DNA from: an uncultured Candidatus Saccharibacteria bacterium
Lineage (GTDB): Bacteria; Patescibacteriota; Saccharimonadia; Saccharimonadales; UBA4665
DNA length: 64,000 nucleotides
Reading direction: 5' to 3'
Assembly (NCBI GenBank): GCA_964499935.1
Contig: CAZCMS010000001.1
Span: forward strand, 674,452-738,451
Part shown: positions 1 through 64,000 of the stretch, one piece after another
How positions within the stretch are numbered: position 1 is the first letter of the stretch
Layout: each line of letters begins with the position of its first letter
Position numbers and translations under genes: made by a program
The notes under the pieces: generated by a model
Database searches by the model: none
Seen by the model: the letters and a program-made list of their open reading frames with translations, nothing else
What the model was told of the DNA's origin: nothing

Positions 1-120
1 CTATCAGGGAAGGATATAACGATCACAAGACTAGCGCGAGGGCTGCCAATCGGCGTTGATCTAGAATACGCCGATCAAATTACACTTGGCAGGGCCCTAG
101 AGGGCCGTACGGCGCTATAA
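1..120 (+). CDS. recR: RecR recombination protein, C-terminal fragment (5' end outside window)
   Basis: Open frame from base 1 to TAA at 118-120 reads [39 protein letters not shown], the conserved RecR C-terminal pattern. Not in the ORF track because it lacks a start. Confidence 0.7.
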
Positions 121-136
121 CTGCTATAATATCCTC

Positions 137-1183
137 ATGACATATCCAGAAACCTCGCGCGTGACCGAACTTATTTATAACGCTCAGCATATTCTTATTA
201 TTCAAGCCGACAATCCAGACGCAGATAGCCTTGGAAGCGCCCTTGCACTCGAGGCTATCGTAGGGAATATGGGCAAAAAAACGTCACTCTATTGCTCGGT
301 GGACACCCCAACTTATTTACGATACATGGATGGCTGGGACCGAGTCGGCAAAGATATTCCAAATGATTTTGACCTTTCTATTATTGTTGACGCCTCCACC
401 ATGACGTTACTTGATGCATTTCAAGCACCAAATATACATGGCGTTATTGCAAGCAAGCCATGCATTGTACTCGATCATCATGAAATCACCGACAATCCTA
501 TTCCGTTTGCAACAACTACCATCAACGACGGGACACGTGCTTCTACTGGAGAGCTCCTATTTATTATCGGCAAAGAGAGTAATTGGCCATTTGACGTTAC
601 TGCATACGAGCACATAGCAAGCACTATCCTCGGCGACACCCAAGGACTCACTAACGAGCTCGCTACACCAGAAACCTATCGTGTAATGGCCGAACTGATT
701 GAACTTGGAGTAAACCGGCCAAAGCTCGAAGAAATTCGACGTGAATTTGGCAAGATGCCAGAAGTTATCTTTCGCTACAAAGCACAGTTAATACAGCGCA
801 CTGAACTTCATAACGATGGAAAAATAGCGATCGTTACCATACCTCAACAAGAAATTAACGACTATAGCCCGCTGTACAATCCGGCTCCACTTATTCAGAA
901 TGACATCCTGCAAACGGTTGGCGTGCAACTTGCTATTGTATTAAAACATTACGACAGCGGACGAGTGACCGCTGCAATACGCGCAAATCACGGCTATATC
1001 GTGGCGGGCGAGCTGGCACGGCATTTTGGCGGTGGCGGGCACAAATATGCCAGTGGCTTCAAAATTACCGACGGAAGACCAGTAAACGAGATAAAATCTG
1101 AGTGTATCGCTAAAGCCACCGAATTACTTGAAAACTTAAACCAGGAAGAATCTCATGAAGCTATACAACACTCTTACTCGTAA
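137..1183 (+). CDS. DHH/DHHA1-family phosphoesterase (NrnA-like)
   Basis: 348-aa ORF with DHH motif (LDHHEIT) and C-terminal DHHA1 GGGGH motif (HFGGGGHKYASGF). Confidence 0.8.
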   Translation: MTYPETSRVTELIYNAQHILIIQADNPDADSLGSALALEAIVGNMGKKTSLYCSVDTPTYLRYMDGWDRVGKDIPNDFDLSIIVDASTMTLLDAFQAPNIHGVIASKPCIVLDHHEITDNPIPFATTTINDGTRASTGELLFIIGKESNWPFDVTAYEHIASTILGDTQGLTNELATPETYRVMAELIELGVNRPKLEEIRREFGKMPEVIFRYKAQLIQRTELHNDGKIAIVTIPQQEINDYSPLYNPAPLIQNDILQTVGVQLAIVLKHYDSGRVTAAIRANHGYIVAGELARHFGGGGHKYASGFKITDGRPVNEIKSECIAKATELLENLNQEESHEAIQHSYS

Positions 1184-2579
1184 CATCGAAAAAGTTACCC
1201 CTCTACAGCCTAACGCACTCACAATCTATACCTGCGGACCGACAGTATATGATTATCCGCATATCGGTAATTGGTTTACTTTTATCCGATACGACTTACT
1301 GGTACGCACGGCAAAATTATCTGGACTTACGCCAACCTGGGTTATGAATATAACAGATGTTGGCCATTTAGTAAGTGACGCCGATGAAGGCGAAGATAAA
1401 TTACAAAAAGGTGCTCATCGCGAAGGAAAAACTGCATGGGATGTGGCAGAATACTACAGCACTTACTTTTTGGATGGACTAAAGCGACTTAATATAACCC
1501 AACCTAATTTTACGCCTAAGGCTACTGAGCATATTGCCGAGCAAATTGACATGATTCAGACCCTTGAAAGCAAAGGGTATGCATACGTAATTGACGATGG
1601 TGTGTATTATGATACGAGCAAATTCGAAGGCTATGCTGCATTTGCTCGTCTCGATCTTGACGATCTGCAAGCTGGCGCTCGCGTTGAATATAATACCCAA
1701 AAACGTAATCCGTCTGATTTTGCTCTTTGGAAGTTTAGTCCAAAAGATCAAACACGAGATATGGAGTGGGACAGTCCATGGGGAAAGGGGTTTCCTGGCT
1801 GGCATATAGAATGCTCGGCTATGGCCATGAAATACCTCGGCGAAACCATAGACGTCCACTCTGGTGGCATTGATCACGTCCCAGTGCATCACACAAATGA
1901 AATTGCCCAAAGCGAAGCAGCAACCGGGAAGCGGTTTGCAAACTACTGGATGCATGCCAACCATATAACTGTAAATGATGAAAAAATTAGCAAATCACTT
2001 GGTAATAGTATTACGCTTGAAGACATAGAAGAGAAGGGAATAAGCCTTGATGCATTTCGACTACATGTTCTAGAGTCCCATTATCGTAGCCAAAGTAAAT
2101 TTAGCTGGCAAAGCCTAGAAGCTGCACAAAACCGTCTACGGAACTGGCAAGCCGTCGCCGACCTTCGGTGGCAAGCCGTCGTACATGCACCTGGAGAGGA
2201 AATATCTCAACACGAAAAAACAGTAGAATCACTCCAATGGGGAATACGCACGTTTGTGGCAAGCCTGGAAAAAGACCTTGATACACCAAATGCGTTAAGA
2301 CAAATCGATGAGATATTCAATAAAGTGGCGGACACCTTGGTAAGCAAAACCTCCTCGCAGGTCCTCGTTTCATTCGTCGAAAAGATTGACCTCGCACTCG
2401 GCACAAAGCTATTGCAGAGCAAAGACATAACACCAGAGCAATATCAGACAATAGCCGAGCGCCAGCAAGCTCGAGATAATAAAGATTGGACAAAGTCCGA
2501 TAAATTACGTGATACATTGCTAGAGCAAGGAATTGAGCTTCAAGACACACCCAAAGGCGCTATTTGGCGACGGATTTGA
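1155..2579 (+). CDS. cysS: Cysteine--tRNA ligase
   Basis: 474 aa. Class-I HIGH-type motif (YPHIGN), KMSKS-type motif (KISKSLGN), and typical CysRS N-terminus MKLYNTLTR. Confidence 0.95.
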   Translation: MKLYNTLTRNIEKVTPLQPNALTIYTCGPTVYDYPHIGNWFTFIRYDLLVRTAKLSGLTPTWVMNITDVGHLVSDADEGEDKLQKGAHREGKTAWDVAEYYSTYFLDGLKRLNITQPNFTPKATEHIAEQIDMIQTLESKGYAYVIDDGVYYDTSKFEGYAAFARLDLDDLQAGARVEYNTQKRNPSDFALWKFSPKDQTRDMEWDSPWGKGFPGWHIECSAMAMKYLGETIDVHSGGIDHVPVHHTNEIAQSEAATGKRFANYWMHANHITVNDEKISKSLGNSITLEDIEEKGISLDAFRLHVLESHYRSQSKFSWQSLEAAQNRLRNWQAVADLRWQAVVHAPGEEISQHEKTVESLQWGIRTFVASLEKDLDTPNALRQIDEIFNKVADTLVSKTSSQVLVSFVEKIDLALGTKLLQSKDITPEQYQTIAERQQARDNKDWTKSDKLRDTLLEQGIELQDTPKGAIWRRI

Positions 2580-3699
2580 CAGGCTTAACGGATTTCTTGA
2601 GCTCTTTTGCCTCAGTCGCGTTGACTTTACCTCTTGATTGCAAATAATCTATAAGCAATACCCGCAAACAGCCTGCTACTGGAATCGCAACAAGTCCGCC
2701 CAGGATACCTGCCAGGTTAATACCGATAATCACAGAAGCAAAGACGAGTAGTGGAGACATATTTGTTGCGCTTGCCTGAATTCGCGGTTGCACAACGTAG
2801 TTTTCGATTTGTTGATATAAAATGTAATATGCCAAAATACCTATCGCAGCGACTGGAGATTCGATAAGCGCAACAAGCGTTACTACTGTGGCTCCGATGT
2901 AATGACCTATCATGGGTACGAGTCCACAAATAAACACAATCGCTGCTAACGCACCTGCATACGGCACGTGCAGTATAAGCATAGCTGGCAAAATCATAAC
3001 CGCAGCTATAAAGGCGAGTGTCACCTGGCCATTTACATATCCGCGCACTACTTTATACATGTCCTGCATTAAATACATGACGCGCTCTTTTTTATCAGAC
3101 GGCAATAGTCTCTTTCCATACGATATCCAGCGAGGCCCTTCTACAAGCATCATGAATGTTAGAACCAATACCGTGAGGACTGACACTATTCCACTCCCGA
3201 CTGTACTGACAGTTGTAACGGCAGTTGAGCCTGAATTCTTGACTGTATTTGATATTTCGTCAGAAACATTCTTGGTAGCATCTTCGAGATTATTATCTCT
3301 GATAAACTTACCTATAGCGCTGTCTTGATCTTGGAGATCGTTGACTAAGCCTGGAACAGCTTTCACAAAACTCGTAACCTGTCGTGCAGCCGGCGGTACA
3401 ACAAGCGCAATAAAACCAGAAAGCACAATTACAACTATCAGGAACGATATACTTGTCGCAAGCGTCCTGCTGCCACGTCGTTTACCAGGAAGGTGTTCAG
3501 CAATCCAATGTACTGGAGCGTTAAGCGCAATCGATAGGAAAAATGCTGTAAAAATAAGGATCAAAGCATGACTTACTTTATTAAGCGCAGCAAGCCCGAT
3601 AATCGTCAGAACAACCATAATCATAACGCGTATTACTGTTCGGTTTGATATAACGATCTCGACCGTTTGATGTTTCTGATTTTTGCCAAGGAACTTCAT
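2560..3699 (-). CDS. AI-2E family transporter (PerM/UPF0118)
   Basis: 379-aa polytopic membrane protein with an AI-2E-like layout and C-terminal conserved region (YVVQPRI...SPLLV). Confidence 0.75.
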   Translation of the reverse strand: MKFLGKNQKHQTVEIVISNRTVIRVMIMVVLTIIGLAALNKVSHALILIFTAFFLSIALNAPVHWIAEHLPGKRRGSRTLATSISFLIVVIVLSGFIALVVPPAARQVTSFVKAVPGLVNDLQDQDSAIGKFIRDNNLEDATKNVSDEISNTVKNSGSTAVTTVSTVGSGIVSVLTVLVLTFMMLVEGPRWISYGKRLLPSDKKERVMYLMQDMYKVVRGYVNGQVTLAFIAAVMILPAMLILHVPYAGALAAIVFICGLVPMIGHYIGATVVTLVALIESPVAAIGILAYYILYQQIENYVVQPRIQASATNMSPLLVFASVIIGINLAGILGGLVAIPVAGCLRVLLIDYLQSRGKVNATEAKELKKSVKPVKSVAK

Positions 3700-3717
3700 A
3701 CTTTATAGTATCCTTTA

Positions 3718-4890
3718 CTATTCTCTATCTTGCAACGCCGAAGCATAGACCGTTAGGATTTTTTCTCCGACAATAGGAGTATCGTATTGCTGTACATGTT
3801 CGCGCTGCGCTCTTCGCGCAGACATACGCAAATCGGGATTATTTACATGCTTTGCAATCAGGTAGGCAAATTCTTTGGTATTCTGTGGGTTAATAAGTTG
3901 GTCTTCCATACTATCCATTACTGTTCGATACCCAGGATTATCGCCAGCTATCACGGTACCTCGGCTGGCTGCCATTGCCTCCAATAAACTAATGCCAAAA
4001 CTTTCGCCACCCAGGCTAGGGAAAACTGCAATATCTGCTTTGTACAAAAATTCTACCTTGTCGGATTCTGCAACAAATCCAGTAAAGGCAACGTATTCTT
4101 CGAGCGCAGATGCGCGCACAAACTGCTCTAACTCAGTTCGCAATACACCTTTTCCGCCAATAGTAACGTGAAATACCTCATGCGCGAGGTTATGATCAAC
4201 CATATATTTAATTGCCTGCAAGAGCTGCATACCGCCTTTGCGTCCTACAAGACGACCAAGAAATACAATTTCTACCTTAGAATTTGCACTCGATTTTAAC
4301 GGTGTTAAAAATCGAGGTACGTCAATCATATTAGGTATGATTTGCGAGTCCACCTTATACGAGCTTTTCATAAATTTTTGGGCAGCAGACGAAACACTGA
4401 TCATCGCATCAAAACGCTTTAGCTGCCGTCGTACCCAAGCGCCTAATACATGTGTCGCGTAATGCACTAATTTTGTTTCTGGAAAAATATGAAACGTACC
4501 TACAACGGCCGTATTTTTACTGGCACGATTAATAATTCTTCCGGCCAAAAAAGGGCTATACGGCATCTGTATATGCAATATATCAAAGTTAGTCTTTTTT
4601 AAGAGTCGTGAAATTAATCTTGTATTACCTGGAAGGGGTGTGCCTCCGCTGTTACCGTTAAATCTAGTTTTTATTTTTTTGCTTAGCGAATGGACATTAT
4701 CAATTCCAATATCTTTTGTTGCACTTGTCAGATAGTGCACTTCGTGTCCTTGTCCCGTCAGCCAAGCGCCAAGTGTTTTTACGTATTGCTGCACGCCATC
4801 AGGCTTGTCTAGCGAATCATCTATCACTAAGCCTATAGTAAGTAACTTACGCTCTGTGCTCTTTGATTGCGTCAAGATATACTGCTTCAT
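3718..4890 (-). CDS. Glycosyltransferase family 4
   Basis: 390 aa with GT-B fold pattern and the conserved GT4 motif FPSLGGESFGISLLEAMA. Confidence 0.8.
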   Translation of the reverse strand: MKQYILTQSKSTERKLLTIGLVIDDSLDKPDGVQQYVKTLGAWLTGQGHEVHYLTSATKDIGIDNVHSLSKKIKTRFNGNSGGTPLPGNTRLISRLLKKTNFDILHIQMPYSPFLAGRIINRASKNTAVVGTFHIFPETKLVHYATHVLGAWVRRQLKRFDAMISVSSAAQKFMKSSYKVDSQIIPNMIDVPRFLTPLKSSANSKVEIVFLGRLVGRKGGMQLLQAIKYMVDHNLAHEVFHVTIGGKGVLRTELEQFVRASALEEYVAFTGFVAESDKVEFLYKADIAVFPSLGGESFGISLLEAMAASRGTVIAGDNPGYRTVMDSMEDQLINPQNTKEFAYLIAKHVNNPDLRMSARRAQREHVQQYDTPIVGEKILTVYASALQDRE

Positions 4891-5971
4891 ATTGTTTTAC
4901 AACGTTCGGGTAATCATACTGCTGAACATTTGCTTTTGCCCAAGCACACCATAAATCACGTAGGTCTCTTTCATTCAAGAGTAGGCCTAATCTATGGGCT
5001 AAATCATCAACTCGTTTTGGATTCACCAAAGAAATTGCACCGAGGCCTTTCATGACCGAAGCATAACCGGGGTTATTGCCAGCTACCGTCACTAGCCCAG
5101 AAGCCATTGCCTCTAGTAGTACAATGCCAAAACTTTCGCCATAAATTGCAGGGGCACAGAATAAGTCAGAAGTTTTTAATAATTCTTTCTTTTTTGATTC
5201 GGTAACATATCCCAAGAAAGTCACTTTATCATCAATACCAAGTTCAGTACTCATTGCTTCTAGTTTTTGGCGATCAACACCATCTCCAGCAATTGTCAAA
5301 ATAACATTTGGATCTTTTTCTGCTAATATTTTAAATGCCTTTAGAAGATAGGGTAGTCCTTTACGCTTTTCTAGTCGTCCAACATAAAAAATAGTCTTTT
5401 TCTTGCGTTCAGTGCGCTTTCGAGGAGCATGGAAATTATTTAAATCAATACCGTTAGGAACAATAGTTACCGGCGAGTCTGTCATTGTTCGTAAATATTC
5501 TGTTGCTGCCTCACTAACTGCCGTAAATTTATGCAAATATTTTAGAACAGACTTAGTATACGGTGTTACTACCTTGGCAAATGTACGGCTCACCATAGTC
5601 TCGGGGAGTTTTGCATGAAACGTTGCAACATTCGCACATGTCGAACGGCTCAAAATCTGACGACTTAGTATAGGAATCCACGGCTCATGAAAGTGCAGTA
5701 CGTCAAAATTTTCTTCTTCCAGCATTGCATCTATCTCGGCTCCGTTGACACTACCACCGATCTGCGAAGTAGTGTGAGTAGGGGACTTAAAATCTGCTGA
5801 AGTACCAAGATAAATTGTATTCTTGAAGCTTCTGTTTGTGCCTCGCATCTTAGGGGTAATGATCTTAACATCATGACCCAGATCAATCAGTCCAGCCTGT
5901 AACGCTTTTATACATTCCTGAACACCACCGCCCTTGTTTATATCATACGGGCATACTATACCGATTTTCAT
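4847..5971 (-). CDS. Glycosyltransferase family 4 (PimA-like)
   Basis: 374 aa. N-terminus MKIGIVCPY..GGVQ and motif GESFGIVLLEAMASG. Overlaps the downstream GT4 gene, suggesting an operon. Confidence 0.8.
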   Translation of the reverse strand: MKIGIVCPYDINKGGGVQECIKALQAGLIDLGHDVKIITPKMRGTNRSFKNTIYLGTSADFKSPTHTTSQIGGSVNGAEIDAMLEEENFDVLHFHEPWIPILSRQILSRSTCANVATFHAKLPETMVSRTFAKVVTPYTKSVLKYLHKFTAVSEAATEYLRTMTDSPVTIVPNGIDLNNFHAPRKRTERKKKTIFYVGRLEKRKGLPYLLKAFKILAEKDPNVILTIAGDGVDRQKLEAMSTELGIDDKVTFLGYVTESKKKELLKTSDLFCAPAIYGESFGIVLLEAMASGLVTVAGNNPGYASVMKGLGAISLVNPKRVDDLAHRLGLLLNERDLRDLWCAWAKANVQQYDYPNVVKQYEAVYLDAIKEHRA

Positions 5972-6006
5972 AATTACCTCCTAGTATACCATCCAAATAT
6001 ACATAT

Positions 6007-6939
6007 TTACTTTGGCTTTCTGGCAAGTTCACGTTTTAACTTCGGTGGAATCATAACAGACATGTCTTTTTTATCGCCCAAAATACTCGGGGTATGAGCG
6101 TGGGAATTCATTACTACTTGCGTGTAATCACTGAACACGACACGCATATGCTGCTCGACATTATAGTTATTGAAATAATGATCGTTACTCGCAGCAACAT
6201 GCCATACAGGAAGATCTATCTTGGTCCGGCAATTATCGAGGTCAAGAAATTCACTGGTAGTTGCCCAGTGGGTGCGAACATCGTTCGATTGCCATAGCTT
6301 TACTTCAAACTTCATCATTGCGTCGAAATCTGTAGTTTCCATACCCTCGATACGTTTCTTGCCGGCAGGCAAGCGCACATAGATATTCTTTATTACAAAC
6401 GAGTTAAGTCCTATATACCGAATAAGCCACGGTACAGGTCGGGCTGCGAATACACGAGTTGCCTTTACGAAGAATTTGCGCTGTCGTGGAGAGAACAAAA
6501 AGTCGTCCCGATGCATAAATCCAACAATACTAACCAGCAAATCCACTTTTTTAGCAAGCTCAGGATTGCGCTGTAACATACGTGTTGCAACAATAAAGCC
6601 ATACGAAATACCGACAATAGTAATGCGTCTACGCTTGTATTTCATCTTAACAAACGCAGCTAGATAGTCGGCCATGTCGTCCAGCGTGGGTTTTCGGCCA
6701 ATCTTGTACATGCTGTCCATGCCACCAAATCCAGGTAGATCGACCATGGTGACAGCACCGTAATCGTTAAGATTTTCTACTAACCCAAACCAGCGCTCCA
6801 ATAAAGCATGGTGCCCGTATACCAAAAGAATCTCGCGCTTTTTATTTTTGGGAGCAGGTACCCTTAACATACGTCCACGCATGCCATGAATATTGACATC
6901 CGCTACATAGTCAGCAAGATCTTGTTGTTTTTTACCCAT
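6007..6939 (-). CDS. Alpha/beta hydrolase
   Basis: 310 aa with a nucleophile elbow GISYG and alpha/beta-hydrolase-like spacing. Confidence 0.6.
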   Translation of the reverse strand: MGKKQQDLADYVADVNIHGMRGRMLRVPAPKNKKREILLVYGHHALLERWFGLVENLNDYGAVTMVDLPGFGGMDSMYKIGRKPTLDDMADYLAAFVKMKYKRRRITIVGISYGFIVATRMLQRNPELAKKVDLLVSIVGFMHRDDFLFSPRQRKFFVKATRVFAARPVPWLIRYIGLNSFVIKNIYVRLPAGKKRIEGMETTDFDAMMKFEVKLWQSNDVRTHWATTSEFLDLDNCRTKIDLPVWHVAASNDHYFNNYNVEQHMRVVFSDYTQVVMNSHAHTPSILGDKKDMSVMIPPKLKRELARKPK

Positions 6940-7014
6940 ATTTTCTACTTACGTTCAAGTCTACGATATGAATAGACGAGACGCAAGTTACATCATCCAC
7001 AACATACACGTTGT

Positions 7015-8217
7015 TTATTTACTTTTTAGGATTGTAACCTCGGTATAGGTATTCAGTAAATCGTGAACTTTTTTAGTTTCTGCTTCTACCGTTGTGTTAT
7101 GCAAAGATTTCGAAAGAGGTACTGCAGCTTGATCTAAGGGATACAGCGCTAAATTTTTGCGCGCCAGCAAGTTTCCGGCAGCCTTTTCTGACTGCGTCCA
7201 TTCATAGTGCATATACGTTGGCAAAAAACTAAGTTTGGTTATTTTTTTGGTCGCTATATCCATGTCCATCACAGCAATACCACCAATAAGTCCATTCAGC
7301 TCTTCTTGGGTACTCAAGAAGTTTCCTAGACTAAACCATGCAGTCATCTCATTGCCGTTGGTGCCTGTAATTTTCTTAACGGGCTGGAGCCAATGCGGAC
7401 CAGTGCCAATCACCACCGCTACTCCCTGATCGGCAAAATACTGCATCCACTGCTCTTGATCGCTGTCTTGACGAGAAGTATTTTCGTGACACCAATGCGC
7501 ACCAACAATAATTACATCTGCTTGTTCGCGTGCAGCTTTTAACTGCGTATCTGTTAATGATTTATTAAGTGTATTAAGCTCGTACGATGAAAAATTATTA
7601 TCATTGGAGCACTTTGTATACGAAAGAAATGCAAATTTTACACCTTTATTCTCAAATACGCTGATTTTGTTTTGCTCCTCAGCGGAGCGTGCCGTACCTG
7701 CCACTGCCAGTGTATCAAGTCCATCCCATGTATCTCGAGTTTCTACAATACCAGTACGACCCCTATCGTTACTATGGTTATTAGCCAAATTAATGACATT
7801 ACAGCCAAGTTGATTCAAGTTTTGTGCAAATACCGGCGGAGCGTTAAATGTAGGATATCCTGAAACACCTAAACTTTTTGCACTCGGTGATTCTTGGTTA
7901 CAAAAAGAAATATCACGATCTTTAAGATATGTTTCAACATGAGTAAACATTGGCAGGTAGTCATATCCAGCTGAAGTTTTAGCAGCCTGGTTAACTGTAT
8001 CGTGAGGCAACATGTCACCAGTAGCAATTATTCGAATAGTCGACTTTTCTTGCTTGGGAGCAGCTTTTACCGGCTGTTGGGATACGTTTGGCGCTGGCTC
8101 ATTTTTTTGGGACGCATATATGTATCCACCAACTCCAACCACCAACAATACTAAGGCTACACCTAGGAATAATTTTTTTCGTGATTTGTTTTTTCTGTTA
8201 CTCATTCGATTTCGCAT
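7015..8217 (-). CDS. CapA-family (PGA_cap) metallophosphatase-like envelope protein
   Basis: 400 aa with an N-terminal TM anchor and motifs IIATGDMLPHD, ANNHSNDRG, GAHWCHE. Confidence 0.75.
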   Translation of the reverse strand: MRNRMSNRKNKSRKKLFLGVALVLLVVGVGGYIYASQKNEPAPNVSQQPVKAAPKQEKSTIRIIATGDMLPHDTVNQAAKTSAGYDYLPMFTHVETYLKDRDISFCNQESPSAKSLGVSGYPTFNAPPVFAQNLNQLGCNVINLANNHSNDRGRTGIVETRDTWDGLDTLAVAGTARSAEEQNKISVFENKGVKFAFLSYTKCSNDNNFSSYELNTLNKSLTDTQLKAAREQADVIIVGAHWCHENTSRQDSDQEQWMQYFADQGVAVVIGTGPHWLQPVKKITGTNGNEMTAWFSLGNFLSTQEELNGLIGGIAVMDMDIATKKITKLSFLPTYMHYEWTQSEKAAGNLLARKNLALYPLDQAAVPLSKSLHNTTVEAETKKVHDLLNTYTEVTILKSK

Positions 8218-8279
8218 ACGCCTATCGTATCACACGCGTTATGTACCATAAGCGTATATCGCTGCTATACTATACATCT

Positions 8280-9056
8280 ATGAAGAAGAAAATTATTATC
8301 GTCGCTGTTATTGCTGTACTTATTGGGGTAGGCGGAGCATTTTTCATAAAATCCAGAGGCATCAGCGAGGAGTCCTCGCAACAAAAATCATACACTCAAA
8401 GTAACAAAACTACAGACAAGAAACAGGCACCAGAATTTAATAAAACACAGTTTTCAACAACTGATCCGGCAAGTTTATGGGTAGTGGTTAATAAACAACA
8501 TCCACTCAATCCCCAAACATACAATCCAGATGATCTTGTGCTCCCTAATGTCTCTCTGCGCATTCCGGGTGCTGCACAAATGAAAATGCGCAAAGAGGCT
8601 GCCACAGCGATTGAGCAAATGTTCCAGGACGCAAAATCAGCTGGCCTTAATTTGCAGATTACCACTGCTCACAGAGGTTATGCCTACCAAAAAACGTTAT
8701 ACGATGGCTACGTCGCCGAACAAGGCAAAAGCGTCGCCGATACACAAAGCGCTCGTCCAGGCTACAGCGAACACCAGTCAGGCTGGGCAGCAGATATACG
8801 CCCAGAAAGCGGAAAGTGTTATCTAGAAGCGTGCTTTGGCGACATGGAAGAAGGGAAATGGCTTGCCGAAAATGCACATTCATATGGCTTCATTCTGCGC
8901 TATCCGCAAGGCAAGACAGATATCACTGGTTACACATACGAGCCTTGGCATTTTCGTTATGTAGGCAAAGAATTAGCTGCAGAAATGAAAAAGCAGAACA
9001 TCCTTACACTTGAAGAATTTTTCGGTCTTGGTCCAGCACCAGATTACGGGCAGTAG
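8280..9056 (+). CDS. D-alanyl-D-alanine carboxypeptidase, VanY/M15B family
   Basis: Motifs SEHQSGWAADI and EPWHFRYVG. Start moved to the internal ATG at 8280 (MKKKIIIVAV, signal/TM) because the track start at 8088 overlaps the CapA gene. Confidence 0.85.
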   Translation: MKKKIIIVAVIAVLIGVGGAFFIKSRGISEESSQQKSYTQSNKTTDKKQAPEFNKTQFSTTDPASLWVVVNKQHPLNPQTYNPDDLVLPNVSLRIPGAAQMKMRKEAATAIEQMFQDAKSAGLNLQITTAHRGYAYQKTLYDGYVAEQGKSVADTQSARPGYSEHQSGWAADIRPESGKCYLEACFGDMEEGKWLAENAHSYGFILRYPQGKTDITGYTYEPWHFRYVGKELAAEMKKQNILTLEEFFGLGPAPDYGQ

Positions 9057-9058
9057 AA

Positions 9059-9979
9059 ATGAAGTTTAAAAGCAATGCACCCAACCGCAAGTCCTATCGT
9101 AAAGTAACGAGCATTTTGATTTTGATGGTCCTGGTCGGATTTGGAGTATGGTTTTTTACTATACGCAGCAACAATACCTCAGCAGATAGCCAAAGCTCAT
9201 CAGCTAAATCAGACGTAACGACGCAAGAGGAGAAAAAGAAAGTACCTAAAACAGTTGTCGATACGGCTCTTGAGACAAAAATAAAAGATTGGGTCGCCAC
9301 TCGACCAGCCTCGTACTCTATAGAACTTACAGAACTTGAAAGAAGCGACAAGACCTTAGACTTGCGCACGGCCAGCTACAACGCGGACAAATCCATGGTA
9401 CCTGCTAGCACCTATAAAGTCCTACTCGCATATGCAGCACTTCACGAAATAGAGCAGGGCACGTATACACTTCAATCCCAAACGCGATCTGGGCAAACAA
9501 TAGAGACATGCCTTAACTTAATGATCGTAAAGTCAGATAACGATTGTGGCAGAGCGATAGGATTTTTATTAGGCTGGAAACACGTAAACGAGCTGCTCAA
9601 ACAGAAAGGACTTACTAGTACCGACTTCGATAACTACACCACAGGAAGCGATGAGCCTGTAGGAGAAAAATACACGACCGCTCATGATACGCAGATTATT
9701 TTAACTTCTCTATACTCAGGTAAATTATTGAATACCGTACACACAGACTTGCTACTAGGGCTTATGAAGAAGCAGATCTGGAAAGAGCGAATTGTTACTG
9801 GCATACCAGAAGGAGTCGTAGTTGCGAGTAAGCCGGGCTGGTTACCTGGAGTTCAAACCGATATAGCAATTGTATATGGCGCTCACAGCACTTATGCGCT
9901 CAGTATCCACTCTACAGAAAGCAGAGCAGCACCACTCGCTGAGTTATCTAAAATAATATACGACTACCTAAATAGCTAA
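9059..9979 (+). CDS. Class A beta-lactamase-fold serine hydrolase
   Basis: SxxK (STYK), SDN (KSDND) and KTG-like (KPG) motifs in the correct order, plus an N-terminal TM anchor. Confidence 0.7.
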   Translation: MKFKSNAPNRKSYRKVTSILILMVLVGFGVWFFTIRSNNTSADSQSSSAKSDVTTQEEKKKVPKTVVDTALETKIKDWVATRPASYSIELTELERSDKTLDLRTASYNADKSMVPASTYKVLLAYAALHEIEQGTYTLQSQTRSGQTIETCLNLMIVKSDNDCGRAIGFLLGWKHVNELLKQKGLTSTDFDNYTTGSDEPVGEKYTTAHDTQIILTSLYSGKLLNTVHTDLLLGLMKKQIWKERIVTGIPEGVVVASKPGWLPGVQTDIAIVYGAHSTYALSIHSTESRAAPLAELSKIIYDYLNS

Positions 9980-10016
9980 TTTGTACATTAAACTTGATTT
10001 GCTTTTGCTTTTTGGA

Positions 10017-10045
10017 TTGAAATTTTAACCATAAAACGCTACAAT
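10017..10045 (+). promoter_or_regulatory. Sigma70-like promoter for tRNA-Gln
   Basis: TTGAAA (10017-10022) and TACAAT (10040-10045) with a 17-nt spacer, about 18 nt upstream of the tRNA. Confidence 0.5.
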
Positions 10046-10062
10046 AGGCGAGTTATCACTGA

Positions 10063-10137
10063 TGGGACGTGGCCAAGTGGTAAGGCACCTGGTTTTGGTC
10101 CAGGCATTCGGGGGTTCGAATCCCTCCGTCCCAGCCA
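10063..10137 (+). tRNA. tRNA-Gln (anticodon UUG), CCA encoded
   Basis: Hand-folded cloverleaf. Acceptor TGGGACG/CGTCCCA, anticodon stem CCTGG/CCAGG with loop TTTTGGT, T arm GGGGG-TTCGAAT-CCCTC, then discriminator G and CCA. Confidence 0.85.
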
Positions 10138-10149
10138 AGTTGAAGCATA

Positions 10150-10180
10150 AAAAAGGACCTCCATAAAGGTCCTTTTGTTC
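10150..10180. terminator. Bidirectional rho-independent terminator
   Basis: AAAGGACC-loop-GGTCCTTT hairpin flanked by an A-run and a T-run, directly after the tRNA. Confidence 0.55.
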
Positions 10181-10193
10181 TACTTACTGTAAT

Positions 10194-10507
10194 TTATAAA
10201 TTCTCAAGTGGTATACCAGTTTTCTCGGATACCTTACGTGCCCAAGTAATAAGTTTTTCTATTTGATTATCGCGAGCTGCAAGTTCAGTTTCATATTTAT
10301 CGATCCGTCCGATGAAACCATCTATGGTATTGAGGAGGCGGTTATGGGGATTCTTTGAGCTCAGTTATATCCTGCTCAATTTTATTAAATCTTCCGTCGA
10401 CTTGATACATAAAAGCCTGAATCAAGCCAACGATTTCTTCGGTTTGCTTTTGCAGCAGGGTATTTAGTGTATCATCAAGCTCTTCTTGGGCTGACGTAAT
10501 TACTCAT
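10194..10507 (-). pseudogene. Frameshifted small coiled-coil gene
   Basis: Two adjacent minus-strand frames read ..EELDDTLNTLLQKQTEEIVGLIQAFMYQVDGRFNKIEQDITELKE and NPHNRLLNTIDGFIGRIDKYETELAARDNQIEKLITWARKVSEKTGIPLENL-stop. They join only through a frameshift, and there is no clean start. Confidence 0.3.
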
Positions 10508-10541
10508 AACCAATATTATACCACTTATAAATTATCTGATT

Positions 10542-10569
10542 GGGGGTTCGAATCTCTCATACCCAGCCA
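10542..10569 (+). repeat. Duplicated 3' fragment of a tRNA-Gln-like gene (att-type scar)
   Basis: GGGGGTTCGAATCTCTCATACCCAGCCA matches the tRNA 3' end GGGGGTTCGAATCCCTCCGTCCCAGCCA (10111-10137) with a few substitutions. No 5' half is present. Confidence 0.65.
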
Positions 10570-10736
10570 GATGCGACAGTTTGAGATGAGGCCCATATGG
10601 GTGTCATTTGTTTTGCGTGCTCTTAGCGAGAGCATTTACCTGCCGTGCATAGCAGGTAAAATAACTACTACTAAAAGATAGGGATGCTTACTTTTTACTC
10701 TCCCTTTATATATACTTACGTATAGAGAGAAGAACC

Positions 10737-11522
10737 ATGGAAAGCAGCAGTATGGGCGATCAGAAAATAACAGGTCAACAACAAAGAGTATTACAGCTCC
10801 TCTTTAAATTTCGTTTTGTATCAACAGTATCATTAGCTATGGTTATGGGCATTAGAAAAGCTAGCACTTATGAAGCATTAGAGCAATTAGTAGCAAAAGG
10901 ATTAGTGACAAAGGTATATAAGCCAGAGTATCGGATAGATAGAAGGCCTGGATATTATTACTTAAATAAAGTCGGTGTTACGGCAGTACGAAAACTCATG
11001 GACGTGAAGGAGTCTGTAGTGCACGCCCTATACAAGAACGATGAGATGACCGACGACTTTATCTTGCACTGCATGAAAATCACAGACTGCTACGTAGGTA
11101 TTATGAAGCATCTTCCTGAGGGCTCGGACATCTTTTCCAAAAGTGAAATCAATCGCTTTAAGGAGCTTCCTAGGAACTGCCCGGATCTCTACGTACGTAC
11201 ATCCGACGGCAAAGAAGCTATTATAGTAATTGCAGACGATAAACCTGGCTACATTATCCGCAAACGTTTTGACGAGATCGTCAGCCATAGCGAAGAAGAG
11301 GGCTGGCCAAATGGAAAGTACCCACATGTTTGTTTTGTATTAAAAGATGAACGAGCTAAGTTTAGTTTTTTATATAACGCTCATAAGAAACTAGAAGACA
11401 TGGGCATGGAAGAAGATGAGTTGTCGGTACTAGCTACAAGCCTCTTGTCATCTGGCAATAACAATACGCACATATGGGCGAAGCCATACGCGCCAAAGCG
11501 TTCGGTTTCTTTGCTCGAGTAG
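10737..11522 (+). CDS. Replication-relaxation family protein (winged-helix)
   Basis: 261 aa. The N-terminal pattern QQRVLQLLFKFRFVSTVSLAMVMG...YEALEQLVAKGLV is typical of replication-relaxation/wHTH proteins of mobile elements. Confidence 0.5.
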   Translation: MESSSMGDQKITGQQQRVLQLLFKFRFVSTVSLAMVMGIRKASTYEALEQLVAKGLVTKVYKPEYRIDRRPGYYYLNKVGVTAVRKLMDVKESVVHALYKNDEMTDDFILHCMKITDCYVGIMKHLPEGSDIFSKSEINRFKELPRNCPDLYVRTSDGKEAIIVIADDKPGYIIRKRFDEIVSHSEEEGWPNGKYPHVCFVLKDERAKFSFLYNAHKKLEDMGMEEDELSVLATSLLSSGNNNTHIWAKPYAPKRSVSLLE

Positions 11523-11596
11523 CTTAAGGTTGTACTCGGGATTAAAAATATAAGGTAGATTTTATAAAGAAAGATGAGGATCTTACTAAGCTTCTC

Positions 11597-11690
11597 GACC
11601 GACAGATGCTCAGTGCAGAGAGGTGGCAATGAAAGATCTTCATCAGCGCTTTCATGTGTCACGATTATTGGCACGATTTTGGCACGATTA
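11597..11690 (+). repeat. Dispersed repeat copy 1 (possible tyrosine-recombinase 3' remnant)
   Basis: GACCGACA..GAGAGGTGGCAATGAAAGATCTTCATCAGCGCTTTCATGTGTCACGATTATTGGCACGATTTTGGCACGATT recurs at 16228-16439. Confidence 0.6.
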
Positions 11691-11839
11691 CTTACGGGCA
11701 CTCACTATGGCTACGGCCAGGCAGTAGAGGTGTCGTTTGCTGGTGAAACTATAATATATAAGCCTGAGAAGTGAAACGCGTATACAGTGTCTCATTTGTA
11801 GCATTTTAATCAGTAATATAAAAAGCTATAATCTGGTAC

Positions 11840-12853
11840 ATGACAGGAGCGCCTAAAAAGCCTTTGAATTTATTTATTGATACTAATGTTTTATTAGGAT
11901 TTTACCGTTTCACTGAGGATGACCTCGATAGACTTAGCCAGCTAGAGGATCTAATCGTAAAAACAAAAGATATAAGTCTTTTTGTCACGGAGCAGCAGAT
12001 TGATGAATTCCATAGAAATCGTGACGGTGTCATAGCTCAAGCGTTAAAGGAAGTAAGGTCTGAGATTGTAATCCCCAAGTTGTTTTCTGGACACCCTAAA
12101 TACCGTGAGATAACGAATGCATCCAGGGAGTTACGGAACAATATAGCGATGCTTAAGAGCGACACGCTTGAAGGGGCTCTACGGCAAGACTTGAAAGCAG
12201 ATAAAATTATCATGAGATTACTCTCATCTGCAATAAAAACCACACCAGCGTTTATAAAGGCAGCTAAGATCCGAATGGATATAGGTAATCCGCCCGGTAA
12301 GAATGGATCACTTGGGGATGCAATAAATTGGGAAATATTACTAGCGAATATTCCTTCGAGTGAAGATATACATATAATCTCCGTCGATAGTGATTATCGT
12401 TCACCGTTGGGTGATTATAATCTTAATACATTTTTGGAAAATGAATGGATTGATAAAAAGGGTGCAAAAGCGTACCTTTACGGCTCATTAAATGGCTTCT
12501 TTAGTCAACACTTTGCGGACATAAAATTAATTGATGAATATATCAAGGATAGTCTAATTGCTCAACTGGGTGAATCAAGTAATTTTGATCAGGCTAGGTC
12601 AATTATTAGAAAACTGCAAAGAATTGGTGGTTTATCTGAAGATCAAGTAAAGCGTCTTATGGTAGCCTCGACTACTAACGATCAAGTTTATGGAGCACAT
12701 AAGTATAGCCCGACTATTATCGGAGATAGGCTCTGGGGTATGATTAAACCTTATTGGAGTAGTCTTAGCGACATTGAGCAAGAGATATGGATTGATCATT
12801 TCCCTGATGAGCAGATGCGTGAGCGAGAAGAGAATCTTGAGCCTCCATTTTAA
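11840..12853 (+). CDS. PIN-like domain protein (DUF4935-like)
   Basis: 337 aa. N-terminus LFIDTNVLLGFY is the first acidic PIN motif. Later D/E-rich conserved positions (ISVDSDY) also fit. Confidence 0.5.
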   Translation: MTGAPKKPLNLFIDTNVLLGFYRFTEDDLDRLSQLEDLIVKTKDISLFVTEQQIDEFHRNRDGVIAQALKEVRSEIVIPKLFSGHPKYREITNASRELRNNIAMLKSDTLEGALRQDLKADKIIMRLLSSAIKTTPAFIKAAKIRMDIGNPPGKNGSLGDAINWEILLANIPSSEDIHIISVDSDYRSPLGDYNLNTFLENEWIDKKGAKAYLYGSLNGFFSQHFADIKLIDEYIKDSLIAQLGESSNFDQARSIIRKLQRIGGLSEDQVKRLMVASTTNDQVYGAHKYSPTIIGDRLWGMIKPYWSSLSDIEQEIWIDHFPDEQMREREENLEPPF

Positions 12854-13039
12854 GAGCTGGAATGTTGCTGGTGGTTCGTGACCCGTATGGGGAGCTGGGA
12901 CTTAGACAAGGCAACCCTGACGACTTAAGTCAGTAGTAGGTTGCCGAATTCGGTCTTCAGTCTCATGCCCGAAACACTTCTCGGCGCATAGTTTGAAGTG
13001 CGCTGTCCGGCCTCCCGAGCCAAGTCGCAATTAGACAAA

Positions 13040-13070
13040 GTTAGAGCCGTGAAAATGTTTCTAACTTTTT
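13040..13070 (+). terminator. Putative rho-independent terminator
   Basis: GTTAGA-14 nt-TCTAAC hairpin followed by TTTTT. It closes the GC-rich structured spacer 12860-13075. Confidence 0.4.
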
Positions 13071-13107
13071 GTATGCACAGAATTGAACCAATGTTACTAT
13101 TAACTTT

Positions 13108-13542
13108 ATGAATATAAACCCCCGCTTAGAAGAAATTGACGACTCACTTTACCGAGTTGCCGTACGGGCACTAATTGTATCTGACAACAAAATGTTGGCA
13201 GTAAAAGAAGTAGACGGGGGCGACTGGTGGGCTATCCCTGGAGGTGGCGTAGATTATGGCGAGTCTCTGAAAAATTGCCTATTGCGGGAGATCAAAGAAG
13301 AAATCGGCGTTCTGAGTGATTCCGTACTGAGCGACTTCCAAATCATTCACTACAACATCGGGAAAGTTGTAAATGGCGTTCCTCGAATGAACATATTCTT
13401 CAAAGCAGTCGTACCTCAGGACGAGATCGTGAGAACAGACCACATTGAAGAGTGGGGATGGTTCACGAAAGATGAGTTCATGGAGTTAGACATGAATCCT
13501 TCGTATGATAAAGCTGAGCTAGCTAAGATTATTTTTGCCTGA
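13108..13542 (+). CDS. NUDIX hydrolase
   Basis: 144 aa with a complete Nudix box: GGGVDYGESLKNCLLREIKEEIGV. Confidence 0.85.
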   Translation: MNINPRLEEIDDSLYRVAVRALIVSDNKMLAVKEVDGGDWWAIPGGGVDYGESLKNCLLREIKEEIGVLSDSVLSDFQIIHYNIGKVVNGVPRMNIFFKAVVPQDEIVRTDHIEEWGWFTKDEFMELDMNPSYDKAELAKIIFA

Positions 13543-13573
13543 TATATCTGCGTATACGGAATCTAGCTTTATT

Positions 13574-13604
13574 ACGGCTATTACTTCCTCTATCGTTGTA
13601 AGCC
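13574..13604 (+). repeat. Cassette-junction repeat, partial copy A
   Basis: ACGGCTATTACTTCCTCTATCGTTGTAAGCC aligns to copies at 14276 and 15251. Confidence 0.6.
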
Positions 13605-13618
13605 ATTAAGCTTATGCT

Positions 13619-13647
13619 TAAAGACTTCTTTGGAAGTCTTTTGTTTT
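13619..13647 (+). terminator. Rho-independent terminator
   Basis: AAAGACTTC-TTTG-GAAGTCTTT hairpin followed by TGTTTT. Confidence 0.6.
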
Positions 13648-13705
13648 GGCAAGAAAACAGGGGTGATGATTACAAAATAAGGCTTGTTTCTGCTATAATA
13701 GTTAT

Positions 13706-14257
13706 ATGCAAGATATAGATTCAGCCAGCAAAGACCGAGCCATAAAACTATTTGATAGTGCTGAGCTTGCATCGTTTGAAGTTGGAACAACGAAAGGTTT
13801 GCAGCAAATTCACAATTATCTCTTTGGCGGTTTATACGACTTTGCTGGCAAGATTCGATCCAAAAATATCAGCAAGGGGGGCTTCACCTTTGCGTCTGCC
13901 ATTTATCTAGTAAATGGTTTGGCCGAAATAGACAAAATGCCAGAAGCAACCTTTGAAGAGATTATTAAAAAGTATGTTGAGATGAATATAGCTCACCCTT
14001 TCATGGAGGGGAGCGGCCGCAGTACGCGCATCTGTTTAGACTTAATTTTGAAAAAAAACCTCAAGCAATGTATCGATTGGCAAAAAATAGACAAGAATGA
14101 TTATATGAATGCGATGCAGCGCAGCCCGGTCAACGATTTAGAGATTCGCGAACTACTACGTACTGGCCTCACGGACAAGATAGACGACCGAGAAGTATTC
14201 ATGAAAGGCATAGATCAGTCATACTACTACGAAGAGTCGGATGACTACAAAGGCTAA
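13706..14257 (+). CDS. Fic-domain protein, single-domain (class III-like)
   Basis: 183 aa. Fic motif [12 protein letters not shown]. The C-terminal SYYYEE sits where the class III inhibitory SxxxEG helix is found. Confidence 0.8.
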
Positions 14258-14275
14258 GTAGCCTCCTGCTTGGCT

Positions 14276-14335
14276 GCGGTTATAACTTCCTTTATCATTG
14301 CGAGCTAAAGTTAGAACCAAAATTACAGAGATGAG
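14276..14335 (+). repeat. Cassette-junction repeat, copy B
   Basis: GCGGTTATAACTTCCTTTATCATTGCGAGCTAAAGTTAGAACCAAAATTACAGAGATGAG is highly similar to 15251-15310. Confidence 0.7.
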
Positions 14336-14428
14336 AGTCTATATCTTCATTATGGGGTATGATTAATTCATGACGAATGCAGTTGATAATAACAGTTGGG
14401 GCTTATGGCAGCCTAAAGAACTCGCAAG

Positions 14429-15217
14429 GTGCCGAGAACTAAGGTTATGATGACTAAAAAAATAAAACCTGAAGCAATCACCAAAAAGAGCATAAAGCTG
14501 CAGAACCACTTAGGGTTGGCTGCAAGCATGTTAATCACCACTTTTATAATACTCAAAGTCTATGCAGTGGCTGGCTGGGATGCCACAACGGCTCGAGGCT
14601 TAATTGCAGCGACTGGCACAACCAACGTTGTAGTAGGTAGTCTCATTGCATCACTGCCAATCATATACTGGTCACTATTCATATTTGCATTACCTAGAAT
14701 CGAAAGAAAGCTAGAATTAAAAAGCAAAACCTCAGTTGAAAAATACGCAATCCTTACCCACTCATGGCCGATAATACTATTAATGTTTATTGTACCGCTT
14801 TTTATATTGCTCGCCGGACTAGCTCTCCTGACTCTAATAATTATAGACAATATTTTAACCAATAAGCGAAAGAGCAGAAATAGCGACATAAATTATGTAT
14901 CTAAATTTGAGGCTAATACAATTATGCTATCGTCGATTGCGCTTGTAATATTTACGAGCCTAGGAGTGCCCTGGCTCCCAGCGCAAGCAATAGATATTCC
15001 CGATGACGGAGTACAGGTAGGCTATGTCCTGAATAGCGGAAGTCGTTATTCAGAAGTCTTGTTAGAAAAACACCGTAAGCTCGTACGAGTCAGCATAGAC
15101 CGGACGGACTCTGCTAAGTATTGCAATGTTTCATCACATTGGGTGGAGCGTACCATTATTCAGGCTATTGATTATAAGCCAAAGTATCCTAGCTGTGCGG
15201 AAACTAAAAGTAAATAG
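14429..15217 (+). CDS. Hypothetical membrane protein
   Basis: 262-aa ORF with about 5 predicted hydrophobic helices and a soluble C-terminal domain. No recognisable family. Confidence 0.5.
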   Translation: MPRTKVMMTKKIKPEAITKKSIKLQNHLGLAASMLITTFIILKVYAVAGWDATTARGLIAATGTTNVVVGSLIASLPIIYWSLFIFALPRIERKLELKSKTSVEKYAILTHSWPIILLMFIVPLFILLAGLALLTLIIIDNILTNKRKSRNSDINYVSKFEANTIMLSSIALVIFTSLGVPWLPAQAIDIPDDGVQVGYVLNSGSRYSEVLLEKHRKLVRVSIDRTDSAKYCNVSSHWVERTIIQAIDYKPKYPSCAETKSK

Positions 15218-15250
15218 TTCGGCCACAAAGCTGCTAAATCTCGTTTTATC

Positions 15251-15310
15251 GCAGCCATAACTTCCTCTATCGTTGTGAGCTAAAGTTAGGACTAAAATTA
15301 CAGAGACGAG
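15251..15310 (+). repeat. Cassette-junction repeat, copy C
   Basis: GCAGCCATAACTTCCTCTATCGTTGTGAGCTAAAGTTAGGACTAAAATTACAGAGACGAG. Confidence 0.7.
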
Positions 15311-15381
15311 GATCTTTGTTTTTGTTTTTAAGGGGGTTAGAATAGAAACTACTATAACTCAACTCGTTGTATAATAAGCGT

Positions 15382-15987
15382 ATGACAGACTACTCTAAAA
15401 AGGGGCATTATTACATTCAAGAGCCTCGTTTCGAGCTCAGGTATCTCATGCCCTTATTACCAAAAGATGCGCATATGCTAGATATGGGCGCAGGCAATGG
15501 GAATAACACAAAACTCTTCCTCGAAAGAGGTTACAAAGTAACTGCAGTAGAGCCTAATCCAGCTGCTTTAAAAATTCTAAAAGAACTACAGAACAATTAC
15601 CCTGATCAGCTGCGAATAGTTAAGGATTCAGTTGATACATATAAGCCAAAACAAAAATTTGATGTGGTGATTTGTTGTATGGTCGTTCATTTCATGAAAG
15701 ATCACCAATCGGGAACTAAGGCCATCCAAGACATCCAATCATGGACTAAGCTTGGTGGCATCAACCTACTTACTGGCTATATGAGCAATCAGCCCTTATC
15801 AAAAGACTATTCGTTTTTGCTTAAGCCAAATGAATTATCAGAACTGTACGCCAGATGGAATCCCCTCTGGTATCAAGAAAGCTTCAGACTGACATGGAAC
15901 CGTATCTATAGCCTCAAAGACCTCCCGCGCCTAATACTAGGTAAGCGAGGTTTTAAGGCAGCAAGAATCATTGCCCAAAAAGCCTAA
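15382..15987 (+). CDS. Class I SAM-dependent methyltransferase (TehB-like)
   Basis: SAM motif I: LDMGAGNGNNT. Start set at ATG 15382 because TATAAT at 15370-15375 lies inside the longer track ORF. Confidence 0.75.
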   Translation: MTDYSKKGHYYIQEPRFELRYLMPLLPKDAHMLDMGAGNGNNTKLFLERGYKVTAVEPNPAALKILKELQNNYPDQLRIVKDSVDTYKPKQKFDVVICCMVVHFMKDHQSGTKAIQDIQSWTKLGGINLLTGYMSNQPLSKDYSFLLKPNELSELYARWNPLWYQESFRLTWNRIYSLKDLPRLILGKRGFKAARIIAQKA

Positions 15988-16227
15988 AGCAGTAGTACTA
16001 AATATTGCACCAAATCCAAAGAGTGGCGAAATTATTCGTATCATTCATGTAGGTTAATCGTATCATAGTGATACGATTATGGTTTTAACAGTCACAAAGC
16101 TTCGGAGCGCTAACTAAGGGCAGCGATTATACTAAAAATATTGTCAATTTACTGCTTACCGACTCTAACGTCAAACAGAGACGAAAGTTACAGGCAAGGA
16201 TGGCTCAGGATATTTGCTAAGTTCCTT

Positions 16228-16439
16228 GACCGACAAACGCTTGATACAGAGAGGTGGCAGTGAAAGATATCACTACTCTTAGTATCATCTGGTAGCGCAT
16301 GCTACAAGTCAAAATATTAAAGTCGAGAGTCTCTCGATCGTTCGAGTACAAATTATAGAGATCGTTTGATACATAACACCAGCGATCTTCATCATCGCTT
16401 TCACGTGTCACGATTGTTGGCACGATTTTGGCACGATTT
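16228..16439 (+). repeat. Dispersed repeat copy 2, interrupted by a 118-bp insert (16269-16386)
   Basis: Same left (GACCGACAAACGCTTGATACAGAGAGGTGGCAGTGAAAGAT) and right (CTTCATCATCGCTTTCACGTGTCACGATTGTTGGCACGATTTTGGCACGATT) halves as copy 1, separated by extra sequence. Confidence 0.6.
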
Positions 16440-16506
16440 AATTAACTTTTCGTTAAAAACACTGTAAAAGATTAATTTTTAACGTAAAGTATGCTATAAT
16501 AAGCAT

Positions 16507-17391
16507 ATGATAAATCAGATCACGAAAGATAGAATAGCTGCATTAAGGGCTCAGTATGAAGAGCTTATTCAAACATATCCCGACGCTGTTCGCGAGATTG
16601 CTATTTCTGAGATACCGGAAATGGTTTACAACTCTAACGCTATCGAAAATAGTACTTTGACACTTGAAGATACTGAAGATATCCTACTCCGCGACACTAT
16701 TCGCAAAGATCAAGATATCCGTGAAGTATACGAAGCCAAGAATCTTGCCAAAGTAACCGAACACTTGCTAGAGAATCCTAGTGAACCGCTCGATACTGGA
16801 TTGATCTTATTCCTACACAGGATGCTCCTTACCCAAATAAATGATGACTGGGCTGGCAAGTTCCGGCACGGTAAGCAGTGGGTGCGTATCGGTGCGCATA
16901 TTGGTGCTAATCCAGATTTTGTACAAGGACTAATGTCCGAACTTGTCGCAAGGTACAATAGCGATAATAATTTGTATTTCTTGGATGCAATAGCTTGGTT
17001 TCATGCAGAATTCGAAACCATACACCCATTTCCAGATGGCAATGGTCGCATTGGTCGTGTACTAATAAACCAACAGCTGATGCAGCTGGGGTATCCTCCA
17101 ATTATTGTACCCAACAAGGGTAAGCGCACGTATTACTACCCAGCTTTTGATCCATACCGCATAGATGGAAAATACGATGAATTTACTGCTTTATTCGCCA
17201 GTCTTTTGATTGAGTCATTGTATCGTCGCATAACTATACTGTCGTCTAAGAAAATTATCAGATTGTCCGAATGGTCAAAGAATAATAATGCCAACGTTAA
17301 TATAACAAGCAACAAAGCTCGTCGTGGCACAATACCAGCATTTCGTATGCGTAACAAGTGGATGATTTCTGCCAATTATAAAGAACAATAG
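16507..17391 (+). CDS. Fic-family protein (class II-like, N-terminal inhibitory motif)
   Basis: 294 aa with canonical Fic motif HPFPDGNGRIGR and upstream SNAIEN, which matches the (S/T)xxxE(G/N) inhibitory motif. Confidence 0.85.
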   Translation: MINQITKDRIAALRAQYEELIQTYPDAVREIAISEIPEMVYNSNAIENSTLTLEDTEDILLRDTIRKDQDIREVYEAKNLAKVTEHLLENPSEPLDTGLILFLHRMLLTQINDDWAGKFRHGKQWVRIGAHIGANPDFVQGLMSELVARYNSDNNLYFLDAIAWFHAEFETIHPFPDGNGRIGRVLINQQLMQLGYPPIIVPNKGKRTYYYPAFDPYRIDGKYDEFTALFASLLIESLYRRITILSSKKIIRLSEWSKNNNANVNITSNKARRGTIPAFRMRNKWMISANYKEQ

Positions 17392-17458
17392 CACTTGATA
17401 ATCCAGCGATAGATCTATCATGGATAACATTTTCGAATCGCTACGAGCATAACTTTGT

Positions 17459-17489
17459 ACTTCGATTTTTCTCCCAGAAAAGTCGAAGT
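17459..17489. terminator. Bidirectional terminator hairpin between convergent genes
   Basis: ACTTCGATTTTTC / GAAAAGTCGAAGT arms (one mismatch) with a 5-nt loop. Confidence 0.5.
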
Positions 17490-17490
17490 C

Positions 17491-20106
17491 TCACCTGAGC
17501 GAACTGAGCTCGGACAACTTCTCATCTTTCTTGTTGCTCAGGTGATTCTTTTTCGGTTTTTGCGCTGCACGTTTTTTCTCAACAAGCACTAGGTCTTGCT
17601 CCACGGGCGTAGTGATTCTGACTTGCGTTTGCTCTTGTAGCGTTTTAGCATACAGCAAACGAGAAGATTCTATAGCACGCTGACTGGTGTCCCTGTCGCC
17701 ATCGTCATCAACGACCACAGTCATACCTGACATTGACTCCTGTGAGTGTACTGCCGCTATGCGAATATAGTATGCGTAGGCTGGCAGGTTTGCTATCTCG
17801 CCTTGCTCAATGAAAGGACTAAAGAGTGGCAGTACGTATCTTTCATCGGCAGGGCTACCTGACCTAAAGCAAATGACCGTACCAACATTTGCCAGAATAA
17901 TATCGACAAGGCGCTGCTGGTCTTGCTGACTGGTAGACTGCTCGGCCATGGTGAGAAATAGTTTGTATTTTCGTGCTTCACTCAGCATCTGCACAAAACT
18001 CATGGTGGCAAAGTTCTGGAACTCATCAACGTAAAGATAGAATGGTACACGGTCATCCTGTCCAATCCGTGCTCGTCTCAGTGCTGCGGTCTGGAGTTTT
18101 GCCAGTATGGTCGTGCCGAATAGTGTTGAGGTGTCCTCACCGAGTAAACCTTTTGAAAAATTACAGATTAATATCTTCCGACTGGCAAGAATATCTTCGA
18201 AGTCTATCGTCGATTTAGGTTGCTCCAGTACCCGCTTTGCAGATCCAGAAAACAAGAAACGGCCAATTTTAGCAGTGATACCCGCTGCCATCTTGACTCG
18301 CTGGAATTCACCAGCCTTACCAAGTTCATTATCCCAAAAGTCCTTCAGGTGCTTATCTTCCAGATCCTTAACAACCTTACGTCGGAACTTCGTGTCATTG
18401 AGCAGCTCAAAGATAGTGAATAACGTCGACCCTTCAAGTGTGAGCGCAGTCTGTATCGCGTTACGCAGTACATACTCTATACGGTGACCGCCTGAGTCAT
18501 CTTCGGAAAATATCTTACGTAGCACAGAGATAGTCGCCTCGGTTACAAGATCCTTTTCGCGGAGCAGGTCATCGCCCTCAATACCATCAGGAAGCTCAAG
18601 TAGATTAACACCGATGGGATGCATCAAGTCGTCTGGATTCATATAGATTACATCTGGGATACGAGATTCAGGAATATAGCGCAGTAATCGCTCGGCAAGA
18701 TCACCGTGAGGGTCAAGCACCGCTACGCCGTTACCATTCTGAATATCCTGCAATATGCTATAGAACAGCATGGTTGTCTTACCGTTACCCGTACCACCAA
18801 TAACATAGACATGTCGTTCACGCTCAGCCTCAGTCAGCCCTATTGGTGTAACCACTCCGTGATGATGACTCTCTCCCAGTAGCACCGCGAGTTGCTGGCC
18901 AGATTTCAGCGATACAGGTGCTGGAAGCGTACGACTCAGTGAGCTCGCTACATTGTCTGTTTTGCTCATACGCCGAGAGGGTACGTGATACAACGCGGCC
19001 AACTCTGCAACAGACAGTACCGAAGATCTCTTTTGGAAGAGCGATGGCAAGCGACTATAGCTCAGTGTATGGTTGAGCCGATGAATCACGGGTAGTCGCT
19101 TCTTAGCCTTCAGTTCCTGGTATGGCGGCACGCTCAGCCCATCGAGGCTAGATTGGATAGCTTGTCGATGTTCTTTGGAATGGGGGCTAGTAATAAGCAA
19201 ACGAACATCTGTCCGAAACAACGGTCGACTCACTTTTTGGTGCATGGTCTGCATCAGTTCTAGTTCAAAAGCACTGAGTGTTCGAGCTGGTCGATCACGT
19301 AAGGAGGCCGGCAACTGCTGCCGAAGTTGTTTTTGTTTACTATCGTAATAATTTTTATGGCCATACGTCGTGCCCATATAGACTTCAGACGTCAGACTCG
19401 TCATGCCATTAAGGCTACTCGCAAAGAACCGAGAAACATGCCCTATGAGTGGCATCTGCCAACTACTTATTTCACTGAGGATGTTTTCGTTACCTAAGAT
19501 TTTATGTGTCAAGGTGTTCGCTTCGCGCAAACGCACCGGTCGAGTAACTAACTGTAAGGTAATCGATTCGTCGTCCTCAAGTTTAGTCATAGCACCCATA
19601 ACATAACCCAGGGGATCATGACCTTCAAATAATGAGGTCAATGTAAGTGGCATGACGTAGTGTCCAGACTGCTTAAACACCGTAGTATCGCTATGCTGCT
19701 GAGGTTGTTCGACCACGGTGCGGACTTTCGCATCTGGTACATAGCTTGTCAGCATTTTGTGGAGTACTTTTACGTACTTTGCTTCGCAGGCGATACGGTA
19801 GCGAATGCCCTCTGCTTTAGTTGAGGCTATCTCAAAACTCACGTGCGGTTCACGTCCGATCAGTCGCTCACGCAAGGTGCGAGACGAACGCAACCCATGA
19901 AAAACAGTGAAGAGCTGTTCGGTTGCCTCAGGTGTCTTTTCAATCGAGGCTGGTGGTGTCATTTCAAGCCAGACTAATTCTCGATTCAGTAAATACCGCC
20001 AATGGAGCACCCAAAGGATCATACGCATAAGTAGTACGGCGACAATGAGAGCAACCACAATGCCAACTACTATTGGCCAGTAATGAGTAATGGCGCTGGT
20101 GTCCAT
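17491..20106 (-). CDS. Type IV secretion coupling protein (TraG/TraD/VirD4-like ATPase)
   Basis: 871 aa with N-terminal TM helices, Walker A GGTGNGKTT and Walker B-like FYLYVDEFQNF. Confidence 0.8.
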   Translation of the reverse strand: MDTSAITHYWPIVVGIVVALIVAVLLMRMILWVLHWRYLLNRELVWLEMTPPASIEKTPEATEQLFTVFHGLRSSRTLRERLIGREPHVSFEIASTKAEGIRYRIACEAKYVKVLHKMLTSYVPDAKVRTVVEQPQQHSDTTVFKQSGHYVMPLTLTSLFEGHDPLGYVMGAMTKLEDDESITLQLVTRPVRLREANTLTHKILGNENILSEISSWQMPLIGHVSRFFASSLNGMTSLTSEVYMGTTYGHKNYYDSKQKQLRQQLPASLRDRPARTLSAFELELMQTMHQKVSRPLFRTDVRLLITSPHSKEHRQAIQSSLDGLSVPPYQELKAKKRLPVIHRLNHTLSYSRLPSLFQKRSSVLSVAELAALYHVPSRRMSKTDNVASSLSRTLPAPVSLKSGQQLAVLLGESHHHGVVTPIGLTEAERERHVYVIGGTGNGKTTMLFYSILQDIQNGNGVAVLDPHGDLAERLLRYIPESRIPDVIYMNPDDLMHPIGVNLLELPDGIEGDDLLREKDLVTEATISVLRKIFSEDDSGGHRIEYVLRNAIQTALTLEGSTLFTIFELLNDTKFRRKVVKDLEDKHLKDFWDNELGKAGEFQRVKMAAGITAKIGRFLFSGSAKRVLEQPKSTIDFEDILASRKILICNFSKGLLGEDTSTLFGTTILAKLQTAALRRARIGQDDRVPFYLYVDEFQNFATMSFVQMLSEARKYKLFLTMAEQSTSQQDQQRLVDIILANVGTVICFRSGSPADERYVLPLFSPFIEQGEIANLPAYAYYIRIAAVHSQESMSGMTVVVDDDGDRDTSQRAIESSRLLYAKTLQEQTQVRITTPVEQDLVLVEKKRAAQKPKKNHLSNKKDEKLSELSSLR

Positions 20107-20657
20107 AGTGGTGCTCCTATTTTACTGTGGATGAAATTGTAGTATGCAGCGGAATCTTTGCTGAAGGTGCGAGTGCTCACGATATTGAGACCTTTGACGT
20201 TCATTTCAGATATTGTCCATGCACCCGTGACAGCATCTACATCAAAGACGTAGGCAACATGCCCAAACTCACCACGATCACTTTGAAAGACTGCGCCGAC
20301 TCGTGGAGTGTGGTTCACCTCATATCCATCAGCTCTCGCCCGATCATCCCACGTATTCGCATTACCCCAAGTCGCTGGAATAGGACTACCCGCCCAGAGA
20401 CGCATCGCAAACGACCAGTACGTACAGTTACCCCAAGCGTACGTATTACCTGGTACTTCTGGTCCCATATAAAAACCTTGCGTGGCTGCTGCTTCGGCAT
20501 TTGGAGTGGCAGCCAGAAACGATAGCGCTTCCTCGCCCAGTGCTAACACCGACATAAAGGGCAGGCTTACAATCACCACCAGACTTACGACAACTGCTGC
20601 GATGTACTTACGTGTACCACCAGAGTTCATTAAGGTGACGACGAGACCTGTATTCAC
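20070..20657 (-). CDS. CHAP-domain peptidoglycan hydrolase
   Basis: 195 aa with an N-terminal TM/signal, catalytic Cys context GNCTYWS and His context GHVAYV. GTG start overlaps the VirB4 stop (GTGA). Confidence 0.75.
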   Translation of the reverse strand: MNTGLVVTLMNSGGTRKYIAAVVVSLVVIVSLPFMSVLALGEEALSFLAATPNAEAAATQGFYMGPEVPGNTYAWGNCTYWSFAMRLWAGSPIPATWGNANTWDDRARADGYEVNHTPRVGAVFQSDRGEFGHVAYVFDVDAVTGAWTISEMNVKGLNIVSTRTFSKDSAAYYNFIHSKIGAPLWTPAPLLITGQ

Positions 20658-22387
20658 GAATAGAGCTCCGCAGGATTGGTAGTAATGAGCGGATGTTCTT
20701 TCGGTGAGGCCACCACTTGCACTGCAACGTGATGCTGATCGGCAATAATCAGGGCATCACCTCGATCACAAGTAAGCAGGAACTGTTTCTCGTATTCACT
20801 CAGATTAAATTCGCTAACAACGTTTTTAATCGTGGTCGTATCTTGACGCATGAGAATACGAAGTGCACTTTGCGATGCAATGGCTCGTCCATAATCAGAT
20901 CTTAGAAAGTCATTGGCTTGCTGAGATATGATCGACACACCGAGGTAGTACTTGCGAGCACGACGCACGAGGCCTGACACAAATCGTGCAGACTCTTCAT
21001 GCTCAAGCAACATCCAACCCTCATCAATAATGAGGAGGCGCTTTTCGGGATTAGCTTTGACTTGGTTTTGTGTGAAATTCGAGATGATCAACATCATGAT
21101 TTGACGCAAGCTTTCGGGCAAGTCTTTAATATCGAAGATAACAAGACGGTTATCGAGTTGAATATTGGTATGCGCGTTAAAGACACTTGAAAGACTACCG
21201 GAGATATATTTCTCCAAGCGTTCACAGAGTTTGATCTGTCCAAGGCTGTGAAGTTCGGCATAGAAATCTTCAAGCAATGGCATCTGGTCTTTGTGTTTTT
21301 TATAGACTTTGAGGATGGCCTTATCTACCGCAGCTTTCTCGCGGGAACTAAGGCCTTCCGCCATCAACCCAATCACTTCAGTTAAGTCTTGAGCGTGTTC
21401 AGATAGGTCGTCGCCTTTATGAAAGGTGGTCGCAAGATCAAAGGGGTTAATCTTCTCGCTGCTTTTGGCTGACAATTTAATGTACGTGCCGTTGACCGAC
21501 TCAGCGAGCCGTTTATATTCACGCTCGGGATCAATCACAATTACTTTTGTGCCTTGCATAAGCTGACGGAGTATCTCAACCTTGGTTGTGTAGCTTTTAC
21601 CTGAGCCACTCTGGGCAAACACAATTGAATTGGCGTTATGGAGACTAAACCGATCAAGGATAACAAGACTATTGTTAGATTTGTTGACGCCATACAAGAT
21701 ACCAGACTCTTGCACGAGCTCACTACTCATGAACGGAAAGGTCAGTGCAGCCGAGCTACTATCCAAATTTCGTTTCTGAGCTAACTGATCTTCTCCTCGT
21801 GGCAAAATTGACTGCAAAGCCTCAAGCTGTTGGTAGCGAGCGATCTTGCTATAAAACAAGCGTGCCGATAAAGTCGCTTCAAGTAGTTTCGTAATCTTGT
21901 TGAGTTCCTCTAGGCTATCTGCGCGAAGACAGACGTAGATACTCATCTGAAACAGTTTTTCTTGGCCACGTTGGATTTTATCTCGCAGTTCAATTGCTGA
22001 TTCAAGTGGGTCGGTAATTTCGCTGCCGACAATCTTACCAGCCCGCATCATGGCGCGCTTGGTTGATTCAAGCTCAGTAATCTTACGATGCAACTTTGGC
22101 AGTGCAAGGAGCGCGTTCACTTCGTGTACATGATAGGAAATATCGCAGTCGTGGTTGAAGTTGATAATACTGTCCATCCAGCCAGAATTTGCTACGAACG
22201 GATAACCGGCGATGAACAGGGTACGGATATAAACGCCGTCAAGGCAGAGATAGTCTGCCTGCTCCTCCAGACCAGCATAGCTCAGTACATCAACGGCATC
22301 TTGCTCACCAAAGGCCAGAACTCGTTCTTTGGCCTTCTGCTGTCGTTGCTCGCGCTTCTTTGCAACTTTTTGTATAACTTGCTGCAT
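20654..22387 (-). CDS. virB4: VirB4/TrbE-like T4SS ATPase
   Basis: Walker A AQSGSGKSY and Walker B LLIIDEGW. Start set at the internal ATG (MQQVIQK) behind GGGAGGA, directly after the upstream gene stop. Confidence 0.85.
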   Translation of the reverse strand: MQQVIQKVAKKREQRQQKAKERVLAFGEQDAVDVLSYAGLEEQADYLCLDGVYIRTLFIAGYPFVANSGWMDSIINFNHDCDISYHVHEVNALLALPKLHRKITELESTKRAMMRAGKIVGSEITDPLESAIELRDKIQRGQEKLFQMSIYVCLRADSLEELNKITKLLEATLSARLFYSKIARYQQLEALQSILPRGEDQLAQKRNLDSSSAALTFPFMSSELVQESGILYGVNKSNNSLVILDRFSLHNANSIVFAQSGSGKSYTTKVEILRQLMQGTKVIVIDPEREYKRLAESVNGTYIKLSAKSSEKINPFDLATTFHKGDDLSEHAQDLTEVIGLMAEGLSSREKAAVDKAILKVYKKHKDQMPLLEDFYAELHSLGQIKLCERLEKYISGSLSSVFNAHTNIQLDNRLVIFDIKDLPESLRQIMMLIISNFTQNQVKANPEKRLLIIDEGWMLLEHEESARFVSGLVRRARKYYLGVSIISQQANDFLRSDYGRAIASQSALRILMRQDTTTIKNVVSEFNLSEYEKQFLLTCDRGDALIIADQHHVAVQVVASPKEHPLITTNPAELYS

Positions 22388-22388
22388 A

Positions 22389-23048
22389 CTACAATCCTCC
22401 CTCAGCCTGTACGAGTGCAGTGTGCATAAGCTGCAGAGCTTGCTCAGTGAGTGGCTGTAGCTTAGCTTGCGATGGATTATAGAAACTATAGAACAGATCA
22501 AGAATTTCGAGACTCGATAGCTGGCGAGTATGCATGCCGACGCGGGTCATACCTTTACTGACAATGTCGAGCTTGAGCGATAGCTGTTCCTTCACCAGTT
22601 CAAAGTTTGCTTTGCTATTACCAACATAGGGCACAATAACGTAGAAATGACGGGTTAGTATCTTGTTATTCGTAATGAGGGAACGAATAAACTCATCGTA
22701 GTATTCGAGCTGCGAACGGTAGATAGCTTCCGGCTCATTGTCTTTGCGAAGCGCCACATCGGCCAGATATTTATCCATATCAATTTCACGGGTGCGAATC
22801 AGAATCTGTAAACTACTGCCAACCGAGTTCAAGAAGCTCTCATAGGTATCAATAATCGCGTCCTGTTCGTCTTCACTCCTGAGTTCAAAGTTGAGTGATG
22901 ATACCTGTAGTACCGCCCGGTACTGGTGACGGGGTAACATAAGGATACCGTCACGTACCCCTTGAATATCTACCTGGCTACGACTTGACGCTTTGGCTTT
23001 CGACTTCTGTAAAGCGAACATGGAGGCCTCCTTTCTTGGTTGTTTCAT
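22389..23048 (-). CDS. T4SS-associated hypothetical protein (resembles the N-terminal domain of Gram-positive VirB4 homologues)
   Basis: 219 aa in the T4SS operon. The pattern DIQGVRDGILML..YRAVLQVSSLNFELRSEDEQ recalls VirB4/TcpF-type N-termini. No ATPase motifs. Confidence 0.4.
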   Translation of the reverse strand: MKQPRKEASMFALQKSKAKASSRSQVDIQGVRDGILMLPRHQYRAVLQVSSLNFELRSEDEQDAIIDTYESFLNSVGSSLQILIRTREIDMDKYLADVALRKDNEPEAIYRSQLEYYDEFIRSLITNNKILTRHFYVIVPYVGNSKANFELVKEQLSLKLDIVSKGMTRVGMHTRQLSSLEILDLFYSFYNPSQAKLQPLTEQALQLMHTALVQAEGGL

Positions 23049-23499
23049 ATCTTACGCCAGCTTCGGGGTTGTTGAGCGCCGACAGGATTTTGCTTGATAC
23101 ATGAAGTGGCAATCGGTCAGGTACGGCTGCGACTACCTCTAGGCTTTCTTCCTTCAGTTCCGTACCTGTCTCGACCTCACGGTAATCTTGCCGCAACTGA
23201 GTGGTATTTTTGTTCCATATATAGAGCTGAGGTCTCAGGTTGTATCGGAGAATGATCAGGAGCCAACTGGCCAAAATCTTGCCACGAATACGAATCGTCA
23301 AGATCAGACAGATGACCGCTACTATCGTCATAAGAATATATTTGTAGATAGTGCCTGCCATCATGGGCGGAGGTAAAACGTACAATCCAACACTGACAAA
23401 GATCGGGACAACGAGCAGTACTATTTGCGAAAAGCCAAGGCTGCCAATGATCCGATCCTCAATAGTCGTCACTTGCGCGGGAACAACAGTTACTTTCAT
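22978..23499 (-). CDS. PrgI/VirB3-like small membrane protein
   Basis: 173 aa. N-terminus MKVTVVPAQVTTIEDRIIGSLGFSQIVLL followed by two TM helices, as in PrgI-family proteins. Confidence 0.5.
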   Translation of the reverse strand: MKVTVVPAQVTTIEDRIIGSLGFSQIVLLVVPIFVSVGLYVLPPPMMAGTIYKYILMTIVAVICLILTIRIRGKILASWLLIILRYNLRPQLYIWNKNTTQLRQDYREVETGTELKEESLEVVAAVPDRLPLHVSSKILSALNNPEAGVRYETTKKGGLHVRFTEVESQSVKS

Positions 23500-24989
23500 A
23501 TTTTCTCTCCTTTCTTAGTGGTATTTACTTTTGTTTTCATATCCTCGACAGCAGCACTGCGCGATGTGGGCTCCGATGCCTCGTACGTTGATCCTGTTTT
23601 TTGAGACACGCCTTTTGGCGTTGGCTTTGCGTTATAGGCCATCTGAGCAGTACCCCGTTTATTTTCAGCACTTTGCGACTGTCCTGTTCGTATCGCCTGA
23701 TTTTCAACACCTGGCTGTATCCACTTTTTCTTCGCCGTATCTGCCTTGGAGCTTACTGCTGTGGCTGCTGCTTTGCCACCACCAGCAATGTAACTGACAC
23801 CGTTCATAAACTGGCCACCAAGCTTGCGAGCATTGCGCGATCCAAGACTGACGTAGCTAAATTGCATCATGACACCCTGTGTACGAAGTAATGCCATGAC
23901 CGTGGCGAGCCCTACGATCATCGCCAAAAGCGTATCTGGCGCCTGATTACTATTCACGGCTGACATACCTGTAAACAATGAGGCTGCCAGTTGCAGGATC
24001 ACCACATGCACGAACAGGACGAATATTGTTGAGAGATACGTCTTCGCTGCTGTCTCCGAGAAATCTCGAAAGCCAGGCACGAGCCAGAGAAGCACCACCA
24101 GTGGCGATAGTACCGCACCAATAAACAATGTCACCAAACGACCGACGTAATAGACCAACAGTATGACCGTAAAGATCAGAAATGCCATCATCATGAGCAG
24201 GGCAGCAACTCCCTGACCTCCAGATTCTTTAACGACGCTCGTAAGTATTTGCCATACCGACGAACTACCTGACAGTTTACCGACGGCCTGGATAAGCACG
24301 TTGGACAGCTCAATAATCCCATCAATCAGGAACAGCGACGTGTTAATCAGCAGGAATATGAGCCCAACTCTCGGAAGAAGGTGCTTAAACTCTATCTCGT
24401 CAAATCCAAAGCTCGCAGCACTCATGACATGTAATCCGATCAGCGCCAGTATCACCACAAACAGCGCATTCGCAATCGCCACCATGCCAAGCCACAGATT
24501 AAACACACTTTGGTTGTCCGCCATCAGCGGCGTTGCTTTCGTAAAGAAGTCTAATGCTGCCAGAAATGGCGAGGCCACTGCTTGAATAATGTTATTTAAG
24601 AACCCAGTGACAGCCTTAATCAAAATGTCGACAAGTCCGTTGCTGACGCTATTTGGTGGTATTGCCTGTAAACTCGGCAAACTACTTTGCTGTGTCGCCG
24701 TGTTATGCCCATAGGCATTCACTAGAATCGACGTCAGTGTTACTGCTGCAAGGACTATCACCATGCCGATCAATGCACTTTTTAGCACATGCTTAGCATG
24801 CTCCATCTGTTCAGGCCTACCGGCACTGGTCATATACATATAGCCCGAGTTCACAATGAAGAACGTACAGACAATGCCAGCTAACGCCGCAAAGAGTCGA
24901 ACAGTCGGCGTTACCCAATCTCTTACAACACTAACGGCACTCGATGCATCAGCAAAGAAAGATAGGTGGATGAGAAGTATGTCACTCAT
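23496..24989 (-). CDS. VirB6/TrbL-like polytopic T4SS channel protein with N-terminal pilin-like segment
   Basis: 497 aa with about 8 TM helices and a Lys/Thr-rich C-terminal tail. N-terminal segment SGYMYMTSAGRPEQMEHAKHVL is similar to the upstream pilin-like gene. Confidence 0.55.
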   Translation of the reverse strand: MSDILLIHLSFFADASSAVSVVRDWVTPTVRLFAALAGIVCTFFIVNSGYMYMTSAGRPEQMEHAKHVLKSALIGMVIVLAAVTLTSILVNAYGHNTATQQSSLPSLQAIPPNSVSNGLVDILIKAVTGFLNNIIQAVASPFLAALDFFTKATPLMADNQSVFNLWLGMVAIANALFVVILALIGLHVMSAASFGFDEIEFKHLLPRVGLIFLLINTSLFLIDGIIELSNVLIQAVGKLSGSSSVWQILTSVVKESGGQGVAALLMMMAFLIFTVILLVYYVGRLVTLFIGAVLSPLVVLLWLVPGFRDFSETAAKTYLSTIFVLFVHVVILQLAASLFTGMSAVNSNQAPDTLLAMIVGLATVMALLRTQGVMMQFSYVSLGSRNARKLGGQFMNGVSYIAGGGKAAATAVSSKADTAKKKWIQPGVENQAIRTGQSQSAENKRGTAQMAYNAKPTPKGVSQKTGSTYEASEPTSRSAAVEDMKTKVNTTKKGEKI

Positions 24990-25009
24990 GGCCGAGGCCT
25001 ACCTATCTC

Positions 25010-25354
25010 TTAGCTGCCCCCAAAGGCATTAGTTGCCAGTGTTGCCACGATATTACTGATGACAAAAGCAGCAATCACGATAGCTAAGCCGATAGCCGAC
25101 CAAGTGAGGGTACGTTTTGCCTTATCTAGCTGCTCAGGATTACCCGAACTTGTGATGTAGGTAAATCCGCCGACCACAAAAAAACCGGTCGCAATGAGAC
25201 CGGCCAAACCTGCAAGCGCTTGAATCACGCCTCGGACAAAGTTTTGAACTTGTCCTATATCTCCCCCGGCAGCAAACGCCGGGGCACTCACCGCTAACGG
25301 CATCCCCAACGCCACAAATGCTGCGACAAAAAGTTGTTGTTTATGCTTCTGCAA
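25010..25354 (-). CDS. VirB2/TrbC-like pilin
   Basis: Signal-like N-terminus ending AFAA, then two hydrophobic helices around TYITSSGNPEQLDKAKRTL. TTG start chosen behind GGAGGA; the track ATG at 25432 lacks an RBS. Confidence 0.5.
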   Translation of the reverse strand: MQKHKQQLFVAAFVALGMPLAVSAPAFAAGGDIGQVQNFVRGVIQALAGLAGLIATGFFVVGGFTYITSSGNPEQLDKAKRTLTWSAIGLAIVIAAFVISNIVATLATNAFGGS

Positions 25355-25676
25355 CTTGTTTTCCTCCACTAAATAGTTGATACAAGGGAAATGTATCACA
25401 CTTGTAAAGCCATAAATACAGCTTAAGCGCAATCATAAAAACATAACAATTATTATCAACAGGTGCGAAAACATTGACTATTTTACAATATACTTTTTTG
25501 CATTTTTATCGAAAGATGTCTTAATTTAATAATTATTTAATAATCTAGCTCCAGTTGGTGCTATGGTTGCCACCCCTATATTTAGAATAAGCCCAGAGAA
25601 GATAAATGAGCCTGCAACCCTACTTCAACGTATCTTATAAACCATGTAACTTTGCCTGCATCAAGGACTGTCTAGG

Positions 25677-26666
25677 CTACTGTAATTCGGCTTTAAGTAT
25701 TCTTGCTAAAGCATTCATACTATTAAATTCATAGAATGCAAGGTATGCCAGCGCAAGTTTTCTGGCGTCAGTCTTACGAAGACTGACGCCTTTGCCAATA
25801 GAACTAATAAGGATAGCGTTTGCAAGCATCCGGCCAGTTCGCTTATTGCCGTCTTCAAAAGCCTGCAGGTATGGAACAAGAGTCAACGCTAGCTGTGCAC
25901 GAACAAAAGGGTTTTTTGTACGGCTGATAATAGAGAGTATTGTTTCCATATTTTCTCTCAACAGAAGGGGATTGGCGAGTGGCTCATAATTGCTTGCACT
26001 AATTCTAACGATCTTTTTTCGGATCCCGGCATCGATTCCGAGATTGCGACCAATAATCCTATGGAGCTCTTCAACGGAACTGAAAGCGATACGGTCTGTA
26101 AATAATTCATGGTTCTCAACAATGAATGCAATAGTATCTTTATGATTGAGTATCATCTGAGTCTCAAACTCAGTTCGATTTTTTGCCTTAATACCCTCAA
26201 CAAGAAGGAGTTGAGTATCGAGCAATGTGTAGGTGTTGCCTTCAAGCGCAGATGATTTCCATGAGAGCTCTATCGTCAGGTGTTCTAGTTCTTTTGCCGA
26301 CATTTTATTGCCTGTTGTTAGTTCGGTGACTTTGCTATAGTCACTGAAAAGATTATCAAGCTGCTGGCCTGATAATGAGTCCAGCCAAGTAATAAAGGCA
26401 TGACGGAATATACTTTGTGGACGATTCTCGTCTTCTAGAAGTTTATCGGCTATCATCGCGTGCATAACGGCTTCGTAGCTAGGACTATAGCTGGGACTAT
26501 TATTTGTGCCACTCTTACTAATAAGCCCAATGTCAGTAAGCCTCGCGAGTGCCCTCTGAATAGAGCGAATATCTACGTCTGGTAGATGCTTGCTGATTTC
26601 GGATGATGTCGTATCACCATTGAGTAAGTACAAGAGTACATACGAAGTTCTTTTGGTTATGTTCAT
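25677..26666 (-). CDS. Fic/Doc-family protein with N-terminal winged-helix domain, degenerate active site
   Basis: 329 aa with a wHTH N-terminus and inhibitory-type motif SSALEG. The active-site region QAFEDGNKRTGR is Doc-like (NKR) with Gln in place of the catalytic His. Confidence 0.7.
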   Translation of the reverse strand: MNITKRTSYVLLYLLNGDTTSSEISKHLPDVDIRSIQRALARLTDIGLISKSGTNNSPSYSPSYEAVMHAMIADKLLEDENRPQSIFRHAFITWLDSLSGQQLDNLFSDYSKVTELTTGNKMSAKELEHLTIELSWKSSALEGNTYTLLDTQLLLVEGIKAKNRTEFETQMILNHKDTIAFIVENHELFTDRIAFSSVEELHRIIGRNLGIDAGIRKKIVRISASNYEPLANPLLLRENMETILSIISRTKNPFVRAQLALTLVPYLQAFEDGNKRTGRMLANAILISSIGKGVSLRKTDARKLALAYLAFYEFNSMNALARILKAELQ

Positions 26667-26995
26667 ACGACAATTTTAGCATTTATTTTTATATTTTACG
26701 CATTTTTGTCGTATCCAAAGAGATTTTAACAGCTGTAACGAACATGTCTCGAGCAATAGCAGTAGGTAGGCACGCCTTTAGTGCTGTTTTGTATTTTTCT
26801 TGCGCTCTTCCTTTACGATTACTGGCTCTCAACTAGTAGCACATTTTATATTGAAACTCTTTTGCGCCCCACTTAGAATCGATAGATACCCTAAGTTGTT
26901 CTTAAATACTTCAAAATAGACTTTATATGACTAAATGGACGAGCGGTTTACTTTATACCAAAAACCACTCGCTTTGGGCATTCGAATTCCATATT

Positions 26996-27706
26996 CTAAT
27001 CGATTCTATTGAGTATCCCTCCGTAATTATAAGGCGTAAACTTATCCCCGATAAAAATGGGGTAGGCGGGGCTACCAACATTCATGGCGTCAGCGAGCTC
27101 AGGATCAAGTGGCTTGAATGCTTTGAGTATTTTAGTATCTAGCCCGAGACAATCTCTGTCCCTAAGCGTCATACGGTACATAAATTTGTAACGCTCAACC
27201 TCTGGATATTTGTTAAATTCTCTCTGTTTAGTAAGCGACGTTATTTTCTCACGCCACAATGCAACATTATTTAGTTCACTCTGCATACTGATCTCAACAG
27301 AGATGCAATTGGGAGCATATTTATTCATGCATTCGTAATCTGCAACAATCACACGCTTGAGACCAAGAAATCCTGAAACTGCAAATAACCACTGCTGTGC
27401 ACTTCCGCCAACAAAGCTGCAGTCGTTGCCCGGACACCATGTATTGTGAAAATCCAATATCAGGTCATATCGTTGACTCATTTCCATCAATTCAGCTGCC
27501 CGTCTCTCCTCAAGCACCTTACTATTAGCGTCACCAGGAAAAGATCGATTCAGATCTTGTCCCGTAAAACGAATATCTGCACTTACGGCTTGTTCGTTTG
27601 CGATAACCGAATCAATCCCTTCAATTGGTTTTCTGAGTAGAGACTCAACGAGTTCGATGCCAAGTGTTTCGTTGCCGTGCATTCCGCCAATTATTAGTAT
27701 TCTCAT
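26996..27706 (-). CDS. Succinylglutamate desuccinylase/aspartoacylase-family zinc hydrolase
   Basis: 236 aa. N-terminus MRILIIGGMHGNETLG is the family zinc-binding signature. Confidence 0.75.
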   Translation of the reverse strand: MRILIIGGMHGNETLGIELVESLLRKPIEGIDSVIANEQAVSADIRFTGQDLNRSFPGDANSKVLEERRAAELMEMSQRYDLILDFHNTWCPGNDCSFVGGSAQQWLFAVSGFLGLKRVIVADYECMNKYAPNCISVEISMQSELNNVALWREKITSLTKQREFNKYPEVERYKFMYRMTLRDRDCLGLDTKILKAFKPLDPELADAMNVGSPAYPIFIGDKFTPYNYGGILNRID

Positions 27707-28371
27707 ACCCGTTCTCCTCGTTGAATGATGATGAAATCCCTGCCATCAGGTACTTGCCGATCATCACTTCTGAAAATACGAGCGTCATCTCCGAAGTCTC
27801 GCTCGGCTGCCCTTACCATCGCTTTGTTGACTGTTCGATATGCCAAAACTTCGCAATCAAGTTCGTTCATCAAGTCAGTAACCATGTCCTTGAAGTTAGA
27901 AAGGTTTCCGGCTGCTCGAACTGTTTTATCAGCGAAGATATCATCAAGCCAAGCTATTTCTTGCTCGCCAAACTGCGCCATCAGCCACGAAGACATAACA
28001 GGTACATCACTGTACTTTTCATCCGCGATACGTCGAGCATTAGCGCGCCAGGTAATTACTGCTAGTGACATTTCACCAGCACTCGTTACTTCCCTGTACC
28101 AAGCCGTTGGTCTTGTCTGTTCTAGTTCTGCAAAACGTGCAACCAATTCATCTGGTTCATACGCCGGTTGTGCAGGTGCGTACTCACATGTTCTACAAAC
28201 TTGGCCTATAGCTAGTCGCGAAAGGCCACCTGGACAACGCTGCGGTAATTGTTTATCGGCGCATTTACTAACTTCATACCAAGGCTCGCCCGCAAAGGCT
28301 ACTTGGTACGGCTTCACAAGTTCAGTGAAGTCTTGTTGAGTAGGGGTGTAAAATTCTTGAGTTATATTCAT
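27703..28371 (-). CDS. Hypothetical protein, possibly GNAT-like with a 4-Cys insertion
   Basis: 222 aa, 4-bp overlap with the downstream deacylase gene. Contains FAGEPWYE, a C-x8-C...C-x2-C cluster and a C-terminal AYRTVNKAMVRAAE pattern. Confidence 0.35.
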   Translation of the reverse strand: MNITQEFYTPTQQDFTELVKPYQVAFAGEPWYEVSKCADKQLPQRCPGGLSRLAIGQVCRTCEYAPAQPAYEPDELVARFAELEQTRPTAWYREVTSAGEMSLAVITWRANARRIADEKYSDVPVMSSWLMAQFGEQEIAWLDDIFADKTVRAAGNLSNFKDMVTDLMNELDCEVLAYRTVNKAMVRAAERDFGDDARIFRSDDRQVPDGRDFIIIQRGERV

Positions 28372-28399
28372 GTTATTTCCTTGTAATTTTATTGCTATA

Positions 28400-28427
28400 C
28401 CAAAAACGCCAGCATCGTGCTGGCGTT
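28400..28427 (-). terminator. Rho-independent terminator
   Basis: AACGCCAGCA-CGA-TGCTGGCGTT followed by TTTTT on the minus strand, downstream of the TrpR-like gene. Confidence 0.65.
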
Positions 28428-28448
28428 CATCTTGGTATCTAAAACGAC

Positions 28449-28775
28449 TCAGTCACGAGCTGGCGATAAATGGGCATGACGAGCATCAATAACAGTAATA
28501 GCCTTTTTGTAACCACCAGCTCCAGATTGCAGCCAATCACTAATTCTGGCAATCGTCCGACTACTCAACGAAGTTTTACGAGCAATATTCGTGTAGGTTT
28601 CTTTTTTACTAAGCATACGTGCAGCTTCAAGACGAGCAGCAATCTCTGTGATTTCTTTCTCGGTCAGAACATCAGTTAATAGCGCTTGCATGTCTGTAAT
28701 CGAGTTAATAGAAGTTAACACCTCAGATAGCTGGAGTGGCATGTCTTTATTCCATTGGTCTACACACTTATTCAT
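28449..28775 (-). CDS. TrpR-related YerC/YecD-family DNA-binding protein
   Basis: 108 aa. LLTEKEITEIAARLEAARML...SLSSRTIARISDWL is the YerC/YecD HTH pattern. Confidence 0.8.
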   Translation of the reverse strand: MNKCVDQWNKDMPLQLSEVLTSINSITDMQALLTDVLTEKEITEIAARLEAARMLSKKETYTNIARKTSLSSRTIARISDWLQSGAGGYKKAITVIDARHAHLSPARD

Positions 28776-28912
28776 ACTATTACTTTACCAAAGTAAAGTG
28801 CTATTGTCAACAGAGCATCACAATACTACTAAGATATGTAAGTGAGCACACATCAAGCAACACGAGTCAATTTATTGACCTCTGTAACGATTACTGGCAT
28901 AGTGTACGCAGC

Positions 28913-29905
28913 ATGACACAAAAAGAAGTATTTGTTAACTGGATGACAGAAGAAGACCATGCCGAAGCACTAGTGATTGACAAACACTTTGACGGCCCAG
29001 AATTTGCCAATCTTGATTATGAACAAAGACTCGACATAGCCACTGCAGCTGCGCACGAAGAGCTACTTAGTAGCCACAAACCACTGCACCAAGCAGAACG
29101 TGTAGGCCATCAGGTAATGAGAGACTCGGCTCGCTGGCTACTCTACCGAGGTGCTCATATTTTTGATGAATTCCCGGCATTATCAGAGAATGAGCAAAAG
29201 TTTACACAAGCAACTCAGCAGGCACAGAAGGACCACGAGATGATTAAATTCGATGTGCCAGTTACTATATATGCGACACTTGAAGCCCTGCGTAGGCATC
29301 GTGAAAGAAACGGGCAAGCTGCGTATAACCCCGTAGAGGTAGAGAGAGACCTATCGATCATAGCGCTAATCAATAGCATCGATACCGCGATCGAGGGATC
29401 TGATGCTTTAACAATTGAGAGCGACCCAACAACATCAGAGACCATATTCAACACATCCTTATTTATGGGCACAGAGATTTATAGAGGTTCTTTTAGACGA
29501 AAAATTACCCCAGACAGCAAAGAGTACGACATAACAATCCACGAGAAATTATCTGAAGACGAACAAAAGTTTGCGGACAAAGCTCGCCTTGCACTACTCG
29601 GAACCATGATAGCACCACCGTTTTTACGTCGTTACAAAATTACGCTAAATTCTGATAATACATTAGACGCCGTGAAACAATATCCACGCAAAGGGCAACT
29701 TCACGAACTCCCCATGGAATCATTCTATGATGCTATGTATCTTGCAGACGGAATAATCTTTAGTGGCATCAAAAAAGACCGTCTTATAGAACAGGAAATT
29801 AACGCACAACCACACGAGGCTCAACTTAATGGTACGGGAAATGTTGCCCCTATCTGCACACACCCTTGGTCACCAATCCCAGAATTACGCCCCACTGCGC
29901 AATAA
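28913..29905 (+). CDS. Hypothetical protein
   Basis: Long ORF. Start moved to the internal ATG (MTQKEVF) because the upstream part overlaps the divergent gene and promoter region. Confidence 0.45.
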   Translation: MTQKEVFVNWMTEEDHAEALVIDKHFDGPEFANLDYEQRLDIATAAAHEELLSSHKPLHQAERVGHQVMRDSARWLLYRGAHIFDEFPALSENEQKFTQATQQAQKDHEMIKFDVPVTIYATLEALRRHRERNGQAAYNPVEVERDLSIIALINSIDTAIEGSDALTIESDPTTSETIFNTSLFMGTEIYRGSFRRKITPDSKEYDITIHEKLSEDEQKFADKARLALLGTMIAPPFLRRYKITLNSDNTLDAVKQYPRKGQLHELPMESFYDAMYLADGIIFSGIKKDRLIEQEINAQPHEAQLNGTGNVAPICTHPWSPIPELRPTAQ

Positions 29906-30071
29906 ACCTAACTGCAAGGAATGTAAAAGTATTAACGCTAATCGTAAATAATGGAATTGATGTAGTTCACGAATATTATATCGGAAGCGGGTTAGTGTCT
30001 ATATGTCAGCTTGCAGCTAGCGGAAATACATAAAATTTTCAGGAAAAGCCTTTTGTTATAATAGAAAAAAT

Positions 30072-30680
30072 ATGAAACGAAAAATAATTCTTATTGGAGG
30101 TATGCCTACGGCAGGTAAAACAACTATTGCTCGTCAGGTTGCAGAGCATTTTCAGCTTCCTTGTTTATCTGGCGACCAAATTAGGGTTATCATGCAATCA
30201 GTAGCAGACAGAGAAAAATACCCATTATTATTTTGCGCCGACGATTTTACTGCTGAAGAATTTCTAGCAAAATACAGCGCCGAAGAGATTGCAGAAATGG
30301 AATACAACCAAGGGTACGAAGCGTGGCAAGGGGTAAGATACTTTATTGAGCATGATTGGGTATGGAGAAAAGGATGCGTGATCGAAGGAGTATCAGTATT
30401 ACCGCCCTTGATACATGAGATAGATGCAAATAAGTGCGACGTAAAAGTGGTGTTTTTATCCGATAGCAATCACGATCGTATACGTCATGTGGTATATAAT
30501 CGTGGTTTATACGATGATGCGAAGCTATATAGTGATAATGTGAAAGACAAAGAAGTCGAGTGGGTAAAATTATTCGACAAAAAACTCAGAGAAGACGCTT
30601 CTAATGCGGGATACTCAGTAATCGAGATGAGCAAAGATAAATCTGATATAGAGAAAGTCCTTTCAGCGCTCTCTCGATAA
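30072..30680 (+). CDS. P-loop NTPase/kinase-like protein
   Basis: 202 aa with Walker A GGMPTAGKTT at the N-terminus. Confidence 0.6.
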   Translation: MKRKIILIGGMPTAGKTTIARQVAEHFQLPCLSGDQIRVIMQSVADREKYPLLFCADDFTAEEFLAKYSAEEIAEMEYNQGYEAWQGVRYFIEHDWVWRKGCVIEGVSVLPPLIHEIDANKCDVKVVFLSDSNHDRIRHVVYNRGLYDDAKLYSDNVKDKEVEWVKLFDKKLREDASNAGYSVIEMSKDKSDIEKVLSALSR

Positions 30681-30702
30681 ATTACGTCTATCGGTTTTCC
30701 AT

Positions 30703-30759
30703 TGCAGTTTCGTCGTTTACGACTCGTCAGTATAGCTTATATGTAATCTATAGACTGCT
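30703..30759 (-). ncRNA. Type III hammerhead ribozyme (copy 4, divergent helices)
   Basis: The minus strand reads GCAGU-C/UAUAG-12 nt-CUAUA/CUGACGA/GUCG-UAAA-CGAC/GAA/ACUGC. All core positions, G10.1-C11.1, A15.1-U16.1 and a GUC cleavage triplet are present. Confidence 0.8.
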
Positions 30760-30903
30760 AGGGAAGGGGTGTGATAGCCAAAAGGCTATTGATTCACACT
30801 CCCTCCCGGAGTTTTACTGGTTAACTCCACCAGAATCGATTTGCACGAATCGTGCCACCCTTCGATTAAAAGGTGTTACCTGAATTGACCGTAAACGATC
30901 AGA

Positions 30904-31146
30904 TCAGCCGTTCATCACCTTGGTGGTGACTTGAACAACCGAGTTGGGTTCGAGAACCTCATCCAGCTGGGCCTCACGACCGTTCACCTGGACCATCAGA
31001 CCTTGCTTGACCCTAACGTTCGCACAAGCGAGCGCATTAGCAACGGTCATGTCAGACGCATAGTCCAACTGATGGAGATCACCACCGAGCACAGCAACCT
31101 GCACCCAGCTCGGAGCTTCCTCGGCCACAACGATATCCGTAGACAT
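30904..31146 (-). CDS. Ubiquitin-like beta-grasp protein (ThiS/MoaD-like), C-terminal Gly
   Basis: 80 aa. VQVNGREAQLDEVLEPNSVVQV resembles ThiS/MoaD. Ends KVMNG-stop. GAGGAG RBS. Last gene of the E2-JAB-E1 operon. Confidence 0.65.
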   Translation of the reverse strand: MSTDIVVAEEAPSWVQVAVLGGDLHQLDYASDMTVANALACANVRVKQGLMVQVNGREAQLDEVLEPNSVVQVTTKVMNG

Positions 31147-31173
31147 ATCTACTTCACTACTCCTCTGTATTGA

Positions 31174-31842
31174 TCAGCGACTGAACAATTGTGCTTCTCG
31201 CACATGTACATCGATGTACGACTTGAGCTCCATATCTCGCGCAAATCGTGTCAACTGAGCAATCATGTGCCCAGCCAATACTACCGGCGGATGGATCACG
31301 GTACGCGCTGCGCACGGCAAAGGCGCACCCTCTCCATCAGGAAAAAGCCAATCCTTCTCGTAGGTGTCCACCGCATCCATATCCAGAGGGTTCAGCGCAA
31401 GCAATGTCATTTGCTCGCCACCAATCCGACCGTCAAGGTACAAAGGAACATCCGGGTTGAACTTGACTGACCCCCAAATATCGCATCGAGCCTGCATACT
31501 GTCTACACCGCTGATGACAACACCGCTGAGCGGGGTTTCTGCTGTCACAAATTCCTGGTGTGGAACAATGCTGCACTCAGACTCTCTGTAAGACTCCAGC
31601 ATTTCTGCTGCAGCCTCCACCTTGGGCCTACCAACATCGGTGCGGGAATAGATCAACTGCGCTGGCACATTGTGCGGCTCCACATAGTCCAAGTCCCACA
31701 AATGCAGCTCGCCACGAAGGCCGAGCTTCACCAACGGGAGCACCACAGCGCTACCGATTCCGCCGACACCAATCACATGGACAGGCCAGGTGAACTTACT
31801 CGGGTCGAAGATATCCGTCTGACCAGAATAGTCAGCAATCAC
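31174..31842 (-). CDS. ThiF/MoeB-type E1-like adenylating enzyme
   Basis: Rossmann motif IGVGGIGS, plus DLDYVEPHN and GVDSMQAR motifs. GTG start 7 nt after the JAB stop and behind GAGGTGA; the longer track ORF overlaps the JAB gene. Confidence 0.8.
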   Translation of the reverse strand: MIADYSGQTDIFDPSKFTWPVHVIGVGGIGSAVVLPLVKLGLRGELHLWDLDYVEPHNVPAQLIYSRTDVGRPKVEAAAEMLESYRESECSIVPHQEFVTAETPLSGVVISGVDSMQARCDIWGSVKFNPDVPLYLDGRIGGEQMTLLALNPLDMDAVDTYEKDWLFPDGEGAPLPCAARTVIHPPVVLAGHMIAQLTRFARDMELKSYIDVHVREAQLFSR

Positions 31843-31849
31843 AATTACT

Positions 31850-32479
31850 TCACCTCTCGATCTGAAGATTCGTAGGGTCGTATGGTACCGCATCAGCTGA
31901 AGCGCGAGGCTCCAAAGGAACGGTACGAAGTCGCCCAAAAAAACCCATCCCCTGGCTACGCACCTTGAGACGAATCTCGTCGGCGGTGCTGTCAAGCAAG
32001 CCTTCGTCGAACACTGTCACAATCTCGGGTATCACATCAATCTCGACCCGAAAAGGCTCGAAAATGTCCAAGCGACAGCGAAACTCGCCACGCTTGTTGA
32101 CAACCAGACTGATCAGCCAATCTCCAGGCCAGCGCTCAATATTCGCCGTATCGGTAGGGGAGAAATAGGACTCCATATTGACATGACTATGCCACTGGAA
32201 CTTGATAGATCCAGGATTCCCCGTACCGCTCAGCACCATCTCGTGAATGAAATGGGTCAGTGCATCATGGTCCACCTCAGCGTGTCCGGGCGAAGCCACT
32301 TGGTCCAAAATGAACACATCCTTCACACGGATGATGTCATCACGCACCTCCACCAAGCCAAATCCGTTGATCTCGGTCGGGCAATTGATGACGTATGCCA
32401 TCATCTTCTGCCAATCCTGAAACGAAATCTGCACTCGGGGGATACGAATCACTGCGGGGCCTGCCAAATTGACCGACAT
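31850..32479 (-). CDS. JAB/MPN (JAMM) metallopeptidase
   Basis: 209 aa with upstream Glu (TEINGFG) and the full JAMM motif HSHVNMESYFSPTD (HxHx7SxxD). Confidence 0.85.
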   Translation of the reverse strand: MSVNLAGPAVIRIPRVQISFQDWQKMMAYVINCPTEINGFGLVEVRDDIIRVKDVFILDQVASPGHAEVDHDALTHFIHEMVLSGTGNPGSIKFQWHSHVNMESYFSPTDTANIERWPGDWLISLVVNKRGEFRCRLDIFEPFRVEIDVIPEIVTVFDEGLLDSTADEIRLKVRSQGMGFFGRLRTVPLEPRASADAVPYDPTNLQIER

Positions 32480-33925
32480 CTACTTCATCTCCTCTTTATA
32501 CACGTGGAATGCTTGCAAAACATCTTTCTGATGCTCGGGGTTAACCGAACATAGACATTCAACTATCAAAGCCATCGCCTCAACATACTGCGCCTTGGCA
32601 AGGTGTTCATTGACGACTCTCTCCCGATTACCAAAACAAAACGCTCCGGTAGAGAGTCGATATACCGGGTAGCCACCTCTCCAGCTGCTCTTCACACCTG
32701 ACCGTAGCTCTTTTGCCGTTACCGTCAAGGTGTCGGCGCCAAGATCTACCTGCCAATCACCCAGGTCGTACGCTACCCCACTGTATTCATTGATGGCTCG
32801 CACGATGAGACGGATGCGATTGTTCACAACCTGCACTGCCAAAACTCCAGGCAGAGACATGATGCGATCAAATTCACCTCCAATATTCATCTCGAACAGT
32901 TGCTCGTTGGTTTCTTCGATAGCTCGCTCCAGGATCTGCTGCTGACTCGTCAAGTCATTTATCTCACCTTGCTGGCTTTTAACTTGCTCAGCGAGTGATC
33001 GCAAGACCTCGCGACCCCGCTTTACTGCCAAAACAACTTGCTTATGAGCCTCGATTCGATTCTTTTGCGCACTTTCTTGTCGCATTTCTACGTATACTGC
33101 ACGAGCACTATTAGGCGAGCTGGCATACGTCCGACTCACAGCAGGCCGCACCTCCGACGTTGAGTCTCCTCCCCCAACCAGAACATCTACTGGATTATGT
33201 CCATAGAAGTCAGGGGGCACCCACTCATCAGGTGGCGTCCACTCATCCCTTGGCTGGTGTTGCACGTCTCTTGCGCCTGGCTCCATCCTGGCTTGAAGTG
33301 GAGGATCCCAGCGAAGCAATAGCCCGCTCACAATCATGCTCAACCACCAAAAGGGGCCAAACATAAGCGTGACAACAAAGGGCCACACGTATCGCCAGGG
33401 CAAATCTGCCAATCGATGCTGCTGCTGTTCGTCCCGAAGATCAACCATATAGGCTATCAACGTTACTAGGCTAAAGAGCAGCCACATAACCAACAGTCCT
33501 GGATCAAAATACACAGCCGTTATAAAAGGCTTGAGACTGCTTTTTGTAAGGCCTAGCTTTAGTGGCTCACCTGTCTTGGCGACTTGCTTCAGCTGCCTAA
33601 GTTCCTTGGAATCTGAATCGAAAGGCTCCTCCTTATTGAGCTTGGCACTCAAATCCTGAAGACTCAAGACTTGTGTTGCCATCTGCATGCGTTTGCCACG
33701 TGTTTCTTCACTGACATCTTTTACATGCTCTTTGTTAGAGAGCATGATTTGAGCCAGTTTTTGGTTATTTCCCACGTTGTGGTTGGTGACCAAAACAATA
33801 CCGCCAGCGATAGCGATAGCAATCACACTCAATACGAGCGCAGCAATAAACATCAACGCTATCGATTCTCCGATATTGCGATCGATGAAGGTACCAAATC
33901 GCAACGGTGTCTCACGACGCGTCAT
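32480..33925 (-). CDS. Membrane-anchored coiled-coil protein with putative E2 (UBC-like) C-terminal domain
   Basis: 481 aa with TM helices near residues 20-45, 145-165 and 180-205, a Pro/Trp-rich linker, and a heptad-like region. The C-terminus has a four-strand pattern, then YPVYRLSTGAFCFGN (resembling HPN-x-G-x-IC-L of E2s) and a helix. Its stop directly abuts the JAB start. Confidence 0.45.
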   Translation of the reverse strand: MTRRETPLRFGTFIDRNIGESIALMFIAALVLSVIAIAIAGGIVLVTNHNVGNNQKLAQIMLSNKEHVKDVSEETRGKRMQMATQVLSLQDLSAKLNKEEPFDSDSKELRQLKQVAKTGEPLKLGLTKSSLKPFITAVYFDPGLLVMWLLFSLVTLIAYMVDLRDEQQQHRLADLPWRYVWPFVVTLMFGPFWWLSMIVSGLLLRWDPPLQARMEPGARDVQHQPRDEWTPPDEWVPPDFYGHNPVDVLVGGGDSTSEVRPAVSRTYASSPNSARAVYVEMRQESAQKNRIEAHKQVVLAVKRGREVLRSLAEQVKSQQGEINDLTSQQQILERAIEETNEQLFEMNIGGEFDRIMSLPGVLAVQVVNNRIRLIVRAINEYSGVAYDLGDWQVDLGADTLTVTAKELRSGVKSSWRGGYPVYRLSTGAFCFGNRERVVNEHLAKAQYVEAMALIVECLCSVNPEHQKDVLQAFHVYKEEMK

Positions 33926-33944
33926 CAGAATTCTCCCTTGTATA

Positions 33945-33994
33945 GTTTACTTCCAGTTTCAAATCTCGCTAAAGGTCTAAAACTGGAAGTAAAC
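33945..33994. repeat. Perfect 15-bp inverted repeat (cassette A 5' hairpin)
   Basis: GTTTACTTCCAGTTT (33945-33959) and AAACTGGAAGTAAAC (33980-33994), about 20 nt upstream of the operon start codon. Confidence 0.8.
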
Positions 33995-34217
33995 CGCATA
34001 CACAATTCAGGTAAATTATTAAAATACAAAGACACAATATCAACCATAAAAGGTCAATCTTACTCCTTGAATCTTATATTTAAATATAAGCACAAAATAT
34101 ACATTTAGTCAATTAGGTCGTATGATGAAACTATTCACCAATAGACGCCTTGAAATAAAATATACATACATAGGTATTAACTTTGGATAAATTAAGATTT
34201 ATAGGATAATACAGTCA

Positions 34218-35678
34218 ATGACAGGATCATTAGAGTATGATATTCCGACAGTTCTCATTACGGGATTAATCTTTGGCGTTGACGTTATTATTCGACTTGC
34301 GCTACTTTTCTATATTCCACGCAATCGGAAACCGACCTCAGCAATAGCGTGGCTGTTTGCAATTGTTGTTATTCCCATCTTTGCGACTATTCTTTTCTTC
34401 GTCATCGGTCGCCGAAGCCTATCCAAGCAACGTATAGCCAAACAAGTCCATATCAACGAACTCTACCAACGCTACAATCGCGGACTGCGACGATCCCAGC
34501 TCAACAGCAATGTTCCAGAAAAATATACCGCAGCAGCAAAACTGAGCGAAGAACTCGCATACTTGGCGCCAACAGGACACAACAATATCAATCTTATAGG
34601 TGGCTACAACACAATCATCGAACATATGACGGCTGCAGTATCAAGAGCAGAAAAATACATATACCTCGAATTTTTTGCGATGGCGCTCGATAAAACCACG
34701 GAACCATTTTTTGTCGCACTAGAGGACGCCAGAAAAAGGGGAGTAGAGGTATACGTACTTTTTGACTATCTCGGGTCACGCAAATACCCCAGATACAGAG
34801 CGATGAAAAAACGCTTGACTGCAATGGGAGTAGAGTGGCATTCAATGTTAAGAATTAGCATACTGCCGGGTAAATATAACCGTCCGGATCTCCGTAATCA
34901 CCGCAAAATCCTCGTTATAGACAACACTGATGCCTATCTTGGCTCTCTCAACCTTATTGACAAGACGTACCATCGCAGAGATGATATTAGTTACGCTGAG
35001 CTGACCGCCCACCTCGAAGGACCAGTAGTCAATGAGGCTGCAGCCGTGTTTGCGAGCGACTGGTATGCCGAAACAGATACAGTATTACATCACTTTACAA
35101 CGAATTCACAAAAACACCCCAAAGGAACATCCGTTGCTCAGATGTTGCCAAGCGGGCCCGGCTACCCATACCGCAACAACCTGAAGGTATTTGTAGAAGC
35201 TTTGCACGCTGCAAAGAAATCAATTTACATATCAAGTCCATATTTTGTGCCAGATGAATCATTGCTCGCAGCATTAACATCTGCTGCTATTCGTGGAGTA
35301 CGTGTTTGTGTGTTGAACTCCGAAGCCATGGATCAGTGGATGGTAGGGCACGCTCAAAGATCATACTATGAACAACTTATGGAATCGGGAATAGAAATTT
35401 GGCTATACAAAAAACCACAATTACTACATTCAAAATACATGATAATTGATGATGATTTGGGCATCATTGGCTCCAGCAACCTAGACATCCGCTCGTTTGA
35501 ACTTAACCTCGAAAGTAGCGTAGTATTTTACGATACAAAAGTAGCCAAAAAGCTCACAAAGCATTTTTTAAGCGACATTAATAACAGCCGGCAAATAGAG
35601 CTTACAAGTTGGCGCAAGCGCCCACGTCGCAAACAGTTCCTTGATAGCATTGCACGGCTTACTTCGGCACTACAATAA
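34218..35678 (+). CDS. cls: Cardiolipin synthase
   Basis: 486 aa with two N-terminal TM helices and two PLD HKD motifs (HRKILVID, HSKYMIIDD). Confidence 0.9.
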   Translation: MTGSLEYDIPTVLITGLIFGVDVIIRLALLFYIPRNRKPTSAIAWLFAIVVIPIFATILFFVIGRRSLSKQRIAKQVHINELYQRYNRGLRRSQLNSNVPEKYTAAAKLSEELAYLAPTGHNNINLIGGYNTIIEHMTAAVSRAEKYIYLEFFAMALDKTTEPFFVALEDARKRGVEVYVLFDYLGSRKYPRYRAMKKRLTAMGVEWHSMLRISILPGKYNRPDLRNHRKILVIDNTDAYLGSLNLIDKTYHRRDDISYAELTAHLEGPVVNEAAAVFASDWYAETDTVLHHFTTNSQKHPKGTSVAQMLPSGPGYPYRNNLKVFVEALHAAKKSIYISSPYFVPDESLLAALTSAAIRGVRVCVLNSEAMDQWMVGHAQRSYYEQLMESGIEIWLYKKPQLLHSKYMIIDDDLGIIGSSNLDIRSFELNLESSVVFYDTKVAKKLTKHFLSDINNSRQIELTSWRKRPRRKQFLDSIARLTSALQ

Positions 35679-35711
35679 GCACTTCGTCATATTACACGCG
35701 TAACAATATAT

Positions 35712-36614
35712 TTATGATCTATCGATACTGACTTTTGGCAATATATCAAGTGGTTGCTGATTCATGATAAGCTCCAACCCAGTATTTATAACTCGGCGTA
35801 CATTGTGCATCTGGAACGCAATATCATCTTCAAGCGGAATAGGCCCGTCAACACTGCGTGGCGAAATATATAGACCATGGGCAGCATCCTTTACTACAGG
35901 TGTGCGTTGTCGCAACATACTAGCTTCTTCCGCAGGTAGCGTAGCATGCCACTCATCATGCCAACCCTTTACGCAGTCTGGTGACCCTGTATTCCAATCG
36001 TGTTCGGGAGCAAATAGACCAGCCTGGCCTTGCGCAACTCTTTCGCGCAGTCGTGCACCCAAACTTTCTGCATTGTTCATATCTTTGAAATATTGAGGAT
36101 CAATATCTGCAAAACTTTCGGTATACTCGCTGTAATCCAACGCACCCTCAGGTAATGCAACAACTCTCATCAAACTATTATCCATGAAGCGCTTTGCGAT
36201 CGATTGTGGCTGAGCAATAGTAGAACGAGGCGAAGGTAGCGGTGGAGCAATCGAAACCAGCCCCACTGGTCGCTCATCCGCATGACGCTCCATAACATTC
36301 ATTGCTGCAACAGTCCCAATACAGTGCGGTATCAATAGCACAGGAGAAGCTTCGGGAAGGGTAGCTATATCATCCTCAAGGACCGTAGCCTGAAGACTTG
36401 GGTGTCTTATTTTTTGCACACCGTCTCTGTCTAGATACATACCCTCAATTACTGAATACCCCAGTTCACGCCGTGACAATTCCTGAGCCAGAAGTCGAAG
36501 AATAATTGTTGACTGCATGCCTCCACCGCCACCAGCAACCAAATACACATGAGGCATCTCACGCTCTGTTGCGTTCATTTGATGAAGATGTTCTTGAGGC
36601 CCTAATTCAGTCAT
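35712..36614 (-). CDS. Hypothetical protein (possible alpha/beta-fold)
   Basis: 300-aa ORF with no clear catalytic motif. Somewhat GC-richer than its neighbours. Confidence 0.4.
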   Translation of the reverse strand: MTELGPQEHLHQMNATEREMPHVYLVAGGGGGMQSTIILRLLAQELSRRELGYSVIEGMYLDRDGVQKIRHPSLQATVLEDDIATLPEASPVLLIPHCIGTVAAMNVMERHADERPVGLVSIAPPLPSPRSTIAQPQSIAKRFMDNSLMRVVALPEGALDYSEYTESFADIDPQYFKDMNNAESLGARLRERVAQGQAGLFAPEHDWNTGSPDCVKGWHDEWHATLPAEEASMLRQRTPVVKDAAHGLYISPRSVDGPIPLEDDIAFQMHNVRRVINTGLELIMNQQPLDILPKVSIDRS

Positions 36615-36702
36615 ATGTGGAACATTAATTTTATCTTAAAAAGTAATTTATGCATTATAGAACATTGTGAGTTGAAAGTCCAAATGCTATAGTGACTCCA
36701 AT

Positions 36703-37305
36703 ATGAGCAACGCGATAATTGTCCACGGCAAACCACAAAAAACAACTTATTTTGATCGCAGCGTGCCGTCATCAAGTAACTCAATATGGATACCTTGGCT
36801 TCAAAAAGAGTTGCTGTGTCTTAATATACCTACGCAAACACCAGAAATGCTCAATGCTTGGCAACCAGATTACCAGATATGGTCAAAAGAATTTGAACGT
36901 CACGACATTACACCTGACACACTGCTTATAGGTCACAGTATCGGGGGTGGGTTTATTACACAATGGATTAGCCAACATCCTGACGTAACTGTGGGCAATG
37001 TGTTTTTGGTTGCGCCATCGTTTGGAGATAAATTTAATATCACGCCTCGACTAGAGTACCCTACCACAAACGGTTTTTTCGAATTTGACCTTGACCCAAA
37101 CCTACTTGAACGTGTGAAGAGTCTGACTATTTTTCACTCAGACGATGACAGAGAAAGGGTAGCCACCACTGTCGAACATATCCGAGAAACCTTGCCTGCA
37201 ATCGAATATCGAGAATTTCATAACTATGGACATTTTCGTGGCAAAAGAGACATGCCAAGCGATGAGTTCCCGGAACTTCTAGAAGCAATCACGGCAAAGC
37301 TTTAA
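36703..37305 (+). CDS. YdeN/RBBP9-like serine hydrolase
   Basis: 200 aa. N-terminus IIVHGKP and nucleophile motif GHSIGG, with size typical of the family. Confidence 0.7.
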   Translation: MSNAIIVHGKPQKTTYFDRSVPSSSNSIWIPWLQKELLCLNIPTQTPEMLNAWQPDYQIWSKEFERHDITPDTLLIGHSIGGGFITQWISQHPDVTVGNVFLVAPSFGDKFNITPRLEYPTTNGFFEFDLDPNLLERVKSLTIFHSDDDRERVATTVEHIRETLPAIEYREFHNYGHFRGKRDMPSDEFPELLEAITAKL

Positions 37306-37364
37306 AGCATAAAAGCGTCAGAGCTTTAGTGCGTGATATGTAGATATACTCGTCAAAACCTTGA

Positions 37365-38381
37365 TTACAGAGGCGACTTATTGCGTCGCTTTCTAAGTAT
37401 GAACAGTGTCACGATCGAAATAACTGCCAAAAGGAGCACGGAAATACTACCGACCACAAGCATCAATGGGGCACCTTTAGATTCCGAAGCGCCTGCAGTT
37501 CTTGCGACGGCTTCTGCAACCGCATCAGGCAGAACGTTAAACTCGCCCAGATGCACTCTTGGTGATACTACTCCGGAAGCAGGATCAGTTACTTCAAGCT
37601 CTGCGTGATGCTTCCCTGAAGGCAATCCAGACACGCTGACTGACCAATTTCCGCTTGAATCAGATCGAGTCTTAAACATTTTGGGTTCTGAAAAAACATA
37701 CACAGTAACATCAACGTTCGGTGTTGTCTTTCCCTTCAACTCAAAGGATTCAGTTTTAGTGAACTCAGGTAACTTATCAGGAGTAGAGGGATCATGTTTC
37801 TGGTTATTGAATGAAACGTCACTCACCGCGGGAGGAGTCTGTTGCGTCGCTACATTTGTGGCTGTCGTAGCTGAAGGGGAATTTGATGGCGTAGCTCTTT
37901 TGGGTGGTGCAGCAGATTGCTTATTTGATGAAGTGCTCGGGGCTGCAGGAGCATGAACGGCCCTAGGGTCTGTAAATGTAACTTTTACTGATAATACCGG
38001 CACTTCAGGCCCACCATTTGGGTCTGAGATGATGGTGATAGTTTTTTCACCAGGGACTGAAGATCGTATCGTAAAAGTTCCCGTACCGCTCGACCCAGGT
38101 CCACCAACACGATCTGGGCTAATTGTCGCGCCCCCAGTTATTTGTGCGCCCATAGGCACCCCTAATTCTTCTGTCGTGTAGTCAGACCAGTCGTTAGTAA
38201 CCCATACCTTCAGGACAATCGTACTCACGCCATCTGCAGGTGCAGATGTCGCAGATAGGGTAGGTTTATAAATCCTGTTATAGCCTGCTCCTGCATTTGT
38301 ATGTCTTGTGGATACTAAAGCGAATACACTAACTGCAATTAAACTGAGAACAATGAAAACAACGGATATATTTTTAATCAT
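37365..38381 (-). CDS. Surface protein with Ig-like segments, Pro/Ser/Thr linker and C-terminal TM anchor
   Basis: 338 aa with an N-terminal signal/TM, a low-complexity APAAPSTSSNKQSAAPP linker, and a C-terminal hydrophobic helix plus RKRRNK. Confidence 0.5.
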   Translation of the reverse strand: MIKNISVVFIVLSLIAVSVFALVSTRHTNAGAGYNRIYKPTLSATSAPADGVSTIVLKVWVTNDWSDYTTEELGVPMGAQITGGATISPDRVGGPGSSGTGTFTIRSSVPGEKTITIISDPNGGPEVPVLSVKVTFTDPRAVHAPAAPSTSSNKQSAAPPKRATPSNSPSATTATNVATQQTPPAVSDVSFNNQKHDPSTPDKLPEFTKTESFELKGKTTPNVDVTVYVFSEPKMFKTRSDSSGNWSVSVSGLPSGKHHAELEVTDPASGVVSPRVHLGEFNVLPDAVAEAVARTAGASESKGAPLMLVVGSISVLLLAVISIVTLFILRKRRNKSPL

Positions 38382-38536
38382 TTTTTATTTTATTATTATT
38401 CTAATGATTATTATAAATAACCCTCTTTTCCGTGTCAAATCAACATCACGTAAGCCTACGTGAAGTAGAATTTAGTCCTGCTAGAAAACCTAAAGTTTTA
38501 TTGCTTTTGGCATAAACCTTTAGGTTGATCTTAGCG

Positions 38537-39109
38537 CTAAAATTCTGCTGAGTCGCGCAAAAATTGAGTGAATGACTCATACTTAATTACAGCCATACCA
38601 ACCTTTTGCGCCCCCTCGCAGTAGTCGTATTGGTCGTCAATCATGACACACTCATCAAGCCGTACGCCGAGTCGATCTGCAGTAATTTCGTACGCTTGAG
38701 CACTAGGCTTTGCAAAACCAATATCCCCCGATTCAACCACGACATCAAAATAACGAGGTAGCTCTTTACTAGTGAAATGCCTGGAAAGGCCGTGTTTCGC
38801 AACGTTACTTAGAAGGCCGATTTTGTAATTTGTTTTGAGTTCTTCGATATATTCTAGGAGGGCCGTGTTCTTGATTTGTCCTTCACGCAGTTTATTAACG
38901 TATTCTTCAGAACTCATGCCGAGCAGGGCAGCAGCTTGCTGTTGATACTCAACAGGCTCCAATGTGCCGTCAACCACCTTATCAACGAGTACTATAATCT
39001 TATCAGCCAATTCTGGGTCAGTCTTCTTGAGTTCAGCAAGCATCCTTGCAAGCGCGTCTTCTACAAGCACCCCGTAGCAGTCGAAAATAAGAGCTTTGAT
39101 CATATGCAA
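38537..39109 (-). CDS. HAD-family hydrolase
   Basis: HAD motif I (LIFDCYGVL), motif II/III pattern (LLSN; MIDD). Confidence 0.75.
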   Translation of the reverse strand: MHMIKALIFDCYGVLVEDALARMLAELKKTDPELADKIIVLVDKVVDGTLEPVEYQQQAAALLGMSSEEYVNKLREGQIKNTALLEYIEELKTNYKIGLLSNVAKHGLSRHFTSKELPRYFDVVVESGDIGFAKPSAQAYEITADRLGVRLDECVMIDDQYDYCEGAQKVGMAVIKYESFTQFLRDSAEF

Positions 39110-39193
39110 TTAGTATACCCCACCCCGCACCCATCACCTCTTTGCACGCAAGGAAATATTTACATAAACATATATTTATGATATAATGTAAGG

Positions 39194-39703
39194 ATGCTAG
39201 CATTCATTACTGGTGATCCAGGGGCAGGCAAAACCGCATGCCACGATATACTCCAAGAAAGAGGATACACTAGTTTTGATATCGATAGAGACGGCCTTGC
39301 GTCACCTATTAATATAGACACCGGAGAAATCACCGACACGATAGGTGATACAGCGGAGTGGCATAACCGACATGACTGGGGTCTCAACCCAGAAAAAATC
39401 GATGAAATTAAAATCGCAACAGATGATGAGATAGCATTTGTCTGCGGTACTGTCACTGATGATGGTAGATTATGGCATACGTTTGATAAACATTTTGCTC
39501 TCTACGCCGACGAAGCGACCATACTTCATCGCCTCATAACACGCCCAAATAACCCATTTGGAAAATCCCCCGCAGAAAGAGAACTCGTTATCGAAAATCG
39601 TCCAAGACGGAGAGAGTTATATCAAAAGCTAGGTGCAATACCTATCGACGCCACACAGCCTAAAGAAGCTATGGTCGACGAGATTCTTTCGCGCTTGACA
39701 TAA
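39194..39703 (+). CDS. P-loop kinase-like protein
   Basis: 169 aa with Walker A GDPGAGKTA at the N-terminus. Confidence 0.55.
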   Translation: MLAFITGDPGAGKTACHDILQERGYTSFDIDRDGLASPINIDTGEITDTIGDTAEWHNRHDWGLNPEKIDEIKIATDDEIAFVCGTVTDDGRLWHTFDKHFALYADEATILHRLITRPNNPFGKSPAERELVIENRPRRRELYQKLGAIPIDATQPKEAMVDEILSRLT

Positions 39704-39887
39704 TTTTTCTGGGCACAGGCATTACTTGCAACTGATATAATAATTCAATTAACCAAAATCTCTGGATCCTGAGTCACTACAAATACCCGTGAAACTATTC
39801 GGTGCAGTATTCAATTTTCTGGTCTGTACCACTCTTGATTTTGCTCGTTTTCAGTGGCTCATACTTTGCGAAAAAAATTCCATCGAA

Positions 39888-40202
39888 CTAACGTGATTGT
39901 GTATATTTTTCTGTGATTTTTTCATATCCGTATCTACGAATTTCATTGATAACATCAGCAGGGGAATCTGGCATATTGTGATCGCTAAACACATACACCT
40001 TTCGGTAGGGGAGCCTTGGGTCATGTCGTGACACAATTGCTTCTGCAAGCTCAGTTGCAAGCTGCAATTCTACCGCCCGGTCAGATAGTAGCCATACATT
40101 AGTTCGAAGCGTATAGGAAATTGCGATCTTGAATTCACCCCTCTTTGTAGCTACTAAAAATTTAGCTGAGTTACCAGAATGGTCTATGCGAGTTACTTTC
40201 AT
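39888..40202 (-). CDS. Hypothetical protein
   Basis: 104-aa ORF. Its start ATG lies 2 nt after the stop of a small upstream ORF. Confidence 0.4.
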   Translation of the reverse strand: MKVTRIDHSGNSAKFLVATKRGEFKIAISYTLRTNVWLLSDRAVELQLATELAEAIVSRHDPRLPYRKVYVFSDHNMPDSPADVINEIRRYGYEKITEKYTQSR

Positions 40203-40204
40203 AT

Positions 40205-40339
40205 TTACTTATCACCAGCTATTGTTCGTTTTTCATGTACTGCATTCTTACGGGCAATTTTGCGCGCCTTTTCGTATTGTGCACGTTTTGCGGTAATTTT
40301 TTGAAGTCTGTTCTGTTTCATTTTATCTCGTTTTTTCAT
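40205..40339 (-). CDS. Small basic protein (44 aa), hypothetical
   Basis: Hand translation gives MKKRDKMKQNRLQKITAKRAQYEKARKIARKNAVHEKRTIAGDK-stop. Below the ORF-track length cutoff. Confidence 0.3.
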   Translation of the reverse strand: MKKRDKMKQNRLQKITAKRAQYEKARKIARKNAVHEKRTIAGDK

Positions 40340-40530
40340 GATATACATAAAATTATAATACAAACACGAAAAGACTGTCTTTCATTTCTATCTGTAGTTA
40401 CAAAATTGACAGTGGTCATTTATTATTTTAATAATATCAATCCCTCAATGAGTGCTACGCCATCAGTAATATTATTCACAGCCAATCACTTCTATCCTCT
40501 TTATACTAATACGTGTGAAAGGAGAAGTAT

Positions 40531-40665
40531 ATGAAGGGTAAAATGGACAAAATGAGTGGCAAAGCTAAAAAAACCGCAGGAAAAATCACCGATGATAAAG
40601 AGCTAGAAGCTAGAGGTAAAATGCAAGAAACCGCAGGAAAAGTTAAAGAAAAAACAGTTCGTTGA
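40531..40665 (+). CDS. CsbD-family stress protein (44 aa)
   Basis: Hand translation gives MKGKMDKMSGKAKKTAGKITDDKELEARGKMQETAGKVKEKTVR, behind RBS GGAGAAG. Typical CsbD repeat pattern. Below the ORF-track cutoff. Confidence 0.7.
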   Translation: MKGKMDKMSGKAKKTAGKITDDKELEARGKMQETAGKVKEKTVR

Positions 40666-40755
40666 CGAAAATTCAATTTTCTTGTATGATGTTACCTACG
40701 CAATGTAGATAGTAATCCGTTGCCGTATCTTGATAAGCAAAACATAGTTCGTATG

Positions 40756-40805
40756 AAGCGAGGGACAATGATAAAATCCACCGATTTTATAACTGTCCCT
40801 CGCTT
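40756..40805. repeat. Nested inverted repeat (cassette B 5' hairpin)
   Basis: 12-bp perfect arms AAGCGAGGGACA / TGTCCCTCGCTT enclosing a second stem ATAAAAT / ATTTTAT. Confidence 0.75.
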
Positions 40806-40864
40806 TGTGCAATACGTGCACACCAGCATTATGCTGAAAATCGAGGCAAAACCAAGGAATTGCT

Positions 40865-41251
40865 ATGCTGACAGTAGACAGACAGGAAACGGCAGAGGTA
40901 GCACATACGTGTGGCCTGACCGGTGACGCGAGTCTCATGATTCGCCTCGAGAGCGATGAGGTTCACAAGGAGCGACTGCAAGCTATGCTTCCGACGCTGC
41001 TGACCAAAGACGTTGCTCGACAGCTGAGTAGGGAAGTCTCGATCAATCGTCCTTGCGACCCGAGGAGGACGCCCAAAAATAGGAGTGGAGATCGATCAAT
41101 ATCGGTCAGTGTCGCTGGAGTTCAAGTCTCGCTACATATTGAAGTAACGACGCGGAAGCCTCAGGACTTCGAACCTTTCATTTGGGCAACGCGTGAGTTG
41201 TTGGTGCCGATTCTCGCGGGTCAGCTGACCGTATATAAGAAAATGCTCTAG
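40865..41251 (+). CDS. Hypothetical protein (GC-rich cassette B)
   Basis: 128-aa ORF with RBS AAGGAA 5 nt upstream. Higher G+C than the flanks. No recognisable family. Confidence 0.5.
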   Translation: MLTVDRQETAEVAHTCGLTGDASLMIRLESDEVHKERLQAMLPTLLTKDVARQLSREVSINRPCDPRRTPKNRSGDRSISVSVAGVQVSLHIEVTTRKPQDFEPFIWATRELLVPILAGQLTVYKKML

Positions 41252-41313
41252 TCAATAACAGAAGTAACCCAGTGGCGAAAGTGACTCGCAACAGCATATT
41301 CACGCTCAGCTCG

Positions 41314-41340
41314 CACCGTCTGGTGTCTGTTTTCGTGTTT
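41314..41340 (+). terminator. Short terminator-like hairpin plus GT-rich tract
   Basis: CACC-GTCT-GGTG followed by TCTGTTTTCGTGTTTT. Confidence 0.4.
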
Positions 41341-41354
41341 TGTTTTGCTTGTCA

Positions 41355-41414
41355 TTTTCGCTCTACAAATTAAATAGTTGTACTGATGAGTCCTCAGGAG
41401 GACGAAAGCGAAAG
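41355..41414 (+). ncRNA. Type III hammerhead ribozyme (copy 1)
   Basis: UUUUCGCU-C/UACAA-9 nt-UUGUA/CUGAUGA/GUCC-UCAGGA-GGAC/GAA/AGCGAAAG. An 8-bp helix III, 5-bp helix I and 4-bp helix II, with every invariant core base present. Confidence 0.85.
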
Positions 41415-41494
41415 AATCTTTACAGCGCCAGCTGCCTTGCCGTGCTATAATCCTAAACGATTATAATTCATAAACTCTAATCTAAGGAGAAAAA

Positions 41495-41728
41495 ATGGCA
41501 GATAGAGAATCGGCACCAAACAAACAAGAAGCTCAAAGAACAGGGGAACAACTCGTAGGACCTCTTGCTGTAGCTCGACAATTTTCAGACTATGGCGAAG
41601 ACACCTTACGAATACTCGATGGTAACGGACAGCTAAAAATCGGCGGCATTGGCACAGAATATCACGACGCAGTGGAAGCAATAGTTGCAGCTGCAAACCA
41701 GGGCCTAGAACAAGACCAAAGCCAGTAA
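41495..41728 (+). CDS. Hypothetical protein (77 aa)
   Basis: ORF behind RBS TAAGGAGA and a TTGCCG..TATAAT promoter-like sequence. Confidence 0.5.
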   Translation: MADRESAPNKQEAQRTGEQLVGPLAVARQFSDYGEDTLRILDGNGQLKIGGIGTEYHDAVEAIVAAANQGLEQDQSQ

Positions 41729-41807
41729 CCACCTCTCTAATTATGCCTAGATGAACGCCTGTATTTGCGCACTAACCCTGTTAAGCTTATAGCTAGACGC
41801 TGAAACC

Positions 41808-42734
41808 ATGAGTAAACACAAACATACATTCCCCATCACAGCTCTTATAATTGCTGCAATTTTATGGGGCGCTAATACGGTGTTTATCAAAATTGGTGTT
41901 GAATCTATTCCGGTACCCGTATTTATGTCTATGCGCTTTCTAGCAGTCGGGCTTATTTTGCTGCCATTTGCAATTCGTACCTGGAAACCGCTCAAGCAAA
42001 AGGATTTTTTATTACTATGCTTGTCATCTCTGTTCTACATCACGTTTAGTGTTACGGCGCTTAACATTGGGTTAACTAAAACCACCGCTATCAACACTTC
42101 AATTATCTGGCTACTAAGCCCCTTGCTTTTATTTATACTCTCAACATCCTTTCTGAAGGAAAGAATTAATATACGCACATTTGTCGGCATATGTATTGCT
42201 CTTGCAGGTGCGCTTGTGATTATCGGCGAACCATGGTCACTGCACTCAGGTAATATGGAGGAGATTGTAGGAAATTTATTAATTGTCATATCTGTATTTT
42301 GTAATGTGATTAGTACGATTATCTGTAAGCCAATTGCAAAACGAGTAGGCTCGTATCAGTTGACATTTATGAATTTTGCTCCAGGCATAGTACCAATATT
42401 GCTATATTCCATAACACAACTACGCAAGTTGGAGATAGACACAATCACAAGCGCAAGCTGGAACGCACTCGTTGCCAGTATTATTGCGGTGATTATTGCT
42501 AATCTACTTTTCTTCTATGCATTACGATACAAAGATGCCAGCGAGGTAGGCATTTATCAGTATCTCGATACCGTAGCAACAATCGTTGTGGCGTATTTTT
42601 TACTGTCAGAAACTCCAACAGCAAAATTTGCGCTTGGAGCAACACTTGTATGTGCCGGGGTCTATGTGGCTGAGTTTTATCAAAGTAGTAAATTACAAAA
42701 ACTACTTTATAAAAATACCGGCAATAACCATTAA
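41808..42734 (+). CDS. DMT-superfamily (EamA-like) transporter
   Basis: 308 aa with 10 hydrophobic segments in two EamA-like halves. Confidence 0.75.
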   Translation: MSKHKHTFPITALIIAAILWGANTVFIKIGVESIPVPVFMSMRFLAVGLILLPFAIRTWKPLKQKDFLLLCLSSLFYITFSVTALNIGLTKTTAINTSIIWLLSPLLLFILSTSFLKERINIRTFVGICIALAGALVIIGEPWSLHSGNMEEIVGNLLIVISVFCNVISTIICKPIAKRVGSYQLTFMNFAPGIVPILLYSITQLRKLEIDTITSASWNALVASIIAVIIANLLFFYALRYKDASEVGIYQYLDTVATIVVAYFLLSETPTAKFALGATLVCAGVYVAEFYQSSKLQKLLYKNTGNNH

Positions 42735-42762
42735 ATAATCGTAAATTTGCTACTATATACAC

Positions 42763-43452
42763 ATGGGGAGGAAACAGAACAATATACGTGCATTGTCACC
42801 GAATATATTGATTATTATCGGCACTATAATTGTTCTTGTTGTACTTGCAATGATTTACTCAACCGAAAAATCCAACAAACCACTTGGTCAAGCCGATAAC
42901 TCAATCACGATTCCATGGGTGCCAAATACTGTAAAAAGATGGGAAAAACCTATCGTCGACATGTCTAAAAAATACAATGTTGACCCTAACCTGATTGCGA
43001 TCATCATGACAATAGAATCAGGCGGGTACACCAAAGCTCTCAGCGAAGCTGATGCAGTAGGGCTCATGCAGATTACTCCGCCAACTGCACAGGATATTTC
43101 GCAAAAGTTCCTCAAAAAGAGCATCAAAAAATATAAGCTTGAAGATCCATTTGCAAACATTGAATTTGGAGCAGCCTATCTAGCTTATTTGCGCGACGAA
43201 TTTGGCACAGACCAACAAGGCCCTAGCTGGGACTACACTGCAGAACTCGTTGCAGCAGGCTACAATGGTGGGCCAGGCGCAGCCAATAAACTCGAGCAAG
43301 GAAAGGGTTTAACCGATACACAAACAGTAGTGTACTCACGTGATGTCCTAAACATGTGGCGAGAGCGCAATGCAGAGACAAGCCCAACCTTTGAACGCTG
43401 GAAAGAGCGAGGCGGATCAGAACTTCTGGAAAAGGCAGCTTCGCAAAATTAG
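42763..43452 (+). CDS. Lytic transglycosylase (SLT domain)
   Basis: N-terminal TM anchor. Catalytic region IMTIESGG and GLMQITPPTA, then AYNGGPG. Confidence 0.8.
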   Translation: MGRKQNNIRALSPNILIIIGTIIVLVVLAMIYSTEKSNKPLGQADNSITIPWVPNTVKRWEKPIVDMSKKYNVDPNLIAIIMTIESGGYTKALSEADAVGLMQITPPTAQDISQKFLKKSIKKYKLEDPFANIEFGAAYLAYLRDEFGTDQQGPSWDYTAELVAAGYNGGPGAANKLEQGKGLTDTQTVVYSRDVLNMWRERNAETSPTFERWKERGGSELLEKAASQN

Positions 43453-43488
43453 CAGATTGTGTAATTACGGGCAGCGCTATATAGTACA

Positions 43489-44151
43489 TTGTGCACTATG
43501 AAACAGCAGGCACAACACATGTCCAAGTACATAAAAAAATATCGAATACTGCTTTCGACTATAGCAACTTTATTTCTCCTGGGGCTACTCTTACTTGTGT
43601 GGATATCGTACACAATTAATACGAATAAAAAATACGTACTAGAACCAGATACCAATAAGCACAGCAAAGTAGGTATTGTATTAGGTGCTGGCATTACAAA
43701 AGACGGGAAACCTTTTAGGGAACTACAGTCCCGACTTGATACAGCAGCAGATGCATTACATAAAGGTAACGTCGATAAATTAATACTTTCGGGTGATAAT
43801 CGATTCCCAAACTACAGCGAACCAGATGCTATGATTCGATATTTAAACGAAAAGAAAAATATCTCTAAAGATGTTTTGCAGCCAGATTATGCAGGGCGCA
43901 GCACCTATGAATCATGTGAACGAGCATCAAAAGTTTTTAAACTAAAAGAAACCATTATATTTTCTGCACGCTCCCATTTGCCACGAGCGATATATCTTTG
44001 TCGCCATTTCGACGTACAAGCGTACGGTATACCCAGTAAAGCCGAAGCAAACAACAGTACTCGCAGAGAAATACTCGCAGGCATAAAAGCAGTACTGAAC
44101 GTTAATGTACGGGGCGAACCTACAATTCTAGGCGATCCTATTTTGCTCTAA
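43489..44151 (+). CDS. SanA/YdcF (DUF218) family protein
   Basis: 220 aa. IVLGAGITKDGKP...LILSGDN is the DUF218 pattern after a TM anchor. Confidence 0.75.
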   Translation: MCTMKQQAQHMSKYIKKYRILLSTIATLFLLGLLLLVWISYTINTNKKYVLEPDTNKHSKVGIVLGAGITKDGKPFRELQSRLDTAADALHKGNVDKLILSGDNRFPNYSEPDAMIRYLNEKKNISKDVLQPDYAGRSTYESCERASKVFKLKETIIFSARSHLPRAIYLCRHFDVQAYGIPSKAEANNSTRREILAGIKAVLNVNVRGEPTILGDPILL

Positions 44152-44152
44152 G

Positions 44153-46357
44153 CTACATCATTTGCTGCAAAATGCGCACTAGGCTTTGCACATCTGGAAC
44201 TTGGTAATGTGCATCTGAATATCCAGGTCCCACTTTTATTGTGAAAGCATTTTCTGGCAATACCTGAAACATATCTTCATCAGTATAATCATCACCAGCA
44301 CACAGTATAAAGTCGGGTTCAAAATCCTTTACTATATCTTCGGCGACAAACCCCTTACTAATTGAGCGCGGTTTAATTTCTATGATTTTTTCTCCGGAAT
44401 ATACTTGCGCATCCGTGCCAGCAAGTACAGTCTGCAAGTCTCGCTTAAGGTTAAGATTTCGCACATACGCAAGTTCCGTCGGCACATTACGATAATGCCA
44501 TACTATCGAAAAATCCTTTTCCTCAATTTCAGCGCCAGCAGTTCTTTCGGCATACTGGAGTAGTAGTTCTAGGATAATTTCTTTGTAGTCTACAAAATTG
44601 GTAGTGACGTTTTTCCATTCCTTATCGTATTTCGTCCACGCCCCGTGCTCGGCGACCAACACCACAGGCATATTTCCAAACCAACTTTCGAGCGCCACGC
44701 GGGATCTGCCACTTACAATGCATACCTTTGTATTATCTTTCTCGGCAATAGCACGAAGCATACGCTTCAATACAATAGACGGCTTAGCTTTCACAGGATC
44801 AGGACTCGATACAAAATCACGAATAGTTCCATCATAGTCCAGAATCAATAAGCGTCTTTTTGCAGCCTTAAATGATTTAGTAATATCGCGGACTGTTTGG
44901 TTATCTATTATTTTTTTATATTGTTTTAATTGGTATTTCTTAATCTCGATCAGTTGTTCGAGAAAATCTTCGGCCCATCGCTGTACCGTATACATGGCAA
45001 TTCGTTGCTGCATACTGGCAAGGCGCTGCCTCTTTTCTTTGGCAGGCATAGATAGAGCTTGCGTAATAGCATCTTTGATCGAACATATGTCATTAGGGTT
45101 TACCTTTATGGCTTCAGGCAATTCGTCTATCGCGCCAGCTAATTCGCTCAAGATTAACACGCCATTATCAGTCTTTGATGCTACATATTCTTTTGCAACC
45201 AGATTCATACCATCTCGTAATGGAGTAACGAGCGCCACATCAGCACTCGCATATAATCCTACGACTTGAGGCAACGGTAAGTTTTTGAATTGATACGAAA
45301 TTGGGCTCCAGTCAACGGTGCCATACTCCCCATTAATTCTGCCTATTGTTTGCTCAATAGTATCTCGCAACTCTTTATATGTCTGCACTTCGGTTCGGGA
45401 GGGTACTGCGACCATAACTAGCACAATATTCTTATGTAGCTTAGGGTTTTCGCGCAGCAATACATCATACGCTTGAAGTCGCTGCATAATACCTTTAGTG
45501 TAATCAAGTCTATCAACAGAAATAATAATTTTTTGCTTTTGATACGTTTCCTTAATTTTTTCTACTTCGTTAGTTACTGCTTTGGTGTGTAGTAATTTCC
45601 TAAATTTCGCGTAATCAATGCCGATAGGGAATGCGTCAGTCAACATTGTTCTGCCTTTGTATTCGAGCATCCCGTAATTACTTTTTACACCCAGCATGCG
45701 CAAACAACTACTCAAAAAATGTCGCGCATAATCGTATATATGGAACCCTAGCAGATCTGCACCTAGCATACCTTCTAATATCTCGCGTCGCTCAGGCAAT
45801 AATCGAAATATTTCGTACGACGGGAAAGGAATATGCAAGAAAAAACCTATCGAAGCACCAGGCAACTGTGCCCGCAACATGCCTGGCAAAATAAGAAAAT
45901 GATAATCGTGCACCCATATTGTTGCTTGAGGGTCTGCGCACTTTACAACCGCTTTTGCAAACAACTCATTTGCACATTTGTACGCCTGCCAATATTCCTC
46001 GTTATGTTTTGCCGATTCCTGAAAGTAGTGGAATAGGGGCCACAGAGTATCATTAGCATATCCTTCATAAAATGACGCTACCAATTCGGCGTTAAGATAT
46101 ACTGGCACACAATTATACTTTTTCAATTTTTTTGAGATTGTGATTTTGTCTGCCGACGTTAATTCCTCTGAAACAATTCCAGGCCAACCAATCCATAGCG
46201 ACTCTTCGGTATTACCCAATGAGGACATCGCCGTCGCCAAGCCACCTGAACTTTCAGAAAATTGCAATGTACCATTTTCTTTTTTCACCGTTACCGGCAG
46301 CCTGTTTGAAACAACGATAAATTTATACTTGCTCACAATATTCCGCCTCTGTATCAT
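44153..46357 (-). CDS. Bifunctional trehalose-6-phosphate synthase / trehalose-phosphatase
   Basis: 734 aa. OtsA-like N-terminus (VVSNRLPV, VHDYHFLILP) fused to an OtsB-like HAD C-terminus (LILDYDGTI, GDDYTDEDMF). Confidence 0.9.
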   Translation of the reverse strand: MIQRRNIVSKYKFIVVSNRLPVTVKKENGTLQFSESSGGLATAMSSLGNTEESLWIGWPGIVSEELTSADKITISKKLKKYNCVPVYLNAELVASFYEGYANDTLWPLFHYFQESAKHNEEYWQAYKCANELFAKAVVKCADPQATIWVHDYHFLILPGMLRAQLPGASIGFFLHIPFPSYEIFRLLPERREILEGMLGADLLGFHIYDYARHFLSSCLRMLGVKSNYGMLEYKGRTMLTDAFPIGIDYAKFRKLLHTKAVTNEVEKIKETYQKQKIIISVDRLDYTKGIMQRLQAYDVLLRENPKLHKNIVLVMVAVPSRTEVQTYKELRDTIEQTIGRINGEYGTVDWSPISYQFKNLPLPQVVGLYASADVALVTPLRDGMNLVAKEYVASKTDNGVLILSELAGAIDELPEAIKVNPNDICSIKDAITQALSMPAKEKRQRLASMQQRIAMYTVQRWAEDFLEQLIEIKKYQLKQYKKIIDNQTVRDITKSFKAAKRRLLILDYDGTIRDFVSSPDPVKAKPSIVLKRMLRAIAEKDNTKVCIVSGRSRVALESWFGNMPVVLVAEHGAWTKYDKEWKNVTTNFVDYKEIILELLLQYAERTAGAEIEEKDFSIVWHYRNVPTELAYVRNLNLKRDLQTVLAGTDAQVYSGEKIIEIKPRSISKGFVAEDIVKDFEPDFILCAGDDYTDEDMFQVLPENAFTIKVGPGYSDAHYQVPDVQSLVRILQQMM

Positions 46358-46466
46358 AGTATGCCTCCTAGAGCATATGTACTGTAAAAAACCTCACATA
46401 CGTAACGCCAGTTGATACTAAGCAAAGAAACCATGTATTATACAAATATTTCATGAGGAGGTATCC

Positions 46467-47162
46467 ATGAGTGGCCAAGAAGGTAGTCAAGAACGAGCAG
46501 CCATTATCGAAGCAATGAGAAAAGAAGCAGAGATTAAGCTTGGTCGATTCGCTCAGCACGAAGCCTACCTTGATGGGCTGCAAGAACACTATGGCTTCAA
46601 TCTGGACGTTGCGCATGCCCTATACGGCGACACGTTGCTTCACCCCGACTACGGAGGGGTAGTAGCCCATCGATGGGGAGAATTACTTGGCGCTATCTCA
46701 GATAATCCTGGGAAGCCTCTCGTTGTTCTTGACAAGCAAGTGGCAGGCATTCAAAATCGCCACACAATTGCAGATTCACGACATGTAAACCCAGATTTTA
46801 GTGACCGCTATTTTGCAATTGGTATACCTAATGTAACTCTTGACGATTTTTTCTATAAGACTACTGAGGAGGCTACTCTTATCGGCCTAAGATACGACCA
46901 GTTACTGCAAGTTGGGACTCCAGCAAAAGACTATCGGAGGCAACTCACTACCCCTGCTGAAGATGAATCTCCAGAGCTTCTAATTCTAGGTTACCGCGGT
47001 CGCCCCGTAGTTAAACCACAGATCGACTTCATGTCTCAGCAGCTTACAGTTGTATATAATCCGAGCGACAAAGAACTTTTGGATCTTGCCACAGATAGTT
47101 CACTATTCAGCATCTTTGATTGGAGGGATGCGCTTAGGACCCCTGGAGCTACAACCAACTAG
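46467..47162 (+). CDS. Hypothetical protein
   Basis: 231-aa ORF behind RBS GAGGAGG. No recognisable family. Confidence 0.5.
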   Translation: MSGQEGSQERAAIIEAMRKEAEIKLGRFAQHEAYLDGLQEHYGFNLDVAHALYGDTLLHPDYGGVVAHRWGELLGAISDNPGKPLVVLDKQVAGIQNRHTIADSRHVNPDFSDRYFAIGIPNVTLDDFFYKTTEEATLIGLRYDQLLQVGTPAKDYRRQLTTPAEDESPELLILGYRGRPVVKPQIDFMSQQLTVVYNPSDKELLDLATDSSLFSIFDWRDALRTPGATTN

Positions 47163-47220
47163 TTGTATTTTTTGACCAAAAACTGAGATAATAGAGTTCT
47201 TACCTGAAAGGCAACTTATA

Positions 47221-48399
47221 ATGCACCCGAAACCTAAAAAGTCCCTTACAAAAACCCAGTCATACAACGCACTTATGAACGACGTACAACGACCATCAAC
47301 AGGGCGCAAACGCTACAATCAACCCGAGCCCGTAGAGCCACAAGTAGAGGAGAAAAAAAAGCGAAAATTTACATGGAAAAAGCTACTCCTCATACTTATT
47401 CTTTTAATTACTATTCCGTTATTAATAATCGGATTTTGGAATCTACGTAACTTCTCGAATGCTACTTCAAAACTTTTTGGCACCAGCAATGCCCTCGGTA
47501 TACTGGCACAAACTCCACCCGACAGTGACAACGGTCGGACAAATATATTACTCGTAGGATACTCGGCAGATGACCCCAACCATGGAGGTGCAACCCTTAC
47601 AGACTCCATTATGATACTGAGTCTCAATAAAGACAAAAAATCAGGCTATATGCTCAGTGTTCCTCGCGATCTCTACGTTACTATCCCCGGAGAAGGGCGA
47701 GCTAAGATTAACGAAGCATATCAAGACGGTGAACGCTCGAGCTTTAATGAGGCAGGGTACACACCCGGCGGTATTGGATTACTGGAAAAAACTATCCATC
47801 AATCACTTGGCGTGGAAATTCATAATTACGCACTGATCGATTACGCAGCAGTGAGGGAAATCGTCGACGCACTAGGCGGAATTACGGTCAATATTCAAAG
47901 TCCAGATGAACGCGGTATTTACGACCCTAATTTTCAACCACAAGAGGGCGGACCTTTGCAGCTTTCAAATGGGCCACAAAAAATTGACGGACAAACAGCA
48001 CTGCGCCTCACCAGAGCACGTGGAGCAACCTATGGCTCATACGGCTTTCCTCAATCCGACTTCAACCGCACCCAAAACCAGCAGCTAGTACTTACTGCGA
48101 TCAAAAGCGAACTGGATTGGAAACTTGTGTTAGATCCACGAACGAACGGAAAAATATTTAGTGCAATCGGCGATAACGTTCAAACTGATGTAAAACTTTC
48201 AGAAGTAATTCCATTGTATAGGATGTTCACAAGCGTACCTTCTGATCAATTACAGTCGATCGGACTTAATAAAATTAACGATCAGGAGTTGCTTCGTGGC
48301 TACAGAACCCCATACGGCCAGTCCGCCTTAGTGCCAATAGCCGGAATTAAGAATTTCGAAGACATCCAGGCAGCAATACAGCAACTCAACCAACAGTAA
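47221..48399 (+). CDS. LytR-CpsA-Psr (LCP) family protein
   Basis: TM anchor followed by NILLVGYSADD...TDSIMILSL...SVPRDLYV, the LCP core pattern. Confidence 0.85.
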   Translation: MHPKPKKSLTKTQSYNALMNDVQRPSTGRKRYNQPEPVEPQVEEKKKRKFTWKKLLLILILLITIPLLIIGFWNLRNFSNATSKLFGTSNALGILAQTPPDSDNGRTNILLVGYSADDPNHGGATLTDSIMILSLNKDKKSGYMLSVPRDLYVTIPGEGRAKINEAYQDGERSSFNEAGYTPGGIGLLEKTIHQSLGVEIHNYALIDYAAVREIVDALGGITVNIQSPDERGIYDPNFQPQEGGPLQLSNGPQKIDGQTALRLTRARGATYGSYGFPQSDFNRTQNQQLVLTAIKSELDWKLVLDPRTNGKIFSAIGDNVQTDVKLSEVIPLYRMFTSVPSDQLQSIGLNKINDQELLRGYRTPYGQSALVPIAGIKNFEDIQAAIQQLNQQ

Positions 48400-48407
48400 C
48401 TCTATAA

Positions 48408-49193
48408 TTAGAAGTCGTATAGTTTTTCATTGTATGACTCAAGCACTAACTTGCCGTCTTGACCAAGGTCGGGCATACCTCTATATACGGTTATACCGCA
48501 GTTAACCGGTTTATAATTCTCATCAAGCTCCAGGAATTCACTTACACCTAACCGCTCAATATTAGCTCTCATGGCAAGAATATTCAGATGATGTGTCATC
48601 ATAAAAACATTTTGGCCAACGTAATCACGTGTCATTGTACCTAAAATTGATCTGTTACGCTCGCGTACATCCGGTACACTTTCGCCTTGTGGGTAACGAT
48701 ACCAATACGGGCCTTCTTGATCACGTAATGCATCTTGTTCTGGGTGAAGAGTACGGAAAATTCTCCAGTCACTGTACAACAAAGCCAAGCCGTGCTCTTG
48801 CTCACGCAGTCTTTCATCTTCCACAACCTTGACCTCGCCAAACTCCGGCCAGCCAATAGCAATGCCTGCGAGCGTTTGGTACACACGATCATACGGAGAT
48901 GCAAGTACAACGTCAGGCAATGCGATACGCTCTTTTAGTCGCGCACCCGTCACTTCAGCTTGCCTTTTACCCAACTCGGTAATTCCTGTTGCATGATCAC
49001 CGTTTCCCAAGACCAAATCGTCACGCTCAAGAAGCCCACGGGCAAGCGCACGGGCAGTTTCGGGATCTACTTTACGTTCTTCAAAAGCTTTTTTAAATTC
49101 AAGATACTGAGGGTCGGCTTCCTTTTTTGCCTTAAGACGGTTATAGCTTGATTCTGCATGTCTGCCAATTGTTATAGTATTCGGCCATTTCAC
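48408..49193 (-). CDS. Histidine phosphatase (phosphoglycerate mutase-like) family protein
   Basis: N-terminal RHAES (RHG-type) motif and a downstream His region (MTHH). Confidence 0.75.
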   Translation of the reverse strand: MKWPNTITIGRHAESSYNRLKAKKEADPQYLEFKKAFEERKVDPETARALARGLLERDDLVLGNGDHATGITELGKRQAEVTGARLKERIALPDVVLASPYDRVYQTLAGIAIGWPEFGEVKVVEDERLREQEHGLALLYSDWRIFRTLHPEQDALRDQEGPYWYRYPQGESVPDVRERNRSILGTMTRDYVGQNVFMMTHHLNILAMRANIERLGVSEFLELDENYKPVNCGITVYRGMPDLGQDGKLVLESYNEKLYDF

Positions 49194-49269
49194 CTCGAAG
49201 TCCTCCAGTTACACCGTCCATTGTAATGCATAAATTGCAATGTTTACAACTTATTTTAAAGTATATATT

Positions 49270-50364
49270 TTATGCTTTTACAGGTTTGGTGGCACTGGTT
49301 TTTGCATCCAGTTTATTAACTTTGAGATATGTTTGAATGGTTGTGACTATAAGAATCATTAACACCGGACCAATAACAATACCCAAGAAACCGAACATAG
49401 CCAAACCTGCAAAGACAGAAACAAGCATCAAGGCCGAATCAAGCCGTGCCTCTTTGGGCACCAAACGCGGGCGAAGAACATTATCAATATTAGTCACCAC
49501 AATTATATGGCCAAGAACAACCAGTAAGCCTCCCCAGATGTTACCAAACAGCATCATAACTATCCCAATCGGAATAGTTATGATTCCGCTGCCAAGCGGT
49601 ATCATCGACAACAAGCTCAGTACAAGAACAAACACGAAAAACGCCTGGTGCATGCCTGCGATATAAATAGTCAAAGCCCCGAACACACCTTGACATATTG
49701 CAATAATAAATTGGCCTCCTACTGTTCCGCGTACCATTGCAGCGGTTTTTTTGATATAAAGTTCCGAAGCCTCTTCGCCAAGTGGATTGAGATTCTTAAA
49801 TAGTGCAACGATTTTCTCGTAGTTAATTAGCAACGATAAGAATACATAGATAAATATTATAGAACTTGTAATCAAGCCAAACACACTAGTCAGTGAACTA
49901 GTCATAAAACTCAATAAGCCACCGCCAATGTTATGCGCAAGATCGGTAAGCCCATTGGTAATGGAGCTCTGTGTAACTTGATAATCGACAAACGGAATTG
50001 CTTCTAAAATGTCATTAATAAAATCTATACCCTGGTCACCAAGCTTGCTTACATCAGTTTGACTTAACGTATCACCAATATAGCCGGCTAAATGAGAAAG
50101 TTGCGCCACACACAGCAATACAATAATCACCACAGGCACCACAACAGCCAACAATGCAATTATTAGAGTCAGTGATGCAGCACTACCGCGTGACATTTTC
50201 TTTAGCAGTCTTTTATACACTGGTGAAAATGTATAGCCAATAACTCCGGCGAGCACAAACATCGTAAAATAATCACGTAAAAAATATGCACCAAATAACA
50301 AAGCAATAATTGTCGCAATACTCAACGCCTTTTTCTGTGACTGAGTAACTGATTTTCCTGTCAT
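49270..50364 (-). CDS. AI-2E family transporter (second copy)
   Basis: 364-aa polytopic membrane protein with an AI-2E-like C-terminal region (NVLRPRLV...SALMLV). Confidence 0.75.
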   Translation of the reverse strand: MTGKSVTQSQKKALSIATIIALLFGAYFLRDYFTMFVLAGVIGYTFSPVYKRLLKKMSRGSAASLTLIIALLAVVVPVVIIVLLCVAQLSHLAGYIGDTLSQTDVSKLGDQGIDFINDILEAIPFVDYQVTQSSITNGLTDLAHNIGGGLLSFMTSSLTSVFGLITSSIIFIYVFLSLLINYEKIVALFKNLNPLGEEASELYIKKTAAMVRGTVGGQFIIAICQGVFGALTIYIAGMHQAFFVFVLVLSLLSMIPLGSGIITIPIGIVMMLFGNIWGGLLVVLGHIIVVTNIDNVLRPRLVPKEARLDSALMLVSVFAGLAMFGFLGIVIGPVLMILIVTTIQTYLKVNKLDAKTSATKPVKA

Positions 50365-50458
50365 TACTGAACTCCTATTATTACTGGTAAGCTTACTGGA
50401 TTGTGTAAAAAAATACTAGTGACTAGCTTTCGTGCACACTCTGTATATAATTAAGCTT

Positions 50459-51238
50459 ATGATAGCAGGAGAGTTTGTTTTACCTGTAACGTATGATCTT
50501 GTCGCTACACTCTTATTTGCGGCAACAGGTGCGTTACTCGCAGTAAAAAGAGGCTACGACACACTTGGCGTGGGTCTTATCGCAATTGTCAGTGGTGCAG
50601 GTGGTGGTATATTGCGTGATGCAATTTTTCTTAACATTCAGCCTGCATTTATTACAAACTGGCGATATATCGTTGCGGTAGTTATAGGACTTGCTCTTGT
50701 GTTGATGGCACGCTCGCTTTTGAACACCAAGCTTGTAGGTGTCCTCATTATCTTAGTTGACGCGGTCGGTATTGGCATGTACGGAGTATTCGGTGCCCAA
50801 AAAGCCCTGGCGTTTGGACTCAGTATTTTTGCAGCAATCATCGTTGGTGTCGTTGCAGCTACTGGCGGTAGTTTGCTTCGTGATACTATTATGAGCCAAG
50901 ACCCTAAGAATCTTCTGCCCGGTCAACTGTACGGCATCCTGGCTGTATTTGGTGTATTACTATTTTTGATACTCCACTTGCACGTTGACATACCTGCTCA
51001 TACAGCTGCATGGGTAGTCATCGCTATAACCTTTATCATCCGCTTACTCGCTATAAAGTTTGATTGGCGCACAAAAGCGGTTATTGAAATGACCGATCCG
51101 AGCGAAATACTTATCAATCAAATGAAGCCAATTCCACAAAGCATACTAGAATCACAGCAAAAAATTATTCGCTATCGTCAAGCCCACGACATAACAGGCA
51201 ATCATCATGACCAAAAAAACACCAAGCACAAGCAGTAG
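50459..51238 (+). CDS. TRIC-type cation channel family protein (UPF0126)
   Basis: Two internal repeats with Gly-rich helices (GAGGGILRD / ATGGSLLRD). ATG 50459 chosen; TATATAAT sits just upstream. Confidence 0.7.
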
Positions 51239-52031
51239 ACTCGATCGCATAGACACATTTGTGCTTGCAGGAGTCATGACAATCCTCGTTACACGAGCCT
51301 TTTTGGCTGCAACAGGGTATCCGCAAATAGGCGACGATTCATTTCATATTGCACACGTATTATTTGGTGGCGCATTTCTGACAGTTGCATTTCTTATCCT
51401 TTTGCTCGTTGAGACACCTAATAAATTATTCGCAAGCCTACTAGGTGGCGTTGGGTTCGGATTATTTATCGATGAGGTCGGAAAATTTGTTACACAAGAC
51501 AATGATTATTTTTATGAACCTGCAGTGGGCATAATATACGTTTCGTTTCTGTTGATATGGTTTGTGGGCAGATTGCTGATTGTCCGCCACGAGAAAAAAC
51601 CCTTTCTATCTCCAGCTGAGTGGCCAGATAAGCAGTGGATGAGACAACTTATTATTTTATGGTCTATCACGCAGATTATTGCCGGAGTAATTACTCTTGG
51701 ATTTGTACTCACCGAGGGTATTAGTACGGCAAACAACGTACTTCAGATTACACTTCTGGGTATTGCAAGTGGCATCATATATTCTGCTGCGATCGCACGA
51801 GGAATATATCAATACTTCACCAACAAAATTAATGCTGCAGCCCACACCATCCGTGGTGCAACATTATTTTGCATCGTGGCATTGTATCCGTTTTTATATT
51901 TTGAATATCCACTTGAAGCAACTTTTGGATTACTACCAACACTCCTGGTAGTCGTTGGCTTATCAGAGGTTTCGGTAATAAGTATTCTTAAAAAACTTAT
52001 ACTTAAAACCCACAAACAACACATCGACTGA
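51207..52031 (+). CDS. Hypothetical membrane protein
   Basis: 274-aa ORF with about 7 hydrophobic segments. Confidence 0.5.
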
Positions 52032-52062
52032 TATACTGTACATATTATAAGAGGGGGATTTT

Positions 52063-52659
52063 ATGTTTACACTACCAGATCTAGAGTATAACTATGACGC
52101 ACTCGGCAAATATATCAGTAAAGATATTATGGAACTGCATCATAGCAAGCACCATCAAACATACGTTGATAAGCTGAATGCTGCTATCGAAACAACGTCA
52201 GAACTACAAGATAAAACCCTGGTTGAGTTAATCGCGAATCTTGATGCAGTGCCAGAAAATATTCGCACAGCAGTACGCAATCATGGTGGCGGACATTATA
52301 ACCACACCGAATTTTGGAAATACATGTCACCAAACGGTGGTGGCGAACCCACTGGTACACTTGGCGAAGCGCTCAAAGAAAAATACGGCAGCTATCAGGC
52401 ATTCATCGACCAGTTTACTGCAAATGCCTTAGGAGTATTTGGTAGTGGTTGGGTATGGCTGCAGCCCGATCTTGCAATTGTCACGACACCCAATCAAGAC
52501 TCACCAATCATGACAGGCGATCACGCGCCAATTCTTGGGCTTGATGTCTGGGAGCACGCATATTACTTAGACTACACGTACAAACGAGCAGACTACATAC
52601 AAGCTTGGTGGAATACTGTTAACTGGGACTACGTTGCAAGTCGCTTTGAAGGCCAGTAA
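52063..52659 (+). CDS. sodA: Fe/Mn superoxide dismutase
   Basis: [10 protein letters not shown] and [11 protein letters not shown] metal-ligand motifs, 198 aa. Confidence 0.95.
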
Positions 52660-53570
52660 TGAGCGAACACCCAAAACCTATTATTGTCCTAAAAAACCTC
52701 ACCAAGACATACGGCACTAGTCGTGGTGTATCTAATCTGCAATTAGAAGTTACCCCTGGTTCTGTCTTTGGATTTCTCGGGCCTAATGGCGCTGGCAAAA
52801 GCACGACGATTAATATGCTCCTTAATTTTACCCACCCAACAAGTGGAAGCATCCATATATTTGGCAAAAATAACGATACGCACGGACTTGAAATTCGGAA
52901 AGATGTTGGCTTTTTAGCCAGTGACATGGCGCTCGACGGCAATCTAACTGGCTGGCAACAACTAGAATATCACGGCAAATTGCGTGGTGATTACGATAAA
53001 TCCTATGTGACCGAACTTGCCAAACGCTTGCATTGCGATCTATCCAAAAAAATCAAAACTCTCTCCAGAGGCAACCATCAAAAGGTAGCACTTATTTCTG
53101 CCTTTATGCACAAACCAAAGCTTTTAATTTTAGATGAACCAACAAGCGGACTTGATCCGCTAATTCAAGCAGAGTTTAATAAGATTATTCTTGAACACAA
53201 AGCTGCCGGCAGAACGACGTTTATATCATCTCATGTCTTGAGTGAAGTTCAGGAGCTCTGCGATCGCGTTGCATTTATTCGGGAAGGGAAGATCATTGCC
53301 GACACCACGATGGACGAGCTTGCCAACGCTTCGCCTAAGGAGGTTGAGATTGAGTGCAAAGATAAGACATTGCTTGATCGCTTACAGCGATTGTCAGGCG
53401 TAGATAAGGTTACCAAAGATAAAGATCGCATCACATTTACATACACTGGGACACCTAACGACCTGACGCATCTAATTGGCATGTACGATCTGACAGATCT
53501 TGCTATTCGTGAAGCCGAACTTGAAACGGTATTTATGAAATATTACGAAAACAGTAGCGAGGAACAATAA
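52659..53570 (+). CDS. ABC transporter ATP-binding protein
   Basis: Walker A GPNGAGKST, signature LSRGNHQ, Walker B LLILDEPTSGLD. Confidence 0.9.
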   Translation: MSEHPKPIIVLKNLTKTYGTSRGVSNLQLEVTPGSVFGFLGPNGAGKSTTINMLLNFTHPTSGSIHIFGKNNDTHGLEIRKDVGFLASDMALDGNLTGWQQLEYHGKLRGDYDKSYVTELAKRLHCDLSKKIKTLSRGNHQKVALISAFMHKPKLLILDEPTSGLDPLIQAEFNKIILEHKAAGRTTFISSHVLSEVQELCDRVAFIREGKIIADTTMDELANASPKEVEIECKDKTLLDRLQRLSGVDKVTKDKDRITFTYTGTPNDLTHLIGMYDLTDLAIREAELETVFMKYYENSSEEQ

Positions 53571-54364
53571 TGCTTGGGTCAATTTTCACAAAATCTATTT
53601 TTGAACGTAAAACCTCAACGCTTGTGTGGACTATTGTCTTTGTATTATACGTTGCTCTGATCGTTGGCCTATTTCCCGCACTGAAAGAATCGTTTGGAAA
53701 GGCACTACAAAACGTCCCCGAGTCAATGCAAAGCCTTTTAGGTAATGCCAGCGACTACCAAAATATCAACGGGTATTTGGATATACAAGTAATCGCACAG
53801 ATCGTATTCCTCACCCTTATTTTGGGTATTATGCTCGGCACGAGCATGCTCGCAGGCGACGAAAAATCCGGCACCCTACACACACTACTAGCTCAGCCTG
53901 TCAGTCGCACAAAAGTCTATACTCAGAAATTTATTGCGCTGGCACTGCTGCTGGCAGTAAGTTGCATCATTGGAATCGCAGCTGGAGTTGCATTAGGAGC
54001 ACTTTTAGTTGGCGAATGGAATAATGTTGACCTTGGACGAACAATGCAGGGTATTTTCATGGTATGGCTGCTGACGCTCGCTTTTGCAACGCTTGCGTAT
54101 GTTATCGGCGCTATAACTGGAAGTAGAGGCATTGCGGGTATCGTGGCAGGTTTGTATGCATTTGGCGGATACATGATTACGACTCTTGCGTCATCGGCTA
54201 GCGCACTTAATACACTCAATACCTTTTCACCGTTCCATTATTTTAACCAGCCAAGTGTTATAAAAACAGGCTTAGACGTAGGTAATATTGCAGTATTAAG
54301 CATAGCCACGATAATTATGTTCGTAATCGGACTTATTATCTTTAGACGACGAAATATTTACTAA
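53570..54364 (+). CDS. ABC-2 type transporter permease
   Basis: 264 aa with 6 TM segments, translationally coupled (ATG overlaps the stop) to the ATPase gene. Confidence 0.7.
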   Translation: MLGSIFTKSIFERKTSTLVWTIVFVLYVALIVGLFPALKESFGKALQNVPESMQSLLGNASDYQNINGYLDIQVIAQIVFLTLILGIMLGTSMLAGDEKSGTLHTLLAQPVSRTKVYTQKFIALALLLAVSCIIGIAAGVALGALLVGEWNNVDLGRTMQGIFMVWLLTLAFATLAYVIGAITGSRGIAGIVAGLYAFGGYMITTLASSASALNTLNTFSPFHYFNQPSVIKTGLDVGNIAVLSIATIIMFVIGLIIFRRRNIY

Positions 54365-54379
54365 ACGCTAGCACTCGGT

Positions 54380-54480
54380 AAAGTTTATCTGTGGCATCAA
54401 GGAGAGTTAGGCGGAGTGCAACCAGGCGAGCCTATAAGCGAGCCTGCGTGTAACGCTCTCCTTGGTGCACAGATAAACTT
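54380..54480. repeat. Long imperfect inverted repeat between convergent genes
   Basis: Arms AAGTTTATCTGTGGCATCAAGGAGAG / CTCTCCTTGGTGCACAGATAAACTT around a GC-rich insert of about 50 nt that itself contains CAGGC..GCCTG. Confidence 0.6.
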
Positions 54481-54502
54481 CCTCCATCTAATGTAACGTT
54501 TG

Positions 54503-55447
54503 TTAAATATATTTGCGTTTTTGAGCGTACAAAAAGGCAAATACCCCAGGGATGATCGGCAACCAATACGACACCAGCCTATAGCTCAGTGCAACCGCTA
54601 ACGCAACACTACTGTCAATACCATAAGCAATGAGCACCGCGGTTAATCCTGCTTCGGCACCCACAACACCGCCAGGAGTTGGCGTTACCGTCGCTGCAAA
54701 CACGCCACCCGTCAACACTATCAATGCCGTAGCCATATGCAAGTCAACTTCGAAAGCACGCATAGCCAAAAAGAGTGCAACTGCGTGAAATGTAGTATTC
54801 AACATGGCGCATATAATTGCGCGCATGACCGCTAGTTTGCGTGTGCGATATAAGACGACTGTTCTAGCAACCTGATGGAAGAATGAGCTGATTTTCCCAA
54901 TTGGTTTTGTACGTTGTAATAACACAACGATCACCAATGCAATAGCGCCTACCACAGAAAAATAGAGCAATATCTTTTCAAGGCTCCATACTTCATTAGG
55001 CAGTATGCTGTTCCCAAAAATATTCAATGCAATAAAGCACAAAATTGCGTGTCCGATCAATCCAATGCCCGTATTCATCGCTACCACTCCTGATGCGCGG
55101 GCAAGTGTATGCTTTTGATGATATAAAAAATCAATAAACAGACTAATACCGCCCACACCAGCAGGGACTAATCGATTTATAAACATCCCGGCATATTGCA
55201 CTACAGCAATACGTGTATATGGAATTGAAGTAAATATTAACTGCTTATACGTTAGTGCAGCACACAAGACCGCAGCCATTATTGAGCATAAAGCGAGGAA
55301 AAGTAAGGTAAAATCAGCATCAGCAATAGCATTCAAGCTACCATGAAACGCACTTAGTTGTGGTGCCAGCACATACACAGCCAGTACCAAAACCACCAAT
55401 AATAATATGTTGCGCCAATTTGTTGATACTTTTTGTTTCTGTTTCAT
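54503..55447 (-). CDS. Lysylphosphatidylglycerol-synthase-TM-region-like (UPF0104) membrane protein
   Basis: 314 aa with 8 TM segments and the family-typical NRLVPAGVGG and PTPGGVVGAE motifs. Confidence 0.65.
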   Translation of the reverse strand: MKQKQKVSTNWRNILLLVVLVLAVYVLAPQLSAFHGSLNAIADADFTLLFLALCSIMAAVLCAALTYKQLIFTSIPYTRIAVVQYAGMFINRLVPAGVGGISLFIDFLYHQKHTLARASGVVAMNTGIGLIGHAILCFIALNIFGNSILPNEVWSLEKILLYFSVVGAIALVIVVLLQRTKPIGKISSFFHQVARTVVLYRTRKLAVMRAIICAMLNTTFHAVALFLAMRAFEVDLHMATALIVLTGGVFAATVTPTPGGVVGAEAGLTAVLIAYGIDSSVALAVALSYRLVSYWLPIIPGVFAFLYAQKRKYI

Positions 55448-55593
55448 GGAGTTAGTTAGGTTGTTGCTATTGATTATACATTCTTCTTACCATAATTAAT
55501 CATAAATTGACTAATATATAAATTAATACTATGATAAAATACCCTGTTGAATCTACATTCCAGTGGTGTACCTTGACAATCAGACAGTTATAG

Positions 55594-55653
55594 ACACGAG
55601 ATAAGATAGTGCTTCTTTAATTATTTTTTAAACAGCGCTACCTTATCTTGTGT
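55594..55653. repeat. Long inverted repeat (cassette C 5' hairpin)
   Basis: ACACGAGATAAG...CTTATCTTGTGT arms (one G-T pair) with partially paired extension. Related in sequence to 62157-62212. Confidence 0.7.
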
Positions 55654-55737
55654 CCTATGTGCAAAGAAAACATAGAACCGAAGTGTGCCCTAAGGGCATA
55701 CAACTGGCAAATAGTCAGAGATTAGGGGAAAGATAGT

Positions 55738-56205
55738 ATGCTGTCGTGTGATTGCCAGAAGGATAAGAGAGTTCACTACCCCAAGCCCAGTATGTGCGAC
55801 TCCCTGGCTCATGTCCTGTCAAAAGGTCACGTCATGGACGTGAAATACAGGAAGCGCATTGTATTGCTTCGTGGTAGCGAAGCCCCTTTTGCGGAGACCG
55901 TCGTCAACCTGAGTTATGCTGACGAGGGAATCTTCAAAGAACCCAGGTGGTATCTCGACCGTGACCCCAGCTTGACACCTGAAGGCGTGATCGCAGTTCG
56001 CGTGGAACGTGTTACAGAGATGAAGCTCTGCATTCCTTCTATGAGTAGGAATTTTGTAACGACCGTGCTGCCTGAGCCCAGTCGCGTATCACCTACGTTC
56101 TTCATCGATGGAACGTTGTGTCGCAATGGCGCTCGGCCTACCACCGTTCGAGATCGATACGGGAACGAGCACAAGTACGACCCCAAAAAGATGCGGGTCG
56201 TCTAG
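55738..56205 (+). CDS. Hypothetical protein (GC-rich cassette C)
   Basis: 155-aa ORF behind RBS AGGGGAAAG. GC-rich, with no recognisable family. Confidence 0.5.
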   Translation: MLSCDCQKDKRVHYPKPSMCDSLAHVLSKGHVMDVKYRKRIVLLRGSEAPFAETVVNLSYADEGIFKEPRWYLDRDPSLTPEGVIAVRVERVTEMKLCIPSMSRNFVTTVLPEPSRVSPTFFIDGTLCRNGARPTTVRDRYGNEHKYDPKKMRVV

Positions 56206-56290
56206 CTCTCCTAGCAGAGTTCGAGCAGCCCATTTCTCAAAATCACCAACCAGAAAGGATCCTCGAGCGAACTAGCAACAGACATAACTT

Positions 56291-56310
56291 CACGGTCTTT
56301 CCGTGTTTTC
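56291..56310 (+). terminator. Rho-independent terminator-like hairpin
   Basis: CACGG-TCTTT-CCGTG followed by TTTTC. Confidence 0.5.
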
Positions 56311-56341
56311 TTATACCCTACTGTACTGTCTGTTTGTCATG

Positions 56342-56399
56342 TTTCGCTCTGCAAATAAAAGAGTTGTACTGATGAGTCCTAGAGAGGACGAAAGCGATA
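56342..56399 (+). ncRNA. Type III hammerhead ribozyme (copy 2)
   Basis: UCGCU-C/UGCAA-9 nt-UUGUA/CUGAUGA/GUCC-UAGAGA-GGAC/GAA/AGCGA. Helix I has a G-U where copy 1 has A-U. Confidence 0.8.
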
Positions 56400-56461
56400 A
56401 CATATATCAAGACCAGACTATTCTTGCTGCTTATGCTATATTAAGTGTAGGTAACATTGGA

Positions 56462-57352
56462 ATGGGAAAGAAATATCTACTTTTTGTCGTAAGCTTTGTC
56501 GTGGCAACCACGGCTCTCATAACGACCCTTATACTCAACAGAGACAGTATTGCACTACTTAACCCCGAGGGCAAGATTGCAGGTCATCAGTATGATTTAC
56601 TCATGTTTGCTGTCGGACTCAGTCTTATAGTTATTATTCCTGTTTTTATACTCGCATTTTATGTTCTTTGGAAATACAACGAAAACAACAAAAAAGTTCA
56701 GTACACCCCCTTATGGGATCATAATCACAGACTAGAACTTCTCTGGTGGGGCGTTCCTATTGTATTAGTAGTGATTCTGGCAGTCATTACATTTAAAAGT
56801 TCACACGATCTCGACCCTTACAAAGCAATTCAGTCCAACAAAGAACCTGTCACTATTCAAGTGATTGCGCTCGAATGGAAATGGCTATTTATCTACCCTG
56901 AGCAAAAGATTGCTACCGTCAATCACATTACTATTCCCGAAAATCGACCAATCAACTTTAGAATCACCGCCGACGCACCAATGAACTCATTTTGGATACC
57001 AAAGCTTGGCGGACAAGTCTATGCTATGTCAGGTATGGAAACCAAACTACATCTTATGGCGGATAAACCCGGAACATACAAAGGCGTCGCTGCTAATCTA
57101 AGCGGAGAAGGGCATGCAGGCATGAAATTTACTGTAGACTCAGTATCTGATGGAGATTTTGGTACATGGATAAATACCGTTAGGCAAAGTCAGGATTTTC
57201 TAGACACAAAGACGTATGAAGAACTCGCCAAGAAGAGCAAAAACAACCCTAAAGCCTATTACTCCCAAGTCCAACCTACACTTTACAATGATATTTTAAA
57301 TAAATATATGCCGGCAAAATCCGAGCAAGAAGATAATCACAAAGGACACTAA
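56462..57352 (+). CDS. cyoA: Quinol oxidase subunit II
   Basis: Two N-terminal TM helices and a cupredoxin domain. The CuA Cys ligands are absent (ANLSGEGHAGMKF), as in quinol oxidases. Start moved to ATG 56462 because the longer track ORF runs through the ribozyme. Confidence 0.8.
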   Translation: MGKKYLLFVVSFVVATTALITTLILNRDSIALLNPEGKIAGHQYDLLMFAVGLSLIVIIPVFILAFYVLWKYNENNKKVQYTPLWDHNHRLELLWWGVPIVLVVILAVITFKSSHDLDPYKAIQSNKEPVTIQVIALEWKWLFIYPEQKIATVNHITIPENRPINFRITADAPMNSFWIPKLGGQVYAMSGMETKLHLMADKPGTYKGVAANLSGEGHAGMKFTVDSVSDGDFGTWINTVRQSQDFLDTKTYEELAKKSKNNPKAYYSQVQPTLYNDILNKYMPAKSEQEDNHKGH

Positions 57353-57361
57353 GAGGTAGCT

Positions 57362-59320
57362 ATGCTAGGAAGACTTACATTAGATGCGATACCACACGAT
57401 ATAGTGGTACTGGGAGCAGGGTTGTCGATGATTGGCATGGGCCTCACTGCCGTAGCGATTGTAACGTATCTAAAAAAATGGAAATGGCTCTGGAAAAACT
57501 GGCTCACCTCGCTCGACCCAAAGAAAATTGGCATTATGTATGCAGTAGTTGCAGGCCTCATGCTCCTTCGTGGCGCTGCCGATGCATTTATGATGCGCAT
57601 ACAACAGGTTGTAGGAGTAGGTGATTCACAAGGCTTTTTATCCTCCGATCACTTCCAACAAGTCTTTTCGGCCCACGGTACTATCATGATTTTCTTTGTA
57701 GCTATGGGTTTTATATTTGCCCTTATGAACCTTATCGTACCACTTCAGATTGGCGCACGAGATGTTGCATTTCCGTTCTTAAATTCGGTTAGTTTCTGGC
57801 TGTTTGTAGCAGGTATGGCCCTTATGAATTTGTCGCTCATTGTTGGTGAATTTTCGGCAGCTGGCTGGCTGGCATATCCGCCGTTATCAGGGCTGGAATA
57901 CAGTCCTGGCGTAGGCGTCGATTATTGGATATGGGCATTACAGATCGCAGGTATTGGTAGCTTGCTTTCTGGGGTTAACTTCTTTGCCACTATTATTAAA
58001 ATGCGCGCACCTGGTATGACACTTATGAAAATGCCGATTTTTGTCTGGAGTGTACTTGGGAGCGTTATTCTTATCATGGCTGCATTCCCAATCTTAACTG
58101 CAACACTTGCAATGCTCTCCTTGGATCGCTTAATGGGTATGCATTTCTTCACCTCGGACTTAGGGGGCAATCCTATGCTATACGTTAACCTTATATGGGC
58201 CTGGGGACACCCTGAGGTATACATTCTTATACTTCCACTGTTCGGCGTTTTTTCAGAAATTGTTGCCACATTCTCTCGCAAACGCTTGTTTGGCTATACC
58301 TCGATGGTTGTAGCGCTCATGGCAATTACATTCTTATCGTTCACTGTATGGCTCCACCACTTCTTCACCATGGGAGGAGGTGCGAATGTGAATGCATTCT
58401 TTGGCATAATGACCATGATTATTGCCATACCAACAGGAGTGAAAGTCTTTAATTGGCTCTTTACTATGTACCGCGGACGAGTACAATTCAAAACACCAAT
58501 GCTGTGGTTTATGGGTTTTGTTACCACCTTTACTATTGGTGGTGTAACCGGCGTACTTATGTCGGTGCCAGCAATCGATTTCCAGATGCACAACAGCCTC
58601 TTTTTGGTCGCACATTTCCACAATATGATCATTGGTGGAGTAGTGTTTGGCATCTTTGCTGCACTTACGTATTGGTGGCCGAAGTTCACTGGATTCACGC
58701 TCAATGAAAGAATTGGCACCTACGCATTTTGGTGCTGGGAAATCGGTTTCTTGCTCGCATTCTTGCCTCTGTATGCGCTTGGTATGATGGGCGCCACCCG
58801 ACGGCTTGATCACTACGATGCGTCATTAGGTTGGCAATGGCTGTTTATTGTAGCAGCAGTAGGTGTAGTAGTTATTGGAATGGGCATTGCATTACAGCTT
58901 TGGCAAATTACATATAGTATTCTAAAACGAAACGAAAACAGAGTAGGCAATGATCCATGGAATGGTCGCACGCTCGAATGGGCAACTACCTCGCCTCCAC
59001 AGCATTACAATTTCCCGGTCACACCCAAAGTTTCAACCCGTGATGCATGGTGGGAGATAAAGCACAGCAAAAACAAACCTCATAAAACCAGTGAGGATAT
59101 TATTATGCCAAATAATACAGGGGCAGGGGTGTTTATTGCAGGATTCAGCCTCGTAATCGGTTTTGCGCTCATTTGGCATATCTGGTGGCTGGCAATTGTG
59201 GGACTTATTGGTGGGCTTGCAACAGTGATAATCAGACTATCCAACGACGATATCGAACACGTAATTCCTGCAAAAGAGATTGCGCATGAAGAAGCAGCGA
59301 TCAAGGGGGCAAAGGCATGA
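57362..59320 (+). CDS. cyoB: Heme-copper quinol oxidase subunit I
   Basis: 652 aa with conserved [10 protein letters not shown] and HHFFTMG motifs. Confidence 0.95.
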
Positions 59321-59907
59321 GTAATCACATGGATCATAACCATCAGCAAGCAACCACAGAAAAATCCTTGTTTGGCTTCTGGACCTACCTAATGACCGAC
59401 TTGATACTCTTTGCGACACTCTTTGCTACCTACGTCGTACTTCGCAATAATACGTACGACGGACCATCGGGCAAAGATATTTTTGACATGCCGTTTGTAC
59501 TAACTGAAACGATGATATTGTTGGCTAGCAGCTTTACAATTGGTATCGCTATGCTTGCTGCATACAAAAACCAGGTACGCACTGCACTTGGCTTCCTCTT
59601 CATAACCTTCTTGCTTGGTGCTGCGTTCTTGGGAATGGAATTATATGAATTCCAGCACCTTGTACACGAAGGCTATGGCTGGAAGGCAAGCGCATTCCTG
59701 TCGGCGTTCTTTACGCTTGTAGGTACACACGGACTGCACATTCTTGCAGGTCTTATTTGGTCGGTTGTTTTGATGGTGCAAATTGCTAAACGAAAACTCA
59801 CCGTTCATACAACCCGACGCCTTGCACTCTTTAGCTTGTTTTGGCATTTCTTAGATATCGTATGGATATTTATTTTTACCATCGTTTACTTACAGGGGGT
59901 ACTGTAA
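59317..59907 (+). CDS. cyoC: Quinol oxidase subunit III
   Basis: 196 aa with 5 TM helices and [10 protein letters not shown] near the C-terminus. Overlaps cyoB by 4 nt. Confidence 0.9.
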
Positions 59908-60287
59908 TGAGTAAAAACAATACTACACAACAAAACGCTCAATACCACGGCAGTGTACACACCTATATTATAGGTTTTGTTGGCTCGGTGATCTTTACGC
60001 TTGCTGCATATTATATGGTGGTCAGCGAACGCTTTAGCTACACTACCGCGCTTACAGCAATCACTATTCTTGCGGTTGCACAATTGCTCATACAATTAGT
60101 ATTCTTCTTGCACCTTGGTAAAGAGTCAAAACCACGCTGGAATGCGATGGTATTTTCATTCATGCTACTCGTTGTTGGTATCGTAGTAATTGGCTCAATA
60201 TGGGTTATGAATAATCTGCATTACAACATGATGCCATCGCAAGAAATAGACAAAAAGATGGAGTACGAAAGCCAAAAAGGCTTCTAG
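59907..60287 (+). CDS. cyoD: Quinol oxidase subunit IV
   Basis: 126 aa with 3 TM helices. The internal ATG overlaps the cyoC stop (TAATG). Confidence 0.75.
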   Translation: MSKNNTTQQNAQYHGSVHTYIIGFVGSVIFTLAAYYMVVSERFSYTTALTAITILAVAQLLIQLVFFLHLGKESKPRWNAMVFSFMLLVVGIVVIGSIWVMNNLHYNMMPSQEIDKKMEYESQKGF

Positions 60288-60292
60288 CAAGC

Positions 60293-61156
60293 ATGTTGCG
60301 TCTGCGAGAATATTATTTATTAACCAAGCCTGGTATTATTCGTGGCAACCTTATGACCGCTGCTGCTGGGTTCTTTTTTGCTAGCCAAGGAAACTTTGAT
60401 TGGTGGCTAGGCGCAGCGGTCTTATCAGGAACTGCGCTCGTCATTGCATCGGGGTGTGTTTTCAATAACTACCTTGATCGTGGTATTGACAAAAAAATGG
60501 CACGCACCCAGGGTAGAGTGCTCGTAACAGGTGCTATCTCTGCAAAAGCTGCGCTAACATTTGCCACAACTTTAGCCACTATCGGATTCGTAATATTGGC
60601 ACTGTACACAAATTACCTTACTGTTTTTATAGGCATAGTTGGGATTGTAGATTACGTTATTTTATATGGCTACGCCAAGCGCCACTCTGTCCACAGTACA
60701 CTCATTGGCGGAGTTTCTGGGTCTACAGCGCTGGTGGCAGGATATGTTGCTGTTACAGGCAGTCTTGATGTCGTAGCGCTGTTACTGTTTCTAATCATGG
60801 CGTTTTGGCAGATGCCACATTTTTATGCGATTGGCGTGTATCGAAAAAAAGATTACACTGCAGCCGGCTTACCTATTTTACCTGTAAAAAAGGGTGTTCT
60901 AGATACTAAAAGACAAACGCTTGTCTATATTATCGGCTACATTATCACTGCTGGTCTGCTTGGTGTATTGGGCTATACCGGCTATACATATCTTCTCATC
61001 ATGACCGCACTTGGGCTGTGGTGGCTTATTGTCGCACTGCAAGGATTCAAGCCTAAAACCGATGACATAAAGTGGGGTCATAAGATATTTGGTATATCGC
61101 TTTTGATACTTATGGCGTTCTCTTTGCTGATTTCACTCGATTGGCTGCTGCCATAA
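60293..61156 (+). CDS. cyoE: Protoheme IX farnesyltransferase (heme O synthase)
   Basis: 287 aa UbiA-family protein. Motifs NNYLDRGIDKKMARTQGR and WQMPHF. Confidence 0.9.
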   Translation: MLRLREYYLLTKPGIIRGNLMTAAAGFFFASQGNFDWWLGAAVLSGTALVIASGCVFNNYLDRGIDKKMARTQGRVLVTGAISAKAALTFATTLATIGFVILALYTNYLTVFIGIVGIVDYVILYGYAKRHSVHSTLIGGVSGSTALVAGYVAVTGSLDVVALLLFLIMAFWQMPHFYAIGVYRKKDYTAAGLPILPVKKGVLDTKRQTLVYIIGYIITAGLLGVLGYTGYTYLLIMTALGLWWLIVALQGFKPKTDDIKWGHKIFGISLLILMAFSLLISLDWLLP

Positions 61157-61168
61157 TAGTCTTGTTTT

Positions 61169-61225
61169 TTTCGCTTTCGTCCTCTCTAGGACTCATCAGT
61201 ACAACTAAATATTTGTAGAGCGAAT
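61169..61225 (-). ncRNA. Type III hammerhead ribozyme (copy 3)
   Basis: The minus strand reads AUUCGCU-C/UACAA-8 nt-UUGUA/CUGAUGA/GUCC-UAGAGA-GGAC/GAA/AGCGAA. It lies 13 nt from the cyoE stop on the opposite strand. Confidence 0.85.
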
Positions 61226-61243
61226 ATGACAAACAGACAAAAG

Positions 61244-61263
61244 AAAAACACACGGAAACCGTG
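61244..61263 (-). terminator. Rho-independent terminator-like hairpin
   Basis: Minus strand CACGG-TTT-CCGTG followed by TGTTTTT, downstream of the 61323-62078 gene. Confidence 0.5.
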
Positions 61264-61322
61264 CGAATTAGAGAAAGCCTAGCGTCATACTCGCAGTAAC
61301 GCATATTGCTAAACCCAAAGAG

Positions 61323-62078
61323 TCAGCGAACCGTGTATAGATAGGGCTGTACGCTATAAGGCGTCGTAACGATAGCTTCGCTATCGTTCCAGCCAACATA
61401 TTGCCTCAGTGCGCTCATCACCGTATCGTGATGTGCGATTCGATCGTGCTCTCGATTAGCGACAATCCACACGTCGCGACCAGAGATCCTCACAGAACGG
61501 ATAGCCCCTGTGTCCGCCAAAAGCAAGCGCAAGCGCACCCACCCAAGACCACCGGCCTCGTACTGCACATTCGGCGCAATCTCCGAAGCCATGTCGGGGC
61601 CGAGCTCCAGGGAAAACCGGTACTGTCTCGTGTAACCCGAGAACAACGAACCAGGGTAGTCGACCCAGCTGATACTCCGAGCGACCTCAGAGACCTCTGC
61701 CTTCGTATAACAGTACGACTGTGTCGGTTGCTGTGGCAGTCGATCCATAATCAAGAGCGCGTTGACGCGATCAGCGATCGCACGAAGATACTCAAGTGCT
61801 TCTTCGCACTCGAATACATCGTTCGCAATCGTTACGCGGAGCGCTTGTGCGTTGACTTCGATCGTGTCGACGTGAGCAAGCTCCTTGAAGAGCATACGAA
61901 CAAACATCAACGGCTGGCGATCCATGAGAGCCATATGAGCCGGATCCTGCATATCGACACGCCGAATCTTACACGGCGTACTGTCGGGCGGAAAAATTCC
62001 CTGAGGAACGAAAAAACTCACCTCATTTCTGGCAATCTCGATCAGAATCTTCACGGTATTATTGGTCATAACAGACAT
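61323..62078 (-). CDS. Hypothetical protein (GC-rich cassette D)
   Basis: ORF with start set at the internal ATG (MSVMTNN) behind GGAGAAAG. GC-rich, with no recognisable family. Confidence 0.5.
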   Translation of the reverse strand: MSVMTNNTVKILIEIARNEVSFFVPQGIFPPDSTPCKIRRVDMQDPAHMALMDRQPLMFVRMLFKELAHVDTIEVNAQALRVTIANDVFECEEALEYLRAIADRVNALLIMDRLPQQPTQSYCYTKAEVSEVARSISWVDYPGSLFSGYTRQYRFSLELGPDMASEIAPNVQYEAGGLGWVRLRLLLADTGAIRSVRISGRDVWIVANREHDRIAHHDTVMSALRQYVGWNDSEAIVTTPYSVQPYLYTVR

Positions 62079-62156
62079 ACTGTTCTTTCTCCAAACCTGT
62101 GGCACAATACCCTCCTACAACTGTAGGAGCTGTGTTTTTCTGTAACACATCACAAG

Positions 62157-62212
62157 ATAAGGTATCGTCACTTAAGTTAATTATCATAAAAACTTAAGCA
62201 GCCATACCTTAC
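62157..62212. repeat. Long inverted repeat (cassette D 5' hairpin)
   Basis: AAGGTAT / ATACCTT and CTTAAGT / ACTTAAG arms. On the minus strand, ACGAGGTAAGGTAT...GATACCTTATCTTGTG parallels cassette C. Confidence 0.7.
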
Positions 62213-62347
62213 CTCGTATTGGTGCTATCTGATTGTCAATATACATTCTTGGAGTTACCTCAACAAAGAATATGTATATTATATACTATAATAAATGTAA
62301 CAGCAAAAAAGCGTGTACTTTATATTCATAAGCGCTATAATATAGAT

Positions 62348-62599
62348 ATGATCTTAGTACTTCACATCACTATTGCGCTCGCAAGCATCATATACACCTC
62401 CATGACATATATTTCACCAACGAAAGGCAAGGTTCAAACCTCATCCGGCCTAGCTGCATTAACACTACTAACAGGCACTGTGCTCGTTATCAGCACACAC
62501 AGTGCTCTACTGCAGGCATGCGCTACCGGAGTCACTTATCTCGCTATAGTATCGGTAGGCATTATTGCAGCGGACCGTAAACTCAAACGTTCTCATTAG
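62348..62599 (+). CDS. Small hypothetical membrane protein (83 aa)
   Basis: Internal ATG directly after TATAAT. Three hydrophobic segments. Confidence 0.4.
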   Translation: MILVLHITIALASIIYTSMTYISPTKGKVQTSSGLAALTLLTGTVLVISTHSALLQACATGVTYLAIVSVGIIAADRKLKRSH

Positions 62600-62816
62600 A
62601 ACTTGCATAAAATACCTATCTCTATCACCTGCGGTAAAAAAGATACGCATTCTATACGCTCAATATAGGGAAAAACGACAAGCAGGCACAAATACACAGA
62701 GAGAAAACACACCAGGATAGGCGAGAATCAAACATGTTATCATGCCTACTTGTTGCTTGCCCTAGCAACGAGCAACCTTTTGCACAAAGGTTAGCCAAAG
62801 CTAATACCAAGGACGA

Positions 62817-63290
62817 TCAGCTCAAGCTGATGGCGATTCCCTGACCACCCAGGAGGAGACGCTGGTAAAGACCTTGCTGCGACTCATCGCCACGCGTCGT
62901 GATACCCGTAGTCGACTTGACGTCTTCGCCAACCTGCTGCAGAAGCCCCATATAGAGCCACGCCTGCACCACGAAATAGGCATTCTCGAAAGGGATAGCG
63001 AACTCGCCGATAGAGACATATACCTCCGCGACAAACTCGGTCTCCATAATGACCAACGAGAAATCACGCGAATCAGACACAGACTGATCGGACATGTTCG
63101 GGGAGCAGTCATGCGAAATGCAGTGCAATTCGTTGGCGAGCCCCTCAGCAATCTCGGAGAAAACCTCCTCCAAACGATCCTTCGTAAACCGACCCGAGGC
63201 CGACGTAGACAGCTTGATCGAAACCTCACCACCATGACCAAACTTGATGGTGGTCTCCGCGAAAACCTGCTCCGGTACCGAAGTAGACAT
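62817..63290 (-). CDS. Hypothetical acidic protein (GC-rich cassette E)
   Basis: 157-aa ORF behind the strong RBS GGGAGGAGAG. Competing frames on both strands lack an RBS. Confidence 0.55.
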   Translation of the reverse strand: MSTSVPEQVFAETTIKFGHGGEVSIKLSTSASGRFTKDRLEEVFSEIAEGLANELHCISHDCSPNMSDQSVSDSRDFSLVIMETEFVAEVYVSIGEFAIPFENAYFVVQAWLYMGLLQQVGEDVKSTTGITTRGDESQQGLYQRLLLGGQGIAISLS

Positions 63291-63372
63291 ATGTTCTCTC
63301 CTCCCTATAAGGGAATCGTTTCTCCATTACCACCCAAATGGGCGCCAGATTCTTGTGTTTTTCGTACTGCTA

Positions 63373-63427
63373 CACGAGAATGAGGAAAGAACCCAGAAAA
63401 CTTGCTGAATTTTTTCCTCGTCTCGTG
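63373..63427. repeat. Long inverted repeat (cassette E 5' hairpin)
   Basis: CACGAGAATGAGGAAA / TTTCCTCGTCTCGTG arms with a loop of about 24 nt, 83 nt upstream of the 63290 start. Confidence 0.7.
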
Positions 63428-63781
63428 CAGGCTATTATATACCTGCTTGTCAAAATACGTCTTTGGAGTTGCCTCAACAAAGATTAAACATAATTTTATA
63501 ACTTTAATAGTGTTGTGTCAAGTATATTTTAGGGATCTCTTGAGGCTCTTGCTCTCTTTCGGTTTTGTTATATATAGCACCTAAACATTGCATTATTAAC
63601 ATTTTTATGATATAATTTATGCACTTTGTAGAGTGTTGTGGCATTGGCTCATTACTCCGAAGTACATTAACAGATCTCTGTCTATTGAGTTAGGCTACCG
63701 TTTTGGCCGGCAACATATATATGATCGAACTTTTCATTGTATGTATTTTGCCCGCCAAAACAACAAAGGAGCAGTGGCGAC

Positions 63782-64000
63782 ATGGTAACGACCGATACGA
63801 CCCGTCTGGGTGAGTTCGACACCAAGCAGGTAGCGGATTTGCGCACCCAGCGTCGTCGAAGCATCGACAATGCTGCACGCACCATCACCAGCAATATCCC
63901 GGGAGTCATTGGGGTATGCCTCTTCGGCGATCACGTTCGAGACGTCGACAAGGACACCAGCACCATCGACCTGGTCGTCATCAGCGATGCGATTCACGAG
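63782..64000 (+). CDS. Nucleotidyltransferase-domain protein (MNT-like), N-terminal part, runs off the window
   Basis: ATG behind AAGGAG. Translation MVTTDTTRLGEF...GVIGVCLFGDHVRDVDKDTSTIDLVVISD fits the minimal NTase pattern G..lFGS.aRG....SDiDl.v. Absent from the ORF track because no stop lies in the window. Confidence 0.6.
   Translation, partial: MVTTDTTRLGEFDTKQVADLRTQRRRSIDNAARTITSNIPGVIGVCLFGDHVRDVDKDTSTIDLVVISDAIHE

Follow-up and report, generated by a model that had tools for sequence, protein, structure and literature searches.

Hammerhead ribozymes occur by the hundreds to thousands in bacteria and phages (PMC3088659, PMC8782182). Those of bacteria border genes or short runs of genes in mobile DNA (Perreault et al. 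2011, PMC3088659); the identities of the flanked genes are not constant, and a role in cutting long transcripts down to unit-length mRNAs has been proposed (PMC3088659); circular or spliced products of bacterial hammerhead arrays were sought in the same study and none were found (Perreault et al., PMC3088659). Operons that combine a ubiquitin-like protein (Ubl), an E1 and a JAB peptidase, related in composition to the cassette described here, take part in anti-phage immunity under tight regulation (PMC11601596). The DNA analysed here is a 64,000-nt stretch (the window) from a Candidatus Saccharibacteria genome, and the hammerhead under study lies on its minus strand at 30704..30758. In comparison with the type III hammerheads described in 2011 (RF00008, clan CL00010), it exhibits the same catalytic core, three-helix junction and open helix III, and it resides in the same context, i.e. 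mobile bacterial DNA with ribozymes bordering a short gene block. The host, by contrast, belongs to the Saccharibacteria (Patescibacteria/CPR), the partner is fixed (a Ubl/E1/JAB cassette), the focal ribozyme is coupled to a strong upstream hairpin devoid of a U-tract, and its score falls below the Rfam gathering threshold. Literature searches that combined the hammerhead with Saccharibacteria, CPR or intrinsic terminators returned no relevant report.

The minus strand from 30758 to 30704 carries a complete, canonical type III hammerhead motif, as indicated by the sequence itself, by Rfam RF00008, by a strict structural descriptor and by the minimum free energy (MFE) fold. It reads GCAGU-C-UAUAG-(AUUACAUAUAAG)-CUAUA-CUGACGA-GUCG-UAAA-CGAC-GAA-ACUGC. 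The open helix III (5 bp) pairs GCAGU (30758-30754) with ACUGC (30708-30704) and is closed by the A15.1-U16.1 pair, helix I (5 bp, with U-A beside the core) pairs UAUAG (30752-30748) with CUAUA (30735-30731), and helix II (4 bp, G10.1-C11.1) pairs GUCG (30723-30720) with CGAC (30715-30712) under a UAAA loop. The core CUGACGA occupies 30730-30724 and the GAA element 30711-30709, so that the invariant positions C3, U4, G5, A6 (N7 being C), G8 and A9 as well as G12, A13 and A14 are all present. The pairs adjacent to the core (1.1-2.1, 10.1-11.1 and 15.1-16.1) are intact, C17 (30753) lies within a GUC triplet, and the architecture is that of type III, with helices I and II capped by loops and helix III open. 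Cleavage, which from the hammerhead consensus applied to this sequence we take to occur between C17 at 30753 and the U at 30752, would leave an upstream product that ends in the hairpin followed by UAGCAGUC and bears a 2′,3′-cyclic phosphate.

An earlier note on this DNA had given the same minus-strand reading with its canonical GUC triplet, and on re-reading the letters it is exact. The span it assigned, 30703-30759, encloses the feature with one extra unpaired base at each end, and its 12-nt loop needs one correction, in that folding indicates that stem I may gain three further pairs (UUA/UAA) past an A.G mismatch, leaving a loop of CAUA. Its placement of the ribozyme about 145 nt after the Ubl stop agrees with a stop codon that ends at 30904 and a ribozyme that begins 144 nt further on, and the GC-rich hairpin that it saw just upstream is found at 30807-30761. 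The hammerhead fold is the MFE structure of both the isolated 59-mer and the 246-nt context; the energy of the 59-mer is unremarkable (z=-1.2), whereas the 246-nt context is strongly structured (z=-5.2) and retains the ribozyme fold. Stem lengths are typical, and the UAAA of loop 2 resembles the NAAA of the relatives. The UGU-type loop that most relatives possess in stem I is absent, its place being taken by the A.G mismatch and the three additional pairs; the A.G position recurs in the ribozyme downstream of the cassette in a related locus, L006. As stem I has no UGU-type loop, the tertiary stabilisation and the cleavage rate at physiological Mg2+ are uncertain.

When the whole window was searched against all Rfam families in a permissive E-value mode, the focal site scored 44.4 bits (E=1.9e-6) with RF00008 (Hammerhead_3) and was the best non-tRNA match. 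This is the cmsearch score that the earlier note had named as a check; it is significant and, as for all the relatives, it lies under the curated cut-off, such that the gathering mode lists no hammerhead in the window (RF00008 gathering score 48.5). The shortfall is due to a loop 1 with a 9-nt insertion, a loop 2 that is shorter and mismatches in outer helix III. The compact bacterial and viral relatives likewise all remain under 48.5, at 24–46 bits, and the sub-threshold score thus reflects how the Rfam model was seeded and not a defect of the motif. The pattern CTGANGAG..CGAAA occurs 5 times in the window against 0.18 expected, and the strict type III descriptor finds 4 sites in the window and none in 200 shuffles. 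With our own covariance model, R1, the focal sequence scores 61.8 bits, a value that is partly circular as the focal copy is among the six length-matched sequences on which R1 was trained.

The ribozyme follows, on the sense strand, the last gene of a four-gene cassette whose members all lie on the minus strand. The gene nearest to it encodes the 80-aa Ubl (30904..31146, ending ...VMNG*), homologues of which are found in all related cassettes. The focal Ubl has no Pfam match of its own; its homologue in locus L004 matches SAMP2/ThiS and all homologues end in NG*, and the Ubl label is reasonable on the strength of that constant terminus and that match. Next comes a ThiF/E1-like adenylyltransferase (31174..31842; Pfam ThiF, E=3.5e-18, with partial PADLOC matches to E1-E2 and BilD), which is 222–239 aa in length according to gene finders and whose longest open reading frame reaches 31995. 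It is followed by a JAB/JAMM-like peptidase of 209 aa (31850..32479; Prok-JAB, E=1.3e-4, whose 22.3 bits fall slightly short of the cut-off of 25) and by a 481-aa protein (32480..33925) without a Pfam, NCBIfam or PADLOC match. The latter belongs to a rare family, with 14 clusters among 5.8 billion proteins, whose alignment reveals an invariant Cys in the C-terminal domain within the motif YPxYRLGxGxFCFG, and the AlphaFold model of this domain shows a UBC-like α-4β-loop-3α topology. An E2 identity was considered for it and was confirmed by no search: profile searches of the PDB and Foldseek were all non-significant (Foldseek with the model gave nothing at E<0.5 and weak RWD matches only), Pfam searches with all 14 family members at E up to 10 gave nothing significant, and hhalign against UBE2D2 returned a probability of 0.2%. 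The composition of the cassette resembles that of Bil-type ubiquitination operons, and the cassette is a member of no catalogued family.

The cassette lies in a mobile island. In the close relative GCA_040960395.1, whose cysteinyl-tRNA synthetase (CysS; window 1155-2579) is 89% identical, synteny holds to ∼10 kb and then passes almost straight to cardiolipin synthase (window 34218), leaving ∼24 kb of the window absent from that genome. A tRNA stands at the start of the island (10063-10134) and the 3′ end of this tRNA is repeated at 10542-10569. The missing stretch, the tRNA and the repeat of its end together place the ribozyme within a mobile island, which in addition to the operon contains a PIN gene, a secretion system, Fic and TrpR-like genes. 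The gene content, which includes LytR-CpsA-Psr, a cyo-type oxidase and a type IV secretion system, is that expected of a Saccharibacteria (TM7) genome, and the best named relatives of the window's CysS, at 65–68% identity, all belong to Candidatus Saccharimonadales.

An exact-protein search with the Ubl retrieved three metagenome contigs in which the intergenic region is 100% identical and which for that reason are uninformative on conservation. Through the alignment of the 481-aa family, 14 related loci were fetched from Saccharibacteria MAGs, one Binatia MAG and soil metagenomes. The gene order is identical in all of them and the cassette proteins are 30–47% identical. A hammerhead on the same strand, 65–148 nt past the Ubl stop, was detected with the descriptor and then R1 in 8 of 13 distinct cassettes (the window, L004, L006, L010, L012, L013, L016 and L017), whereas away from the cassette boundaries ∼165 kb of sequence around the cassettes, both strands included, yielded a single hammerhead, in L011. 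Five of the eight ribozymes that follow the Ubl have a fully canonical core; in L012 and L013 a U10.1.U11.1 variant is present, which recurs in viral ribozymes, and L010 contains two decayed ribozymes (one with CCGAUGA, one with the core deleted), from which it follows that the ribozyme is dispensable in at least one lineage. In the ribozyme-less cassettes, Rfam at E up to 5 gave no other ribozyme class. The loci differ in the genes past the ribozyme, which are unrelated (SecA, a GDSL lipase, P-type ATPases and, in the window, a convergent kinase-like gene); the genes preceding the cassette are housekeeping genes that differ in each genome.

A second ribozyme is located upstream of the cassette in L004 and L006. 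In L006 the two differ in the sequence of helix III. In L004 the cassette is flanked on either side by a direct repeat of a module of ∼190 nt that comprises the spacer hairpins, the long hairpin and the ribozyme; the two ribozymes are identical, and the module hairpins contain compensatory changes. L004 is the only locus in which the whole module is repeated. A corresponding upstream partner was looked for on the minus strand of the window at 33926-34217 and rejected, the sole CUGAUGA there overlapping the start codon with neither GAAA nor helices after it.

The window itself harbours three further type III candidates, at 56342-56399 (plus strand, RF00008 37.2 bits), 61171-61223 (minus strand, 30.8 bits) and 41358-41411 (plus strand, 24.1 bits). 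These three (copies 1–3), which together with the focal site make up the four sites of the strict descriptor, are paralogues, ∼89% identical to one another, with a common leader that consists of a short hairpin, a U-rich tract and then GUUUGUCAU, with UCGCU in helix III and with a loop 2 of 6 nt. The focal ribozyme shares the catalytic core alone with them and has another leader, other helices and a 4-nt loop 2; judged by helix II and loop 2, it is closest to the ribozyme downstream of the L006 cassette, in which GUCG-UAAA-CGAC is identical. The focal ribozyme hence goes with the Ubl cassette and not with the repeat family of the window, and the designation ‘copy 4’ in the earlier note has to be dropped, whereas the helix sequences quoted there for copies 1–3 are correct on re-reading. 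The same distinction bears on the covariation that the note had taken as support for a selected fold: as copies 1–3 are a separate lineage, comparison with them spans separate lineages, and the real covariation is that among the orthologous cassettes, which do bear out a selected fold. In the Infernal alignment of 15 sequences 92.5% of cells are paired and both sides have changed in 16 of 17 pairs, and an independent set of 51 viral ribozymes with the 53-nt design gives 92.5% and 15 of 17; as the model structure served to fit both alignments, the pairing is somewhat inflated. The values of the cassette set were reached in none of 500 shuffles, and sliding the partners out of register reduces the pairing to 32–45%, which argues against an alignment artefact. 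An initial MAFFT alignment of all 11 ribozymes, in which helix II was out of register, was discarded and replaced by a length-matched seed and the Infernal alignment. Together with the canonical core and the MFE fold, the covariation at equivalent sites elsewhere upholds the claim that the type III hammerhead fold is real and selected.

Between the Ubl stop and the ribozyme lie a structured spacer with three small hairpins (30808..30903, minus strand) and a long, stable, GC-rich hairpin of 47 nt (30761..30807, minus strand; 18 pairs, about -27 kcal/mol). The spacer exhibits no cross-lineage similarity beyond the coding end of the Ubl or outside close relatives, and a conserved non-coding RNA in this interval was rejected on that ground. 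The long hairpin ends 1–2 nt ahead of the ribozyme and is followed by UAGCAGUC in place of a U-tract. A long hairpin is present after the Ubl in every cassette, with or without a ribozyme. Each of the 10 ribozymes associated with a cassette, 8 of them past the Ubl and 2 upstream, is preceded at 0–4 nt by the end of a hairpin of -23 to -38 kcal/mol. Distance alone is misleading here, since a hairpin end within 5 nt is found at 60–65% of random positions; strength and distance were therefore required jointly, a combination seen at 9.3% of random positions in the same loci. The median MFE of the 60 nt upstream of the cassette ribozymes is -29.5 against a background of -11.9.

None of the 10 ribozyme-coupled hairpins has a U-tract. 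Among the ribozyme-less cassettes, L008, L015 and, weakly, L007 combine the hairpin with a U-tract, i.e. a classical terminator, whereas L005/L009, L014 and L011 possess the hairpin with neither a U-tract nor a ribozyme at that site; overall 5 of 13 cassettes are without a ribozyme and a clear U-tract is found in only 2–3 of those. At the focal site a simple scan for terminators and promoters returned nothing, and the site, with its GC-rich hairpin and no U-tract, does not qualify as an intrinsic terminator. In L004 and L006, strong σ70-like promoters are situated 11–14 nt past the upstream ribozymes, with 11/12 and 10/12 matches, respectively (L004: TTGACT-17-TATAAT); at least 10/12 matches occur in 0.9% of random 110-nt windows. 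With promoters so placed, the upstream ribozymes appear to close the preceding unit and not to form part of the cassette 5′ UTR.

The compact design extends beyond the cassettes. At least 120 viral contigs match the core and helix II pattern, and in 80 of the matching loci (L021-L100) R1 identified 51 type III ribozymes that share the 53-nt design, the contigs often holding 3–5 ribozymes each. The flanks upstream of these viral ribozymes are structured (median -17.0 versus -9.3 kcal/mol, p about 1e-14), whereas the downstream flanks are unstructured, and at a looser cut-off the enrichment of hairpins is moderate (55% versus 30%). Downstream of the viral ribozymes promoters are not enriched (1 of 51).

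The position and the pairing of the two elements point to a module in which the hairpin and the hammerhead form and protect the 3′ end of the cassette mRNA and insulate the cassette, at the place where a terminator would be expected. We favour this reading at slightly better than even odds (about 0.55), with cleavage, stabilisation and insulation all predicted from sequence. In such a scheme the polymerase would transcribe through the hairpin, which lacks a U-tract, and the ribozyme would fold and cut after the GUC (30753), 8 nt past the hairpin. The cassette mRNA would then end in the hairpin, 8 nt and a 2′,3′-cyclic phosphate, an end that should resist 3′ exonucleases, while the downstream RNA would be detached with a 5′-OH. 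The module could thereby do the job of the U-tract of an intrinsic terminator wherever the cassette lands. Counting against this reading are the ribozyme-less cassettes, the decay in L010, the loop of the focal stem I, the empty result of the terminator and promoter scan, the moderate hairpin enrichment in viral contigs and the convergent neighbour, which means that the window offers no co-directional gene to insulate. A broader version, in which hairpin and hammerhead serve in the Saccharibacteria and in the phage pool with this 53-nt design as a portable, polymerase-independent 3′-end maker that replaces the U-tract, moves with cassettes and insulates them at any site of insertion, is put forward tentatively and is possible rather than probable.

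Several other explanations of the locus were weighed against the 3′-end module. A chance match to the hammerhead consensus within an AT-rich intergenic region would accord with a score under the gathering threshold and with the ordinary energy of the 59-mer, but the E-value of 1.9e-6, the absence of descriptor matches in 200 shuffles, the presence of ribozymes at this position in 7 further cassette lineages and the strong covariation effectively refute it, and its probability is negligible. The ribozyme could instead be a passenger from the phage and mobile pool, active or recently so, that has no present role in the cassette and is too young to have decayed. The abundance of the 53-nt design in viral contigs (at least 120 match the core pattern), the location of the cassette in an island of ∼24 kb missing from a close relative, the decay in L010 and the 5 ribozyme-less cassettes of 13 all fit such an origin; nevertheless, the position and strand after the Ubl are kept across cassettes whose proteins are only 30–47% identical, the core is intact in 5 of 8 with compensatory changes in the helices, the cassette was not found in viral contigs, and the coupling to a strong hairpin is constant, so that a mere passenger seems unlikely.

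We consider it improbable that the ribozyme is a regulatory part of a presumed defence cassette, whether by setting the dose of a potentially toxic conjugation system through the fate of its mRNA or through an activity that some factor modulates during phage infection. The tight regulation of related Ubl/E1/JAB operons in anti-phage immunity (PMC11601596) and the unusually structured 3′ UTR (z=-5.2) would suit such a part. However, neither an aptamer-like conserved element nor conservation of the spacer between lineages is seen, cleavage past the last gene would leave every coding region joined to its ribosome-binding site, and in L004 and L006 the same module closes upstream genes that are unrelated; the defence role is itself presumed, the cassette having no PADLOC system match. 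It is more doubtful still that the modules are boundaries of a mobile cassette, acting as repeats for recombination or exchange or as ends that release a unit-length RNA, circularisable where the ribozymes are identical. The ∼190-nt direct repeats with identical ribozymes in L004, the ribozyme on each side in L006 and the differing chromosomal sites of the cassette would be explained by boundaries of this kind, whereas the window has a single ribozyme and none upstream of the cassette, the unequal helix III sequences of L006 could not re-form one ribozyme from its ends, and the upstream ribozymes precede the cassette promoter and hence lie outside the cassette transcript. Moreover, genes for a reverse transcriptase, integrase or transposase are absent from the cassette, and bacterial hammerhead arrays have yielded no circular or spliced products (PMC3088659).

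With its fixed four-gene partner and its constant place beside a protective hairpin, the locus is a tractable test case for the role of bacterial hammerheads, and nature supplies the comparison cases: cassettes with hairpin and U-tract, cassettes with decayed ribozymes and cassettes with modules on both sides. The fixed partner, the constant position of the hairpin and these comparison cases make the idea of a ribozyme in place of a U-tract directly testable in a heterologous host, and a portable 3′-end module, if true, would give bacterial hammerheads a defined and general biological role. The findings further extend hammerheads to the genomes of Saccharibacteria and the CPR, indicate that the Rfam type III threshold misses a whole compact subclass, and bring to light a Ubl-like cassette without a catalogued family that merits study in its own right.

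Among known systems, the cassette is like Bil, Bub (6E) and the type II CBASS Cap2/Cap3 (PMC11601596) in having a separate Ubl with a C-terminal Gly, a ThiF-type E1, a JAB and a place in a mobile island. It is unlike them in that PADLOC, NCBIfam and Pfam give no match to BilA/B/C, BubE (DUF6527) or Cap2, in that its E1 is short (∼225 aa) and in that its fourth protein of ∼480 aa is without a confirmed E2 fold. With retrozymes and viroid-like circular RNAs (PMC4918200), L004 has in common that direct repeats containing hammerheads bracket a unit; the window, however, has a single ribozyme, no reverse transcription machinery and no evidence of circles, and the unit bracketed in L004 is a protein-coding operon of 3.3 kb whose own promoter lies past the first ribozyme. 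The module resembles an intrinsic terminator in following the last gene, in standing just before the next promoter in L004 and L006 and in having a strong GC-rich hairpin that would be left at the 3′ end of the mRNA. It departs from one in lacking the U-tract: the end would come from self-cleavage 8 nt past the hairpin and not from release by the polymerase, it would bear a 2′,3′-cyclic phosphate, and the polymerase would not necessarily be stopped. Synthetic insulators of the RiboJ type also use a hammerhead and a hairpin to cut the transcript at a fixed point and so render expression independent of its neighbours; RiboJ acts in the 5′ UTR with its hairpin after the ribozyme, whereas the focal module lies at the 3′ end with its hairpin before the ribozyme. 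The class of ribozyme and its general context are already known, and its existence here will not surprise a specialist; the host lineage, which appeared in no report among the literature searched, the constant pairing with a rare Ubl cassette, the coupling to a hairpin at a terminator-equivalent site and the blind spot of the Rfam threshold are new. The favoured reading, that of a module that makes and protects the mRNA 3′ end, agrees with the unit-length mRNA proposal of 2011 and would add to it a hairpin partner and a terminator-equivalent position.

The type III hammerheads at 41, 56 and 61 kb of the window (41357-41412, + strand; 56343-56398, + strand; 61170-61224, - strand) form a family of their own with ~89% identity, and all three copies share the same arrangement on their 5′ side, in which a short hairpin is followed by a U-rich tract and then by a GUUUGUCAU leader. 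One of them, at 56 kb, lies immediately 5′ of cyoA; another, at 61 kb and on the opposite strand, lies immediately past cyoE, and thus the cyo operon is bracketed by hammerheads in inverted orientation. The same subfamily has a further member in L011 (12534-12586, - strand), one of the loci with related Ubl cassettes from other genomes or metagenomes (L004-L017). At another such locus, L004, a complete ~190-nt module of small hairpins, a long hairpin and a hammerhead is directly repeated, with one copy on either side of the cassette (5610-5792 and 8915-9095); the two copies have identical ribozymes, and their hairpin regions share 83% identity and include compensatory stem changes. Strong sigma-70-like promoters are found 3′ of the upstream hammerheads in L004 (TTGACT-17-TATAAT, 5793-5850) and L006 (ATAACA-16-TATAAT, 3225-3280), beginning 11–14 nt past the ribozyme, which puts the ribozyme after one transcription unit has ended but before the promoter of the following one. 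That the hammerhead element can also be lost is indicated by two decayed copies in tandem 3′ of the Ubl gene in L010 (9112-9163 and 9197-9239), one of which reads CCGAUGA and GAAG while the other is devoid of the CUGAUGA core.

In the window, the cassette resides in ~24 kb (~10000-34200) missing from the close relative GCA_040960395.1. This region starts with a tRNA (10063-10134), whose 3′ end recurs as a 28-nt repeat at 10542-10569, contains type IV secretion genes (17491-25432), and carries a PIN gene, Fic, TrpR-like and kinase-like genes in addition to the Ubl cassette; it looks like an integrative conjugative island. The cassette nearest to that of the window, in L014 (47% identity in the large protein), is without a hammerhead. 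A tRNA gene lies directly upstream of it (L014 5681-5763), another pointer that hints at cassette insertion at tRNA-linked hot spots. The island also holds intergenic direct repeats that are 80–95% identical and 0.7–4.7 kb apart (11583-11689 vs 16214-16438; 13560-13603, 14262-14347 and 15237-15322). A perfect 11-bp hairpin at 25764-25790 (+ strand) gives a sub-threshold match (33.4 bits, E=0.17) to weev_FSE, a viral frameshift element, and is most likely a mere stem-loop between genes. The 481-aa protein of the cassette (32480-33925, - strand) is a member of a very rare family, which accounts for 14 clusters among 5.8 billion proteins and in which the motif YPxYRLGxGxFCFG is invariant. The predicted model suggests a UBC/E2-like topology for its C-terminal domain, a fold confirmed by none of the searches, which gave weak RWD hits only.

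All compact bacterial type III hammerheads of the window and L004-L017 score 24–46 bits against RF00008, the Rfam type III family, below its gathering score of 48.5 bits, and the entire compact subclass would thus be missed by standard annotation. A recurrent natural variant replaces the G10.1-C11.1 pair with U.U (CUGAUGA-UUCC...GGAU-GAAA), and its cleavage position is mostly occupied by A or U (L012 3097-3149; L013 9131-9183; viral loci L072, L068, L093 and L070). This variant recurs at many independent loci, yet would be rejected by standard filters. The viral loci L035, L046, L068, L070, L072 and L093 each carry 3–5 hammerheads per contig at a spacing of roughly 1 kb, with flanks that are structured upstream and unusually unstructured downstream, and these hammerheads share the 53-nt design of the ribozyme 3′ of the window's Ubl gene.

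Follow-up and report, generated by a model that had tools for sequence, protein, structure and literature searches.

What function should be assigned to a protein whose N-terminus appears to lie in the membrane and whose C-terminus recalls the catalytic core of E2 enzymes? This question is raised by a gene in the 64,000-nucleotide stretch of Saccharibacteria DNA analysed here (hereafter the window), which an initial annotation had read as encoding a membrane-anchored, coiled-coil protein with an E2-like C-terminus. The open reading frame and all of the peptides quoted for it are found in the 481-amino-acid minus-strand translation at positions 32480-33925. Conjugation of ubiquitin-like proteins (Ubls) has recently been shown in bacteria for Type II CBASS, Bil and Bub, and Saccharibacteria, which belong to the candidate phyla radiation, are ultra-small, epibiotic organisms whose biology is largely obscure. 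Here we argue that the 481-aa protein probably serves as the E2-like member of a compact Ubl-conjugation cassette of four genes.

A cassette with strict gene linkage

Within the window the gene heads an operon in which it is followed by genes for a JAMM protease, an E1-like adenylase and a Ubl, all on the minus strand, with neighbouring genes that abut or are 7 and 27 nt apart (Table 1). Two sigma-70-like promoter matches lie upstream of the operon, but the evidence that they provide is weak because the count of such sites in the region is not above shuffle expectation. We compared 20 distinct cassettes, taken from 21 loci. An E1 gene was located 3' of the gene for the C-terminal domain, on the same strand, in all 20 cassettes; a JAMM gene lay between the two in 17 of the 20, and a small Ubl gene came next in 18 of the 20. 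(In locus L014 the gene at the Ubl position encodes a fusion of 456 aa that escaped the Ubl profile, and in locus L022 the second cassette is truncated by the edge of the contig.) The presence of E1 and Ubl neighbours throughout argues that the cassette is probably a ubiquitin-type tagging system, so far unannotated.

Table 1 Features of the operon and of the E2-like protein in the window
Feature	Position	Strand	Basis
Two sigma-70-like promoter matches upstream of the operon	34015..34112	-	10/12 positions each
E2-like protein gene, 481 aa, predicted to be membrane-tethered with a coiled coil	32480..33925	-	Heads operon; 14 full-length homologues
Hydrophobic segment 1, predicted TM helix, residues 22-40	33806..33862	-	Kyte-Doolittle 3.0
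Loop between segments 1 and 2, residues 41-142, ~100 residues	33500..33805	-	Lys/Arg counts, membrane-module profile
Hydrophobic segment 2, predicted TM helix, residues 143-161	33443..33499	-	Kyte-Doolittle 2.33
RLADLPW(K/R) loop and hydrophobic segment 3, residues 162-202	33320..33442	-	Alignment A1
Variable linker, residues 203-291, contains PDEW repeat	33053..33319	-	Alignment A1, soluble homologues
Heptad-repeat stalk, residues 292-340	32906..33052	-	One register through seven heptads, crude score
Conserved C-terminal domain, UBC-like topology, residues 343-478	32492..32899	-	AlphaFold2, Foldseek, family clusters
Cys430 codon (FCFG), candidate thioester-forming cysteine	32636..32638	-	Conservation, hhalign
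JAMM/JAB metalloprotease gene, 209 aa	31850..32479	-	Pfam Prok-JAB E=1.3e-4, below cut-off
E1-like adenylase gene, 222 aa, one adenylation domain	31174..31842	-	Pfam ThiF 3.5e-18
Ubl gene, 80 aa, SAMP2/ThiS-like beta-grasp	30904..31146	-	Pfam SAMP2/ThiS, PDB profile

The C-terminal domain defines a family of at least 510 representative clusters when sequences are grouped at 50% identity. Where a record is named, it is a Saccharibacteria metagenome-assembled genome, with a single exception binned as Binatia; most members carry no taxonomic label. A profile search of a 5.8-billion-protein index with the broad alignment A3 returned 9 matches. Neither tblastn searches of phage and plasmid collections with the domain nor a scan of IMG/VR gave a match, so that within these collections there is no sign that phages or plasmids carry the family.

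Three further ideas about the locus were rejected. Recent horizontal acquisition does not account for the high GC of the cassette, an excess that is present in 8 of 9 loci and follows host GC. An integrative element bounded by tRNA-Gln was discarded since no repeat of the tRNA end of at least 14 nt occurs within the window, where Rfam models find a single tRNA and nothing else. Membership of a PRTRC system was suggested by a match to TIGR03736 (E=2.5e-6) that, at 27 bits, falls far under the cut-off of 144.75 bits.

The C-terminal domain has UBC-like topology and an invariant cysteine

Within the protein, conservation is highest in the C-terminal domain, whose mean column identity is 54% versus 44% for the protein as a whole. 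The AlphaFold2 model of this domain (pLDDT 93.8, pTM 0.87) contains, in a numbering that counts from protein residue 341, a helix (residues 3-16), four strands (21-27, 30-41, 44-55 and 64-69) and three further helices (94-103, 107-118 and 123-132). Two such models bear out the helix, the four beta-like segments and the ensuing helical region originally read from the sequence, with a loop ahead of the latter. The cysteine of the FCFG motif is domain residue 90, i.e., Cys430 of the protein, and the resulting series of helix 1, four strands, cysteine-bearing loop and three helices is the UBC element order, with the cysteine between strand 4 and helix 2, as in E2.

In Foldseek searches UBC, UEV and RWD chains dominated the best matches of both models, with none of the matches reaching significance. 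With the second model, E2 chains accounted for 9 of the 13 best PDB matches (E 0.08-0.75, TM-score 0.27-0.45); the first model matched RWD, UBC and UEV domains (E at least 0.056), the best being RWD domains of Knl1. Judged by entry descriptions, no solved bacterial E2 was named among the 50 Foldseek matches listed. Alignment to four eukaryotic E2s with hhalign was collinear across 108 columns, the cysteine falling opposite the catalytic Cys and YPxY opposite YHPN. The alignment score of 18.5, set against 11.9 +/- 2.2 for a column-shuffle null, was reached by 2 of 150 shuffles (empirical p ~0.013); the hhalign probability was only 2.1%, and a reversed-sequence control scored nearly as high (17.1). 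The Pfam Prok-E2 profiles, which had been put forward as a check, did not recognise the domain: none of 47 members matched UQ_con, Prok-E2 or RWD at E <= 10. Pfam, NCBIfam and PADLOC gave no family for these 47 members, and searches of the three libraries and of PDB sequences with the full protein and with domain profiles returned nothing relevant.

Cys430 is invariant: all 14 close homologues have it, as do all 153 domains examined from the wider family. Among these 153 domains P420, Y422, F429, G432, R408 and N462 are 94-98% conserved. There is no invariant His in this set, His441, downstream of Cys430, being only 51% conserved, which makes a Cys-His hydrolase unlikely; nor does the cysteine have an invariant acidic partner. 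The distance from Tyr419 to Cys430 is 11 residues, as first described. The proposed resemblance to the HPN context of E2 active sites holds for the proline, which is retained (97%), but not for the histidine, YPxY standing in place of HPN. In tandem soluble homologues the first domain bears the cysteine, which is found in 0 of 9 of the second, degenerate copies. These Cys-less second domains look like pseudo-E2 paralogues, in an arrangement that resembles E2/UEV pairs. Of the two outcomes named at the outset as refuting, a predicted fold unlike UBC and a cysteine not conserved among homologues, neither was observed. The E2-like reading is thus supported, and we infer that the domain is probably a very divergent, Cys-dependent E2-like carrier that is homologous to E2.

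A different account of the same domain, which we regard as unlikely, makes it a non-catalytic UBC-fold adaptor of the RWD/UEV kind. Conjugation would then be E2-independent, the cysteine would be structural or redox-regulatory, and the membrane protein would do no more than bring in the E1 or the Ubl, or pick targets at the membrane. The top-ranking Knl1 matches of the first model fit this account, as does a weak match of one homologue to Pfam Knl1_RWD_C (E=2.4e-4); a coiled coil joined to an RWD domain is a kinetochore architecture, and the Ubl and JAMM protease are closest to SAMP2 and JAMM1, which belong to a system that needs no E2. RWD and UEV domains, however, characteristically lack a cysteine, whereas the one in FCFG is fully conserved, occupies the position seen in E2 and disappears precisely in the second copies within the tandem proteins.

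It is distinctly unlikely that the domain is instead a new cysteine enzyme (a ligase, transferase or peptidase) that acts on the Ubl, is unrelated to E2 and has only alpha/beta topology in common with UBC. Such an enzyme would agree with the finding that every structural or profile likeness to E2 is below significance and with the want of any curated family match, but a hydrolase would need the invariant His or acidic partner that the cysteine lacks. Moreover, E2, UEV and RWD chains are strongly enriched and provide the best matches of two models, and element order and spacing match those of UBC one for one.

The partner proteins

Translation of the E1 gene truly starts at a GTG at 31842 that is preceded by AGGTG. 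The protein has the GxGGIGS motif plus the Asp and Lys motifs and lacks the Arg of the SNLxRQ motif, reading HNVPAQ. Cys177 (codon 31312-31314) is the sole invariant Cys in an alignment of six E1s and falls at the position of ThiF Cys184. Note that this correspondence rests on the coordinate offset of the PDB alignment, because a PDB search with the C-terminal half of the E1 for a Cys-loop alignment to ThiF was uninformative, giving one chance antibody match. The best PDB match of the E1 is the NEDD8 E1 UBA3 (3e-11), with ThiF or MoeB at ~1e-5, and TcdA models are also matched. The NCBIfam model for the SAMP-activating E1 (UbaA) gave 8.7e-10, far under the model's cut-off. In PADLOC the E1 core matched E1-E2 (Cap2-type) models at up to 6.9e-11, BubCD at 8.6e-4 and BilD at 1.9e-8, the last over the adenylation core only.

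The JAMM motif, as read off the sequence, is intact (Glu36 and H97-S-H-x7-S-x2-D110, 32150-32191), and the best PDB sequence match of the protease is JAMM1 (5lda_A, E=0.0018). The Ubl terminates in Asn79-Gly80 (codons 30907-30912); NG is invariant among orthologues and is followed by 1-2 further residues in two of them, giving NG-AI in the L003 type and NG-A in the L017 type. Five of nine orthologues match Pfam SAMP2 (best 6.5e-7) and two of nine match ThiS. Against SAMP2, with its cut-off of 27 bits, the Ubl encoded in the window scores 14.9. A PDB search with the Ubl profile matched PF1061 (0.0078) and SAMP2 (0.012).

Some of these matches would also suit a sulfur relay of the ThiS/ThiF, MoaD/MoeB, TtuB/TtuC or CysO/Mec+ type, in which the invariant cysteine would bear a persulfide that turns the adenylated Ubl into a thiocarboxylate. 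The likeness of the E1 to ThiF, MoeB and TcdA and of the two Ubl orthologues to ThiS points that way, and JAMM proteases are present in sulfur pathways of the CysO/Mec+ type. Nevertheless we consider a sulfur relay improbable: the E1 is nearer to UBA3 than to ThiF or MoeB, the predicted fold of the domain is not rhodanese-like, none of the loci examined has biosynthetic genes for a sulfur acceptor linked to the cassette, and neither membrane anchors nor coiled-coil stalks nor duplications into pseudo-enzymes are characteristic of sulfurtransferases.

Membrane module, linker and stalk

From N- to C-terminus, the 481-aa protein comprises three hydrophobic segments, a linker that varies, roughly seven heptads and a 136-residue conserved C-terminal domain. 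Three N-terminal hydrophobic segments are found, as anticipated, at residues 22-40, 143-161 and 184-202, with Kyte-Doolittle means (19-residue window) of 3.0, 2.33 and 1.65, respectively. Their description as three helices stands for the presence of the segments, but the distribution of Lys and Arg indicates that the third is possibly re-entrant and not spanning; being Lys/Arg-rich on both flanks, this segment may be either transmembrane or re-entrant. The flanks of the 41-142 loop contain 1.3 Lys/Arg per 15 residues, compared with 3.3-3.8 for the other loops, and the loop is probably extracytoplasmic. According to the membrane-module profile it varies across the family and is short in some members. 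Residues 162-202, which comprise the conserved RLADLPW(K/R) loop and segment 3, are the best-conserved part of the module, with Pro191 invariant in alignment A1. The profile matches 109 of 155 family proteins, and the most distant matches still cover profile positions 135-207.

Were all three segments true transmembrane helices and the positive N-terminal tail inside, the C-terminal domain would end up on the outer side of the membrane. For it to be cytoplasmic, either segment 3 would have to be re-entrant or the N-terminus would have to be outside. Homologues without the membrane module still have adjoining E1 and Ubl partners, which argues that the domain works in the cytoplasm, and we infer that it is cytoplasmic in the 481-aa protein as well.

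The Pro/Trp/Asp-rich stretch that had been taken for the linker is present (PRDEWTPPDEWVPPDF at residues 225-240), but it is an insertion particular to the 481-aa protein that homologues in alignment A1 lack. A conserved soluble module begins at approximately residue 266 with TYxSAPxAARxxYVxxR, a motif that also opens the soluble homologues. The heptad stretch proved shorter than the approximately 70 residues first ascribed to it: a single register, with 62-75% hydrophobic a/d positions, runs from approximately residue 292 to 340, i.e., over some 49 residues. By a crude home-made score, the value observed for a single register across residues 280-343 was reached by 4.7% of 2000 shuffles. The stalk is, judging from these repeats, a probable dimerising coiled coil.

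It is very improbable that the membrane protein is a substrate or receptor whose membrane function is switched by attachment of the Ubl or its release by the JAMM protease, even though it is the sole large, variable protein of the cassette and no conserved target or E3 gene lies nearby, since conservation sits in the Cys domain and not in Lys-rich or surface-variable regions, and minimal soluble forms of 230-260 aa retain both the domain and the partners.

A proposed pathway

If the 481-aa protein is the E2-like component, a thioester relay through Cys430 can be envisaged. The 222-aa E1 would adenylate the 80-aa SAMP2-like Ubl at its C-terminal Gly and would probably carry it on Cys177. From there the Ubl would be handed to Cys430, which the model of the UBC-like domain places in the loop joining strand 4 to helix 2, and then moved onto amino groups of targets. 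The JAMM protease would trim Ubl precursors with extra C-terminal residues and would reverse conjugation. The heptad stalk would probably dimerise the UBC-like domain, and the variable linker of ~90 residues would join the stalk to the conserved membrane module. We propose that, with linker and membrane module acting as a tether, conjugation would take place only on the cytoplasmic side of the membrane.

As to the physiological role of such a pathway, defence against phages or mobile elements and control of envelope proteins appear about equally plausible. A bolder version of the E2-like reading, one that we think rather unlikely, is a transmembrane 'receptor E2' in which the variable extracytoplasmic loop senses something that happens at the envelope (for example, adsorption of a phage, contact with the host bacterium, or the activity of a pilus or of type IV secretion) and turns the dimeric UBC-like domain on or off. 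The signal would travel along the conserved module formed by TM2, ADLPW and segment 3 and then through the stalk, in the manner of a histidine kinase, and the outcome would be signal-gated tagging at the membrane. Sensing through the membrane, which the initial annotation had raised, is speculation. A related option is that the Ubl would be joined to a membrane lipid or envelope precursor, by analogy with Atg3, which conjugates Atg8 to membrane lipid. Either reading, if true, would amount to a mode of Ubl signalling that is not known from bacteria.

Comparison with known systems

Bil (BilABCD), an ISG15-like anti-phage system, likewise combines a Ubl, an E2, a JAB/JAMM protease and an E1, without an E3 and with Cys chemistry; PMC11601596 describes BilD as a multidomain IAD-AAD-CYS E1. 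The E1 here is, in contrast, a lone 222-aa adenylation domain. The cassette has the gene content of Bil, with Ubl, E2-like, JAMM and E1 functions adjacent, and the order E2-JAB-E1 matches BilB-BilC-BilD if the Bil genes are ordered as named. PADLOC assigned no family to the Ubl, the E2-like protein or the JAMM protease; models of BilA-C, if in the library, therefore do not match the cassette. Unlike its Bil counterpart, the E2-like protein has a membrane anchor and a coiled coil and comes from an unrelated sequence family, and the carriers differ too, being Saccharibacteria metagenome-assembled genomes among named records, with the one Binatia-binned exception.

Type II CBASS (Cap2/Cap3) and Bub have bacterial E1, E2 and JAB-type machinery in common with the cassette, which lacks an E1-E2 fusion, a CD-NTase and a DUF6527 protease. 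Bub (6E/DUF6527) employs a DUF6527 serine protease, and its E1 and E2, which are without catalytic Cys, form Ser/Tyr oxyesters. Here the E1 and the E2-like protein each hold an invariant Cys, and no DUF6527 gene was found in any locus examined. The cassette would add a further, very compact pathway to the bacterial Ubl systems, with an E2-like family that is in no curated library. Its 222-aa E1, E2-like protein and Ubl would be a minimal set in which to study thioester relays without UFD or CYS domains.

In archaeal SAMPylation an E1, a Ubl and a JAMM protease conjugate without an E2. Weak-to-moderate matches link the cassette to the SAMP2/UbaA/JAMM1 system through its Ubl (SAMP2, PF1061), its JAMM protease (5lda, the JAMM1-SAMP2 complex) and its E1. 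In contrast to that system, a Cys-bearing UBC-like gene heads every cassette examined and is followed by the E1 gene in 20 of 20, and the Ubl ends in NG, not GG.

Eukaryotes have tail-anchored membrane E2s, namely Ubc6, UBE2J1 and UBE2J2. Their anchor is a C-terminal tail, whereas the one here is N-terminal, polytopic and linked to a coiled-coil stalk. We found no membrane-anchored bacterial E2 in Pfam, NCBIfam, PADLOC or the searchable literature, in keeping with the initial suggestion of an undescribed architecture, and the protein would, as far as we could find, be the first bacterial membrane-anchored E2-like protein. With eukaryotic E2s in general the domain has in common the order of elements, the placing of the cysteine in the loop that precedes helix 2 and a conserved proline ~10 residues upstream; it differs in lacking HPN and in TM-scores that do not exceed 0.45. 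Some bacterial E2 families are also without the classical His (PMC1779556).

Kinetochore RWD and UEV proteins are both among the Foldseek matches. Knl1, Spc24/25 and Csm1 run from a coiled coil into a UBC-superfold domain, as here, and the Cys-less UEV proteins TSG101 and Mms2 parallel the second domain of the tandem homologues. These RWD and UEV proteins are non-catalytic, whereas the first domain here retains an invariant Cys. The tandem proteins would be natural pairings of an active and a pseudo-E2 that mirror E2/UEV pairs and, if the homology to E2 is true, the family bears on how far the UBC fold diversified before eukaryotes.

Domain architecture and conservation of the E2-like protein

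The initial annotation had described a membrane-anchored, coiled-coil protein with an E2-like C-terminus, and every peptide it quoted was found in the ORF of the E2-like gene (see table). A Kyte-Doolittle scan confirmed the three hydrophobic segments (residues 22-40, 143-161 and 184-202), and the PDEW-rich linker stretch was present at residues 225-240, where the family alignment identifies it as an insertion private to the window protein. The heptad stretch held up in part: a crude home-made score gave one register of about seven heptads (residues ~292-340), shorter than the 70 residues claimed. The best-conserved region is the last ~136 residues, with a mean column identity of 54% compared to 44% overall.

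Full-length relatives numbered only 14 in a word-indexed search, and those with a name are Candidatus Saccharimonadales. When a profile of the C-terminal domain was searched exhaustively, 510 representative clusters passed E <= 1e-3, of which 293 also passed 1e-10 and 87 passed 1e-30. The family takes three architectures. Most members combine membrane module, linker, stalk and domain (the membrane module is common to 109 of 155 collected sequences), a second type is soluble, consisting of stalk and domain only (230-260 aa), and a third is a soluble tandem of two stalk-plus-domain units. The cysteine of the FCFG motif (Cys430), likened in the initial annotation to an E2 active site, is kept in 100% of 153 first domains. 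P420 (97%), Y422 (98%), F429, G432, R408, N462 and a YDxGDW motif are also strongly conserved, and no His is invariant among these 153 domains. In the nine tandem proteins examined (P0063, P0068, P0072, P0087, P0091, P0100, P0102, P0114 and P0121) the second domain keeps YDxGDW and never the Cys (0/9), which is replaced by Asp in two; the Cys-less second domain of P0100 reads FDFG, and the second unit of P0091 gives a weak Pfam match to Knl1_RWD_C (E=2.4e-4). E2/UEV pairs show the same pattern, and the tandem proteins naturally join such an active/pseudo-E2 pair into a single chain.

Predicted fold and membrane topology

Two AlphaFold2 models of the domain, one built from 14 sequences (pLDDT 82) and the other from 47 diverse domains (pLDDT 93.8, pTM 0.87), have the same order of elements: helix 1, four antiparallel strands, a ~24-residue loop with YPxY and the Cys, and three helices. 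Read with established knowledge of the UBC fold, this predicted order agrees with the UBC layout element by element in both models, as the proposed E2 resemblance would require. The fold description used for the comparison was that of PMC1779556. Foldseek found nothing in the PDB at E <= 0.001 and nothing interpretable in a viral library. The best PDB matches of the first model were Knl1 RWD, UBE2S, TSG101 UEV, UbcH8, GCN2 RWD and UbcH7; for the second (E 0.08-0.75, TM 0.27-0.45), E2 chains made up 9 of the top 13 (UbcH7, UBE2L6 and a Plasmodium E2), with UEV and RWD domains lower. When the family profile was compared by hhalign to hand-entered sequences of four eukaryotic E2s, the probability was 2.1%, on a collinear alignment of 108 columns in which Cys lies opposite Cys, YPxY opposite YHPN, and SVNPED opposite DPNPDD. 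The score of 18.5 compares with a column-shuffle null of 11.9 +/- 2.2 and was reached by 2 of 150 shuffles; a reversed E2 profile, used as a control, scored 17.1. The modelled fold and profile comparisons thus point in one consistent direction, towards E2 likeness, while never reaching significance.

Across 85 three-segment homologues, the mean number of Lys plus Arg was 1.92 in the N-tail (15 residues before segment 1), 1.31 and 1.29 in the 15 residues after segment 1 and before segment 2, 3.26 in the segment 2-3 loop (~22 residues) and 3.76 in the 15 residues after segment 3, which has an invariant Pro in its centre. An alternative topology would have three true helices and the N-terminus outside. 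The simplest reading would instead put the N-terminus inside and the 80-100-residue loop outside, with segment 2 running inward, segment 3 re-entrant, and stalk and domain cytoplasmic. That soluble homologues have the same E1 and Ubl partners argues for the cytoplasm as the domain's place of action.

Partner genes and their linkage

Cassette genes and neighbouring features in the window
Feature	Position	Strand	Remarks
E2-like protein	32480-33925	minus	481 aa; first of four tightly packed genes
JAMM/JAB protease	31850-32479	minus	209 aa; abuts E2-like gene
E1-like adenylase	31174-31842	minus	222 aa; seven bases downstream of JAMM gene
Ubl	30904-31146	minus	80 aa, beta-grasp type; 27-nt gap after E1 gene
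VirD4-like coupling protein	17491-20106		type IV secretion
VirB4/TraG-like ATPase	20654-22501		type IV secretion
Pilin-TrbL/VirB6 fusion	23496-24989		type IV secretion
VirB2/TrbC pilin	25010-25432		type IV secretion
Fic-domain protein	25677-26666		329 aa, FEDGNKRTGR motif; between type IV secretion genes and cassette
AstE/AspA-like gene	26996-27706		beside Fic-domain gene
YerC/TrpR-like regulator	28449-28775		beside Fic-domain gene
Bacterial Ig-like-domain protein	37365-38381		338 aa; N-terminal signal/anchor segment, C-terminal hydrophobic anchor then RKRRNK

The JAMM protease has Glu36 and an intact H-S-H-x7-S-x2-D motif, and its closest solved relative by sequence is JAMM1 in the JAMM1-SAMP2 complex (5lda_A, E=0.0018). 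The E1 starts at a GTG preceded by AGGTG; the longer version called by the ORF tool (273 aa) runs into the JAMM gene, and its start was rejected. It matches Pfam ThiF (3.5e-18) and is nearer to the NEDD8 E1 UBA3 (3e-11) than to ThiF or MoeB (~1e-5). An alignment of six orthologues has the GxGGIGS, Asp and Lys motifs throughout and a sole invariant cysteine, Cys177, within PLPCAARTV. By coordinate offset of the ThiF alignment, Cys177 would fall at ThiF Cys184, the crossover-loop position. Canonical E1, ThiF and MoeB enzymes carry an SNLxRQ motif with a conserved Arg; HNVPAQ occupies this position here, and the Arg is absent from all six orthologues. Nine Ubl orthologues all have an Asn-Gly C-terminal end, five match SAMP2 in Pfam (best 6.5e-7) and two ThiS, and the Ubl profile matches PF1061 and SAMP2 in the PDB. 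One or two residues follow the Asn-Gly in two of the nine, which implies a processing job for the JAMM protease.

We surveyed linkage with local profiles of the four proteins against six-frame ORFs of 21 genome or metagenome loci, holding 20 distinct cassettes. In 20/20 the E1 gene lies downstream of the domain gene and shares its strand, the JAMM gene lies between them in 17/20 (it is missing from the short soluble type), and a small Ubl gene comes next in 18/20. The two exceptions are the second L022 cassette, cut by the contig end, and L014, whose Ubl fusion the profile missed. In this tandem-type cassette the product of the 'Ubl' gene (2849-4219) is 456 aa long and consists of a beta-grasp at the N-terminus, which ends ...KITDG, and a ~380-residue extension with no family match; it may be a precursor from which JAMM cleavage releases both parts. 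Neighbours vary (SecA, tRNA synthetases, purine genes, DUF3048, two-component systems), and the 21 loci showed neither an E3-like gene nor any other conserved partner.

Two contigs carry adjoining cassettes: L017 (5387-8558 and 10001-12912; both membrane type, with a 337-aa protein between) and L022 (176-3005 and 3980-7427; membrane type beside tandem-soluble type). In L021 the membrane module (5030-5677) and stalk-plus-domain (5656-6408) are in two overlapping ORFs, either a frameshift/pseudogene or a naturally split gene. L007 (DATKKU010000009.1) comes from a metagenome-assembled genome labelled Candidatus Binatia, and its profile-match coordinates and scores are those of L015 and L018; the label is probably a binning error because all other named records are Saccharibacteria.

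Composition and neighbourhood

Cassette GC is 5-12 points above the flanks in eight of nine loci (window 30904-33925, L001, L003, L005, L011, L015, L016 and L017), for example 0.515 versus 0.437 in the window and 0.632 versus 0.516 in L003. It climbs with host GC, and GC3 of the window genes is 0.52-0.63. A single horizontal transfer does not explain the raised GC, which may reflect selection on codons or amino acids. In the window, 5.5-13 kb separate the type IV secretion genes from the cassette, and in L003 and L016 a divergently oriented DUF8128/DUF87 VirD4-like gene is directly upstream. The 338-aa Ig-like protein looks like a surface protein.

Proposed mechanism and relation to known systems

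A Cys-to-Cys relay is the most parsimonious model, in which we infer every step beyond the gene inventory. The E1 would adenylate Ubl Gly80 and form a thioester on its Cys177; transthiolation would pass the Ubl to Cys430 in the UBC-like domain, dimerised through its stalk, and the Ubl would go from there to target amines close to the membrane, with processing and removal by the JAMM protease. By analogy to Bil and Bub, the duplications, the exchange of architectures and the pseudo-enzyme partners are suggestive of a conflict or defence system. Against such a role, the cassette has partly syntenic chromosomal positions (L003, L016, L014) and did not turn up in any of the phage, plasmid or viral sets searched, and PADLOC models are blind to it except for partial E1-core matches.

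The initial annotation had considered the architecture undescribed. Among the searchable papers, with Iyer et al. 2006 (PMC1779556) and those on Bil and Bub included, we found no bacterial E2 with a membrane anchor or a coiled coil, nor an operon of this kind in Patescibacteria. Hallmarks of Bub and Type II CBASS are absent from the cassette. Bil has an equal gene inventory, but the cassette E1 lacks the Bil E1 architecture and the Bil PADLOC profiles do not match. The Ubl is similar to archaeal SAMP2 and the JAMM protease to JAMM1, members of a system for which we know of no E2. We rate the cassette as an operon for Ubl conjugation whose E2-like family and architecture are new.

Follow-up and report, generated by a model that had tools for sequence, protein, structure and literature searches.

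Cassette B is a genuine, self-contained gene unit, with its own promoter, a 5′ RNA hairpin, a GC-rich orphan gene and a hammerhead ribozyme at its tail. It lies in a stretch of 64,000 nucleotides from an uncultured Candidatus Saccharibacteria bacterium, which we call the window and whose coordinates are used throughout. An earlier proposal joined hairpin, orphan gene and hammerhead in one cassette, with the ribozyme at the 3′ end of its transcript, and four lines of evidence support it. For 53 hammerheads, from the genome of cassette B and ~15 relatives, the predicted cut lies 53-181 nt past the stop codon of a same-strand ORF; an upstream segment of the 3′ UTR pairs with the 5′ strand of helix III in a conserved hairpin; the 14 nt abutting helix III are the complement of a 14-nt 5′ arm that precedes the 5′ hairpin; and cassette B has a promoter belonging to itself. 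In our best explanation of these observations, cassette B works as an autonomous transcription unit rich in RNA structure, and units of this type recur across Saccharibacteria and Patescibacteria. New for cassette B, and absent from the preliminary description, are the promoter, the complementary 5′ and 3′ arms, and the conserved 3′-UTR hairpin pairing helix III, a long hairpin that stands behind the "small hairpin" of that description. The features of the cassette are as follows.

40662..40690, + strand: sigma-70-type promoter TTGACG-17 nt-TATGAT (promoter scan, 10/12 matches)
40731..40744, + strand: 5′ arm TGATAAGCAAAACA, able to form 13 Watson-Crick pairs and 1 G·U with the 3′ arm
40751..40810, + strand: long 5′ stem-loop, fold -34.0 kcal/mol, z -10.8
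40854..40858, + strand: ribosome-binding site AAGGA, spaced 6 nt from the ATG
40865..41251, + strand: 128-aa orphan ORF, without a Pfam family and with one homologue
41274..41296, + strand: anti-helix-III segment and pseudo-arm GGCGAAAGTGAC..GCAACAGCA, the 5′ strand of the long 3′-UTR hairpin
41313..41340, + strand: apical 5-bp hairpin and U/G-rich tract
41341..41354, + strand: 3′ arm TGTTTTGCTTGTCA, directly adjoining helix III and complementary to the 5′ arm
41355..41415, + strand: type III hammerhead ribozyme, predicted cut between C41363 and T41364

The 128-aa ORF has a GC content of 0.53, which is the 97th percentile among the ~864 ORFs of the contig and agrees with its earlier label as GC-rich, and its GC3 is 0.56 versus a genome mean of 0.40. 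Remote-homology and structure searches for the encoded protein yielded one distant sequence homologue and no fold match. The claim that it belongs to no recognizable family stands, as Pfam gave no match for this protein or for 12 other cassette proteins. A word search of 5.8 billion proteins matched the 128-aa protein to itself alone, and a search of 1.84 billion representatives found the one homologue, a protein of 131 aa with 34% identity in an ungapped alignment of 124 aa (E 8.6e-14 in the library search and 2e-24 pairwise). Back-translated scans of genome and metagenome contigs gave no more relatives. Identity between the two ORFs at codon positions 1, 2 and 3 is 0.47, 0.54 and 0.32, respectively, a coding pattern for the 128-aa ORF. 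The AlphaFold2 model of the protein is confident (pLDDT 81.9, pTM 0.73), and fold searches with it against the PDB and BFVD returned nothing better than E 0.017, with TM scores of 0.24-0.34.

The homologue comes from another metagenome (locus L051, on a contig of SRR28413647) and occupies the same csbD-linked site as cassette B. L051 keeps the order of csbD, hairpin and ORF, the promoter, the 5′ arm (TGACAAGCAAAGCA), the ribosome-binding site and the fold of the hairpin, and its open frame is equally long. Its contig stops 10 nt past the stop codon of the ORF, with the ribozyme region outside it; from the 5′ arm, a 3′ arm close to TGCTTTGCTTGTCA followed by a hammerhead is predicted. No relative was found in which this interval has ordinary GC and lacks a ribozyme boundary; the ORF of this sole relative has a GC content of 0.55. 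The dN between the two loci is 0.75 for the ORF and 0.14 for the adjacent csbD. As the same csbD-linked site holds an equally GC-rich cargo and synonymous sites are saturated, the cassette is old.

The promoter of cassette B overlaps the stop codon of csbD with its -35 hexamer. L051 has TTGACA-17-TATTGT at the aligned position, and in cassette C the promoter sequence TTGACT-17-TATGAT lies at 55507-55535. In cassettes B and C, 40-41 nt separate the -10 hexamer from the 5′ arm; in cassette D, the spacing is ~40 nt by eye. Judging from the match to the consensus, transcription probably starts near 40698, ~33 nt upstream of the 5′ arm. The nested hairpin reported earlier at 40756-40805 is present, its arms 40756-40778 and 40783-40805 being 91% complementary, but it is part of a larger stem-loop (40751-40810), in which a 3x3 internal loop separates an outer stem of 17 bp from an inner stem of 8 bp, and 0/200 shuffles fold as well. 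The stem-loop of L051 (-26.1 kcal/mol, z -7.0) has the same structure but another apical sequence, and the outer stems of the two loci differ by wobble-to-Watson-Crick and double compensatory changes. The ORF, preceded by its ribosome-binding site as described before, begins 59 nt past the 40756-40805 hairpin.

The hammerhead of cassette B has an intact core, with CTGATGA at 41383-41389 (CUGAUGA in RNA), GAAA at 41404-41407 and U-C as the cleavage dinucleotide. T41362 pairs with A41407 to form the A15.1-U16.1 pair, and C41363 is H17. At minimum energy, 41355-41415 folds into the canonical three-way junction. Helix III has the 8 pairs stated previously when the A15.1-U16.1 pair and one G·U are included. 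The Rfam model RF00008 scores this hammerhead at 24.1 bits (E 1.1) in the window and at 22.3 bits in the genome-wide search, below the gathering threshold of 48.5 bits, while a lineage covariance model (R1), built from other hammerheads of the same lineage with cassette B excluded, scores it at 48.1 bits (E 7.6e-12). The family of 58 sequences covaries strongly in all three helices: 91% of cells are paired, 288 cells are changed on both sides (82 expected; 0/500 shuffles as high), and such changes occur in 15/17 pairs. The covariation score is 0.741 versus 0.222 in shuffles (0/500 as high) and 0.06-0.13 in slid controls. The A15.1-U16.1 and G10.1-C11.1 pairs are invariant across the family. 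The nearest other copy within the window lies ~10.6 kb away on the opposite strand.

Between the ORF and the ribozyme, a small hairpin with a GT-rich tract had been reported. It is present (41313-41340) but actually caps a far longer hairpin, which masks helix III. In the minimum-energy fold, 41274-41296 pairs with 41341-41362, and the resulting hairpin (41274-41362, -38.1 kcal/mol, z -6.1) base pairs with the 5′ strand of helix III as far as the cleavage site, leaving only C41363 unpaired. Homologous hairpins of 20 pairs are found in 18 cassettes, with compensatory changes in 14/20 pairs and a covariation score of 0.46 versus 0.26 in shuffles (0/500 as high). Their cells contain ~53 G·U and 13 A·C, an excess that points to pairing at the level of the sense-strand RNA. 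The only terminator-like site of the region is a weak one, the apical hairpin 41313-41326 (5-bp stem, 3 G-C pairs) followed by the tail CTGTTTTCGT, where 0.9 such sites are expected from shuffles. No U run follows the 89-nt hairpin.

The pairing of the two arms in cassette B is equaled in 6/5000 shuffles of the 5′ UTR and in 25/5000 shuffles of the 3′ window (p ~0.001-0.005). Across the family, exact complements of at least 11 nt occur in 17/55 cassettes, compared with 4/165 orientation controls and 0/275 shuffles; the enrichment is defined by these exact-complement counts against orientation controls, and a clear arm pair is seen in only about a third of cassettes. A complement search over 5 kb with G·U pairs allowed performed no better than shuffles, and within GC-rich ORFs the strongest hairpin cannot serve as a 5′ landmark. 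The arm sequences vary among cassettes with full compensation, for example ACATGTCAAACTGA/TCAGTTTGACATGT and TGACAGTTGGGAGT/ACTCCCAACTGTCA. Partition-function folds of 18 cassettes form helix III only when the arms are paired, a sign of mutual exclusivity. We use the predicted occupancies for this mutual-exclusion logic only, as they vary between cassettes and are sensitive to the construct ends: for cassette B, two constructs differing by 3 nt at the 5′ end gave arm-pairing probabilities of 0.50 and 0.07.

The genome of cassette B contains 14-17 hammerhead copies, with 15 on its main contig of 885 kb. RF00008 matches are found in 15/41 relatives, and R1 matches in 44/401 genomes sampled across the phylum. 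The cargo GC exceeds the local background in 50/53 cassettes (mean +7.8 points, Wilcoxon p 8e-10), and the hammerhead-associated ORFs on the contig fall in the 90th-99th GC percentile (Mann-Whitney p 1e-6). The cargo is unrelated from cassette to cassette, its GC follows that of the host background (r 0.58), and the conserved module sequence is common across genera with 81-88% identity. In the genome of cassette B, the upstream ORF is on the same strand as the hammerhead whether the downstream gene is co-directional or convergent, the latter being the case in at least five or six of 17 copies.

On the basis of the sequence, we consider it reasonably probable that the ribozyme defines a hairpin-sealed 3′ end of the mRNA and insulates the unit, and that the 5′ arm may unmask it. 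The transcript would start at the cassette's own sigma-70 promoter and carry, after the 5′ arm, the 60-nt stem-loop, the SD-led GC-rich orphan ORF and a 3′ UTR of ~110 nt. The hammerhead at its tail would cleave after C41363 and free an mRNA with a 2′,3′-cyclic-phosphate 3′ end. All but one nucleotide of this end would be buried in the hairpin 41274-41362, or alternatively in a 5′-3′ panhandle formed by both arms, so that, even without a canonical terminator, the ribozyme would set a 3′ end that is precise and resistant to exonucleases. The ribozyme would also sever the cassette from downstream transcription. Before cleavage, it may be masked by default, because the 3′-UTR hairpin sequesters the 5′ strand of helix III; pairing of the 5′ arm with the 3′ arm would then displace the G·U-weakened decoy strand and allow the hammerhead to fold. 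From this architecture we infer cleavage in vivo, stabilization or insulation of the mRNA, and gating by the 5′ arm. A further, tentative possibility is a three-strand ribozyme switch, in which the 5′ arm displaces the helix III decoy and licenses self-cleavage, as the standard expression chassis of Patescibacteria for orphan genes. If this were true, maturation of the 3′ end would depend on the message's own 5′ end, which could provide a cis check for full-length transcripts or a regulatory input, and the chassis would serve a large pool of GC-enriched, fast-diverging orphan genes.

The masking hairpin is far more stable than the hammerhead fold (-38 versus -13 kcal/mol) and is transcribed first, so the ribozyme might rarely fire. 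Alternatively, the hammerhead could be a regulated or mostly silent switch and not a constitutive end-maker, with the long 3′-UTR hairpin as the functional 3′ stabilizer or pause site. It would fire only once the 5′ arm, a helicase, a protein or temperature has opened that hairpin, and would thereby set the extent of read-through into the next gene or the speed of mRNA decay. Besides the ~25 kcal/mol difference in stability, this is suggested by the systematic G·U weakening of the decoy strand relative to the 5′ arm and by predicted states that are nearly iso-energetic and differ between cassettes. We regard it as unlikely. It overlaps with our main model and differs from it solely in the default state; the strict conservation of the core and all three helices in 58 copies argues for frequent use of the ribozyme, and many cassettes face a convergent gene, so control of read-through would have no obvious target there. 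It is improbable that the ribozyme serves the downstream gene, by trimming its 5′ UTR to a structured 5′-OH end or by insulating it from the cassette, as engineered ribozyme insulators do. The next gene is indeed co-directional in cassette B (the 77-aa ORF at 41495) and in cassette C (cyoA at 56453), and the post-cleavage hammerhead body remains on the downstream fragment; but the neighbor of at least five or six copies is convergent, and the conserved pairings join helix III to the upstream 3′ UTR and the 5′ arm, not to downstream sequence. Moreover, the gene after cassette B has an extended -10 of its own, TGCTATAAT at 41443-41451. This element fits better than the TTGCCG..TATAAT proposed previously as the promoter of the next gene, which the promoter scan did not call and which has spacers of 19 nt to the second TATAAT (41462-41467) and 3 nt to the first (41446-41451).

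Two other explanations treat the cassette as an element that moves. In one, which is quite improbable, the cassette is mobile at the DNA level, like an integron cassette, a MITE or a moron, with the arms as its terminal inverted repeats, the hammerhead as a passenger and the GC-rich ORF as recent foreign cargo. The unrelated cargo with its anomalous GC, the module sequence shared across genera and the lack of the locus in same-genus representatives would fit this. However, the arms vary from cassette to cassette in a compensated manner, incompatible with one transposase site common to all, and the excess of G·U over A·C in the related hairpin points to RNA pairing. No direct repeat flanks the arms of cassette B (ATCT/TGAT and GTCA/TTTT), and no tyrosine recombinase is encoded on the 885-kb contig with its 15 copies; the cargo GC tracks the host background and not a fixed donor value, and the equally GC-rich cargo of L051 at the same csbD-linked site, saturated at synonymous sites, shows the cassette to be old. 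In the other, which is very improbable, movement or diversification proceeds through an RNA intermediate, a ribozyme-trimmed and panhandle-closed RNA being circularized or reverse-transcribed in the manner of retrozymes. The defined RNA ends with 5′-3′ complementarity, the one reverse transcriptase gene of the genome (C1:340777-341343) and the fast divergence of the cargo are compatible with it; yet each unit has a single hammerhead, so no 5′-OH end is made for ligation, the reverse transcriptase lies 14 kb from the nearest cassette with no template/variable repeat found nearby, and the orthologous L051 locus is stable.

With the type III hammerhead (RF00008), the ribozyme of cassette B shares the CUGAUGA...GAAA core, the U-H cleavage site, an open helix III, capped helices I and II, and the G10.1-C11.1 and A15.1-U16.1 pairs. 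It differs in its sub-threshold score (24 versus 48.5 bits), a helix I of just 5 bp with a 9-nt loop, its fixed place in a bacterial 3′ UTR, and a helix III whose 5′ strand also belongs to a larger, competing hairpin. Hammerheads of viroid and satellite RNAs, which are circular, replicating and without mRNA function, have one strand tied up in an alternative pairing of greater stability, so that self-cleavage hinges on the folding pathway. In cassette B, by contrast, the mask is the 3′-UTR hairpin of a chromosomal protein-coding gene, and the candidate unmasking strand is a distant 5′ arm. Phage morons are autonomous promoter-gene-end units of deviant GC, inserted between genes and closed by ordinary terminators, and engineered ribozyme insulators or 3′-end ribozymes are synthetic devices giving a context-independent RNA end; unlike these, the cassette arrangement is natural and repeated ~15 times per genome.

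Clustered bacterial hammerheads are reported from prophages and mobile regions, where they flank one gene or a short block of genes, and the bracketed genes are variable and often hypothetical; processing of transcripts into gene-length mRNAs was proposed, while the biological role was considered still unclear (passages on gene clusters in Perreault et al. 2011, PMC3088659). Compared with the clusters as described in those passages, there is here one ribozyme per unit, always at the 3′ side, and the units are dispersed over a small Patescibacteria chromosome; the conserved arms, the 5′ hairpin and the masking hairpin have no counterpart in that description. Several known identities were considered and rejected. 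A prophage-associated hammerhead cluster does not fit a contig without integrase or prophage context and a cassette with a single 3′ hammerhead, nor does the latter fit a retrozyme-like or circular-RNA element, which has two direct hammerheads. An integron gene cassette was rejected as the two PF00589 matches of the assembly are both off the 885-kb contig that carries 15 copies, and the units are scattered and have promoters of their own. A TIR transposon or MITE was rejected as the arms vary with compensation and no target-site duplication is seen at the arms of cassette B.

A full-text literature search found no paper pairing "hammerhead ribozyme" with "Saccharibacteria", and in a wider search including "Patescibacteria" the word "hammerhead" was absent among the matches listed. 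The locus gives bacterial hammerheads a fixed, repeated and testable address, the 3′ end of small autonomous genes, and the conserved RNA architecture around the hammerhead predicts specific mutational outcomes. If confirmed, ribozyme-made, hairpin-sealed mRNA ends would represent an alternative to terminators in reduced genomes and a natural design for conditional ribozyme insulators. They would also mark a class of orphan genes under special expression control in episymbiotic bacteria, which would make these genes candidates for host-interaction or defense functions.

The genes neighboring cassette B encode CsbD, an EamA transporter and an SLT transglycosylase. In same-genus representatives, the SLT gene is the sole match (~70% DNA identity), and the adjacent EamA transporter, csbD and the 128-aa ORF were not found; these genomes thus gave no empty site for comparison with cassette B. 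The 77-aa ORF downstream is likewise an orphan. The strain of cassette B is present in the DNA assemblies SRR30535871 and SRR8931242, and two strain-level contigs, 99.4-100% identical, carry the cassette unchanged.

Cassette B typifies a family of gene units capped by hammerhead ribozymes. Its elements are arranged as follows.

Features of cassette B and of the ORF that follows it (window coordinates)
40662-40690, + strand: sigma-70 promoter TTGACG-17-TATGAT, from a promoter scan
40731-40744, + strand: 5′ arm TGATAAGCAAAACA, 6 nt upstream of the long 5′ hairpin
40751-40810, + strand: 5′ stem-loop: outer stem 17 bp, internal loop 3x3, inner stem 8 bp
40865 (ATG) to 41251, + strand: 128-aa ORF, with the Shine-Dalgarno sequence AAGGA ahead at 40854-40858
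41274-41362, + strand: long 3′-UTR hairpin, -38.1 kcal/mol, z = -6.1
41313-41340, + strand: 5-bp hairpin with a U/G-rich tail
41341-41354, + strand: 3′ arm TGTTTTGCTTGTCA, directly adjoining helix III
41355-41415, + strand: hammerhead, predicted to cut after C41363
41495-41728: 77-aa ORF after the ribozyme, GC 0.48, with a perfect extended -10 TGCTATAAT and the RBS AAGGAG ahead

The preliminary description had claimed a nested 5′ hairpin, a GC-rich 128-aa ORF preceded by an RBS, a small hairpin with a GT-rich tract, and a hammerhead, and these were all recovered, the hammerhead with its three helices and core. The nested hairpin (inverted repeat 40756-40778/40783-40805, 91% complementary) is the core of the larger 40751-40810 stem-loop, whose folding energy is -34.0 kcal/mol (z = -10.8). 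The transcription start of cassette B is placed by the match to the promoter consensus. Cassette C has the promoter TTGACT-17-TATGAT, and in each of cassettes B, C, and D the -10 hexamer and the 5′ arm are separated by 40 ± 1 nt. The corresponding spans are 40662-40731 (B), 55507-55575 (C), and about 62300-62240 on the minus strand (D), and the ~33-nt leader before the 5′ arm carries short motifs, GTAGA..TCC, common to all three.

Helix III of the hammerhead has the 5′ strand TTTTCGC and the 3′ strand GCGAAAG; the U-C cleavage dinucleotide comes after the former, which places the predicted cut after C41363. Helix I is TACAA/TTGTA, and downstream of the core CTGATGA come helix II (GTCCT/AGGAC) and GAAA. 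Rfam Hammerhead_3 (RF00008) gives 24.1 bits, below its cut-off of 48.5 and a weak match on that alone, and there are three other sub-threshold Rfam hammerhead matches in the window. A lineage-specific covariance model, R1, was built on 25 hammerheads of equal length from the source genome and its relatives, with cassette B left out; against it, cassette B scored 48.1 bits (E 7.6e-12). Across 58 R1-aligned matches, 91% of cells are paired, a percentage inflated by the structure-requiring regex used for the seed and by the model-fitted alignment; the both-side changes, which are not so inflated, number 288 cells versus 82 expected. The covariation score is 0.741 (n = 58), versus 0.222 for shuffles (0/500 as high) and 0.06-0.13 for slid partners, and all 58 matches carry the A15.1-U16.1 and G10.1-C11.1 pairs unchanged. 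By pattern, Rfam, and R1, the whole genome contains 14-17 hammerheads. Two of them lie off the main contig C1, one on C3 and one on C9, both with GC like that of C1. A second subtype has three copies, at C1:78294-78348(-), C1:512525-581(-), and C9:4630-4686(+), in which helix I is very short (4-5 bp, 3-nt loop) and helix II long (GACCTAGGAGGTTTAGGTC); these score well with Rfam (33-42 bits) and poorly or not at all with R1.

The GC of the 128-aa ORF (0.53) ranks at the 97th percentile among the contig's ~864 ORFs, and its GC3 is 0.56 versus a genome mean of 0.40. As described earlier, the protein belongs to no recognizable family: it has no Pfam family, and its sole match in 5.8 billion proteins is itself. 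When 1.84 billion representatives were searched exhaustively with HMMER, one distant homologue emerged, P0002 (131 aa, E 8.6e-14), with 34% identity over 124 residues without gaps. The AlphaFold2 model, built from these two sequences, is confident (pLDDT 81.9, pTM 0.73) and consists of a beta-hairpin, two helices, a second beta-hairpin, and a long helix, with no match in PDB or BFVD.

P0002 is encoded on L051, a 1.3-kb Logan metagenome contig, directly 3′ of a csbD gene, and this contig retains the csbD-hairpin-ORF layout of the interval that was to be compared in relatives. Its promoter, 5′ arm (TGACAAGCAAAGCA), hairpin, and RBS are all at positions aligned with cassette B. The outer stem of the hairpin is preserved through wobble-to-Watson-Crick and double compensatory changes, and the apical sequence is unrelated. 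L051 stops 10 nt past the cargo stop codon, so any hammerhead there lies beyond view. Between the two loci, CsbD shows 75% protein identity and dN 0.14, versus dN 0.75 and saturated dS for the cargo, whose identity by codon position is 0.47/0.54/0.32; the cargo GC in L051 is 0.55. Taken together, these values indicate from sequence that the 128-aa ORF is a real gene, which diverges fast and maintains its GC enrichment, and that its linkage to csbD is long-standing. The comparison of the loci rules out a recent foreign cargo. csbD (40531-40665) and cassette B travel together, and L051 has both with another upstream neighbor.

In the source genome, nearly every hammerhead lies 75-150 nt past a same-strand ORF of 50-59% GC, irrespective of whether a co-directional or a convergent gene comes next. 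Across 53 cassettes from about 15 genomes, the stop codon-to-cut gap is 53-181 nt, which bears out the earlier assignment of the ribozyme to the upstream cassette gene. Cargo GC exceeds the local background in 50/53 cassettes (mean 7.8 points, Wilcoxon p 8e-10), with cargo defined as the longest ORF whose end falls 50-190 nt upstream of the cut, a choice that slightly favors GC-rich sequence. It also tracks background GC (r = 0.58), which argues against a single foreign donor; the ~8-point excess seems characteristic of the gene class and not a relic of one donor. The cargo proteins are mutually unrelated, and almost none has a Pfam family; cassette A, with a ThiF/JAB/ubiquitin-like operon, is the exception. 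RF00008 matches were found in 15/41 relatives and R1 matches, usually 1-3 each, in 44/401 genomes of a phylum-wide sample; the motif is thus patchy but widespread, and the source genome is unusually rich. A relative from another genus (L014, G005:C6:28500-40500, and L015) has at least 10 hammerheads, including four that share one strand in a 7-kb stretch and all carry TGACAAGCAGA-type arms, interspersed among ordinary-looking genes and not in a tight array.

The 3′ arm of cassette B forms 13 Watson-Crick pairs and one G·U with the 5′ arm, a complementarity reached in only 6/5000 and 25/5000 shuffles. When the 21 nt before helix III were compared with the region 300-1600 nt upstream, an exact complement of at least 11 nt was found in 17/55 cassettes, 4/165 other-orientation controls, and 0/275 shuffles. 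The arm sequences vary among cassettes and the differences are fully compensated, which fits pairing and not a shared protein-binding site. The 3′ strand of the long 3′-UTR hairpin consists of the 3′ arm and the helix III 5′ strand up to U16.1, leaving C41363 as the sole unpaired nucleotide, and its 5′ strand starts with GCGAAAG, the same heptamer as the helix III 3′ strand. RNAalifold recovered this hairpin in 18 cassettes from five genera, with 20 pairs, 14 of them compensatory, and a covariation score of 0.461 versus 0.256 for shuffles (0/500 as high) and 0.11-0.16 for slid controls. There are about 53 G·U versus about 13 A·C cells, with G nearly always on the 5′ strand; this bias shows that selection on the pairing acts in the sense RNA, and also that the 5′ strand of the hairpin is a weaker version of the 5′ arm (e.g. 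TGGCAAGTGG versus TGACAAGCAG).

We favor, with some reserve, the reading that the cut would give an mRNA end sealed by a hairpin or panhandle and would separate the cassette from downstream RNA. Cleavage would leave a 2′,3′-cyclic phosphate one nucleotide past the base of the very stable hairpin; alternatively, the cleaved 3′ end would lie within the 5′-3′ panhandle. Either structure should block 3′ exonucleases. Before cleavage, the long hairpin would hide the helix III 5′ strand: it is transcribed first, and its stability exceeds that of the hammerhead fold (-13.2 kcal/mol) by about 25 kcal/mol. When 18 full-length cassettes were folded by partition function, helix III formed only with the arms paired and was absent where the local hairpin dominates. 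These occupancies are unreliable, as P(arms) for cassette B is 0.50 versus 0.07 in constructs 3 nt apart, and gating of the hammerhead by the 5′ arm is therefore treated as a plausible, unproven refinement of the model and is held to be less likely than not.

A separate promoter after the ribozyme had also been claimed. The proposed TTGCCG...TATAAT, with a 19-nt spacer, was not found in the promoter scan, and a better reading takes TGCTATAAT at 41443-41451 as an extended -10 of the next gene. This 77-aa ORF is an orphan that matches only itself in the protein search, and no hammerhead follows it.

We found no evidence of current mobility of cassette B. Its arms show no target-site duplication, and two strain-level contigs are identical across it. 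Both tyrosine recombinases found in the assembly are on contigs other than C1. The only reverse transcriptase gene in the genome (RVT_1, C1:340777-341343 (-), a frame of about 300 aa) lies outside the window, and blastn detected no template/variable repeat in the 5 kb on either side of it. The same-genus representatives lack the cargo, the adjacent transporter, and csbD, the last absent from these genomes altogether, so the region varies at that depth. The assembly is 1.47 Mb in 131 contigs, versus 0.7-1.2 Mb for genomes of relatives; C1 is 885 kb with 43.7% GC, several large contigs (C2, C4, C10) have 55-57%, and part of the assembly may come from another replicon or organism.

Hundreds of bacterial hammerheads were reported by Perreault et al. 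2011 (PMC3088659), where many are near integrases or prophages, some flank single variable genes, and processing into gene-length mRNAs is proposed. The cassette family shares this last idea. Unlike that set, as described there, the family has one ribozyme per unit, always 3′, no prophage context, a fixed scaffold of promoter, arm, hairpin, and UTR hairpin, and GC-enriched orphan cargo in a Patescibacteria host. A full-text literature search found no paper with both 'hammerhead ribozyme' and 'Saccharibacteria', and 'hammerhead' was absent among the matches listed when the search was widened to Patescibacteria; the family is not described in the full-text literature searched. Elsewhere in the window, 25764-25790 forms a perfect 11-bp hairpin, GGCGTCAGTCT-TACGA-AGACTGACGCC, which matches a viral frameshift element at chance level (E 0.17) and is probably an ordinary structural hairpin.
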